From Octopus vulgaris (Eukaryota): a DNA stretch of 64,000 nt. Of the stretch, positions 1-64,000 are shown piece after piece (positions within the stretch are counted from its first letter, which is position 1; every line of letters begins with the position of its first letter). Location: the NCBI GenBank assembly GCA_951406725.2, contig OX597816.1:180482001-180546000 (forward strand). Reading direction: 5' to 3'. Under the pieces are notes generated by a model that saw nothing but the letters and a program-made list of their open reading frames with translations, was not told where the DNA came from and ran no database searches. A program made the translations under genes and the position numbers.

Positions 1-550
1 TGCTGGTTTTCTCTCAGAAATGTTATTCTTCATCTTGTCATTCTGGCAGGAGAGATGAAATTAACATAATTGTATGTCTTAATTATAGTCCACTATCAAT
101 AAAAAAAAAGACTTACTTAATTCATTAAGGCTCGTTTTAACTAGATGAGAAATGTTTGCTTCATTTTTGATCTCTAACAACTACAACACTTGAGAAAATA
201 AAAACCAATTCCTAGGTTTACTTTCTTGTAAGCTGATTGCTTATTTATTGTTTCTTGTAGCCCTTGAGCCAAGCACACTTCTCGGTAAAAATCTCCAGCC
301 ATTTTCAAATGTTAACACGTCATCAATATTAATGGCTACTTAAGACCACCACATCTGACCTTTGCTAAAATATCTTTAACTTCTGGATATTACCATTTAT
401 TAATCATTCAATTCTTAAGTTTCCTAGATTTGCTGGTTGGTCTGTTTGTTATTTGTTATAAATGCTAACTACCATTATAACATATCTGCTAGGTCATTAC
501 ACTCGTGAATGATAAATTCTGTTTTTTTTTCTTATCCATCTTTTCTACAG

Positions 551-658
551 CCTCCATTTGATGGAGAAGATGAAGAAGAACTGTTCACCTCCATCACAGA
601 CCACAATGTTTCTTACCCCAAGTCTATGTCTCGAGAAGCTGTGTCAATTTGTAAAGGA
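551..658 (+). CDS. PRKCB: Conventional protein kinase C (PRKCA/PRKCB-like), internal kinase-domain exon: [36 protein letters not shown]
   Basis: Acceptor ttttctacag (541-550) and donor gtaagc (659). 108 nt, phase 0/0. The peptide is the typical cPKC kinase C-lobe segment [12 protein letters not shown]...YPKS.S.EAV.ICKG. The symbol is for the closest vertebrate paralog; an invertebrate cPKC is co-orthologous to PRKCA/B/G. Confidence 0.95.
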
Positions 659-1417
659 GTAAGCATTTTGAACCGTATAATGTTTTTTACTCAACATGTC
701 TTTATTCATCATCATCATCATCATCATCATCTACAGCAGCAGCATTGTCCTACCCATGTTTTTCCTTATTGTCATCATCGCCATCATTATTGTCATCAAT
801 AAAAATCAGTAACATCAGAAATATCATTGAAATTTCCCTCAAATAACATCCTACCATCTTAAAAAAGGAAAGGATAGCCTCATTTATTATGTCATCCTGC
901 TCACCTTCTAAAACCACAGGCTGGTTGCAGCTGGAATATGTTCTGTCATAAGTTTGCTCAATCAGGGTTGACCGAGGCTAAACAGTAATGCCTTCACACC
1001 ACCACCACCATCATCATCATTGCAATTGCTACCATAACTATCAATATCATCATCAGTCAGTATCATTAAGGCTTTGTCAACCTTGATTTTCCTTACGCTT
1101 TCATTATTCTACAAAATGCTAATATACCATTATCATCATCATCATCATCATCATCATCTTGTGTTTAAAGCCTGCTCAGATTAACTTTGCTTTTCACTCT
1201 CCCAAGACTGATAAAGCAAGTGATGAGGGATGAGTTGATGTAATCAATGCTCCTTTATGACTTCAATCCAGTGACTGAAGCAAATAATAAAGTAAAAGAA
1301 TATAAACTTCTAAATTCATTTCTATTTTTTTTTTAAATAAATAAATGACCAAAGTACAAATAAATTTCCCAGTTTTTCCAAATTTATTTACTATTTCCTT
1401 GTCACTTCATTTTCAAG

Positions 1418-1558
1418 TTACTTACCAAAAACCCCTCCAAGCGTCTTGGCTGCACTAACAATGGTGAACGAGATATCAAAGATCATGCTTTCTTCAGACG
1501 CATTGATTGGGCAAAAGTGGAAAGTCGAGATGTACAGCCACCATATAAACCTAAAATA
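1418..1558 (+). CDS. PRKCB: Conventional PKC, last constitutive exon: [47 protein letters not shown]
   Basis: Acceptor cattttcaag (ends 1417) and donor gtgagt (1559). 141 nt, phase 0/0, in frame with the previous exon. Contains [14 protein letters not shown] and the PxxP motif (QPPYKPK) of the AGC C-tail. Confidence 0.95.
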
Positions 1559-2859
1559 GTGAGTATATATATCTACACATACATACATACATTCACCTTT
1601 TATTAATGGTTCTTCCTTGCTTTCTTCCCTTCTTTATCTGCTGTTTCTTTGGATTTCTGATCATCATATATTCTTGGTTATACAAGTTACTGGGTGGCAT
1701 CAAACATGACCTGACATCAAATGTTATCTTTTGTAGCTATCCAGTCAATGATGAAATAGGAAACAGTTGCTTACATAATGCCACATTGCCATCATGTTGT
1801 AATTGTTTCAACCAATATCAGAGACCAGAGAAATCTACTAACTTATAGGTTAATACCTAATTAAGAAACCTTCATTTGTTATAATTAATGAGTAGAGTGT
1901 TTTTAATAGATTCTGTGTGATGATTCGCGTTTCCCTGCCCCTGCTAACTTGGCTATAATCCACCACCTGCCTCACCTACCCTCTATAGACTTCATGGTGA
2001 TGACGTTCTCTCTGTAGCCCCAACAATCCAATGGCTTACGCAACTCACAGACATTGTTTCTTTCTCTCACTTAAACTGTTTTTTTTTAATGTATTTTTAA
2101 TTGTTTGTTGGTAGATATACCAAAACTTGTTATGATATGAAAATGTTTTATTAATGTACATACATGAAAGTTACAACTGTGTTAAATCATCAATAGATGT
2201 GTGTGTGTGTGTGTGTGTTTATATACAAAGAAACCTGTGTTGGCATGTCTAGATATCAAATGTTATATTTGATACCATTTTTTTTATTAACTCTCAACCC
2301 TATCTTCTGTTCAAATTACCTAAACGCATTCCGTTTGTTCAGTGGAACCTACCAAGGCTTTCCTTTACGAAATTGCTGTTTGTCAAACATTCTCCAACTG
2401 TTACACCCATACACACTCACATAACACACAGATTTGTGTTTTGGGTTATATATATGTATGTTATAATATACCATATGTGTATTGTATATAATTCAGTTGA
2501 TTGAATAAATTGATTCACAAAATTGTACATACACAGTTTTGTATATGGAGTTTGTGATTCATATATGTACAATCTTGTATACATATATATATAAACTACA
2601 CAAATTATATTTATAGTTTTGTATATAAAGTTCATAAAGTTGAATAGATTTTGTATTTTTGATGGCTCTAAATAGTCATTCAATGTACTTCTTCCATCTT
2701 GTTACAAAAGTCTCTGCTGTAAGCATTACAATTCAATTTAACAGCTTGTTCACTTCTGTGAACTTTAAGTTGACATGCATATAACACACACACACACACA
2801 CACACAGCACACGCACACATACGCATGCATAGATTGTGTTGTTCCCCAGTATATTTAAA

Positions 2860-3090
2860 GGCGGCGAGCTGGCAGAAACGTTAGCACGCCGGGCGAAATG
2901 CTTAGCGGTATTTCGTCTGCCGTTACGTTGTGAGTTCAAATTCCGCCGAGGTCGACTTTGCCTTTCATCCTTTTGGGGTCGATAAATTAAGTACCAGTTA
3001 CGCACTGGGGTCGATGTAATCGACTTAATACCTATGTCTGTCCTTGTTTGTCCCCTCTGTGTTTAGCCCCTTGTGGGCAATAAAGAAATA
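2860..3090 (+). mobile_element. Young tRNA-derived SINE with 12-bp TSD
   Basis: A/B-box-like head (TGGCAGAAACG...GAGTTCAAATTCC) and central gccttTCATCCTTTtGGGGTCGATAAA domain. CpGs are intact. Flanked by the direct repeat agtatatttaaa (2848-2859 and 3091-3102). Related copies lie at 40.8, 45.5-47 and 55.8-56.2 kb. Confidence 0.85.
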
Positions 3091-5147
3091 AGTATATTTA
3101 AATGTGTAACTTCACACATATTTACATAATTCTGTTGTTACTTTATTGAGCAGTTTGGCAATTCTTTTAGACATTAAAAAAATGCAGTATTATATATCTC
3201 TACATATATATTTGACATGGGTGATTCTTTCTTGTCTTGGGATTCACGGTCAAATGGCTGGGTGGAATTGCGTGAAAAATGACACAGATGTGTAGAATGA
3301 TCCAGTGTTGATGCTGGGCTTTGTATTTTTTTCATAGCTCCCATGGTTACCGAGATAATCTACTATAATAATACTCTTGTGTTTATGAATAAGAAAGGAA
3401 GGGGTGATAAATGAATAAGGAAGGAAGGGGTGATGTCATACTTGGTAGTGGGATGGTGAAAACTGTACGCTAAAAAATAAATCAAACAGTGTTTCAACTC
3501 TGTGTGAATATATGTGTTTATGTGAATGTGTGTGTATGTGCACGTGCAATTAAGTGTGATCTTTGTTCCCTTAGTATTTGGATTTATTTTTTGATTTGAT
3601 TGAATCTTGGGTGTTTTTTTTTTTTGTTGGCCAGTTATTTTTTAGCATTTTTATAGAAAAAAGTCATTCTAAAATTATTTTTTAATGTAAGCATGCCCAA
3701 ACAAGTCAAATGCTTACACAAAGCAGGTTTTACAGCCACATCATCTTAACTGACCAGGTGAAACTGGGCTCCTAGTGTGTAATGTGTTCTAACGAATTTT
3801 TCCACCCTCTAGGCTTAAAAGCCCTTATTGTTGGTTTCCTTGTCCTATTTTTTCTTCATTTGTATTGCTTTTACGTCCTGTTCTTGTCACTTGTTTTACC
3901 CCTCTGCAAAAGAATTTTATTTAATTCCTTTTGCAGAAAGGATTCTTCGGTCGGGTCGTGTTCTGCCCTTACCTTCGAAACACGCATTGAGTCAAAACAG
4001 GGGCAGCTGAAGAAGGGGAATATTCCTTGAATTGGTTGTCTTGTAATCTGTTTTTTCGTTGTTAAAAAAAGTCCGTTTCCTTGTTTGATTTTATGTTTTC
4101 GTTTCTTGTGTTCTACATTTATTTGTGGTGTCCTGTACTCATATATGCATTTATATATACATATAGATGTAGGTATGTGCATATATGTATGTATATATGC
4201 ATATGTTTTATTTATTAAATTGTTATTATATATATATGTATATATATATATATATCCTATTTATTCTAGTTACATTTTGTTCTTGTAATACATATAATAC
4301 TGCACATATAGAGATAAGCTTACCACGTATAAACACATGGAAAGCAATTTTATGGACCATTTTTGATGCTAAGAAAAGAAGAAAATATATGTGAGAGAGC
4401 ACTTACACTTAAAATTATAGCAAAACAGGTTTGGGTCTTATTTCTCAAAGTAGGCAACCCCTGCTCTACAGGCTGTCCTTTCCTTCTAAACTTACATCTG
4501 TGTGGAACAACTCTCTCACTCTTTTCATGTTTATTCTTCAAGCATTAGCCTTCACAAATTCACACTGGATATTCAACCACATCAATCTCACCGATGTAAG
4601 GAAACCATTTAGTGGTCACTAAAGGATATGTAGATTGGGGACGGCAATTCATAGATCACATATTTAGATTTATTTTAGAAAATTTCATTCTGTTTCCAGG
4701 CAGGTCACATTAGATTTCATTATTCTTAACTGTCAGGAATATTATCTACTACAAGGTTCATCTTTGGTTAACTGACAAAGTTCTATCATTGACACAAGAA
4801 TTAAACAGTGTTCTTTAAAAGAGATTCCTGAGTGTAGCAGAGATATTGACATTTAAACTATTCTTTAGATAATTCCTTTTATTGGTTTCAGTTATTAAAC
4901 TACAATTGAACTAAGGCAATCCACATTTATTGATTCTAATGAATATATCAATCCCAATACTTATGGGGTTGTTTTATACGTATTTTAGCAATCTCCTCTA
5001 ATTATCAAATGGATAAAAAAGAAAAATCTATTGGTATAAAAGGTTGCAGCAATCTCCTAATTGAGTGATAATTATCATCATCATCGTCGTTTAACGTCCG
5101 TTCTCCATGCTATGCATGGGTATATATAATACCTATTTGATATATAG

Positions 5148-5545
5148 GTGCAGGCATGGCTGTGTGGTAAGAAACTTGCTTCCCTACCACATGGTTCCAG
5201 GTTCTGTCCCACTGCAAGACACCTTCAGCAAATGTTTTCTACTATATTTTTGGGCCAACCAAAGCCTTCTGAGCGGATTTGGTAGATGGAAACTGAAAGA
5301 AGCACATCACATATATATATTTGTGTGTCTTTCTGTCTCTGTTTACCCCACCACCACTTGACAATCGATGTTGGTGTGTGTTTACATCCTCATAAATTTG
5401 TGGTTCAGCAAAAGAGACCAATAGAATAAGTTCTAGGCTTGCAAAGAGTAAGTTCTGGGGTCAATTTCTATGACTAAAACCCTTTAAGCTGGAGCTCCAG
5501 CATGGCTGCAGTCAAATGACTGAAACAAGTAAGGAATAAAAGAAT
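5148..5545 (+). mobile_element. tRNA-derived SINE, second family
   Basis: Head gcaggcatggctgtgtggtaagaa...ggttc.gtccca. Homologous copies in the window at about 5790-6100 (-), 9730-10710 (-), 20345-20510 (+) and 62155-62522 (-). Confidence 0.7.
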
Positions 5546-5789
5546 AGTAAAGCTGTGTGTTCTGGTGGTTATGGTGTTTCACTCACAATTGAATGATCAT
5601 GGTTTCAAATCTTGGACCAAGTGGTGCAATTGTCTTTTTCAGCAAAACGCATCATCCATGTTGCCCTGCATTAGTTTGGCATCTCATGTGGGACACACTT
5701 TGTGCCTGCAGAGGCACTGGGGAGAGAGTGAGCAAGCAATTTCAGAATCTTTATCTGTCATCTTTGACAGGAGAGTCTACCATTCATAT

Positions 5790-6100
5790 ATTTCTTTCAC
5801 TTGTTTCAGTCATTTGACCACAGCCATGCTGGAGCACTGCCTTAAAACGTTTTTTTTAATTGAAGAAATCAATCCCAAGACTTATTTTTTAAACCACGTA
5901 CTTATTTTAATCATCTCTTTTGCTGAACCACTAAGTTATGAGGATGTAAACACACTGACATCGGTTCTCAAGCAATGATGGGGGGGGGGACAAACACAGC
6001 CACAAAGACACACACATACATACACGCACACACTCACTCACAACAGACTTCTTTTAGTTTCCATCTACCAGAACCATTCAAAAGGCTTTAGTCAACCCTA
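5790..6100 (-). mobile_element. SINE (same family as 5148-5545), inverted and 5'-truncated
   Basis: acttgtttcagtcatttgaccacagccatgctggagc is the reverse complement of the 3' end of the 5148-5545 copy. Confidence 0.65.
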
Positions 6101-6665
6101 AAGACATATATATATTTAGGAAATACTGAAAAAAAGCTGAAAATGTGTCAAAATTTTCTTTGATTTATATACTTCTATTGGGTAATTAAAACAAACTTTT
6201 TAGTGTAAGCAGAGAATAATTGTATTTTATGTGTTAATATGTATACAAAATATAAAGATATAAAGATACGCTTTCACAGAATAAATGTTTTTATATCATA
6301 GTTCAACTGAAATTAAATTGGTATATGTATTCTTAAGGTGAGTTTGACATATATAATTTACATAAACATAAATAACAAAAGTGATGGAAGCGAACAAGGA
6401 AAAATAAGGAATCATATGTTGCTTTAGTTTTTTGTATTGAAAAAGGTAATTAGTATGTACATCTTTGAGTTTTGTAGTTAAAAATGATTTTTTTTTTTCT
6501 GGTGGGGCAGATATTATAGGAAAAAGTCATTTAACTGAGCTGGATCTTGTTTTGCGAATTTCAGCTTTTTTGCTTTTTTTCAAAGTCTTATGTAATTTTC
6601 CATTTTTTCCTTATTTAAAATCATGTGCAGTTTTGTGATTAAATTGGCATGTCAGTATATATATA

Positions 6666-7187
6666 TATCTGTAAATATAATATGTGACAATTATTTGGTA
6701 GCCATGATAAAACTCAGAGTTTTGGATGTCGGGGTGGAAACCCACGCTGGCATCCCTTCAGTTATCTGGCCATCGAAAAAAATGCTATGAAAATGACTGT
6801 TAAAACAAAGGGAAATTACTGTGTGATTGACTGTTATTAAGACAAAAGAGCTATTAGGATGACTGCTAAGTAAGGGGAGGGAGTAAAGGTAAGGGAGTAA
6901 AAATGTTCATAGTGGGTGGACATGCACACGTACGCGAATACTATGAACATTTTTTACTCCTTACCTTTACTCCCTCCCCTTACTTAGCAGTCATCCTAAT
7001 AGCTCTTTTGTCTTAATAACAGTCAATCAAACAGTAATTTCCCTTTGTTTTAACAGTCATTTTCATAGCATTTTTTTCAATGGCCAGATAACTGAAGAGA
7101 TGCCAGCGTGGGTTTCCACCCCGACATCTGAAACTCTGAGTTTTATCATGGATACCAAATAATTGTCACATATTATATTTACAGATA
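6666..7187. repeat. Long near-perfect inverted repeat (arms 6666-6913 / 6940-7187, 26-nt loop); fold-back Penelope-pLTR-like element
   Basis: Arms of about 248 bp are reverse complements, with roughly 6 substitutions and 2 single-base indels by eye. (TA)n on the left; an unpaired extension of about 65 nt on the right. Confidence 0.95.
7087..7147 (+). ncRNA. Type-I hammerhead ribozyme-like motif (mirror copy at 6706-6766 on the - strand)
   Basis: gataa-CTGAAGA-gatg...catc(t)-GAAA-ctctgag-TT-ttatc. Stem I gataa/ttatc, stem III ACTC/GAGT, GUU cleavage triplet. The stem II junction is off by one nt from canonical. Confidence 0.6.
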
Positions 7188-7264
7188 AATTCCTCTATTT
7201 ACATAATATTGAGGTCTCTTTCATTCTTTTGTTGTCTTACCATTTCTATCAATATACATATACG

Positions 7265-7930
7265 CAAAGAAGTGCAGATCTCTAACTGTGGAGGGAACCT
7301 GTGGTAGAGGTAGAGCCAGGAAGACATGGGACACGGTAGTGAAGCATGATCTTCGAACTTTGAGCCTCACAGAAGCCATGACCAATGATCAAGACCTTTG
7401 GCGATGTGCTGTGCTTGAGAGGACCTGCCAATTCAAGTGCTCCTGTACTGGTGGCATGTAAAGAACATCTTTTGAGTGATGAGCCTCATGGAAGCAAAGT
7501 GGCAGAGTTCCTTTTGAGTGTTGGTCTTGAAGAGGCAAAGTAGCTGAGTTCCTTTCGAGCGTTGGGCCTCACAGAGGTAAAGTGACTGAGTTCCCTTTTG
7601 AGTGTTGGGCCACATGGAGACAATGACCAAGACCTTTAGCATTATATCATACTTGAGAAGAAGACGCATCAAGTCAAGCAAAATTGCAGTCATGGCTGAT
7701 TTTGGTGTCATGCAAATTGGCACCCGTGCTGGTGGTACATAAAAGAACCCCAGTGTCATGCAAATGGCATCTGTGCCAGTGGCACGTAAAAGCACCCATT
7801 ACACTCTCAGAGTATCTAGCCATGCCAAATCAGACTGGAGTCTGGTGCATCCTTCCAGGATGCTAGTCTGGTCAAATCGTCCAACCCATGCCAGCATGGA
7901 CAACAGACGTTAAATGATGGTGGTGGTGGT
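7265..7930 (+). mobile_element. RTE-clade LINE 3' fragment (ORF end and 3' UTR)
   Basis: Encodes VEGTCGRGRARKTWDTVVKHDLRTL, homologous to the end of the 16570-16971 ORF. The 3' UTR has roughly 41-bp internal repeats and the conserved ccaacccatgccagcatgga...cgttaaatgatg end. Confidence 0.8.
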
Positions 7931-8311
7931 GTGTATATGTGTGTGTGTATACTGGTATCAGAGTGGTAAAATAGTTTTGGTATAAAACATTAAAAATATT
8001 TCCTGGCTTTCTGTCTTAAGCAATATTAGTATTTGGTTTCCATGTCAGAATTGGGAGAGTAAAAAGTGTGTATATAAGATGAAGTTCAATGTCTGTACAT
8101 TGATCATTGCATCTAAAGTCAGAAGATACTTTTATCCTGAACAGTTATTAGCATTATATAGTACTAATTTCAATCACATAAGAATATTCTCAGCACTACA
8201 GGAATTGAAAGCTATTTACACCACTACCTTACACTTTTTCTAGACTCCCATCCAAGGAAAGGCCACCCATCACCAACTCTAACAGTTTGTATTCTCACCT
8301 AGTTCTAAAAG

Positions 8312-8368
<57 letters not shown>

Positions 8369-9729
8369 CATACATACATACATACATAGTTTGTATGCAT
8401 ATAGCTGATGTTATGGAGGCCTAGTGTGCATACACACTATGCACATTATTGGGTCCCCTCTCCCAAATCAATTCCATTTGACATCCATTTTTCATTCTTA
8501 CCATTGTCACCTCCATCAATCTATATTTGCCACCAATATCCAGTCTTTCCTGTATTTTGTCAATCTTTTACTCTTCCCCCCACTCTCTTGTAGCTTTTAA
8601 TCCCTTCTCTTATCTCCCTACCACTCATCCTTCTTTCATTCTCCTATCTCCTGTATCATTCTGCTGCTGTAAGTAATTAAATCAGAATTTGTTACAAGTA
8701 TCACCATTTATGTACTGCTGAATTCTGCTCCCTCTCCTCCAATCTACTCCTAGTTGACATCCATCCATCATTCTTATCCTCATCAATCCATTTATATTTA
8801 CTATCAACTACACCCACTCTTGTTCACCATTTACTACATATATAAGCTGACAACCTCTATTCATGTTTATATCATCTCACTTGCCTGCTATATTCTCGCA
8901 ACCCTGGCTTTTCCTGCTGATCAAGACATAGTCTTCTGGCCTATTAGATCCTGTCAAACCACCCAACCCATACCAGTTGGAAAGCAGACATTAAAATTAT
9001 AATACTGAATTGTCCCCACCAAAATTCACTTGGTATACTGGCCTCACACCTTCCATTCCTTCAATCTTTCTTCTCCGAGACCCACTTCCCTTAGAAATTT
9101 TTAACCTTTCTCTCTTTTCTCTTGTATCACCATTGACCAACCAAAGAATTCCAAGCATAAATTAACCACACTCTCTCTGCTTGTATACACATATCCTGTC
9201 TGTGGGAGAAGTAAAAGAAGGCTATGAACAATGTGCATCTCCCTAGATAAAATAAAGTTACATGTAATTGTTGTATTTTTAAAATTATATTTTTAATTAT
9301 TTCTCATACAAGATACAAAAACTAATATTGGAAAGTGAAGTTTATTGATTCTTCAGTAATAAGAAACTGTATGTCAAAGATGTCTTTCAACTTTTTACAT
9401 CATCCCTCTCATCTCTCCTCATCACAAATGTGATACACTTTTTATACACTTTAAATGCAATAACTTCCACTGAACAAAAATGATTCTTTTTTTTTCATCA
9501 GTTTTGCAATTTTCTTATCAATTTTTCTACCAATGTGTCATCTGATATTCTATTTTTTCTCTAGCTCTCCTGTCAAATGAAGTTTCAATACTACGTTGGT
9601 CCATCTCCCTATCTCTTTATTTTCTCATCATTCAGTGACTTATTGCTTTCCTAACCAAGACCAGATTAATATTCTCAGAGATAGGTCTTGAAATTTATGA
9701 TGTACATTGTAGAGTGTATGATCTTTTAT

Positions 9730-10710
9730 CTTTTATTTGTTCAGTTATTAGACTGTGGCCATGCTGGAGCATGGCCTTGAAGAATTTTAGTTGAATGAAT
9801 GAACCCCAGTACTTTTTTTTATTAATTTTTCAAGCCTAGTACTTATTCTATCAGTCTCTTTTACCAAGCTGCTAAGTTACAGGGACGTAAACACCATAAT
9901 ACCAGTTATCAAGCAGTGCTGGGGTACAGGCACAAACACACACACACATATGTACAAGAGGAAGTCGAAAATTATCTGCATTCATAACATATCTTTATTA
10001 TTGTAACACTGTCTTCTATATATGCGTTATTTATTATAGTTGGTACTATTGTGGTCATGTGATCGAAGTTTGAGCCATATTTCTTTCTGGTTTTACAGTC
10101 TAAGCATTGCCACTCCACTAGCAATGTGCACCAAAGAAGAACAAAGGACAATGATCTGATTTCTCTGGTCGAAAGGTGTGTCAGGTCCTGAAATTCATTG
10201 GAGGCTTTTATCACAATAGAGGACAGTGCACTACCATGCAGAAGTGTGGCCAGACAAGCATGATGCAAAAGAGGGAGCAGGACACCCATTAACCTCCACC
10301 ACTGACGATTCAGCAAGCTTGAAAGATTGGAATGGGGGACTGGTTTACATTACTATCTCTTGGATCATTGCTCTCTGTTCTTCTTTGGTGCCCATTGCTG
10401 GTGGAATGGCCATGCGTACACTGTAAAGCCAGAAAGAAAAATGGCATGATCAGGGTCAAACTTCGATCATGTGACCACAATAATATCACCTATAAGCACG
10501 TATGCTCAGAAGGCAGTGTGACAATTATAAAGATATGTTTTGGCAAAAGTGTGAATAATTTTTGACTTCCCCTTGTATATATATATATATATATATATAT
10601 ACACGACAGGCTTCTTTCAGAAGACACTTGCCCAAGGTACTTTGCAATGGAACTGAACCCAAAACCATGTGACTGGGAAGCAAACTTCTTAGCACACAGC
10701 CACTCTTGCA
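9730..10710 (-). mobile_element. tRNA-SINE interrupted by a mariner-type MITE
   Basis: SINE 3' part at about 9730-9950 and head at about 10600-10710 (ggaactgaacccaaaaccatgtgactgggaagcaaacttcttagcacacagccac). The MITE sits between them. Confidence 0.65.
9955..10575. mobile_element. Non-autonomous Tc1/mariner element (MITE) with long TIRs
   Basis: Ends TA|caagaggaagtcgaaaattat ... ataatttttgacttccccttg|TA. Diverged inverted arms of about 240 bp. TA target duplication. Confidence 0.85.
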
Positions 10711-10729
10711 CGTATGATGTTTATTTATG

Positions 10730-11190
10730 GAGGGCAAGAATGGATGAAGATAGTTGTGTGAAAAAGTGCCACACCCTAGCGGTTGAGGGAACCTGTGGAA
10801 GAGGCTGACCCAGGAAAACCTGGGACGAGGTGGTGAAGCACGACCTTCGAACTTTAAGTCTCACCGAGGAAATGACTAGAGACCGAGACCTTTGGAAGTG
10901 TGCTGTGCGTGAGAAGACCCGGCAGGACAAGTGAGACCATAACCTGTGGACTCTACATGGGATGTAGCCAGTCCACTTATGGATACCTTTCCTTCTTGGG
11001 ACACAAAAATCTACTTGTGAAGACCTGTTGAGGCAAGTGAGAATCGAAATCGATCAACATCAATGGAAATTGTAGCTGTGGTACGTAAGACAACCATCTG
11101 AACGTGGCCATTGCCAGCGCTGCCCAAACTGGCCTCCATGCCAGTGGCACGTAAAAAGCACCATCCGACCATGGCCATTGCCAGCCTCAC
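10730..11190 (+). mobile_element. RTE LINE 3' fragment
   Basis: Encodes RMDEDSCVKKCHTLAVEGTCGRG*PRKTWDEVVKHDLRTL, closely matching the RTE ORF end at 16570-16770. Confidence 0.85.
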
Positions 11191-12340
11191 TTAAGAAGAT
11201 TTTATATAGTGATGAAAAAAGCTTTTCCTGCAAATATTCAGGTTGGGCTTAGTCTCATCAGCCTTGGAAGGTTTGCTAATGCCATGGGTAATGCCTCTCC
11301 TTCCCTGACTGATCTGTAACAAAAATCTCTGGTGCTACTTATTCAGTTGATTTAATGTTTTGCAGCTGATTTAGGACCGGTTGGAACTTTTCAATAATAA
11401 CTGGCACTTTGATAATTATGCTAATTTGCTTCAAATATAAATATTTCTTTAAGAATTATTTAAATGTGTATATGAATGTTTAATCAAATAATCCAGTAAC
11501 AATTTTCTGTCAATCTCATGGATATCACAAATGAAGAGACACCACCCAGAAAATGATGTTGAGAAGCAATCAGGTTAAAAAACAGTTTTCGTGTATTATT
11601 TCAATAGCAACTGTTAAACATTCCACTTGTACAAATTCACCTATTATCATGTGTGATGTATATATTTGTACACACACGCGCGTGCATTCATGTATATATC
11701 ATAAATATATATATACATACACACACCCACACATAGCTGTACCATTCATTTGCCTTTAGCCTCTTTCTGAGAGCAGGTTTGTTTTTGTTTTTTTTTTGTC
11801 TTTCTCACCATGGAATAGAAATTAATTAATGTTCAGTTTTAACCATAAGAAGAAAAGTAAAATTTATTTAGAAATAAGTGTTCTATATGAGCAGTATATT
11901 TACTGGTTCATCAATTTTTTACACAATGGAATAAAGAAAATATTGTTTTCTCTTCTTTCTCTCTAAAATATCATTAAGTATGTGACTCAAGATATTATAT
12001 TCTTTGCATATGTTTAATACTTTTTTTTAACTCCATATCTATGGACAATCCTGTTTATGTTGCGTCACTTCAGCATGAACTAATGCATTGTTAGGTAATC
12101 AATGAAGGAATTATATTATCCAACTAAATGTCTTCATTTTACACCAGAAAGATAGGAGAAGGGGAGAAGGAAAAGAAAGAAAGAAAAAAGATGCTACCTC
12201 AATGTTTTAGAAATTGATAAAAACAATTCTGAGTATATCCATTTTTTTTTTTCTTTTTCTTGCTGCAAATTTAAAAGCCGAGAGTTCAGATTTGAGTTAT
12301 GATATCTTATGTAAGTTTTCTGTTTTCAGCCATATTTTAA

Positions 12341-12868
12341 CCCTGTAGCATTCAGATTACTCTCGTAAATTTAATGCTTATTTATTCAGATTGTTTTGAA
12401 TTAATTACACATTATTGTAGCTTCGAGTGAAGGCACATGACTTAGTGGTTAAAGCATTCGGTTGTGAATTCAATTCCCAGTAATATGTTAAAGCAAGATG
12501 CTTTATTTCACAGTGCTCCATTCTACTTGGCTGGCAAAAATGAGTTGTACCTGTATTCCAAAGGGCCAGCCTTGGCACATTCTGTGTCACACTGAATCTT
12601 CCTGAGAACTACATTAAGAGTATACATGTCTGTGGAGTTCTCAACCACTTGCACGTTAATTTCACAAACAGGCTGTTCCGTTGATTGGATCAACTGGAAC
12701 CCTTGTCATTGTAACTGACAGGGGACCAATTTTATCGTAGCTCCGAGATTTCAATGCCGTTTTTGTGTATTTTTAGAATGACATTGCAGAGTAGGTGTGA
12801 AAGGCTGCATCTGGCTGGCTTGAACATCAGTATTTGAGCTGGATGTAGTTGGTTTAAATGCTAAAAGT
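12341..12868. mobile_element. TTAA-flanked (piggyBac-like) MITE with a nested SINE
   Basis: TTAA|ccctgtagcatt ... aatgctaaaagt|TTAA. Same family at about 18961-19179 (opposite orientation) and 63907-64000. Confidence 0.65.
12428..12731 (+). mobile_element. tRNA-derived SINE nested in the MITE
   Basis: Head gacttagtggttaaagcattcgg...gaattcaattccc. Flanked by a 16-bp imperfect TSD ttattgtagcttcgag (12412-12427) / ttatcgtagctccgag (12732-12747). Confidence 0.7.
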
Positions 12869-13423
12869 TTAAGTTACATACAAGTGGCCTTTGTCATGTT
12901 ACTACTAGGACCTTGTGATTGTGAAGCAAACTTCATAACACACACACACACACACACACACAAACATTGAAGTGCCTAAAATTTGAAGGAACTGGGGAAT
13001 GATGTAAGGGATGAGCACATTAGCGGCAGCAGTCTAATCTGTTAATTCTGAGTGACTAACCCATGACAACATCCCACTCTATCATGTGTGATATCATATG
13101 CAATGAACTGATGTTACTAAATAAACCATTGCCCAGCTTGCAGACCTTGTGGTGACAGTTGTATCCTGTCCAAGCAGGAATGGCCCCAAGAATAAAGAAA
13201 GGAATTAATGTTGCTTCAGCATCAACAAGTGAATTCAAAAAGCTATCTTGAATTCACTTCAAATTCTATTACACTTCTCTAGATACCTGATGAGAATGGT
13301 TTGTCCTACAAAGTTTTCAGTTGAATGGAGCTGAGTCAAGCTTATTAAATAATGTATGATATAGTTCAATATATGTATTACATAGTTAGTCCTTCTGTTA
13401 CATACGTTGTGCTGTTTACGTGT

Positions 13424-13458
<35 letters not shown>

Positions 13459-15558
13459 GTATGGTCAAACAATGTTTTGCTATGGTGAAAGACACTTGCT
13501 GCTGTGTAGAATCAATCCTATAATTGCACATTTGTAAGGAAACTTCTTAACCACACAGTAATGCCAAGTATGTTACTGGTATTTTTTTCATTAGCTCTTC
13601 TACACATGGCAGACAAAACTATCCTAAAATTACTGAGACAACAAATTAGATTCTTTTAGATATCTAGAATATTGCACTTTCTTTAGTGCATTCAAACCTC
13701 TGGAAATTCTGGCCAAGCTGGAGTTTCAGCTTATGCACTAAGTAGAGGCAGTGGTGAAAGTAGTGGCAGTAGTGGTTGCTGTTGGAAGCTGTTTTATACT
13801 GATCTTACCCTGTTGGGAATAGCTGATCTTCAACAATAGAACCCTTCATCTCTGTCTAACAGACCAGAAAGTAGTACTCCTGCTTGAGTTAGTAAAAACA
13901 ACTAGCAATGAAGGACTTGACTTCAGAACTTCAGTGTGTGAAATATAGGGAAGAGAGAGAGAGAGAGAGAGAGGAGGGAGATTTCCAGAAACTGTGAATC
14001 AGCTGAATAAAGTATTTAAAAAAAAACACTGATACTAGTATTCTGCAAGTAGAAAACAATTTAAAGATTTCAGAAACCAGATGAAGCAGACTGCACAATA
14101 GAATTTCAAATAATTGGCTGCCATTTAGAAAAAAAATGTATTCAATCCAATAAATAGATTTCCTTAAATACTTTGTCATCAAATTCAACCATTAACCAAA
14201 GCTGATAAAGCAATTAAATGAGAATTGTGTATAATCTATCGACACCAGGCTGCTGCCTCGTTGAATTTTGCTTCTCAATTTGAATTTCTGTTTGGTCTGA
14301 GTGACAGTAAAATGTGTAAGCATGGATATTCAATGTAAATTTCTGGCACTTCATAAGCCATAAACTGTCTTTTTTGTAATTATTGGAAAATCTGAATGAT
14401 TGAGAAAGACTTGTACATCATAAATTACTGAAGAACAAATGCAGCTGCTCAAAGTATTGTTCTTGAAATGTTATTTCTTTCATATTAACACCAAGAAATT
14501 ATCACCATTCATAGCATTACACAAAGCCATCCAGTCCATGTAATAGCTGTGAAAGCAAACATCCGAGAGGTAGCATATAAGGTTAGAGTTTGTTAAGCAG
14601 CTGGCAAATTTTTAGTTACTGTTTAAGATGTCTATGCAGATAATAGTATCACCATCTCAGATGTGGTAGTATGCTGCCCTGGGGTTCTCAGGTTTTACAG
14701 AGGGTTAATAGAAATTGGGAGCTGTGGTATTTTCTAATCTTGAACAGGAAAGCCTTCTTTGATATGCAGTCTTTGCTATATTCATCCGCTCATGAAAGCG
14801 TATTCCTGGGTGCACTTTTATGGTCATGTTATATAGTTTGGTTGTGTGTTACTAAAATCACCAGATCAGAATCTATTTGTGCATGTGTGTGTGAATACAT
14901 TTAATAACAATGAAAATTAATTACCTGAGTTTTCATACATATTGAAAAAAATATTAGATTTAAATAATAAAAGATACATACAAACATGCTTGCATTCATA
15001 CATATATTCTAGCATGCGTGCATATTGACAATATCACACACACACACATACACACACACTAAATTACTTCCGTAAGGACTAATTAAACAGAAGAACTTGT
15101 ATTGATTCAGTAAGGAAAGTCCCTGAAACTTAATAATTACATCAGTTAAAAATATACACTTGTTTCATATGACATCCCAAATTAATATATATCATAGATA
15201 AGATATATCCATTCCACCTAGTAATTAATGATTTAATTAAAATCATGAGTTATGTAAGACTACTTATCACATTCCATGTCATCAACAAAAAAGAATGACA
15301 AATTATTATAAATTGTTCCAAACCTCTATATTCTATATGAAAATTGCAGGATTAGCACGTACTAATAAATTCCATTAAGTAATTGCTGACAACAAAAGTT
15401 CATATTGAATAAAATATATATCATCATATGTGTTTTGTGTGTGTGTGTGCAAATACATGATGGTTAGTGAGAGGAAGAGCATCCAGCCGTAAAGTGAACA
15501 ATAAAATGATGATATATATATTCTTTTTTGAAATAGTGGAACTTGAAGCATATCACAT

Positions 15559-18115
15559 CATCATCATCATCATCATCGTTTAGCGTCCGCTTTCCATGCT
15601 AGCATGGGTTAGACGGGTCAACTGGGGTCTGTGAAGCTGGAAGGCTTCGTCAGGCCCAGTCAGATCTGGCAGTGTTTCTACGGCTGGATGCCCTTCCTAA
15701 CGCCAACCACTCCGCGAGTGTAGTGGGTGTTTTTTACGTGCCACCTGCACAGGTGCCAGACAGAGCTGGCGAACGGCCATGAACGGATGGTGCTTTTACG
15801 TGTCACCGGCACGGGGCCAGGCGATGCTGGCAACAGACACGAACGGATGGTGCTTTTACGTGCCACCGACACGGGGCCAGACAGAGCTGGCAAACCGGCC
15901 ACGAATGGACGGTGCTTTTACGTGTCACCGGCACGGGGGCCAGCCGAGGCTGGCAACGGACGCGAACAGATGGTGCTTTTACGTGCCACCGACACGGGGC
16001 CAGACAGAGCTGGCAAACGGCCACGAACAGACGGTGCTTTTACGTGTCACCGGCACGGGGGCCAGCCGAGGCTCTCAATGGACGCGAACGGATGGTGCTT
16101 TTATGTGCCACCGACACGGGGCCAGACAGAGCTGGCAACCGGCCACGAGCGGACGGTGCTTTTACGTGTCACCGGCACGGGGGCCAGCCGAGGCTGGCAA
16201 CGGACATGAACGGATGGTGCTTTTACGTGCCACCGACATGGGGCCAGACAGAGCTGGCAAACGGCCACGAACGGATGGTGCTTTTACGTGCCACCGACAC
16301 GGGGCCAGACAGAGCTGGCAAACGGCCACGAACGGACGGTGCTTTTACATGTCACCGGCACGGGGCCAGGCGAGGCTGGCAACGAACACGAACGGATGGT
16401 GCTTTTACGTGCCACTGACACGGGGTCAGGCAGAGCTGGCAAACGGCCATGAGCGAATGGTGCTTTTTACGTATCACCGGCACGGGTGCCAGATGAGGCT
16501 GACAGCGGACACGAACGGATGGGTCACTTAACCCCTGCTTTCTGATATATGATTTGATTTTGATTGTTCTCACTGGTCTTGCCGGGTCTTCTCACGCACA
16601 GCATACTTCCATAGGTCTCGGTCTCTGGTCATTTCCTTGGTGAGACCTAGAGTTCGAAGGTCGTGCTTTACCACCTCGATCCAGGTTTTCCTGGGTCTAC
16701 CTCTTCCACAGGTCCCCTCAACTGCCAGGGTGTGGCACTTTTTCACACACCTATCTTCATCCATTCTCACCACATGACCATACCAGCGCAATCGTCTCTC
16801 TTGCACACAACATCTGATTCCTCTTAGGTCCAACTTTTCTCTCAAGGTACTTACACTCTGTCGACTATGAACACTGACATTACACATCCAACGGAGCATA
16901 CTGGCTTCGTTTCTCGCGAGCTTACGCATGTCCTCAGCAGTCACGGCCCATGTTTCACTGCCATGTAGCATGGCTGTTCATACACATGCATCATACAGTC
17001 TGCCTTTTACTCTGAGCGAGAGGCCTTTAGTCACCAACAGAGGTAAGAGCTCCCTAAACTTTGCCCAGGCTATTCTTACTCTAGCCGTTACACTTTCAGC
17101 ACACCCACCCCCACTACTGACTTGGTCACCAAGATAACGGAAGCTATCAACTTCTTCTAGTTTTTTCCCCTGGAAAGTGACGGAAGTCGTTTTCTGCAGA
17201 TTTTCAGAGGTTAATGCTCCCGAGCATCTGCCACATACAAAAACCATCTTCCTAGTTAGCCTTCCTATGACATTGCTGCACCTCTTATGTGTCCATAGTT
17301 TACACTTGGTGCATCTTATAGTGTTTCTACCTACACCTTTTCTACAGATCGAGCAGGGCCATCTACCTGAAGGCGTTTGTGATTTGTCTACCTTCCTACT
17401 TATTAGGACTTTGGTTTTAGCTAGGTTGACTCTAAGGCCCTTCGATTCTAAACCATGCTTCCACACCTGAAACTTCTTCTCCAGTTCTGATAATGACTCA
17501 GCAATTAGAGCAAGGTCATCAGCATAGAGGAGCTCCCAGGGGCATCCTGTCTTGAATTCCTCCGTTATTGCCTGGAGGACTATGATAAATAGGAGGGGGC
17601 TGAGGACTGAGCCTTGGTGGACCCCTACCTCTACCCGGAATTCTTCATTGTACTCATTTCCAACCCTCACCTTACTAGCAGCGTCCCTGTACATGGCTTG
17701 CACAGCTCTCACTAACCATTCATCTATTCCTAGTTTCCTCATTGACCACCATATGAGGGATCGGGGGACCCTGTCGAAGGCTTTCTCCATGTCAACAAAA
17801 GCCAGGTACAGGGGCTTATCTTTGGCTAGGTATTTCTCCTGCAGCTGCCTTACCAGGAATATAGCATCAGTGGTACTTTTCCCTGGCATGAAACCAAACT
17901 GCATCTCATCTAAACTAACTCTCTCTCTAATTAGTTGGCTTATGACCCTCTCTGTAACCTTCATCACCTGATCCAACAGCTTGATACCTCTGTAATTATT
18001 TGTATCTAGGGCATCACCTTTACCTTTGTAGCAGTTGACTATTATGCTGCTACACCAGTCATTGGGTATGACTCCTTCATGTATCACCTGATTAACTATA
18101 CAGGTGACTAGGCTA
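15559..18115 (-). mobile_element. 5'-truncated RTE-clade LINE (copy 1): reverse transcriptase, PHD-like finger, tandem-repeat 3' UTR and (ATG)n tail
   Basis: ORFs 16978-18087 and 16570-16971 are in the same frame, split by one TGA. RT motifs NYRGI, FVDMEKAFD, GVHQGSVLSP, YADD and FRYLG, plus the RTE-type HGSETW and RLRWYGHV. The tail reads (cat)n on the + strand at 15559. Confidence 0.95.
15725..16520. repeat. GC/CpG-rich minisatellite of about 61 bp, about 13 units, mostly alternating A/B, inside the RTE 3' UTR
   Basis: Recurring ggtgcttttacgtg(c/t)caccg(a/g)cacggggccag. It explains the spurious overlapping ORFs at 15678-16573. Confidence 0.9.
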
Positions 18116-18960
18116 AGCTATAAATAATAGTATGTAAATTTTGGGTCAAAAACCCCTTTGAGATACAAAATGTCAAAGGCTGCTCATGAGACACAAATCC
18201 AAAGCGATCCTTTAAATTTCATTATCAATATTAGAAACTTTATTTCATGCCAATGAGAATTGTGTTGTTGACATCGTAAGCATTTTATAAACTTTTTCTA
18301 GAGAATAGTGGATCTTAAAGCACATCACATAAAGCTATAAATACTAGCATGTAAATTTATATATATATATATATGGAGCCTGGGGCAGCCCCTGGCTCCC
18401 CAGACCCCGGTCGAACCGTCCAACCCGTGCTAGTGCGGAAAACGGACATTAAACGATGATGATGATGATGATATATATATAAGCAGATGTGTTGTGTGTT
18501 TAAAGAGGTTAGTGGTGGTGACAGGAAGAGCATCCAGCTGTAGAAAAATCTGACTCAATAAAAACCCATGCAAGTATGGAAAAGTGTATGTATGTGTATA
18601 TATATATAAAAACAGATGTACTATATGTACAATAAATTATTAAATATTGTTGAAGCACAGAATTCAAGCTAAATTAAAATCCTACAGCATCAGCACAAGT
18701 TAAGGCTATGACAAGTTGGAATCAGATTTATTAACTCTTTCTTTGATTGTTTTAACCCACCCTTTTCTATCATTAAAAGAACAATTGGCATTTTTGACGG
18801 CATGGGTATGCTATTGTAAACATAATCTACAGTTGTATCCATCTGCAAGATAGGAAGAATGGGATTGATAATAGACTGCTTGAGTTTAAATTATACCCCT
18901 ATTGAGTTTAATCTAAGGATTTATGGAGCAAACAAAGTAGAAAAACGGAGTCGCTCATTG

Positions 18961-19179
18961 TCAACTCTTTAGCATTTTAAACTGGCCATATCTGACCCAA
19001 AAATTCTGTTTTATGTTCAAACTATTCAGATCTTGGCTCTCTCACCTACCCTACAATGTCACTCTAAAAATGAACAATCAGATCATCAAAATCTCAAGGC
19101 TATAAGATAACGTATGATTAATTCAAAACAACATGAATGATAAGTATTTGACAGAGTAATCTGAATGTTACATTGTTAA
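18961..19179 (-). mobile_element. TTAA-type MITE copy
   Basis: Reverse-complement homology to 12341-12420 and 12735-12868 (ctttagcatt...gagtaatctgaatg). Confidence 0.6.
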
Positions 19180-20780
19180 ACAAGTGATGATGCATAGAGA
19201 TTCCATTATTAACAAGGCCAGCTGTAGAACCTATATAATATTTCAAAGTGCAGTGAGTTTCTGCAGTGGACTTGATAAAGAGATGAATTTCCATTAATTC
19301 ATTGAGATATTGTGAACCAACATCTCAGCCAAGTAGTTTAAATTTATTAGATGTCACAATAAAGGTTAGGGGTGGTAGAAAAAGAGAGTTTAACAGGCTC
19401 CATTGTCTGTATAGCATGCTTTATACATGGCACTAGCACCAGTGTTTTTAACGTAGCAGCAACATCAGTGCTTTTTATGTGGCACCAGCACTGACTGGGT
19501 TGCCAAATATCTTGTAAGACAAAAATCCCTCAGCTGGGAAGGAATGGTAGTATTGGGGGGATGGAGTGGCTTTGTACCAGTTGATGAGAGATGAAAATTA
19601 TAGAGGGTAAGGATAAGTGTCTTGCTGTAGAGTAGATACATGGATATCCCAGTTGGAAAAGAAAGGAAGGTGAGTTAGATAGTAGGATGGAAAGAACAGG
19701 TGAGCTAAAGAGCAAAATGAAGGGGAAGCAACAGTGAGAGATGAGGATGAAGATGTGCCATGACATGCCATCGGGGAACTTTGGGTGGGGGGGTAGAATA
19801 GCTGATGCAGAGGTCTGGATTAGGTTAGTGGGCAGGATAGGGGTGACTATGGCAAATGATAAAGGGAAATATAGCTAATATTACTTAATATAGTTCTCTG
19901 TTGCTTCCATGTGTGTATATGCACACACACATATATATACACAAGGAAGGGCATCCAGACGTAGAAACACTGCCAAATCTGACTGGGCCTGATGAAGCCT
20001 TCCGGCTTCACAGACCCCAGTTAAACCGTCCAACCCATGCTAGCATGGAAAACGGACGCTAAATGATGATGATGATGATGTGTATACATACACAAACACA
20101 TACATATATATATATATATATGCAAGCACACACACACATGTCCAGATGTTATAATTCTTTTCTCCTCATAGAAGAGCTCTCAAGAGACACCTGGCCCCTA
20201 TTGTAAGAAGATAAGCACTAAATATGTTTGTTTTCTTTGTAACACAATTCATTCATTTTATGAAATACTATGGTCACCTGGTTGAAATATATCTCCCTCC
20301 TTCTCTCACTGTGTGTGTGTATAAAATATTACACACAGGTATTTATATATGGACAGAGGCATTGCTGTTATTATGAAGTTTGCTTCCAAACCACTTGGTT
20401 TCAACTTCAGTTTCACCGTGTGGCACCTTTTGTACTTGCCTTCTACTACAGACTCAGGCCAACCAAAGCCTTGTAAGTGGATTTCATAAATAAAAACTGA
20501 AAGAAACCTCACATATATAGACATACATGCATGCAGACAGACTAGGAGAGAGAAAGCCCATTCCCTCAGGTTTCATAGGTTTGCAAGCTGTATAGCAACC
20601 TCAGTAGTGCTAGTAACATGAAAAAAGCACTCAGGACATATCGTAAAATGGTTGGCATCAGGGAGGGAATCCAGCTGTAAAATATATGCCTTGACAATCT
20701 CTTTCCAACTCCTGCAAGTATAAAGAAGTGGATGTTAAAACAATGATGATGATGATGATATGTATATATATATATCTGTG

Positions 20781-21063
20781 GAAAAAGGTGAAAGTGGTCG
20801 AGTGAACTTGCCATGAGGAGTGAAATACCCAATGTTTCAGACGCAATCGTTCATCAGTGGGTAAAGAAAAAGAGAAATTGAAGAAGGACAAGCAGAGTTT
20901 ACATCCTCTCAGCTTGAAAAACTGGCTGCAACTGAGAGGATATAAACTCTGCTTGTTCTTCTTCAACTACTCTTTTTCTTTACCCACTGATGAAAGATTG
21001 CGTCTGAAACATTGGGTATTTCACTCCTCATGGCAAGTTCCCTCGACCACTTTCACCTTTTTC
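20781..21063. repeat. Inverted repeat (arms 20781-20912 / 20932-21063); fold-back element between TA-rich microsatellites
   Basis: 132-bp arms are reverse complements with a few mismatches. About 60 nt of unpaired extension on the right. The mirrored ORFs 20658-20966 and 20857-21156 reflect the repeat. Confidence 0.92.
20981..21018 (+). ncRNA. Minimal hammerhead ribozyme-like motif (mirror copy at 20826-20863 on the - strand)
   Basis: taccc-a-CTGATGA-a-agat-tgc-gtct-GAAA-cat-t-gggta. Core boxes and stem I are intact. Stem III ACAT is probably a CpG-decayed ACGT. Confidence 0.55.
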
Positions 21064-22836
21064 TATATTTTTTCAAGTCTTGCCGATGCAAAGCTACACA
21101 AGATTCCTTGTAGCTTGCCTGATTATACATATATATCTGTGTGTGTGTGCCAGTGACACATAAGAGCATCCAGTACATGATGCGGAGTGGTTGATGTTGG
21201 AAAGGGCATCCAGCCATAGAAGCCAAGCCAAAACAGACTGGAGCCCAATGAGCTCTCTGGCTTACCAGCTCCTAGTCAAACCGTCTTACCCATGCTAGCA
21301 TGGGAAACAACCACTAAATATTTATATGTGTACATATGTATGCATATGTATACATGACTTTATATATATGTGTGTGTGTGTGTGTACATACACTCACACA
21401 TGTATGTACATATAATTTTAGCATTGCACATATGCACATATCATGACACACCGAACCATATATCACATCCTTTCAATTTTTGTGCACACACATTTTTCCC
21501 AGCAATACCCACAAACAGATCTTGCACACAAATATATTATGTGGCTGTTATAAGATTTCAACAATTCTTAAATCTTCTGTTCATATATAAAATTATGAAA
21601 TATAAAGTATTTACCACGTTACACTTATATGTGTGTGTGTGTGTCTGTGCTTACACATACACAAACATCCACACATATAGATGGATGTAAAATAAATGGA
21701 TTTTGTTTATGAAATCTTGGAGATGTGGAATGGGTTCAGATAAAAAGTACAAAACATAATATCCAATAGCTTACTTTGTGTGTGTGTGTGCATGCGTACA
21801 TATGTGTATATGTGCTTGTGTGGATTTTTTGACAGCTTCCATTATATATTGTGGGCGTATTTTCTCTGTCTCCAACTGAAGTTTTTCTCTCAGCTTTATT
21901 CCATGTCACAGACCTAAGTAAGACATTGCCATGTACTGTACACATGTTGTCATTCCTTTCTCAATATTTTCCCCTTTTCTGAGCAGCTCCTCTGTTCTGT
22001 AGTGGTTATACTTATCTATGAGACAGAGGACACTTGCTGCTTATCAGTTTTGTTGTTGTTGGTCCTGATTGGGTTACCCTATCATCAAAGTCATTCTAAC
22101 TTTGAGTTTTAAAAGTTTCAGGACTATATTATCTTATGTATTGTTGTCTTTTTAATTTAAGATAAGGCATGATATCTGGGAAATTTGGCTGCTATTTCTA
22201 TTGTATAGAGGCTCCCTTGTTGGTTTTTATATATATGACAGTGGGTGATGGCAGTCATGGTGGGGTTATGAGCAGTCGATGAAAATAAGTTGATTTGAAG
22301 TTGACTGGTATTTGGCTGCTTTTCTTTGTCAATAGAATATCTGCACAGAGCACCTATCATTGACTCAAACTTCGTGTATGGGTGATGTTCATGGTGGTAG
22401 TGGTAGGCTTATTGAATAATGAAGTGCAAAGAGAAAACTTGACCCAATGGCTCAGTAGAGAAGCCAAGTTAATCAGAGCAGTATTTAGTTGATTTGATAA
22501 CCCAACCTTGATTGCCCATCAATTTAGTTATTTCTGTTCCCATGTGTCATGTCCATCTGTACCTCAAGGTCTTTGAAAGAGACATTATCAGAAGCTCATC
22601 ATCTTATAAATGTAAGTAAAGTTGGAAATCAAGTACTAGGGTCATTTGAACATGTGTGTATAATTAATCCAAAATAATAAATCATTTAAAATAGGCTTTG
22701 ATTTATCAAAAGTTCTGCTAATATCCACTGGTAGGACTATCACAAAGTCATTTATAACTGCAGAAACAATTACTAATTGCAGAATCTGGTAGAGCTTCAG
22801 TAATCATTTCTTTTGTTACTGTATTACACTATTATA

Positions 22837-23170
22837 GTGAAGGCTCAGTGGTCAGAATGTTGGGCTCACAATCATGAGGTAGTGAGTTTGATTCCCAGAC
22901 GGGGCTGTGTGTTGTGTTCTTGAGCAAAGACACTTTATTTCACGTTGCTCCAGTTCACTCAGCTGTAGAAATGAGTTGCGATGTCACTTGTGCCAAGCTA
23001 TATTGGCCTTTGCCTTTCCCTTGGATAACATTGATAGTGTGGAGAGAGGAGGCTGGTATGCATGGGCGACTGCTGGTCTTCTATAAACAGCCTTGCCCAG
23101 ACTTGTGCCTCACATGGTAACTTTCTTTGTGCAATTCCATTGTCACTCTTGCCTAAAGGGTGTCTTTACT
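22837..23170 (+). mobile_element. tRNA-derived SINE
   Basis: ggctcagtggtcagaatg...gagtttgattccc head, then ttgagcaaagacactttatttcacgttgctcc, shared with the 12428-12731 SINE. Confidence 0.65.
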
Positions 23171-23791
23171 CTTTTGTATTATTATATTCATTAAATCAAT
23201 ACAATAGGTGTGTAAGCAAGCTTGGCTCTGTTCTCTGTCTCTGCACTGAGTTTCAAGTTTGATAATCTATTATGTATACTATGCAAAACTGTATGTATGT
23301 CATCATTATCATTGGTCATATTTGTTTTACATCTACTTCCCATTTTGGCATGAGTTGGTCAGGTTCTTTATGGTCACAATCAAATACGTCAAATCTCATT
23401 TAACATTATTGCTCTTAGGCTGGAGGGCCACCGCTTCATACATTACATTTTAATGTAGATTTTTTTTTACAACTGGGTACTCTTCCCAATACCAACCAAT
23501 TCACTGTTTATCCAACATCAGAGAGGTTATTATGATAGTTTGTGATCTCAGTGCATTTTGTTGAGTGCAGCTGCAGCAGTATCTCCATTAATGCAGTAAT
23601 ACTAAATGCTTGCTTTTGGATTGTTGTAAGTTAGCTTAGTATTCTGCATAAAGCATTCATTTAATATAGTCAAGCATATTTGACCATACTTTAACATAGT
23701 ACTGTATAACCATTGGCTCTTCCTTCCTTGTCCAGCTTGCTTCTTTATCTGTATCTTTTACTTAATAAATAATTTGAATATATAATTTCAG

Positions 23792-24269
<478 letters not shown>

Positions 24270-24277
24270 CTATATAT

Positions 24278-25098
24278 CATCATCATTTAACGTCCGCTTT
24301 CCATGCTAGCATGGGTTGGACGGTTCAACTGGGGTCTGGGGAGCCCGAAAGCTGCACCAGTCCAGTCAGATCTGGCAGTGTTTCTATAGCTGGATGCCCT
24401 TCCTAACGCCAACCACTCCGAGAGTGTAGTGGGTGATTTTATGTGCCACCGACACAGGTGCCAGACGAGGCTGGCAAACGGCCACGCTCGGATGGTGTTT
24501 TTTATGTGCCACCGACACAGGTGCCAGACGAGGCTGGCAGACGGCCACGCTCGGATGGTGTTTTTATGTGCCACCGACACAGGTGCCAGATGAGGCTGGC
24601 AAACGGCCACGATCGGATGGTGTTTGTTACGTGCCCACAGCACGGAGGCCAGTCGATGCGGTACTGGCTACGGCCACATTCGGATGGTTTTCTTGTGTGC
24701 CACGTGCCACCGGCACTGGTACCACAAAGATACAAATTCCATTGATGTTCATCTATTTTGATTTGTTTTGATTTTCACTTGCCTCAACAGGTCTTCACAA
24801 GTGTCACAAGAAGGAAGGTATGCACAGGTGGACTGACTACGTCCCAGGTAGGGCCCACAGGTTATGGCCTGACTAGTCTTGCCGGGTCTTCGGATGGTGT
24901 TTTTATGTGCCACCGACACAGGTGCCAGATGAGGCTGGCGAACGGCCAAGATCGGATGGTGTTTGTTACGTGCCCACAGCACGGAGGCCAGTCGGTGCAG
25001 TACTGGCTACGGCCACGTTCGGATGGTTTTCCAGTACCGCACCGACTGGCCTCTGTGCTGTGGGCACGTAACAAACACCATCCGATCGTGGCCGTTCG
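24278..25098 (-). mobile_element. RTE 3'-UTR-derived non-coding element with an internal duplication and a terminal fold-back
   Basis: (cat)n tail, cgtccgctttccatgctagcatgggttggacgg end and about 60-bp repeat units. It ends in an inverted copy (25031-25098) of 24939-25006. Confidence 0.8.
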
Positions 25099-25124
25099 GC
25101 TATATGTATATAAATATATGTATG

Positions 25125-25156
<32 letters not shown>

Positions 25157-25192
25157 AATAAATATATGTATGTGTGTGTATATATATGTATG

Positions 25193-25254
<62 letters not shown>

Positions 25255-25348
25255 TATGTATGTGTGTGTATATGTATGTGTGTGTATATATATGTATGTA
25301 TATATATATGTGTATATATATATATATATAAATAAATAAATATATGTA

Positions 25349-25385
<37 letters not shown>

Positions 25386-25387
25386 TT

Positions 25388-27120
25388 AGAAAGTATATTG
25401 AAAAGGCATGGAAGAGATACCTAGACGACTGCTTCATAATCTGGACAGAATCTCTAAATACTCTGGAAGAGTTCAATATCCTCCTGAACAACCTACACCC
25501 ATCTCTCCAATTTACAAAGGAGATGAGTAGTACCAAATTACCATTCCTAGATATAATGGTAATTAAAAAAGACACCACCATCACCACAGATATACACTAT
25601 AAACACACATCGATACCTAAATTTTAAGTCGTGCCATCCACCACATACAAAACGTAACATCCCATACTGCCTAGCCAGAAGAATTTGCACCATTGTAGAA
25701 GATGCAAATATCAGTAACAAACGCCTAACAGAACTAAGAGAATTTTTGCTCAAACAAAAATACCCATCTCTACTTATAGAAAATGGCATACAGCGGGCTA
25801 TAAAAATACCCATACAACAACTTAGGACAACCCAAGGAAGAGGAAAACAAGAACAAGTCATACCATTCATAGTGACACACAACCCATGTCACCAGAATAT
25901 CTTCAACATTGCCAAAGCAAACCTACCAATCATTGCCCAAAGTAATGAATTAAAAGACATAATCACGGATCGAGCTATGGTGCTTAGTAAAAGACAGCCT
26001 AAAAACTTGAAAACATTACTAACAAAAGCAAAATTTGACCTTAGCAACAAAGACCAAACATTCACTGTATCTAAATGCAATGATAGCCGATGTGGCTCAT
26101 GCCAATTCATACATACCGGCCAATATATAAACACAAAAACCGGGAAAATATTCACAAACGCGAATATGAACTGCAAAAGCAGAAATTTAATTTACTGCAT
26201 CAAATGCCCAAATTGTGAAGAAATATATGTAGGTCAGACGGGAAACGCACTATCAGAACGCTCACGTGTACACCGGCAACAGATTAGAGACCCAGAGGTC
26301 CGTCAGATACCTTTGAGTAACCACCTAGCAACATGTGGCCGGAAAATGTATATAATATTTCCGTTCTACAAATTACACAGCCCAAGTGAAATCGAGAGGA
26401 AAATCAGAGAAAAGAATTTTATTGATAAATTCGAACCCAAGCTAAATAAGCAATAATAATAATACTTAGAGGTACTACTTCTACTGCTACGACCATGACA
26501 ACAACAATACTAAAGGTGATCAAGATGAAGATAGCAGGAAAATTATCTTATTTAGGGTTAAAAGCTCTATTGTCACCACCATCACCACTAGCAACAATAA
26601 TTAAGGTGCTGACAATGATGATGATGATGACAATTGAAATATAAAAATATAAAAATCTCTGACAAAGGCTATTTACAACATTTCTAAAAATAACCCAATA
26701 ATTGCTGCTTCGGCCAGGGTCAAGATACAGGACTCTTGACCTGTCCAACAAAGCGTGATGCCTAAACCAATCAGCTCAACCAACAAATCAGCTTAAGTAA
26801 TTGAGTGATACTACACACTGATTGGTCAGAATACAGTTTGCAAAACCTAGCACTCTGGAGCCTACCCAGCTGTATTTATAGCACAGAATCAATCATCTCG
26901 CTACAGTCAAAAATTGTGAAGCATGACTGCCACCACTACTACATGAACCCGAAGATTGCAGAATTTAATGCATGAAAGTACTAGTTCAATCAGAATGAAC
27001 ATTTAACATTCTACTATTTTATTTTATTTTATTCTATTATAATACATTATCTTATAATATATCATTATAAGATTGTAAATAAAACGTGAAAATCAGACAA
27101 GGTTGGAATTCCTTTTATTA
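25388..27120 (+). mobile_element. 5'-truncated Penelope-like retroelement (Neptune-type): RT C-terminus, Cys linker and GIY-YIG endonuclease, followed by a 3' UTR/pLTR
   Basis: WKRYLDDCF and LPFLD RT motifs. Frameshift near 25605, then HRYLNFKSCHPPHTKRNIPYCLARRI. Linker CNDSRCGSC...C. GIY-YIG motif NLIYCIKCPNCEEIYVGQT with downstream His residues; ends FEPKLNKQ* at 26456. Embedded between (TA)n tracts. Confidence 0.92.
26944..26988 (+). ncRNA. Minimal type-I hammerhead motif in the Penelope 3' UTR
   Basis: tgaac-CCGAAGA-ttgca-gaatttaa-tgcat-GAAA-gtac-TA-gttca. Stem I tgaac/gttca and palindromic stem III AGTACT. The core has U4->C, so this copy may be impaired. Confidence 0.7.
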
Positions 27121-27349
27121 ATATATATATATATGTATATATATATCTATATATATAAGTTCAGCAAACAATATAGATTCAAATGAATATGGTACTTAAT
27201 TTAGATGCACCAGAATTTTTTATGGTATTACCCATAAAAATATGCTGGGTGATTATAATCAAAAATAAGCAACAAGAATGGAGCCGGTAATTTAGTACAA
27301 TTGTTTCATACTATAACATTTTATTAAAGCTGTAAATATTACAGCAGAT

Positions 27350-27370
27350 ATATATATATATGTGTGTGTA

Positions 27371-27408
<38 letters not shown>

Positions 27409-27469
27409 CATATATATATACATATATATATACATATATATATACATATATATATACATATATATATAC

Positions 27470-27500
<31 letters not shown>

Positions 27501-27868
27501 ATATATATATTATATATGTATACATATATATACATATATATGTATACATATATATGTATATATATAAATATATATATACATATATATATATACATATATA
27601 TGTATATATATATATACATATATATATACATATATATATAATATATATATACATATATATATACATATATATATACATATATATATATACATATATATAT
27701 ATACATATATATATACATATATATATATATATACATATATATATACATATATATGTATACATATATATATACATATATATGTATACATATATATGTATAT
27801 ATATATACATATATATATACATATATATATATACATATATATGTATATATATATATATACATATATAT

Positions 27869-27922
<54 letters not shown>

Positions 27923-27935
27923 ATACGTATATATA
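27350..27935. repeat. (TA)n-derived satellite with recurrent TATATATATACA units
   Basis: Read directly from the sequence. Confidence 0.9.
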
Positions 27936-27937
27936 TA

Positions 27938-28245
27938 TCATCATCATCATTTAGTGTCCGCTTTCCATGCTAGCATGGGTTGGACGGTTCAACTGGGGTC
28001 TGGGAAGCCAGAAGGCTGAACCAGGCCCAGTCTGATCTGGCAATATTTCTACGGCTGGATGCTCTTCCTCACACCAACCACTCCGTGAGTGTAGTGGGTG
28101 CTTTTACGTGCCACCGGCACAGGTGCCAGACGCGGCTGGCAAATGGCCACGTCGGATGGTGCTTTTTATGTGCCACCGGCACGGGGGGTGCCAGGTGAGG
28201 CTGGCAACGGCCACGATCGTATGGTGCTTTTTACGTGCCACCAGC
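27938..28245 (-). mobile_element. RTE 3'-end fragment
   Basis: Same (cat)n tail and 3' UTR as 15559-15780. Confidence 0.8.
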
Positions 28246-29089
28246 CTGTTTATTTTAGAGACAAACTTTGCTATGAGTAGTCCTTCTATTATTCTTACTC
28301 CATTTTCTAGTTTTGGCTAGATTTCTATGGCTGGATGCCATGTTTAATGCCAATCTCTTTACGGAGCATACTAGATGTATTTTATGGTACCAGGTTGTCA
28401 TATCCCCAGCAAACTAAATAGTCCTTTCTGCCCAATACTGTCTACTCTGCCAACTACATAACAGAGTGTTGTGAGTGCATTTTTTATCATGGTACCAAAA
28501 TCATGTATTCACTAGGAGTCATTATATCACGTTACAATGTAAAATACAAGATGAAACCAGATAGAAAAGTAGTTGATAATACTTTGTTAAAAAAACAAAA
28601 CTAGATTAGCTGTGAAAGCTTTATTAATTGCAGCATGCAAAACCATAAACCAACACACACACAAATATAATATCTACGTATATACATATTGAATATATGA
28701 ATATTTTCAAATCTGATGCTTTTTTAATGGGTTCTTTTTTTTTTTTTTCATATTTCCTTATTAGTCCATTACGTAACTATAATGTTTCTAAGTCTATTAG
28801 CTTTTCGAAACCACCTCTGTGTTGCCATCTGGATGAAGTGGTGAGGTGATATTCCTACATTTTTGTTTCAAGCAACAAGAGTGGGAATGATGATATAATT
28901 GATAGACATTTGTTCAGCTGTTAACTCTAGATTACTTTCGTACTTTATTCCATTGCTACTGAATTTTAAATCCATCGTCATCATTTCTTGACCTTTGTAA
29001 TCTCATCTTCAGGATGAGGTGAGGATGGTGTGCTGCTTTATAGTAGGCAGAGTCACTTTAAATGGTATTGGTATTACCGTATGTATTTG

Positions 29090-29412
29090 GAAATACTAAA
29101 TTTCTAAATCTCTCGTAGAGACATGTACGGTGGTGGGGCGATAGAATGGTTGTATACTGTCAATCTAACGTGAACGTGACAGTAGGGGGTTACACCACCA
29201 CTGTTTAGCCCTAGGAAGCATCGACGCCTCCTGATGGCTTTGACACATTTTTCCTGTGTCCTTATATACATTTACCGCTGTTTAGCCCTAGGAATGTAAA
29301 TAAGGCCACAGGAAAAATGTGTCAAAGCCATCAGGAGGCGTTGATGCTTCCTAGGGCTAAACAGCAGTGGTGTACTGTCACGTTCGTGTTAGATTGACAG
29401 TATACAACAATT
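29090..29412. mobile_element. Fold-back insertion (arms about 29144-29272 / 29293-29413) with a 12-bp flanking direct repeat
   Basis: The arms are reverse complements. cgtatgtatttg occurs at 29078-29089 and 29413-29424 as a candidate TSD. Confidence 0.75.
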
Positions 29413-31594
29413 CGTATGTATTTGAATTTTGACTAATTAGATTTGTACATCATCAGTCATGGTTTGCATTTTGCTATTCATAAAGCTTTCAGAGCTAATC
29501 TACTTTTACTACATAACTGTAGAATTATCTAGTATGGTGGTGTTATCAACTAATGTTTTTATGTATAATTTTGTTTTATGTACTGTATTGTAATGGCTTT
29601 TATTGTAAATGCATGGTCAACCAAGGTGAAAGTGTTGTAGTTGGGTGTACCATGTAACAGTTTGAGTTTCAATTGTTACAACTTAGATATTTATATTAAA
29701 ATTTGTTGTCTGAGGTATGTGCTATGATTTGCAAGTTTGTGGTTTCATGTAGATGAGAAAGATATTTTGTTTTTATTTTTTATAGTGTTTTAAAAAGTAT
29801 TCTATTATCTTTGGGTTAAGTTTAATTCATGCTTATGAGTCTGAAATGATATTATTATTCCTCCATAATAACTGGGGTACTTTTGGTTCATTTTATATGC
29901 ACTGTGTTTTTTAGTGTTGTATCTGTGATGGGAAGAGGTGGGTCTATTTTTCTATCGTTTTTTAATCTTCTATCTATTTTTTAATCTCCTGCTACATTTG
30001 AGTATTTCGTATTACTAGTGATTGCTTAATTCTTGTTGATTTTTCTAGGTTAAAATGGATTCATTAGAGTTAAAAATTTAAAAGCTCATCTCAGAAGGAA
30101 GCATCAAAAATCATTAATAAAATAGATAAAAGTTATGAAACTTGAATGGTAGTGTCTTCATTATAACATTTGAAAGAAAAGTTGCTCCCTATATATTTTA
30201 ACGTGTGTGTGTGGTGTTAAGAAGGGCATCTAGCCGTGAAAGCCATACAAAAACAAACACTGAAGCCTAGTGCAGTCTTCTGCCTAGCCAGTTCCTGTCA
30301 AACCATCCAACCCATGCTAGCATGGAAAGCAGACGTTAAATGATGACGATGATTTTATATATATATATATCATCATTATCATCATCATCATTTAACATCT
30401 GTTCTCCATGCTGGCATGGGTAAGGCGATGTGACTGGGACTGCTGGAAAGCTGCTCCAGGTTCCAGTCTGCTTTGGCTTGGTTTCTATGGATGGCTGCTC
30501 TTCCAAATTCCTGCCGCTCCACAGAGTGTACTGGGTGCATTTTACGGGTCACTGGCGCAGATGCTTTTTATGTGTCACAAGCATGGGTGTCTTATATATA
30601 TTATATATTGACACGCACACACACACATGATATTGACAGTCATGCTACAGTGACATCGGCAACTGTACAAATGGAGCACTGAATGATATATTGCTAACTC
30701 TATTATATTATTAAAACAAACATAATCAGTTGAATACAAGTTGGCTTAGTTTGTATGTTGGGGTTGGAGGGGAGGTACGAGTCAGTGCAATTTATTATCA
30801 GGATGCTACAAAGTCTATAAAAGATGTATAATATTAGAAAATAATTAAATATATGTACAACAACAACACTATGTCGTGTGTGTGTGTGTTTGCATATGCA
30901 TGTGTATATATCCATTGGAAACTGTATCACATTAGTTTTCTAATTCACTCCCAGAATTTATAATAGAGCTACTTTTTTTTTAATTATGTGCATGCCATTA
31001 TAATTAAGCAGCTTCCTTTACCCCTCCCTCCCTCTCTCTCTCTCTCCCCCTTTTCCTCTCTTTCTCTTCATTTGATATACACAGTACTTATACTACATTT
31101 CTTTTGTTATTAACTGCATGGTGTTTTATACTGGTGTTCCTACAACCACCACCCACCACCACTACTATTACTACTAGCACTACTAACTCTATATCATTGC
31201 TATACTACTTCCAGTATGATCACAGACACCATTGTCGTCATTTCTGCCACTGCCACTACCACTGTTACTAACAGCAACAATTTAGTCTACTACTGTGTCG
31301 TGAAATGCCTGCCTCTGTCTGTGGCAGTTGCAGTACTACTAACATTAACTTATGCTAACCTAATATGGTAAATATCTGTGGAAGGCAACACTAACTAATG
31401 GTTAGGCTAACGTTAGAGTCAACCTCTCTGAGTTGAGATCTCTGGATCAAGAGAACCTGTCGCACCAATTACCCAATTAATTTTCACTTGATCAATGTTT
31501 CTCGCCATCCACCTTTTTTTTTATAAGTTTTTTTGTACCTCTTTCCCCTGCTCAGTTTTTGAAATGAGTTAAGAAAACTAATAATCATTTTTTC

Positions 31595-31681
<87 letters not shown>

Positions 31682-33108
31682 GACACATATATATTGAGAG
31701 TGTGTGTGTGTGTATATATATATTGAGTGTTGAAACAATTCAGTTGGTAGAATATGAATTAAAACTAAAGACTACATAAAGTGAGTGTTGTATAGTTTTT
31801 GAACCCACAGCTGTTAACTACCTTGTCTGCATTATACATTCAATATGCAATAATGTATTATATGTGCACAATTTGCACAATTCCATTTTAATAATTAAGT
31901 TAACTGAAAGTGATAATTATAATAATAATTTTAGAGATAAAAAGAAAAACATATTTGTATTCCATATTAAATCTTGAATTTATTAATGATAAATTCCAAT
32001 TATATTAGTGAGATATTAGCTCAATTAAAATTAATGTGCTCAGAGTTTCTGCATAAAATATATGAAATACAACAAGAATCAGAAAATTATTAAGCCTTGA
32101 TGTATATAACTGTTCAATTTAATGAATACTTTCTGTAATTTTCAAGTAGAGTTTAGTCATGTTTGCTTATTATATTTTTATTTGCAGTTGTTCTTTGATT
32201 ATTGTATTACTCACCATTTATGGCATTGATTTTCTCTTCTTTCTTAGCCTTATCTTAATTGTATTCATAGCTTATCTATGCCCGAGAAGAAAATTACCAA
32301 ATGAGAAAATTAAACAAAACTGAAACTTAGTTCAGTTCCCTTGTGAATTAAAATATTAAAATGTTATTCTTCCAAGTAATGTTTGTTCTGTTGACATCAA
32401 GTTTATCAAACAGTATTGTTCCTTCTCAATCTGTTGAAGTGCAGTGGCTGTGAGGTTAACATGCTAGGCCAATCTACAGACTAAATAATCATGAGTTCAA
32501 ATCTCACAACAGTCATTGTGATTATGTCTCTGAAGAAGGCATTAAACTGTGCTGACTTCAGTCTGCATGGCTTGGAACAATTGTCATCCCTAATCCATAA
32601 TTAAGTGGTTAACAGTAAGAAGGACATCCAACAACATATAAATGTTTGTAAAGCCATCCAATTCATACTCAATTACAACAAAATGACAGAAAAGACAGAA
32701 AAAATATGAAGTTATTAAAAATTGATGAAATTTATCTGAAACAGCTCTGGATACTTCTTATAGTTTTAAAATACTAACACTATTGTTGTTGTTGTTGTTG
32801 TTATTATTATTATTATCATTATGATCATCATCATCATCTTCTTCATCATCATCATCATTATCATCATCATCATCATCATTATTGTTGGTGTTGTTGTCAG
32901 ACAGACATTTGTTTTCTAGAGATCAGTTCAAGTGAGTGGTTTCAGCTGTTGAGAGGAGAAGTAGGTGATGTAAAGCCTAAGCAGTATGTTATCAGCCTAC
33001 ACTGGTGACTTGCAAGTGTAATACTGTCTCACCTCAGAGAGGTACTCACCAAAATAGGTTCTACCTGAGACACCTACTGTACTAATTTGTTATTTTCTGC
33101 CCTTACAG

Positions 33109-33270
33109 CATGACTCGAGGAAAGCTGAAAACTTTGACAAGATGTTCACCTCTAAGGATGTCAAAATGACCCCAACAGACAGTCTAATCATCATGAATAT
33201 TGATGATAGTGCATTCAGGAACTTCTCTTTTGTCAATCCCTTTTTCAGTCAAATACAATCAGACTCTTGA
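33109..33270 (+). CDS. PRKCB: Conventional PKC alternative terminal exon A (alpha/betaII-like V5 tail): HDSRKAENFDKMFTSKDVKMTPTDSLIIMNIDDSAFRNFSFVNPFFSQIQSDS*
   Basis: Branch point TACTAAT (33080-33086), pyrimidine tract and ccttacag acceptor (ends 33108). Phase 0. Intact NFD, F-x3-F-T, turn motif TP and hydrophobic motif FxxFSF. Stop TGA at 33268-33270. Confidence 0.9.
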   Translation, partial: HDSRKAENFDKMFTSKDVKMTPTDSLIIMNIDDSAFRNFSFVNPFFSQIQSDS

Positions 33271-35626
33271 GCGGTAGTATGTATACTTTTGCTTTTTTTC
33301 ATTTCCTTCCCTTCCACAAGAATGCTGCTTGTAACTGTGATGACCATATTTTGTAAAGACTGGTTCCACTTAACAACCAGCCTCATCATAAATGCCTACC
33401 AACTCATAATTAAGACTGCTAGGGTTTGAATGCTTTCTAAAGTGTCATCATTTGATTAGACAAAAATTCAGTTAACTCAATATGCAGTAAATTAACAAGA
33501 CCTATTAACAATCTATGTTCGCTTCATTATTTATCAGTAGGCTTCCATTAACATCAGCCTTATCCTAACTATTCCAGAAGTGCCTATAAAGGTTTTGGAT
33601 ATTGGCTTTTCTCGCCAAGCTAAAATGTAACAACAAAAGTCTCTTATTCTGTCCAATCAAGGAATCATATTTTGTTCAATACAATTTGTAAATCAGTTTC
33701 ATTTCTTTTCTTAAATATTCCTATTCCTCCATTTTATTAAAATAATGAATTTAAACGTAATGTGCACCCTTATTAAAATCATGAAGACAAGTTAAAATAT
33801 TATCTATTTCATTATAACTTGTCCATTGGTTGAGGGTGTTATGGTAATGCTACTGCAGATTTTGATGATAAAGCAGGAGATAGAGACCCATAGTATCATC
33901 TCCTGCTCACACGTCTGATGGAAAATCTTAATGGCAAATAACTCATCAGTACTCATGATTATATGATAATGATGGTGGTGGGTGCCATTTCCTTTCTGTG
34001 GTCGTGGTTGACTGACATCTGGCAACAATTGTTTACAATTCACTGAAAACACCTCAGCTCTTTCAGAATACACCAGCTGACAGATGACACTCTTGTTGAA
34101 AGAGGGATATGTCAATACTGTAGGGATGTAGGAGATAAAGAAGCTGAGTTTAATGTTGCAAATTTCATTGGTGTTGTTTCTTAAATCACCTTAGTTCACA
34201 CACTATAATCAATTTAATAGTTTCCATATTGTGGCTGACAAGGTATTTAACTCCAGGCTTCACACACTGTACTTAATGCATTGTAGTTAACACATACTCT
34301 TTCACATATTGATTTCTGGAGCAATTATATTTTATCTTTTCTCTTATTAATTATTTATATCCATTATATAGTAAGGTGATGTTACTTTATTTAATCTTCG
34401 TTTTCTAATTATTTGTTATCAATCAGAACAAGAAGGCTGAAGAGATAAATTATTTGATTTTTCTGTTCATGAATTATTAGTTCAGATCCATCAGTGACAT
34501 TTCATTTTGTTCTGCTGGAATATTTATTCTTTGTTGACTCAGTCTGTCTAACTGTCAACAATAAGTATCAGATTTAATATGGTTTAGCTACAAACAAAAG
34601 TCTCTCAATTGGTTCGCCTAGCTAATTGTTAGCAAAAGGTTAATACCAGATTAGTCTGGTCCAGTTCTTGTCTGCCTCGCAACTTGATCCAGAATTCATA
34701 TTTTTGTTTATGCATCTGATATATTTAACAGTCTATTCCACATGAAATTTATCATATAGAGACAACCACCACCACATGAGTATCTTTCTCACATGTGAGT
34801 GCGTCTCACCATTATCCATTTAGACCTTATACTGCTTCTTTCTTTCCAGGTTAGCCATAAAATTATTTTCTCCCAACAATACACAAACATTTAAGTCTAT
34901 AGACACCATTTCTACTCATGTTAGCATGGAATGAATTGATGCAAAATAGTTCTGAAGCCTCATATAGGCTGGGTGCTTAAATATGTTGGCCTGTTGCTTT
35001 ATATAGCTTTCCTTCAATTGTGAATTTTGATTTTTCCCTAGTATATCTCTGCCAGTCCTCACAGTTGTGTGACTGCCACTCACTGAAATCTTTAATTGCA
35101 TATCAATCATATGAACCCAGTTTTTCCATGCAAATATAAACCTTTCCACTTGCAGAACCAGATAATGTTAACTAGACTATGTCCAGACCTTTAAGACGTT
35201 GCTAAGTATTGGACCAATTGCTTTCAAAGGTCTTCTTGAATAGAACTGATCAAAGCTACCCAATAACAGTAGGAATAACAACAATAACCACAATATCAAA
35301 AGCAATCAAAGCAAGAACAGAACCACAACCATTACCATAATGAACAAAGTTAACAGACAAAATCATTAAATCCAACATTTGATTGAAACTGAACCCTTTA
35401 TATTCTTGAAAAGGTATCTGTAAGACATGGATTGTGGATTTTCTTCTCAAATACAACAACAGAATGAAAATACATTAACAAGTAGGAACTAATTAAATGC
35501 TTAATCAGATTGCAGTAATTAATTCATTCACCTATTTGTTATTTAGCAATGAATGTTCTCAACTCTTGTATTGATATCCATACTCATACATACACACCAA
35601 CATCTTTCATATATATATATATATAT

Positions 35627-37400
35627 AGGGACCAGCTATCCGAATTAACAGTACCTTGGTAGATAAAACAATTAAGGGTATGAAGACAGCAAATGCTCAC
35701 TGCCAATCAGGAATCACCGCAGAGATGCTCAAAATATCTGGCAGTGTCGGCTATAGCTTAGTCACCCGTATAGTCAACCAGGTGATACATGAAGAAGTTA
35801 TACCCAATGACTGGTGTAGCAGCATAATAGTCAACTGCTACAAAGGTAAAGGTGACAATTACAGAGGTATTAAGTTGTTGGATCAGGTAATGGAAGTCAT
35901 GGAGAGGGTTATAGCCCAACTAATTAGGGTGAGAGTTAGCCAGATGCAGTTTGGGTTCATGCCAGGGAAAAGTACCACTGATGCTATATTTCTGGCAAGA
36001 TAGCTGCAGGAGAAATACCTAGCCAAAGATAAGTCCCTCTACCTGGCTTTCGTTGACATGGAGAAAGACTTTGACAGATAAGCCGATCCCTTATCTGGTG
36101 GCCAATGAGGAAACTAGAGAGAGCTGTGCAAGCCATGTACAGGGATGCTGTCAGTAAGGTGAGGGTTGGCAATGAGTACAGGGAAGAATTTCGGGTAGGG
36201 TTAGGGGTCCACCAAGGATCAGTGCTCAGCCCCCTCTTATTCATCATAATCCTCCAGGCAATAACAGAGGAATTCAAGACAGGATGCCCCTGGGAGCTCC
36301 TCTATGCTCAATCTGTAGAAAAGGCGTAGGTAGAAACTCCATAAGATATACCCAGTGTAAGCTATGGACACATAAAAGGTACAGCAATACCAAAGGAAGG
36401 CTAACTGTGAAGATAGCTTTTGTATGTGGCAAATGCTCAGGAGCAATAAAACTGAAAATGTGCAGAGAACAGCTTCCGTCTCATTCCAGGGAGAAAAACT
36501 ACAAGTAGTTGATAGCTTCCATTATCTAGGTGACCAAGTCAGTAGCAGGAGTGGATGCTCTGTAGCTGCTAGAATAAGAATAGCCTGGGCAAAGTTCAGA
36601 GAGCTCCTACCTCTGCTGGTGACAAAGGGCCTCTCGCTCAGAGTAAAAGGCAGATTGTATGACGCATGTGTATGAACAGCCATGCTACATGGCAGTGAAA
36701 CATGGGTCATGGCTGCTGAGGACATGCGTAAGCTCATGAGGAATGAAGCCAGTATACTCCGCTGGATGTGTAATGTCAGTGTGCATACACAACAGAGTGT
36801 AAGTGCCTTGAGAGAAAAGCTGGACCTAAGAAGCATCAGATTTGGTGTGGAAGAGAGATGACTGCACTGGTATGGTCATGTGGTAAGAATAGATGAAGAT
36901 AGCTGTGTGAAAAAGTGTCACACCCTAGCAGTTGAGGGAACCTGTGGAAGAGGAAGACCCGGGATGAGGTGGGAAAGCACGATCTTCAAACATTGGGCCT
37001 CACCGAGGCAATGACTAGTGACTGAGACCTTTGGAGGTATACTGTGCTTGAGAAGACCTAGCAAACTAAGTGAGACCCTAACCCATGGCCTATGCCAGTG
37101 GTATATAACCAGCCCACTTATGAGTACCCTTCATTCATTGGACAATAAGCTTTGTTTGCAAAGACCTGTTGAGGGAAGTGAAATCAAAATCACTGACATG
37201 GCCAATGACAGTACCACCTGATTGGTGCCAGTGGAATGTTAAAAGCACCATCCAAGCATGCCAGGGCCGCTGATTGGCTCCCGTGCTGGTGGCACGTAAA
37301 AAGCACCAGTCAAGCATGATCGTTGCCAGCATCACCTAACTGGCACCTGTGCTGGTGGCAAGTGAAAAACAACATTTGAGTGTGGTCGTTGCCAGTGTCA
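35627..37400 (+). mobile_element. Degenerate RTE LINE (copy 2)
   Basis: ORF pieces 35656-36003, 36105-36329 and 36424-36675 match the copy 1 RT, with stops, frameshifts and an internal deletion after WELLYA. The 3' UTR repeat units run to about 37400. Confidence 0.92.
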
Positions 37401-40400
37401 GATTTCCAGATGCAGTGTTTGTAACTCTTCAGCCATCATCAATGAAAAATATCAAAGAGAGGTAATTCTGAGCAGGTTTAAACTGATAGCTTTAGCTAAA
37501 ACAGTCAGCAACATTGACTGAGTTACATTATTAGAGCATCAGGTCAGAAGAAATTCAGCCATGTTTAGGCATAAGTGAACTTCATGTTAGTTAAAATATG
37601 TTTGTGACTGTGTCACTATGTAGATAAACCCTGTGGTCAAAACACAGGGCTGCTATTTCTATATAAAACTGTGAATAGCTTGTATAGTTTCAAATAGTTA
37701 TTGCTTGTGCAGTTTCAACTAGTTACTGCCTTCTCATTTAGAGTATCTACTCACGTTCAAAGTGACTCACAGCTTACTTTGAAAAAATGCAGTGAGTTAG
37801 AAGCATCAATTTTGCTCATTTACACATTAGTACATTTCCTGACAAAGTTGTTTAATGGCTAAAGTACTGAGACAGTAGTGTGTGGTTAAAGTTTGAATAA
37901 GGTTACTTACCTGTGTTTAAGAAGCGTACATTCAATAAGTTTACATACCTATGTTTAAGTCTGTGTACGTACGGCAGACCAATTTAAGTTTTATACTATA
38001 AATGCTATTTTCTCCCTGATGAATCAGTAAAATGTGTCACCAACCTCTTTTGAACCAGTAAAAATTGCTGAGACTAGTTCAGACCAATCTTTTTCTAATT
38101 GCACAAAGAAACTCATGTTGTTTACCTAATCGACATAGTCTGGATGCAACAGAGTGTATATTTCATAGAGTGTTGTTGACACTGTGTTGATGGATAGCAT
38201 TAACCCTCAATGGCTAATGCCATCTTAGTCTTAGGTTTAAGATTCAGGCTGACTCTCTCCTAAATTGAAATGCCATCTACCGAAAGATTTAGTCTCAGCT
38301 ATGTTGACTAGAGGAACAGGAAAAGAAGTATTTTGCTCAAAAAACACAACATACCACTTGTGAGAAAACCAAAACTACAACTTCATGATCATGAATCCAC
38401 ACCCTAGCCACTAGATGGCACACCTTCTCATAATGCTAACTTACTATAAATAAGTACTGTGTTTGGGTGTTTTCTTCTGTAAGTAGAAACAGAACTTTAT
38501 AACACACTATTGTTTAATACGTTTACAGTGCTGACCTTCAGTTCCCCCCCCACCCTGCAAACCAGCCTCTTAAAAGTCAATTCCATTTTTTTTTTTTTTA
38601 CCTGTCTTCATTCCATGAGTTACTATGGTGTTGTACCTTGTCTCCAGTAATAGATTTTCCTGATAAATCATATACAGTTGCACACTTTCCTCTCTCTCTA
38701 TATATATATTAGTCACGATATATCAGTTATGATCTCCGGGTATGTAGAAAGAGAAAAATTACATAATATGCTAAAATATTTCAATGTCAACACACTACAA
38801 ATTTACAACTCTGCTATACATTCTAGCTGACTCTGAAATACAAATCTATCTTTGCAAGCTTTGCTACATTTTATAGTTATTTTTGTGGCAATGTTTAAAT
38901 AGGATACAGCAACATTATGTTTAGAGGCTTCTTTACACTTTATGGTTATGTCACAGTAATGGCAGCTTCTAACTCATCCTCTCCACCAATTTTTGTTTAT
39001 TAAACATTTTATTCTTGCATGTTCTTACTCTTTGTTTTTTTTTTCTTTCTTTTTCTTTTATTTAAACCATGTATTTTGATTTATCCATTTTTTCACCCTA
39101 TTTTACACTTTATTTGCATTTCTTTCTGAAATTCAAATTGTTGCTTTTATTTTCTTTCTGATTTCTTCATTTTAATTTCTGGGTTTCTTTTTTTCTCTTT
39201 TATTTCTCTCTCGTTTCACTACTTCTTATACTTCCCATTCTACTCACCTTGTTTCCAAATTTCCTCACTTTTTTCAGTTTTTCCCCACAAAACTATTTAC
39301 ATCCACCCACCTTTAATTCTCTCAACCTGAATGCATTACACCAAACATGAGTGTCTTCACCAATTTCAACCACTTAATCTTTTCTCATCTTGCAACTCAT
39401 CTTTAGAAGAAATTCTCAATAGCTCTCTCATGAATGATAGTGATTTAGTTTCAGTTGGTTTTGATATATTAATTATTAGTGATAGAAGTATTAGTACCAA
39501 AATGCAATCTTTATATCCAACTTAATGTGGATGTCATGTTTGAAGACCAAATAATGTGTTATTAGCCTTGAAAGAATCTCATGTAGGTGCTTAGAGCATA
39601 AAAGCACACATACCTAGATTGTAGCAGATGAGAATCATTCATTAGGGATGCCCATCTGCTATGATTTATGTCAGTGCTTTTATATACCATGCACCTATAT
39701 GAGAGGGTCTCTCAAAGCTAATAATGCATCCAGGTTCAGTTGGATATAAAGATTTATATATGTACAGGCATATGAACAGAGGGGGTAGATAGACATCATT
39801 AAAGCAAACGTATGGCTGTAATGTTACAATGGAATATCCAGCTAATGCTATGTATATATGCACACTTGACACTGAGTGAGTCACTTCACTTAAGTATAAA
39901 TAGATACTGGTGTTCTTCTGTATGCTGAGGAAGTACTTTTTCTATAATACTAATGTTGATATTCATGAGCTTATTGTATACACTGTTAGGTGCAGTACAA
40001 CTCAATGAAAAAGAGGAAAAGAGACGACTGAGAGCATCAATAAGTGAAGAAAGACAGTCGTGATAGTCGTAAGGGTTTCAGTAGTTCACAGGGCTAATCC
40101 AAAGATTTGAAATGCAATGTTTAATGCTCACTGTGTACTTTCTAAAGAATTTTACCCTGTTTCAAGACATAAGAACTGGAAGCAAAACCATTTCAGAATG
40201 CCCTTAGCATTTGTAATATACTGAGAATAGGGTAAGGTAGCTATTAAAAACACAGGTTAACACATGTCCTAGAAAAATTTTGTTTTGAAGAGGTGAGGTG
40301 ATATAAGTTTAGGGTGAACTGTTCAGGTCATATGGACAACGTAGCTAATACAATAAAACGACAAAAAAAGCCATGCTTCAGAAGAAAAATTATCGTGTTT

Positions 40401-40804
40401 AGGGAGACTTGGTAATTAATAAATGACTTTTCTGTGGACATGGCTTGATATTTTGATAACCAATTGACAGTGACCATCTTCCGTTAGAAGCACTATGTGT
40501 TATAGGAAACAGTTAGGAAATATTTAATATCTGTTTCTAGTTAGTTTCCTCTATTTGTGCATGTGCTCTGAAGCCATGTACTTATGCAATAATTCTATTT
40601 TAACATCATACATAAGTTACTTTGTACTAAATGGATTGTTCTATCCTCTGACCTAGGGCTCCATAACAACTAAACAAGCTGACAAACTCTTTTCTTTTAT
40701 CACTTGACATTCATTTACAGATCTATGTATGACCACCTAGGCAGAACTCTATACTGATACTTTCTTTTTATTTTTTATCCCTTATTTACCTCTAATCTCT
40801 TCTA

Positions 40805-41005
40805 CTCTAGGCACAAGGCCTGAAATTTGGGGGGAGGGGGCCCAGTCAATTAGATCGTCCTCAGTACACAGCTGGTACTTAATTTATCAACCTCGAAAGG
40901 ATGAAAGGCAAAGTCAACCTCGGCAGGATTTGAACTCAGAACGTAAAGACAGACGAAATATTGCTAAGCATTTCACCTGACATGCTGACATTTCTGCCAG
41001 CCTCT
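40805..41005 (-). mobile_element. tRNA-derived SINE (family of 2860-3090)
   Basis: gaaaggatgaaaggcaaagtcaacctcggcaggatttgaactc is the reverse complement of the SINE core and B box. Confidence 0.75.
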
Positions 41006-41661
41006 CTCTGCCTTATAAAAGAAATGTCATATATTGAAATAGTTTCAGTTCAATATTAACAACTGGATACTAATTGGTCTTGCTATCAGAGTGTGAAAAT
41101 CTCAGCTCAATGTCGTGGCTCATTTGATCATATAAAGAGAAGCTCAATGAGAACCAACATATTTTCTTGCATTAGCCATAAGTAGAATTGACCTGAATAC
41201 TACGCAACAATGAAACACTCAACAGTTTTACCATGCTGAAACAGAATTTCACATCAATGGTGAAACATAGAATTTACCATCCACAACTGTGGTCTGAATT
41301 CTGTACCAATAGGATTTGATACATTGACCTTTCAAGTGATCGCCCAGTATCTACTTGACTCACTTAGTTCAGAAAATATTAAATAAATAGAAATAGTGTA
41401 GAAGCATTTATCTAATTAAATACACCTCATTTCATGAAGAAGGGTGAATCAGTTGATTGTGAATGAAAGAAGGCTCTCATTCTAAGTGATTAGTTCATTA
41501 GACCTAATTAGACAGACATTTAAGCTACTCAATCATAAGCAGTGATAATATCAAAATTAATCATAATTAATGAAATTTTTGCCATAAGTGTTCTGTGACA
41601 GAAACCTTATGTAAGACGTAACCCAGAAGTTTATCAGTTGTTTCTATGTAGAGAACATGAG

Positions 41662-42003
41662 GTAACTACCATATAGTGTGGAGAGCCAAAGATAGAACTA
41701 CCATATAACTTATTGACTATAATACAACTGCCATATAGTGTGGTGACTGTCACTGAACTGTCATATTGTTTGATGACTAAGATAAAAATGCCATAGTGTA
41801 TCATGGTGTGGAGATTATGAGAGAATTACCATGAATTAATGAGGACAATGATAGAATTGTCATAGTGTGAAGTCTATGATAAAACTACCCTATTGTGTGA
41901 AGACCATAGTAGATCTAACACATATGTATAGTGTAGTGACTATTATAGAACTATCACAGAGTATATAGTGACCCTGGTAGAACGACCATAGCATGGTGAT
42001 CAT
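41662..42003. repeat. Degenerate tandem repeat of about 30 bp, about 11 units
   Basis: Recurring agaactaccatatagtgtgg(a/t)gacta-like unit. Confidence 0.6.
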
Positions 42004-45000
42004 ATTATAAGGGATATTTTACATACAGGAGGACCCAGTAGTTAGTATATTTTAAAATGTCAAACAGTATGTAGACAGAGAATCAAAGAAATTTATATTT
42101 ACCAGAAGTATGTAGTTGTGGACTTCCTCAGTGAAAAGGAGAATTATAACGGACAGGGATGTTGTGTTTGATGGTTGAGAAGCTATCAAGATTATTTAGT
42201 TGTCAAGGGAAACAGTGGGTTGAGTAGGTTTCTGAAGTATAAGAGTGATGTTAATTAAAGAATGTAATGTAGTATGTGTAGTGAAATAAGAACAGTAGAG
42301 TAGTTGTTAAGATGGAAGCAAAGATGACAATAAAGATGTATAAGAGATGGTTGATGCACTTCTGACAGACATGGGATTGAATAGGATTCACTCACCTAAA
42401 TGATGAACCAGGACTTGTTTAAACAAACTGTTAATGAAAATCCTAACACCTATTCCAGAAATGCTTTTTAAACAATTAATAAATGTTCTAATTTTTTCTC
42501 CTCTTTAGCGTGACTACCTTTGTGACTACCATTTGTATCTTCTCACTTCTCACCTCTCACTAATGTCTGTCTGATAACTGAAAGTAATTTCTTTGTTGTA
42601 TTTGTTGACACACAGACAGATTGTGTAATTCATTTAGTTTACTATTCACATTAATGTAAAAAGATAATCAGTAATTTCATTTTGTAGTTATTTTATTTTC
42701 CTAAAAAAAAATTATCTCAATCAATCATTCCAATCGACTTTCTTATTAAGATAAAGTCTGTCACAAGTGTTATACTTAAGTGTATTGTATTTGTTCGTAG
42801 TATGTGTTATATTTGTATAGTGTATATTATGATTATGCATAATGTATTTATATTTGTGGTTATGATGTTTAGTATAAGTATATCTAGCATGTATCTTATA
42901 ATTATGTGTAGTGGGTGTTATTTTTATGTACAACACCAATTAGAGAGAATAGCAAACTTGGTATTTACTAGGAGGATTGTTGCCATTAAAAATAACACAA
43001 TTTTGTATTCTAAGTGATAGGTAGAGTTGTTTATGTAAGTAACAGTTAATTGTCCAATACACACGCAGACATATATGTATGTGTGTGTGTATCAATGGCA
43101 ATGGTCTTCTGCATTTAGTTATTTTTGTGATATTTAATGATACTGTAATATTTTCATGTATATTTCCAGGGGTCTTACTTATGTGCAGCATGTATTATGC
43201 ATGCATCACCTCCATGCTATAGAATTATTATGGTCATGAAAATGTTGCTATAGCATGGAATTCTGTAAAAGGAAACATGGTTTCCCAGTGAGTCCGATCT
43301 ACAGTGACTTCCTTGTAACATAGAAATCAATTGTGAAATTCCATGTTAAGGCAAGATTTTCAGGATTACAATGCTTCCGCAATTCAAGGGGTACCAATAA
43401 TTATGTATAGTGTTTGTTATTGTTATATATATTGTGTATTGTTTATGTGTGTATTATGTGTTGCAGTCACGTCCACTGTACAAATGTGTTGTCTATGTTA
43501 TGGGTATGTGTAGCAATTATGAAAACATTAACATGCCTGTAATGTATGTTGTAATGTATATCTAATTGTTGATACCTATGTATTTTTAATTGGTAATACC
43601 AGTGCACTATATAGTAAATTATTACCATCCTTGTAATGTAAGTTGAATTATTAATACCAATGACAGCATCAGCCTTCTTAGTTTCTATTTCCAATCATAA
43701 TTCGGTTTATATGGTTAAGACATAAACTCTACTGTTGCAATGACCACCAAAAGCAGCTGCAGTTTTATTTATGAGAAAAAAAAACCCACAAATTCTGTTA
43801 ACTGACTGATTTCATGTAACTGAGATCCATGTCTATAACTTCCTGTCGCAGCAATGCTGTCAATCTTGCTGCTCACTGCATCCCTTGTGTTGGCTATTCA
43901 CCACCATTCTTTATAGAAGCAGTCAAAGAGTCAACTGTCGGAATTGTCTTCTTTTCCATTTCTTTGTTTCCTTCCCTCTTTGAATAAATCATATTTCTGA
44001 ATTTTTTTTTTTTTTTTTTTCATCAAACCACTTTTTCTTCAAAATTCTCTAGAATTCATAAGCTGAAAGCTTCACTGATTTGATTGAAAGGTGTTTTATA
44101 ATGTTCTACATTTTAGCTTCCATTGATGTTTTCATAGATTATATTTTAGTGAACTTACGAGTGGTTGGTTACAATAGCATCAGTCAATGTATGTGCAAAG
44201 AGATAATTGCACTGACATGGACATTGGCTGTGAATGGAGGTTGATTTAGAACAAAAGTGCAACGGTATGTTGACAGAGGGATATACAGTGAATTCCAAGT
44301 AGAAGAAGACATAGGAGAAAGTGGTGAGTTCAGATCACAGAATGACATGGCTTACATACAAGATGATATAAGAATAAAACTTGTGATTTGTTGTACAGCA
44401 GAGCCATCCGACCCATCCCTGCTTAGAAACATTGACATTAAAACAGTAAGGATGAAATAAACAGTAGTAATCTCTTAGTTCTCTACCAAGTGTGATCATG
44501 AATTGTTTTCCGTGGAAGCAACTGAAACAGTATTAAGTTAAAATAGACATCTGTGTATCATAATAAATGTATATACACCATAGAAAGGCATACTACTGTG
44601 CTTTTTTGTTTAAGAGAAAACATCTTCATAGACATGTCATGCTAAAAACTCAGTGTCTAGTGAAGCAAAATGAACATTGCCACAGCAGTGACTCATATAA
44701 ACATTAGATACATTTCACCCTTCATGAGGCTTGTACCCGTTTGTTACTTCTTTGAATGAAATTTGTGCTTTGATATATAAGAAACAGTGAATAACATATT
44801 CACTGATGTTGCAGAATGCTTCCTGGGCAGTAAAAATATTCAGTCAATGCAACTGAAATAGAATTAAGATTAAATAGGCATCTGTGTATCACACTAAATG
44901 TATATGCCCGATAGAAAGGCATTTTGCTGTGGATTTTGTCTGAGTGAAAAATCTCTTCATAGATAATTTATGTTAAAAATGTAATGCATATATATATATC

Positions 45001-45431
45001 AAAGCAAAATGAACACAGTCATTATATGAAATGGCAGCTGCTATTAACAGTATCAGAAACATCTCATCTGATTACAAGGCTTGTTTGTTGTTATTCCATG
45101 TTGCTTCTGATCTCTTCCACCACCAATTCTGTTTACTATTGTCTTCAGTATACATTTCTTCTTTCTTTTTCTTTCTTTTTTTTTTTTTGCCTGATATATC
45201 TATGAATTGGAAGCAATAGTTCATCTTCAATCAATGTTTTATTGATATTTTCAGTTGATCTACCTATACCCCATTTATTTCAGACTATACCATCCACTGG
45301 CTGATATTCTAAGACTGCAATTTTATTTGTAATATTTTCCATTGTTCTTCTGCATTTTTCACTAATAGCTAGCTTCAATTCATTAAAATTCTTACTTTCA
45401 TGTAACAAAACAAGCTTTTTTTTTAATTCTT

Positions 45432-45505
<74 letters not shown>

Positions 45506-45514
45506 CTTTCTTCT

Positions 45515-46980
45515 TAAGGCACTAGACTTGAAATTTTAGGGAAGGGGGGCTAGTGGATTACAACAACCCCCAGTATTTCACTGGTCCTTAATCAATCCCG
45601 AAAGGATAAAAGGCAAAGCCAACCTTAGTGGAATTTGAACTCAGAAAATAAAGACACATGAAATGCTGCTAAGCATTTTGCCTGGCGTGCTAACAATTGT
45701 GCCATCTCACCACCTTAATAATGATAATAATAATCCTACTTACTATAGGCACAAGGTCTAAAAGTTTGGTGGGAGGGCCTGATTACAATGACCTCAAATG
45801 GTCCTTATTTCATCGACCCCCAAACCCAAAAATGATGAAAGAATAATAAGGCAAGCTGGCAGAGACAATAACACAACAGGCATAATGCTTAGCAGCATCT
45901 TGTCCATCTTTACACTCTGAATTCAAGTTCCACTGAGGGCAACTTTGCCTTTCATCCTTTCGGGGTCAAAGAGATACATACCAGTTGAGAACTAGAGTCA
46001 ATGTAATTGACCAGCACCCCAAAACCATAATAAAAATTTCAGGCCTTGTGTCTATAGTAGAAAGACTTATTATTATTATTAGGAGAGCCAGCAGAATCAT
46101 TAATGGACAAAATGTCTGTGATATTTCTTCCAACTCATTAAGCTCCAAGTTCAAATTTCACCAACGTCAGCTTTGCCCTTCAGCCTTTCAGGCTCAGTGA
46201 AATAAATAGTAATCAAGTACTAGGACCAAAGGTATTGGTTAACCCCTCCCCTCAAAATTGCTGGCTTTGTGCCAAAATTAGAATTATTATCATCGTTATT
46301 ATTATTATGCTTATGCTTTGCAGAAATTTTGTCCATTTTTATGTTCTGAGCTCAAATTCCGCTGAGGTCAACTTCACCTTTCATCCTATCAGGGTCAATG
46401 AAATAAGTTCCAGTTGAGTACCAGGGTCAATTTAGCAATTATCCCCCTCCCTTTCCCTATATTCCTATAGTAGGAAGGATTCTTCTTCTTCTTGTTATTA
46501 TTATTAAAAACTCAGCAAGCTGGCAGAATTGTTAGCAAACTAGACAAAGTGCTCAGCAGCATTTCACCCCTCTTTACATTCTGAGTTCAAATTCTGCTGA
46601 GGTTGACTTTGCCTTTCATCCTTTAGGGGGGTCAATAAAACTTTCCCACTACCCAGAAATTGCTAATCTTATGCCATTTTTTTTAAACCATTGTTATTAT
46701 TATTTAGGCCTTGTGCCTATAAGGAAAAGATTTATTATTATTATTAGGACGGCAAGCTTTCAGAACCATTAGCAGGCCAGGCAAAAGGCTTAGTGGCATT
46801 TTGCCTGGCCTGCTACTGTTTCATGCATCATTATGTTCTGAGTTAAAATTCTGCCGAGGTCAACTTTGCCTTACATCCTTTCGAAGTCAATAAACTAAGT
46901 ACCAGTGAAACACTGGGGTCAATGTAATCAACTAGTCCCCACCCCAAAATTTCAGGCCTTGTGCCTTTAGTAGAAATAAT
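45515..46980. mobile_element. Cluster of about 6-7 SINE copies separated by (TTA)n tracts, mixed orientation
   Basis: Repeated caagctggcagaa...gagttcaaattc...caactttgcctttcatcc...aatttcaggccttgtgccta units. The first copies are on -, the later ones on +. Confidence 0.8.
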
Positions 46981-46987
46981 AATAATA

Positions 46988-47023
<36 letters not shown>

Positions 47024-47199
47024 TAATAATCTGCTTGTTTGTTAAAATCACTTGCCAAGACACACCCAGCATCATAGGGCGAGTGAAGGATAAGAAATGT
47101 TGCAGTATGACTGAAAGCTTGGAGAGGGGAAGTGGCAGGGGCAGTAGCAAAATTGATTCATGTAATACAACACACACGTTTAAATGGATATTATCATTA

Positions 47200-48250
47200 T
47201 TATTATTAAAGATGTTTCACAACATCCAATATCGGGATGTTGTTGATTGAAGATATTGTGTCTTATGGGGATTTGTACTGTCTGTCAAGTCACCACGAGG
47301 ACTTCAGACAATATGCGCTTTCAAGTAATGATGATTTTTGCAATACACCCAGATTGTAGGCTATTTCTAAAGCTTTCAGATGTTTTTTCAGGTTGAGTAG
47401 TATTGACCCCAATGCTCCAATGACAATAGGGACAACCTTTACATTTGACTATTGTAGCTGCCTCATCTTAGCGATCTCAATTCTCTGGTCTCCATATTTA
47501 TCAATCTTTTCTCTTTCTTTCACGATGATATGTTGATCTCCTGGCACTGCCAGATTAGGCACTCACTCTTGTTTGTCCCTTCTAAAGGTTATTGTATCTG
47601 GTCTTCAGTGCTCCTTGTCTGGAAGTCAAAGTCCCTGAGGATTTTTGCCTTCCCCTTTACATCCATTACCTTTTCCAGTGTATGTCGGTACCAAGCACCT
47701 ATTACCTCGTATCCATACCTCCAGCATGGTAGCCAGTGAAGGTTTTGGGCTACCTTGTCATGTCTGCACTTGTATTCTTTCTGCACAAGACTCTCACAAG
47801 CACTAACAAAGTGAGTCACGCTTTCGACCCTCTTCCTACACATTCTGCAACGGTTCATTGCACTTGTGTGATATGTATCCCTTCTCACTGAGTTGGTATT
47901 CAATGCCTGGTCCTGGGCAGCAATGATTAGGCTTTCAGTCTTCTTCTTTTAGGTCTACCTTGCTGAGCCACCTCTATGATGCTTCCTGGTCTTTTAAGCT
48001 GTTAATTTCACGGTGGAACTGACCATGTAATTCCATGCGGAATAAGGTTTCTTCTTTCTCATTGGTTGTTCATGATCGGAATTCATTAGCAGTCTCAAGT
48101 CCATTTTTGGTAAATTATTCTGCATTAGCAGCATACTGTAGCAGGTTTTGTTTGTTGTTCACCAAATATTCTGCCATATTTCTTCTTTTACTGTTGATGC
48201 ACTCCCGTATGCTAATCAGCCCATGTCCACCTTTACCTTCTTCATGTAAA
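47200..48250 (-). mobile_element. Degenerate R4/Dong-like (restriction-like endonuclease) non-LTR retrotransposon, 3' part
   Basis: IAAQDQALNTN, CRMC...HFVSAC zinc knuckle, RHDKVA, DF.FQT, AVPGD..I..KE.EK, KYGD and VVPIVIGALG motifs. The 3' end abuts a TAA-type repeat. Confidence 0.8.
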
Positions 48251-48535
48251 GCCTATGGACAATCGCCTTAGAGTGGAGAGCAGTGAGCTGACAGAATCAT
48301 CAGAATCATCAGAATAAACACTTTGTGACATTAGTCCTCATTTTTTTCATTCTCATTTCAAATTGGTTTTTCTTTTTTTTTCTTTTTGACAATGATAAAA
48401 TAATTACCTGTTGATCTCAGGGGTCAATGTAATCAACTAACCCTTTCCCCACAAAATTTCAAGTCTTGTGCCTATAACAGAAAGGATTATTATTGTTATT
48501 ATTATTCTTATTATTATTATTATATTGATGATGAC

Positions 48536-48720
48536 GAATTCTGAAAATTCTTCTGTATGGCCAACAAGTGGAGGGATATCGTGACAAAGGAAGAACTCTC
48601 CTTAGGGATGAGGATAAGTCGAAGCAAACACTAAACCTCTACAGCTTAATCTGACATCTTAAGGAAGTCATTGCCTAGATCGATCTACATGGCATAAAAT
48701 GGGTGACGATGCATCCAAAC
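48536..48720 (+). mobile_element. RTE/BovB-like ORF C-terminal fragment
   Basis: Translates RILKILLYGQQVEGYRDKGRTLLRDEDK, resembling the RTE C-terminal motif R.PK.LLYG.L..G.R..GRP.LR.KD. Confidence 0.5.
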
Positions 48721-48726
48721 AATTTG

Positions 48727-51192
48727 AGGGCCAGTCAGGTGGTACTGGCGATGGCCACACTTAAATGGTGTTTTTTATGTGCCACCTGCACAGGAGCCAG
48801 TCAAGCGGCGCTGGCAATGACCTTGCTTGAATGTGGTTTTTCATGTGCCAGTAAGGCGACGCTGGTAATGATCATGCTCGAATGGTGCTTTTCATGTGCT
48901 ACCGGCATGGGAGCCAGTCAGTGGCCCCGGCAACGATCATGCTCAGATGCTGCTTTTAACGTTCCACTGTCACGGGTGCCAGTTAGGCGGTGCTGTCATT
49001 GGCCATGTCAGCGAATTTGATTTTGATTGTGATTTCACTTGCCTCAACTGGTCTTCGCTAGCAACACATAAGTAGGCTGGTTACACTGCTGTCATAGGCC
49101 ATGGGTTATGGTCTAACTTGGCTTGCCAGGTCTTCTCAAGCACAGCATATCTCCAAAGGTCTCAGTCACTAGTCATTGCTTCAGTAAGGTCCAATGTTCG
49201 AAGGTTGTGCTGCACCACCTCATCCAAGGTCTTCCTAGGTCTGCCTCTTCCACAGATTCTCTCAACTGCTAGAGTATGACACTTTTTCACACACCTGTCC
49301 TCATCCATTCGCACCACATGACCTTACCAGCACAGTCGTCTCTCTTCCACACCACATCTGATGCTTCTTAGGTCCAGCTTTTCTCTCAAGGTACTTACAC
49401 TCTGTCAAGTATGAGCACTGACATTACACATCCAGCGGAGTATACTGGCTTCATTCTTTGCAAGCTTACGCATGTCCTCAGCAGTCACGGCCCATGTTTC
49501 ACTGCCATGTAGCATGGCTGTTCATACACATGCATCATACAGTCTACCTTTTGCTCTGAGTGAGAGGCCCTTTGTCACCAGCAGAGGTAGGAGCTCTCTG
49601 AACTTTGCCCAGGTTATTCTTATTCTAGCAGCTACCCATTCAGAGCATCCACTCCTGCTACTGACTTGGTCACCTAGGTAATGGAAGCTGTCAACTACTT
49701 GTAGTTTTTCTCCCTAGAATATGACAGAAGTCGTTCTCTGCACATTTCCAATGTTTATTGCTCCCGAGCATCTGCCACATACAAAAACTATCTTCCCAGT
49801 TAGCCTTCCTTTGATATTGCTGCACCTCCTATGTGTCCATAGCTTACACTGGGTACATCTTATAGAGTTTCTACCTATGTCCTTTCTACAGATCGAGCAG
49901 GGCCATCTACCTGAAGGGATTTGTGGTTTGTCTGCCTTCCTACTTATTAAGACTTTGGTTTTAGCTAGGTTGATTCTAATCCTTGCTTCCTCACCTGAAG
50001 CTTCTCCTCTAGTTCTGATAGTGACTCAGCAATAAGAGTAAGGTCATCAGCATAGAGGAGCTCCCAGGGGCATCCTGTCTTGAATTCCTCTGTTATTGCC
50101 TGGAGGACTGTGATAAATAGGAGGGGGCTGAGGACTGAGCCTTGGTGGACCCCTACCTCTACCCTGAATTCTTCACTGTACTCGTTGCCAACCCTCACCT
50201 TACTAACAGCATCCCTGTACATGGCTTGAACAGCTCTCACTAACCATTCATCTATCCCTAGTTTCCTCATTGACCACCAGATAAGGGATCAGCTTATCTG
50301 TCAAAGGCTTTCTCTATGTCAGCGAAAGCTAGGTAGAGGGGTTATCTGTAGCTAGGTATTTCTACTGCAGCTGCCTTACTAGAAATATAGCATCAATAGT
50401 GCTTTTCCCTGGCACAAACCCAAACTGCATCTCATCTAGACTGACCCGCTCCCTAATTAGGTGGGCTTCAACCCTCTCTGAGACATTCATTACTTTATCC
50501 AATAGCTTGATACCTCTGTAATTATTTGAATCTAGGGCATCACCTTTACCTTTGTAACAGTTGACTATTATGCTGCTACACCAGTCATTGGGTATGACTC
50601 CTTTGTGTATCACCTGGTTGACTATATGGGTGACTAGGCTATAGCCAACACTGCCAGATATTTTGAGCATCTCTGCAGTGATTCTTGATGGGCTGGGAGC
50701 GTTCCCTGTCTTCATACCCTTAATTGCTTTATCTACCAAGGCACTGTCAATTCGGATAGCTGGTCCTTCTGTTGGGTCAGCATTTGGCAGGCTCTCTTTC
50801 TCCCATTCCTTCTCTTTATTTAGCAACCCTTCATAGTGGTGTCTCCATACTTCTCTTTTTGCAGCCTCATTTAATGCAAGTGAACCATCATCCATGCGGA
50901 CACATCTCTCCTATGACATCACAATTCTCTCTCACACACTGTCTCGCAGTACTAAATACCTCAAGTCTTTGGTCCGCACGGTGCAGAATATTGGCAAATT
51001 TTTTTTCTTATCTGCTTTTCCCCTGGCTAAATAAACCTGTCTCCTCGCATCCCTTTCGGCAGTCAGATATGATTCCCTGCTACCACCGTTCTTCCAGTCC
51101 TTCGAAGCCTGTTTCTTTTCTCTAATAGCCCTGTCAACAACATTGTTCCACCGCCACATTACCTTCGGTCGAGAAGGGATTTTGCACCATCC
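48727..51192 (-). mobile_element. Degenerate RTE LINE (copy 3; extends furthest 5')
   Basis: ORF pieces 50932-51159, 50362-50895 and 49965-50270 carry the RT motifs, with frameshifts. The 3' UTR repeat units lie at 48727-49010. Confidence 0.92.
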
Positions 51193-52467
51193 ATATTATT
51201 ATTAAATTGGCAAAGCCAGAGTTCTTCTCAAAATGTATGTTCTCATCTTACGAATTCTTGGCTTCTACTTGGGAGAAGGATTATTGCCTCAACTTTCCAT
51301 GAATGTTTTACAAATCTCAGGATTCCTATCTATGTGAGAAATAGTTGTTGTTGATAACTTGACAATACCATTTTTTACCACTAACCACTCAATTTTGAAA
51401 TAGAAGTGGAACCTGGTTTATTATTCAATTAACTAAACTAGGTTAAGCAGAGTTATATACCTTGCTTAGTTGTACAATCTAAACTAATAAAATGCCATAT
51501 AATCAATTGTCCAATACTTTAAACTCAGCCAGTTTTCCCCATCCATATTTATGAATTACACTGTGTAACACAATTTTTGTCCTTGGTAACAATTGTTATC
51601 TCCTATTTACTTCGCCCTAGAAAGTATGGAAAATGGCTATTTCCTTTAAATTTTGCTTTTCTTACCTTCATTCAAATGCCAAAGAATCCCTCTCAACACA
51701 CGGCTATGATGCTCCTCCACTACTCTTGTTCATGATCAGAGATGCACATATTGTCAGCCACTAAGGGACATGCTCAAATAGTTTAAGGTCAAGCAACTGA
51801 CAAGCAAATCTGTGGTATTGAGCAGAATATTTGCTATAACAATATTTCTGCTTCAGCAATTCAGCACTGAATCTGTCTGAAGTGTTATGAAAAATAGGTC
51901 AGTTTCAAAGCATTGATGTCCGTGTCACAAAAGCAATGTTTCAAGGGAATAGTTATCATTTCCTTTAATTTCTAAATAAAAGCAAGTGGGAAATAACACA
52001 GACAAAAAAACAAAAAAAATTTTTCTTGCACAGTGTTATAGCTTGCTGATTGTTGAGAAAAACCCAAGGCTCTTTACGTCAACAACTCACTATATAAAGT
52101 CCCATACACTTCTTTGCAGATGTTGGCATTTCCTATTCTTCCCTCACTGCTGATAGCTTTGATTGTCTGTCTTCAATCCCTGATGTTCTCTTAAATACTT
52201 TATGTCATTTAGTTATATCACATCATCAACCCAAATCTTGCCACATTAAAGCTTTACTTTTTTCTTTTTACCTATCCTTGTGAAGCTGATAAAATAAATA
52301 TCAATGATACACAGGTTTGAATCAATAAATCACAGCTCTCCTACAAATTCTAAGTTTAAATTCCTATTGTTGCTCAGCTACTCTTTTGTTTTTATACATA
52401 TAGCTCCAACCTTAAGCCTTATTATTGTTTTCATTCTCAATTCTTTTATTCACTTTTCTTTTAACAG

Positions 52468-52620
52468 AAAAGCAAAAAAGATGTCAGCAATTTCGACCGT
52501 GAATTCACCAGTGAAGCTCCAAAGTTGACACCAACAGACAAACTGTTCATTATGAATTTAGACCAGACTGAATTTGCTGGATTCTCCTACATCAATCCTG
52601 AATTTGTTATCTCTGTTTGA
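52468..52620 (+). CDS. PRKCB: Conventional PKC alternative terminal exon B (betaI-like V5 tail): KSKKDVSNFDREFTSEAPKLTPTDKLFIMNLDQTEFAGFSYINPEFVISV*
   Basis: Long pyrimidine tract and ttaacag acceptor (ends 52467). Phase 0. LTPTDKLFIMNLDQ and EFAGFSY.NPEFVI.V match the PKC-betaI tail as I recall it. Stop TGA at 52618-52620. Confidence 0.95.
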   Translation, partial: KSKKDVSNFDREFTSEAPKLTPTDKLFIMNLDQTEFAGFSYINPEFVISV

Positions 52621-52947
52621 AGATATTAGCTGTTGTACCCCCAGACCATGGCCAATGAGGTGCCAATCTTTATTTGGATCAGCTTGTGTTGCTAAATCTG
52701 GCACCATGGCTGCATAGGCTGAAATTCTCTCCACTCTCATTTTTGGCTAAAGTTGGTCAACCAGAATGTCTTTTTAACTATGTTTCTGTGTGTGTGTGTG
52801 TGTGTGTGGTGTATATATGTATATATATATATATACATGTATATGTATGTAAATAAACACATACACAAAACATATAGGCACAACCACTCACACACATATA
52901 ATAAATGTATGTTATATAAAGCATATGTATATAAAGATGTATGTGTG

Positions 52948-52986
<39 letters not shown>

Positions 52987-53881
52987 GTGTGCATATGTGT
53001 TTTTGTGTATGTATACATTAAATATATATGTATATACATATACATACATACATAGAGATAGATATAGATATATCGTCTGTTTCTAATTTATATACCTATA
53101 TTTATATAGAAACAGGCAAATGCACACATTTAATTACTGCTGACATCATCACAGTTTTCCAAACATTTCTCAAAGAGGGGTATAAATACATAGATATTAT
53201 ATATATAGACACAAAAACATGTATGTACGTGAATGTGTGTACATGTGTACATATATATATATATATACACGTATACACAGATACACATACATACACATAC
53301 ACACACATACATACATAACCCACTCTTTCGCTAAACTACCTTCTCAATGACTATTCTCTTCACACCCTTCTAATCTCTCAACTAACACTTTACAACTGTG
53401 CCGTGTTTGAACACACCCAGTGGTAGAATCACATTATTTTCTTAATTGCCTCAGGCAGTCTGTGGTGCTTTTGGGATGTCCCCTCAATGACTAAGATCTC
53501 CCTACAACAGGTTCATTTCTTACATACAGCACTCTATATATAATTCATAGATTGTTTCCTTTTTTTTTATCACTCTCTTTCTCACACACTATATATGAAA
53601 CACAGTAATATATATATATATATTTATATATATTTATATATATATATATATATATATAATATACGTGTGTGTGCGTGTGTGCGTATACTATACAGAACTC
53701 ATACACACACTTATACTTAGAACTGCACCATTTGTGTATATATTTTTAATTTTGAAAGATGGATCTTGTGGAATATTGCACTTTTTCTTATCCATGCACG
53801 CACACACACACACACACAGATTATGAAATACAACTCTATTACAATACATATGAGCTTAAACACACTTAGTAACAAATGCAG

Positions 53882-53917
<36 letters not shown>

Positions 53918-53957
53918 TATACATACATATATCTGCATTTATATATATACATACACA

Positions 53958-54003
<46 letters not shown>

Positions 54004-55301
54004 GCTGAGGGCAGTAGACTCCTCTAATTTATCATCACACAGATCTTTAATGTTTTTAATTTAACAAAACTTCACCTTAATAATCCCATAGATATAGAAA
54101 TATATGATTTTCAAATTTTGCGTTGCTGTCTTCCTTCTATTATCAATATTTCTATCTTCTTCAATCTCTTAAGTAAACAGTGTCATTCCAATTTTAATCT
54201 TTGTTTTAGTATAACACTCCATTTCTTCAAATATTTTCCAGTCTCTCAATGCCAGTGAAAAGTGCTTCAAATTCTTAATATAGCAAGCAAATTTTCTGCA
54301 GATAGTTACCATTAAAATGGAAACTATGTACAATAGAACAGAACTCCTGTATATGTGTTAGTGGCATGCACTTTGATGTGTGCCTTGTTAGAGATCATAC
54401 GTTAAATACAGAAAATATAATTAATAACACAAATAACATGAATAACTATAAAATAAAGTAATACAGTATAGTGTTATGTATAGACATCCAGTCTCAGTGA
54501 CTTTTCTGGTTGTTCTCTTGTTCAGGTGTACAAAACTGAAGTAAAGAAATCTGATACAGTATTTAGTTATCAACTTAGAATATACATTTCAAGTAAAACA
54601 AAAATGAAAAAATTCTGCAGGATACATTCAAATAATATATTGATAACTATAACTAGTCGTGTTTTTATTGAAATTACATGAAATTAAAATTTCAGTTTTC
54701 TTAATTTCCCAAAAACAAAATATTTAACTTCATGATTAAATAATGGCAGTAGTTTTGCAGCATCTTATGTCTTTTGATATGTTTGCATCAGAGAGTTTCA
54801 CCTGCTGTTACAAGAGTCTAAGAGTCATACAACTAATGTCTTTCCTCTGCATATATGAGATTCCACTTTCACAACCTCAACAAATTCCTATATAGCACTG
54901 CTGCTATGAGCAAAGGCTGTGCTTTCTTTGCAGTGGAGCTTACATACTGAAACACACCTATATTCTTTCTCTCAATCAGTCTCATCCTTGCTTCAGTTAT
55001 CAACATTTTACCCAATTTTTTTCCTAGAGTAAATCATTTCAAATTATGTACATACAAATGCAAGTCTTGAATATATTGATTCAAATGTATCTTGTCAATA
55101 AACTTTCTTCATATAACCACCCTAACTGCAAAACTAATAGTTACAGTAAAGAAAACATTTCAGCTTATGATATATATATATAAAACAGACACAGAAGTCT
55201 GGTGCAATCTTCTGCCTGGTCAGCTCCTGTCAAACCATCCAACCCATGCCAGCATGGAGAGTGGACATTAAATGACACATGATGATGATATATATTTTTT
55301 T

Positions 55302-55341
<40 letters not shown>

Positions 55342-55601
55342 CACACACACACATTCACACATACATAAGATACATGCATACATACAAATATATATATATG
55401 TATATGCTCCATCGTTCAAACACACATAAATGTACATATTTATGAATAAATACATCCACACACATCCACATATCAACCAAGTGATCCCCCATTATGTGTT
55501 TGGCTTCCATGCAGGTTTTACTGATTTTCAAAACTCCATGCATACATTTCCTTGCTGTAGTTGAGGTCATTTCATTGAGGTTATCTTCCCCTTTCCCCTC
55601 T

Positions 55602-55657
<56 letters not shown>

Positions 55658-55771
55658 TATTTTGTGTACATTAAAAACATTTTTATTGACAAGAATATTG
55701 TGCATTTATAATTATTATTATCATTATTATTATTATTATCATCATTATTGTTGTTGTTATTGTTATTGTTG

Positions 55772-55802
<31 letters not shown>

Positions 55803-55806
55803 CATT

Positions 55807-56220
55807 AAGGCGGTGAGCTGGGCAAACTGCTTAGCAGCATTTCTTCCTGCTTTAAGATCTGAGTTCAAATACCACAAAGGTCAACTTTGCCTTTCGTCCC
55901 TCCAAGGTCGATAAAAAAAAGTACCAGTCAAATACTGGGGTTGATGTAATCGACTTGCCACCACCTCTCAAGAAAATCGCTGGTCTTGTGCCAAAGTTTG
56001 AAACAATTTATTATTATTATTGGCAAGCTGGCAAAATCATTAGCACACCAGGCAACATGCCCAGCGATATCTTTACATTCTGAGTTCAAATTTTGCTGAG
56101 GTCAACTTTGCCTTTCATCCTTTTGGGGTTGATAAAATAAGTACCAGTTGAATACTAGGGTCGATGTAATCGACTTGCCCCTTCCCCAAAATTGCTGCCC
56201 TTGTGACAAAATTTGAAACC
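55807..56220 (+). mobile_element. Two tandem SINE copies after a (TTA/TTG)n tract
   Basis: aggcggtgagctgg...gagttcaaat...caactttgcctttc occurs twice. Confidence 0.75.
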
Positions 56221-57743
56221 ATTATTATTATTGTTATTATTTCATAAGAAATTTTTACTTACATTTTACTATGAATTCCCAGTGTTTGATGGCCAAACTG
56301 CGTTGAAAATGGTTTAAAAAATACAAAAAAAAAAATATATATATATGCTGAAGTTGGTTAAATTGTGTGGGTTATTTTTCTTAACATTTTTCTGCCCCTT
56401 GTCATTAACATTTTTTTATACATTCTGCATATGTATAATTTGTTTATTTTTTGTTTGTTATTTTTATACATAATTTACCTTTTTCTTTCTTTTTTTTTTG
56501 TCCTGGTATTCTTAACTCTTCAAGATTTCATAAATATGTTATTTCATAATACATATTCTTGAACAAAACATACAAAAATACTAAAAATATACTGTTATTT
56601 TTTTTTTTTAAAAAAAGGGAAAAAAATGAAAAATTAATGCTAATAATAACAATAATAATAATACTTCACTTGTATAGTCTTGTGCTGGCTCCCTTCTGTC
56701 ATTATTCCCTGCACTTTGCACTACGAGTCAATTGTATAAGTTACTCATCCCATCAAGTATCATTGTAAAGGAAGAAATCATGTCTCAAGCTCTGCCTTCC
56801 TTTCATTGGTATAATTTTTGTTTTCTTTTTTTTTTCTTCCCTAAAATCATGACATCTTGAAAAATAAATCCCTTCCTACGAAAATTAAATAAATAAATAT
56901 GCATCGATTTCATTTTTTATTTTATATTTTTATTTTCATTTTATTGTGTCATAAATAAAATAAATAAATGAAAAGACTTTTTGAATTTTTAATTTTTTTA
57001 AAAACTTTTTTGTTTTAATAAAGCAATTACTGGCACACAATAAAAAATAGTCTTATACATACATATATATATCTGTATATGTGTATGTCTATCTAACTAT
57101 ATATATATATATATATGTGTATGTGCGATATATATATATATATATATATACATACATGTACCTATATATGTGTATGTATGTATCTCAAATTTCAATCTAT
57201 CTATCTATATATGTAAGTGACATAGTCAATGACAAAATATTTTGTGATATTAATTACAACCCCTTTACTTTCTGAATTCAAATCCCATCCATGTCAAATT
57301 CGCCTTTCGTCCCTCCTGCAATGATAACTAAGTATTAAGGTCAGAAAAACATATGTATAGACATATTTAATTGACCATACCATACATGGCATACGTGCAA
57401 ATATTTTTCAAATGTCTTAAACACCTGTAGAGGTGGAGAGTACACATATAACGAAGCTAAATTTTTTGAAGATAATGACCAAGCATTGGTACAGTTCAAT
57501 AACAAATCAGTTGAAAAATTCAATATATTCGCTATTCTTTATGTAGCAATACAAATCAGGAGACAGAGAAGGGAATAAAAGGAAAAAAATAAATTGTTTC
57601 CTTTGTCACACCAAAATACACAACAAAATAAATACTGTAACCTGGGAACATTGTTATAAATTTTACTTCAATTATGTTCTTATACACACACACAGAGCAG
57701 TAGTTTTATATGTAAATAAATGTATACACATGCATATATAATT

Positions 57744-57829
<86 letters not shown>

Positions 57830-58234
57830 TATATATTTCTTAAGGAATATGTTGTTACATAGTATTATTTTTATTTTTAACGCATTTAAGTATATTGATA
57901 AACATTTAAAGATAACCATTTCAAGTGGCAGTGGTCAGCATCAAATTTTAATCTTTTGCTTATGGCTTTTATTTCTTTGTATATGCAATCTAACTTAATA
58001 CATAGACACATATGTAAGTATTGAATTAAAAATATTTTCTCATCAGCGAAAGACTATATTGCAAGTTTGTATGTATCTGTATGTGTGTGTGAATTTATTC
58101 ATTTATACATATTATATATATATATATATATAATGATTATTTGAGGGAATATTAATCCTAACTTACAGGGAAAAAATTCAATTTAGAAATACAAAATCAA
58201 ATTTCAACAATATAATATATATATATATATATGA

Positions 58235-59813
58235 AAATTAGAGAAAAACACCTTTTATCAATTCAAAATGAACAATTAAATTACACCATCTAGAAAATTA
58301 CATATAATAGAAATATTAAAATAAAAATAAAATATCGATGATTGAGTAAATTGCAAAAAAAAATAATAATAAAAACGTATATAATTGGTAGAATAACGGC
58401 ACATGTTTCGTGGCTATATTCAAGAAATGATTATAGTAAAAAAATTAATAGTAGTTGTAAAATTACTTCGATATAAATATAGCCACTCATCAGGTTAAAA
58501 ATAAACTAGAATAACAAAATAATTAATTAATAGATATACTTTAAAATATATATATACATATATAAGATACTAAATATGCATTAAGTGAACATTAAAAACA
58601 ATACTTAAATTATTCAATACTTTAAAATTAATTAATATACACAATGCTAGTACAAGTCATTAATATTGTAATCAAAATAAGAAATGGTTCAAATATAGAC
58701 AAACTCATTAAATAATCTAACTATATAATTAATATATATGTGTAGTATCTATAGATTTAATATATCACTCTATAATATAGTTGACTAAATATCAATTAAT
58801 ATAATACCTAATTATCTTAAATTTAATACTACTTAATAAATATACCACCTAATAAATAAATAATATATTGTCTAACAAAATTAATTCTCAAATTAAATTA
58901 AATGTAATACGTTAGATCTCTTTTCTTTAATTTATGGGGCTTAAACGTTTCTTACTTTCCATTAGCAAATAATTCTCACCATTATATCATTTTTATATAT
59001 ATTGATAGTTATAAATTATGATAGATATTAATTCTTATATCTATTTATTTAGATTGTTTTAATATATATAAAGGGATTTAACATTACATTTAATTTAATT
59101 TGAGAATTAATTTTCTTAGACAATATATTATTTATTTATTAGGTGGTATATTTATTAAGTAGTATTAAATTTAAGATAATTAGGTAAGTTAAATTAGTTA
59201 AGTTAATTTTTTGGCTCAAAAGGCAAGGCCATGTAAGTATTATATTAATTGATATTTAGTCAACTATATTATAGAGTGATATATTAAATCTATAGATACT
59301 ACACATATATATTAATTATATAGTTAGCTTATTTAATGAGTTTGTCTATATTTGAACCATTTCTTATTTTGATTACAATATTAATGACTTGTACTAGCAT
59401 TGTGTATATTAATTAATTTTAAAGTATTGAATAATTTAAGTATTGTTTTTAATGTTCAATTAATGCATATTTAGTATCTTATATATATATATATATTTTA
59501 AAGTATATCTATTAATTAATTATTTTGTTATTCTAGTTTATTTTTAACCTGATGAGTGGCTATATTTATATCGAAGTAATTTTACAACTACTATTAATTT
59601 TTTTACTAGAATCATTTCTTAAATATAGCCACGAAACACGTGCCGTTATTCTACCAATTATATACGTTTTTATTATTATTTTTTTTGCAATTTACTTAAT
59701 CATCGATATTTTATTGTTATTTTAATTTTAATATTCCTATTATATGTAATTTTCTAGATGGTGTAATTTAATTGTTCATTTTGAATTGATAAAAGGTGGT
59801 TTTTCTCTAATTT
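58235..59813. repeat. Large AT-rich inverted repeat (arms about 58235-58918 / 59075-59813) between (TA)n tracts
   Basis: About 680 bp of near-identical reverse-complement arms and a spacer of about 155 nt. The right arm has a 53-bp insertion (59187-59239). Confidence 0.92.
59545..59648 (+). ncRNA. Hammerhead ribozyme-like motif with a 12-bp stem II (mirror copy at 58394-58497 on the - strand)
   Basis: taac-CTGATGA-gtggctatattt...aaatatagccac-GAAA-cacgtg-CC-gtta. Perfect core boxes and palindromic stem III. The triplet is GCC instead of GUC in both arms. Confidence 0.65.
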
Positions 59814-60284
59814 ATGTATATATATATATATATACACATGCAAATATATATATGTGTGTGTGTTTTATTACATAGATATATGCATATGTCTATCCTTTTA
59901 TGTTCATTTTTCTTTAGAAATGAGAGAAAGAGTACTCAGTGCATGAAGTAAAATTTTTATTTATTAAGAGGCCGGTGATGATTCATGCTATCTGGTCCCC
60001 AGAATTTCAAAACATGCACTGAATCAAGTAACATAAATATTGCTGATAGGATACACATGTAGAACATGAAAATTATGTGTGTGTGTGTATACAAATACAT
60101 ATATGTATGTATATAATATTTGCATAATTTAGACAAGCACAGCTATATGGTTAAGAACTATGTCTAACAATGTCATTCTTGGTACAATCCCATGACATGG
60201 TAAATTAAGCAAGTATCTTCTACTATAGATTTCACCTGATAAATTCCTTATAAACAGAATTTGGTGAACAAAAATTATTCGTTA

Positions 60285-60307
60285 CATATATATGTACACA
60301 TATATAC

Positions 60308-60358
<51 letters not shown>

Positions 60359-60862
60359 TATATACATATATATACATTTATATATATATATTATATGTAT
60401 ATTTATATGTATATATATATCTATATATATATATATATATTTGCATATTTATATATATTTTTATATGTATATATATTTACATAAATACATATATATATAT
60501 ATTTATATGTAAATTTATGTATAAATATTTATATATACATACATATATATATTCATACGTATAAATATATCTGTATAATTATATATATATATGTGTGTTT
60601 ATATATATATCAATGTATATATACACATATATTTTATATGTATATATGCATATCTATACATGCATGTATATATACATATATATAAATATATACGCATATA
60701 TATATATGCATATATATATACATATATATGAATATATACATATATATATATATTCATATGTATATATATATATATATTCATATGTATATATATATATTTA
60801 CATATACATATATATATTTTTATATGTATATATACATGTAAGTATATATTTATATATGTATA

Positions 60863-60899
<37 letters not shown>

Positions 60900-61250
60900 A
60901 TATATTTATATATATATATGTATTTATATATATATATATATTTATATGTATATATATATGCATATATATATAGTTATGCATATGTATGTATATATCTATA
61001 TATGTATATATATCTATATATATACATTTATATATATATTTGTATATCTATATATTTATATGTATATATTTACATATATATATTTTTATATATGTATATA
61101 TATATATATTTATATGTATACATATATTTATACATAAATATGTATATTTATTTAGATATTTATGTATATTGTTATATGTATAAATATGTAGGTATATTTG
61201 TATATATGTATAAATATGTTTATATTTGTGTATATGTATATATATTCATA
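60285..61250. repeat. Long degenerate (TA)n low-complexity tract
   Basis: Read directly from the sequence. Confidence 0.9.
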
Positions 61251-61372
61251 AAATATGGATGAAAATCCTGTGAATGGTAATGATCAGATTGTCCACATGG
61301 AAAAAAATCAATTTATAGCAATTTATGTATTAAATTCATAATTATATGTATATATATATATATGTACTTATC

Positions 61373-61592
61373 TTAAGGGAGAAGGTCAAAACAAGATTCA
61401 TCTCCTCCATACTGAATTAACTTTCAGACATTACGATTATACCGAAAAAAACATGCAGAATCTTTTTTAAATATCCTCTCACTAGCCTGCTTTCAATCTC
61501 ATGCATTTATGGAGATTTTTCAGTAGCTTCATAATGGTTGGACATTAATTCCGTATAGAGAAGATGAGTCTTGTTTTGACTTTCTCACTTAA
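61373..61592. repeat. Diverged inverted repeat between (TA)n tracts with a hammerhead-like motif in or near the loop
   Basis: 61373-61420 vs 61545-61592 (about 6 mismatches), extending more loosely inward. The - strand of 61480-61526 reads CTGAAA-aatctc...gagatt-GAAA-gcaggc-TA. Confidence 0.7.
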
Positions 61593-61625
61593 AATAATTA
61601 TATATATTTATATAATTATTAGTTT

Positions 61626-61674
<49 letters not shown>

Positions 61675-61895
61675 GAATTATTTATAAGCATGGAATAGAA
61701 TCAAATAATATCAACACTTAGACTGACTAAGTATGATTACATTGAGTTTACAGTAAGGAAAACAACAAGGAAGGTATCAAGTGTTTGTTGGATACTGTAG
61801 ATATGTAAGTACCAAATTTAATTTAAATTATAGATCCAACTGTGGGGTTGGTTCCAGTTGTGGTGCAGGCATAAAATAGAATACACATGGTGTTT

Positions 61896-62045
61896 AAAAT
61901 TTACAACAGCTTTATCAGTAGAATTTTATTGACTTATTCATAGATTACATCATAACATATAACTCACCAGCTTCGGGTAAAATTTCAAACTGCTAATCTG
62001 TAAGTAGATCAACAGAATTCTACTGAAACAGCTGTTGCAAATTTT
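61896..62045. repeat. Diverged inverted repeat containing a hammerhead 3' half
   Basis: 61896-61947 vs 61994-62045. GAAA-cagctg-TT-gcaa at 62025-62040. Confidence 0.6.
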
Positions 62046-62063
62046 GGATTTTATTTGTGCTGT

Positions 62064-62112
<49 letters not shown>

Positions 62113-62154
62113 ATGTATATATAAATACATAAATAATATGTATATATATATTCT

Positions 62155-62522
62155 TTTACTTGTTTCAGTCAGTTGACAGCAGCCATGCTCGAGAACCACC
62201 TTTGGTTGAACAAATCAATCCAAGAACTTATTCTTTGTAAGCCTAGTACTTATTTTACGAATGTCTTTTGCTAAACTGCTAAGTTACGGGTATGTAAACA
62301 CACCAACATCAGTTATCATGTGATGGTGGGAGGACAAACACATAAACATATATATATACACACACACAACGGGCTTCTTTTGGTTTCCGTCGACCAAATC
62401 CACTCACAAGGTTTTTGATTGGCCTAGGGCTATAGTAGAAGACACTTGCCCAAAGTGCCACACAGTGGGACTGAACCCAGAACCATGTGGTTGGGAAGCA
62501 AGCTTCTTACTGCACAGCCACA
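62155..62522 (-). mobile_element. tRNA-derived SINE (family of 5148-5545)
   Basis: gtgggactgaacccagaaccatgtggttgggaagcaagcttcttactgcacagccac is the reverse complement of the head. Confidence 0.75.
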
Positions 62523-62620
62523 CATATATGTATGTATGTATATATATATATATGTATATATATATATGTGTGTGTGTGTGTGTATGTATGTATATATGTG
62601 TATGTATGTATGTGTATGTT

Positions 62621-62655
<35 letters not shown>

Positions 62656-63090
62656 GAACATATACGTATGTATATGTATGTGTATATCATCATCATCATC
62701 ATCGTCGTTTAGCGTCCGTTCTCCATGCTAGCATGGGTTGGACGGTTCGACCGGGGTTCTGGGAAGCCAGAAGGCTGCACCAGGCTCCAGTCTAATCTAT
62801 ATATATATGTTTGTATATATATATATGTGTATATATATATATATATATAGTATGTATGTGTATATGCATATATATGTGTGTGTTTATATATATATATTTG
62901 ATATGTATGCATATATATATATATATATGTAATGTTTGTGCATGTAAATATATATAATATATATGTATATATATGTAAAATATGTATGTGTATATATGTA
63001 TGTATGTATATATATATATATTTAATATGTATATATATATATATAATATGTATATATATATATATATAATATGAATGTATATGTATATGC

Positions 63091-63131
<41 letters not shown>

Positions 63132-63906
63132 GTATGTGTGTGTATATATTAAACATTTACATGGAAATGATTGTTTGGTTTGCTACTCCTGCTAATCCCA
63201 ATGATATGCAGTACAAGTTGTTTCCAGGTTTTCCTGCTGTTACTGTCCAGATTGTTAACTTTGACCACACACTCATTTTTCCTCTCAATTTCTCTCTATA
63301 TTGTCATCAGCCCTCTAAGGTTTGGTCTTCCTTTTTTTCCCCCGTGTTTCTTCCAGCTTTCATTGCTTTGTTTCCCATCACACTCCACCTGGCTGAATTC
63401 ATGGAATGTGTTCTAACCCATCTCCTGATGCCTAAAATTCTCTATACTGTTTCATTCTCAAAACTGCAAAAGCCTCTGGCTATTGCTTTATCATTATGCC
63501 AAGACACTGTTCCATACAACACCAATCCAACCATTGCAACACTGACCCTTATTTTTGTATACATTCTTAGTCTGTATCACTTCCATTGTTTTTTGGTACA
63601 TTCATGGGAAATGATTAATCAGTTAAAAATCATTTAAAAGAAAGAATATATCTAAGTTTTCACTCATGTGTTTATGGTGTGGAAACTAGGGCAGTTTATG
63701 TTAGTGTCACTTCACAATCCTCAACCTTTCCATGACCATATTTCTGTTGATATAAACTTCTTTCACTGGGATTCATTTTGAAAATAAGGAAGAATTCAGT
63801 AAAATATCTTTGTCATTAAGTTGATGTTTTAAAATTTAAATTAACACCACATTTTGAAAGAAAGTTTTAATTTAGATGAATTTTAAACAGGATGTTTGGG
63901 ATACAA

Positions 63907-64000
63907 TTAACCCTTTAACACCTGAATTACTCTGCCAAATGTTGCACTCATTCATTCACATTATTTTGAATAAATTATGCATTATCTTGTAGTATTAAGA
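63907..64000 (+). mobile_element. TTAA-type MITE, left end (runs off the window)
   Basis: TTAA|ccctttaacacctgaattactctg...ttttgaataaattatgcattatc, homologous to 12341-12420. Confidence 0.5.

Follow-up and report, generated by a model that had tools for sequence, protein, structure and literature searches.

The 3′ end of the conventional protein kinase C (PKC) gene of Octopus vulgaris raises the question of whether an invertebrate enzyme may end in either of two tails equivalent to the betaII and betaI tails of vertebrate PRKCB and, if so, how splicing chooses between them and when the two tail exons arose.

Results

Two V5 tail exons at the end of the gene

The stretch of DNA analysed here (64,000 nucleotides, referred to as the window) holds the 3′ end of the Octopus conventional (Ca2+-dependent) PKC gene. 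One such gene was found in the octopus genome, spanning 180.15-180.53 Mb of G000:C3, and the exons of P0001 align there in order. The P0001 domains (PF00130, PF00168, PF00069 and PF00433) give the C1-C1-C2-kinase-V5 layout of a conventional PKC. The features of the window, all on the + strand, are as follows.

551..658, +, constitutive kinase-domain exon (PPFDGE...ICKG), 108 nt, phase 0, with AG/GT ends, located by tblastn with P0001
1418..1558, +, last constitutive exon, ending PPYKPKI, with donor ATA/GTGAGT at 1559; matches P0001 residues 559-605 at 100%
33109..33276, +, exon A, the proximal V5 tail (betaII/alpha/gamma type), from Pfam, RefSeq tails, run contig, simulation and trees
33277..33282, +, 5′ splice donor GTATGT ending exon A, from the sequence and a contig end at 33276
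52468..52620, +, coding part of exon B, the distal V5 tail (betaI type) and true last exon, from Pfam, trees and a 2225-nt contig
52621..52809, +, first part of the exon B 3′ UTR, from a run contig, with a (TG)n repeat at the contig end

Both tail exons are in phase 0 and follow the same constitutive junction, exon A at 31.55 kb and exon B at 50.91 kb from the donor at 1559. Each is preceded by a pyrimidine tract and CAG. Exon A consists of 53 codons, a TGA stop (33268-33270) and a further 6 nt, 168 nt in all, while exon B has 50 codons and a TGA that ends at 52620. Both tails carry NFD, F-x3-F-T, a TP turn motif and a hydrophobic FxxFS[FY] motif, and both match Pfam Pkinase_C (38.0 bits for exon A and 58.6 for exon B, against a cut-off of 20.9). 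They resemble each other with an E value of 7e-12, the next-best match inside the window being at 0.07, and a six-frame search of the window finds the hydrophobic-motif pattern at only two places, exons A and B. Because of these Pfam scores, the mutual similarity and the restriction of the motif to these two exons, their resemblance to V5 tails is not due to chance. A first-pass annotation of this DNA had described the donor at 1559, the two phase-0 exons with good acceptors and the full motif set in each tail, and on all of these points it was correct. Neither the window nor the four genome matches yielded a further V5 exon of this gene, and a search of the octopus intron for the 14-aa insert of a chiton gave no match (best score 22 of 85).

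Relationship of the tails to betaII and betaI

Trees of the tails, built on an alignment of only 45 columns, separate exon A together with betaII, alpha and gamma from exon B together with betaI, with support of 98/97 (41 ingroup rows) and, using a mixture model and an outgroup, of 97/94. This is the grouping that was anticipated from the sequence. The betaI character of the distal exon is also plain in pairwise comparison, as exon B scores 72.9 bits against betaI versus 48.3 against alpha and 43.9 against betaII, with 74% identity versus 52-53%. The betaII signature attributed to exon A stands as far as the tree grouping goes, but it is weaker than was implied. Exon A scores 41.8, 40.9 and 36.2 bits against betaI, alpha and betaII (48, 50 and 46% identity respectively), and its middle part, TPTD.L.IMN, resembles betaI, so that neither bits nor identity among these three places it with betaII. 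Orthology of the proximal exon to betaII is thus indicated by the tree and not by pairwise score.

We conclude that the two exons likely derive from one duplication that preceded the protostome-deuterostome split, with A orthologous to betaII and B to betaI and with the splicing proposed below; the suggestion that the switch is older than this split is supported by the trees and by the rejection of a lineage-specific duplication. An alternative, which we consider unlikely, is that there were two origins, an old invertebrate pair and, separately, a vertebrate betaII/alpha/gamma tail duplicated from a betaI-like exon and converging on AENFD. In its favour, octopus A resembles betaI at least as much as betaII, and PMC9741552, in its accessible text, stresses convergence of such events and places Pkc53E under a different region, as convergent. 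With all 45 columns the tests nevertheless reject a clade of all vertebrate tails (p=0.021) and one of all deuterostome tails (p=0.013), although without the seven columns before NFD the support drops to 88/93 and the test does not reject an origin of betaII/alpha/gamma confined to vertebrates (p=0.18), from which it follows that the link between A and betaII leans on one short motif. Within this motif a glutamate precedes NFD in 8 of the 9 betaII/alpha/gamma rows, in none of 15 distal or 14 outgroup rows, and in all 17 invertebrate A rows, the last count being partly selected since these rows, unlike the vertebrate ones, were found by similarity to octopus A. The outgroup roots among the distal tails, which evolve slowly, so the grouping of the fast-evolving proximal tails could reflect mutual attraction; one atypical-PKC outgroup row was placed in the proximal group in one tree. 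Against two origins, junction, phase, order and stop-cassette design are all alike in the two lineages, the crinoid A row lies closest to the vertebrate betaII/alpha/gamma group, albeit with weak support, and the starfish pair is already accepted as orthologous in the accessible text of PMC8373072.

Exon A as a cassette or a last exon

Exon A is followed by a donor, GTA/GTATGT, at 33277, 6 nt past its stop. Contigs of sequencing runs were aligned against 32950-52780; 24 runs were found, none with a tissue label and none recorded as RNA, which weighs neither way. Run X7 is coded as a different organism from X1 and X3 and is only assumed to be RNA. Five further runs share 0.50-0.54 of words, which would fit exon-only content, and were left out of these counts. 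In X7 there is a 226-nt contig (depth 77) that aligns over 33109-33276 only. In a de Bruijn simulation, the skip and inclusion forms together yield exactly 226 nt (30 before, 168 and 28 after), whereas with a terminal exon A the contig reads on beyond the donor until the simulated stretch ends (622 nt), and 228 nt result from an intron-only merge. In X1 a 2225-nt contig joins approximately 1883 upstream letters to 52468 (1815 coding letters plus UTR are expected), which is the skip form, and reading the X7 contig offsets as 30 before and 28 after also agrees with this contig. Both splice forms are therefore detected, skipping in X1 and inclusion in X7, in different runs with different organism codes and with RNA status guessed.

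Since the X7 contig ends exactly at the donor and has the length simulated for inclusion, exon A is most likely an internal, stop-bearing cassette of 168 nt, like mammalian betaII (PMC3537621). The contig end speaks directly for use of the exon A donor, and the exact agreement at 226 nt points to exon B as the partner, a join that rests on length arithmetic. Cover of exon B is low in X7 (5.5) and in X4 (1.8), and contigs can be filtered from such data.

The first-pass annotation had regarded both tail exons as terminal, and the orthologies above would be unchanged if exon A served mainly to end the transcript at a separate poly(A) site. ATTAAA occurs at 33736 and 33772, one X1 contig covers 32977-33703, and two arthropod-like genomic loci (L011 and L012) lack a donor-like site within 150 nt past the A stop. 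However, the X1 contig includes the upstream intron and has an intron-level depth of 5.8, and the deep X7 contig halts exactly at the GT donor. Together with the simulation, the donor at 33277 and the contig end at 33276 argue that exon A is not terminal, and we judge a mainly terminal role improbable, although terminal and cassette use can coexist.

In the cassette model, the last shared exon may skip straight to exon B, which would produce a betaI-type kinase, or exon A may be included, in which case its stop would close the protein with a betaII/alpha-type tail. Exon A would then most likely be spliced to exon B, which would turn into 3′ UTR. As the exon A stop lies 6 nt before what would be the last junction, the mRNA should escape nonsense-mediated decay under the 50-55 nt rule. 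Both tails retain the F-x3-F-T, turn and hydrophobic phosphorylation motifs, from which both are predicted to belong to mature, active kinases. By analogy with mammalian betaI and betaII, the main differences between the two kinases would lie in where they localise and what they bind through the tail, and we infer that they may be regulated by tissue and differ in function.

The pair in other animals

The C-termini of RefSeq XP_029634365.1 and XP_052822467.1 match tail A at 100%, so that this tail is annotated in two Octopus species (O. sinensis, isoforms X1/X2; O. bimaculoides, isoform X1). Both tails are annotated in a chiton, Liolophura (RefSeq isoforms X3 and X4), and a limpet, Patella (isoforms X1 and X2), and a crinoid gene model contains A then B in that order. 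Four of nine metagenome loci are spliced contigs comprising the shared exon, A, its stop, 13-19 nt and B, and two of the nine are genomic, with C followed by A and then B. In all four spliced contigs the last letters of the spacer are CAG, so in these arthropod-like sequences it may be an internal acceptor and not a spliced junction. Three of these six loci were used in the tree, where their distal tails join insects (98/95). Conventional PKCs of cnidarians, sponges, amphioxus, tunicates and lamprey do not occur among the 15 named rows of 150 listed (50% representatives), nor does a proximal tail from Aplysia, Drosophila or C. elegans occur among the named rows from word-limited searches. A 1997 paper on C. 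elegans pkc-2 reportedly describes two C-terminal forms.

An origin of exon A by duplication of exon B within molluscs or cephalopods alone, which the shared TPTD.L.IMN and 47% core identity might suggest, is very improbable: AU tests reject a clade of A and B in octopus (p=1e-5) and in molluscs (p=1e-4), disposing of the lineage-specific duplication named beforehand as one possible refutation of an ancient switch, and A-type tails are also present in crinoid, flatworm and arthropod-like loci. The view of exon A as a relic, dead or not expressed, as the lack of an exon-A-bounded contig among those listed for X1 or X3 might imply, can be dismissed, being contradicted by the X7 contig bounded by the exon A ends and by conservation of the tail, which two Octopus species share without a difference and which Argonauta matches at 98%, with contigs of 2-3 kb from other animals also encoding the spliced A form.

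Discussion

The proposal that the switch is older than vertebrates is supported, but it is not new. In the accessible text, Martinez Gomez et al. (2021; PMC8373072) date the PRKCB event to Bilateria, with a starfish, a deuterostome, as the named example, and tables there and in PMC9741552 (2022) call it Bilaterian. In the same portions of these papers no mollusc pair is named for PRKCB; PRKCB is absent from the Drosophila-shared events of these authors, and PMC9741552 files Pkc53E as convergent, in a different region. Our literature search, with most subscription papers outside its reach, found no paper on a mollusc tail pair. Novelty is limited, tail A being in RefSeq and the Bilateria dating published in 2021; what is added is evidence from protostomes and a probable cassette mechanism in common with mammals. 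The former firms up a dating that the published accounts, as far as their accessible text goes, illustrate only by a deuterostome. No new mechanism is revealed.

We think it probable, with less assurance than for the orthologies, that the bilaterian ancestor of protostomes and deuterostomes already had a working device of betaII cassette and betaI last exon, that the betaI tail is the older, that alpha and gamma fixed the betaII-type tail, and that molluscs make a second, unstudied isoform of betaII/alpha type. PRKCB would then be the vertebrate paralogue that keeps an ancestral switch, not the one that invented it. Mollusc conventional PKC is a model in learning studies, and work with reagents against one tail may overlook the second isoform; invertebrates could also serve to study the purpose of having two tails.

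In mouse, betaII is made by a stop-bearing cassette that leaves the last exon untranslated (PMC3537621), and control of inclusion by insulin and SRSF5 has been described in mammals (PMC12318918). Inclusion governed by tissue or by signals (insulin, Akt, SRSF5) is among the traits of the PRKCB-type switch. The octopus pair resembles that of vertebrate PRKCB in the junction after PP[YF]KPK, in phase, in the stop-cassette design and in the grouping of tails by position. The order is also that of human PRKCB, as first proposed, with the betaII-type exon upstream of the betaI-type. The octopus gene differs from the human one in the distance between the exons (about 19 kb versus about 5 kb), and its tail A differs from vertebrate betaII in the betaI-like TPTD.L.IMN middle. 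RefSeq mollusc PKC isoforms are automatic models, with names that make no statement of betaII or betaI orthology. In the trees exon A and betaII are joined by the tails of vertebrate PRKCA and PRKCG, and each of the three alpha and gamma rows used has a proximal-type tail only.

The two tail exons

A conventional PKC gene, extending over approximately 383 kb of the genome contig G000:C3, has its 3' end inside the window. The two phase-0 V5 exons that had been proposed downstream of the last constitutive exon are confirmed, with good acceptors and with both tails passing the Pfam Pkinase_C match. The features recognized in and near the window are as follows.

Features in and near the window
551–658, plus strand: constitutive exon, by sequence reading
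1418–1558, plus strand: constitutive exon, by sequence reading
15701–16531: repetitive-looking stretch, open in three frames, by frame reading
16978–18117, minus strand: LINE-type reverse transcriptase ORF in the long intron (Pfam RVT_1, 112.5 bits)
25563–26456, plus strand: open frame of 297 aa with a GIY-YIG domain (Pfam, 27.9 bits), likely to belong to a Penelope-type element
From 33109, plus strand: exon A, V5-coding, 53 aa, phase 0, pyrimidine tract and CAG upstream
35629–36003, plus strand: fragment resembling a LINE ORF by appearance, without Pfam match
50362–50910, minus strand: fragment resembling a LINE ORF by appearance, without Pfam match
From 52468, plus strand: exon B, V5-coding, 50 aa, phase 0, pyrimidine tract and CAG upstream
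G000:C3:180596535–180608053, minus strand, outside the window: exons of another protein kinase, approximately 60 kb downstream of exon B and on the opposite strand

A search of the whole 64-kb window found no V5-coding segment besides A and B, and the two remaining genome matches to tail B sit on different contigs; their sequences and places in the tree suggest that they are tails of other PKC classes. RefSeq proteins of Octopus sinensis and O. bimaculoides match tail A with 100% identity, and exon A is thus already annotated. The O. sinensis isoform X1 (P0003) carries a 3-aa insert preceding PPFDGE, just before position 551; no AG-9 nt-GT micro-exon for this insert was found in window positions 1–560.

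Exon A as a probable stop-bearing cassette

The first-pass annotation described both exons as terminal, which holds for B but probably not for A. Four of 24 sequencing runs, whose RNA nature is a guess, were compared over 32950–52780. In run X7, coded as a different organism from run X1, a 226 nt contig of depth 77 aligns without differences to 33109–33276 and at no other place, ending where the donor GTATGT begins (33277), 6 nt past the exon A stop. When the skip (shared exon to B) and inclusion (shared exon to A to B) mRNAs are simulated as a de Bruijn graph with k=31, the resulting bubble measures exactly 226 nt: 30 letters lie 5' of A and 28 rather than 30 lie 3' of it, because the shared exon and exon A end in the same two letters; the match of 30 before and 28 after depends on the chosen orientation of the contig-record offsets, and the A-to-B join is deduced from length. 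The simulated alternatives give 228 nt or read-through beyond the donor. A 2225 nt contig of X1 joins approximately 1883 upstream letters to exon B and fits the skip mRNA, and exon B cover is low in X7 and in a further run, X4. Exon A is most likely an internal cassette joined on to exon B, rather than a terminal exon.

Skipping of exon A would yield a betaI-type kinase, and its inclusion a betaII/alpha-type kinase with exon B turned into UTR. By an established rule, a short distance from stop to junction allows escape from nonsense-mediated decay, and the inclusion mRNA, with its stop close to the junction, is predicted to avoid it. The phosphorylation motifs of PKC tails required for maturation are well established by name, and because both tails retain them in sequence, the choice between A and B likely tunes partners and location rather than turning off activity. 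A figure legend in PMC8373072 describes exon-specific conserved residues clustering in a single helix.

Distribution in other animals

A profile built from seven A-type tails matched 20 of 124 candidate proteins, the named carriers being octopods, a chiton, a clam, two limpets, a snail and the crinoid Anneissia, whose gene model has A then B in sequence. Both tails are annotated isoforms in the chiton and limpet; Macrostomum has one record per tail type, which may not be one gene. Nine metagenome loci were found among 315 candidate stretches: four are spliced contigs in the order shared exon, A, stop, 13–19 nt, B; two are genomic, in the order shared exon, A, B; and three (L005, L010 and L011) have A without B. 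We call these loci arthropod-like because three of them (L006, L012 and L013) have distal tails that cluster with insect tails (98/95).

The cPKC locus at L010:3782–3955 is divergent; it has an A-type tail whose stop is followed, 23 nt on, by a GTAAGT donor, and no distal exon was found in the 2 kb available. In L005 a donor-like site lies 53 nt past the stop. Chiton records P0008 and P0015 and fish PKC alpha X1 (P0179) carry a 14–15 aa insert exactly at the junction before the proximal tail; the chiton insert has no match in the octopus intron. Sturgeon, cobra, bamboo shark and crinoid models (P0185, P0186, P0257, P0302 and P0022) fuse part of a proximal tail to a distal tail, and are likely annotation artefacts produced by the exon pair.

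Probable orthology of the tails

Trees used 45 alignment columns, and their vertebrate rows include eight proteins (10 rows) picked among 120 listed. Loci L005, L008 and L009 were wholly excluded, and four of the nine metagenome loci contribute no distal row (L007, where B was unused, and L005, L010 and L011, where B is absent). As the first-pass annotation expected, proximal tails, including A, group with betaII/alpha/gamma, and distal tails, including B, with betaI. Support for this split is 98/98 for the full set of 57 rows, in which one row of atypical PKC and two unassigned ones fall on the proximal side; 98/97 with 41 ingroup rows, 14 outgroup and 2 unassigned rows being excluded; and 97/94 under a mixture model with 6 long rows dropped. 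The lineage-specific duplication of A and B named at first pass as the opposing outcome is rejected by AU test for octopus (p=1e-5) and molluscs (p=1e-4), as are arthropod-only (p=0.026), crinoid-only (p=0.034), deuterostome-only (p=0.013) and, with the full 45 columns, vertebrate-only (p=0.021) groupings.

By its sequence, exon B is plainly betaI-like. The betaII-type identity of A is upheld by the tree but not by pairwise scores, which give it no placement. Much of the split signal lies just upstream of NFD, where the residues are A-E in proximal tails but mostly D-x-S/N/G in the distal and outgroup ones; with columns 1–7 removed, support is reduced to 88/93 and the vertebrate-only alternative survives the AU test (p=0.18). 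The outgroup root falls among distal tails, which suggests that the betaI-type tail is the older form.

Relation to known PKC switches

The available text of PMC8373072 dates the PRKCB event to Bilateria, 'in multiple species', with the crown-of-thorns starfish as named example; PRKCB is absent from the Drosophila-shared events in that text, and its Figure 5 may include protostomes. The accessible part of PMC9741552 repeats the Bilateria dating and places the Pkc53E and pkc-2 events under convergence. Our literature search, with most subscription papers outside its coverage, found no paper on the mollusc tail pair. The earlier proposal that the switch may predate the protostome-deuterostome split is supported by the protostome pairs and trees, and the Bilateria dating has already been published. 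The octopus pair is real, conserved and ancient, a mollusc instance of a known switch; the present analysis contributes evidence from protostomes that the exons are orthologous and use the same cassette mechanism. In mammals, betaII inclusion is described as being under insulin/SRSF5 control (PMC12318918). In mouse, as described in PMC3537621, betaII inclusion introduces a stop and the last exon becomes untranslated, and octopus exon A would be of like design, its stop-bearing inclusion making the last exon untranslated.
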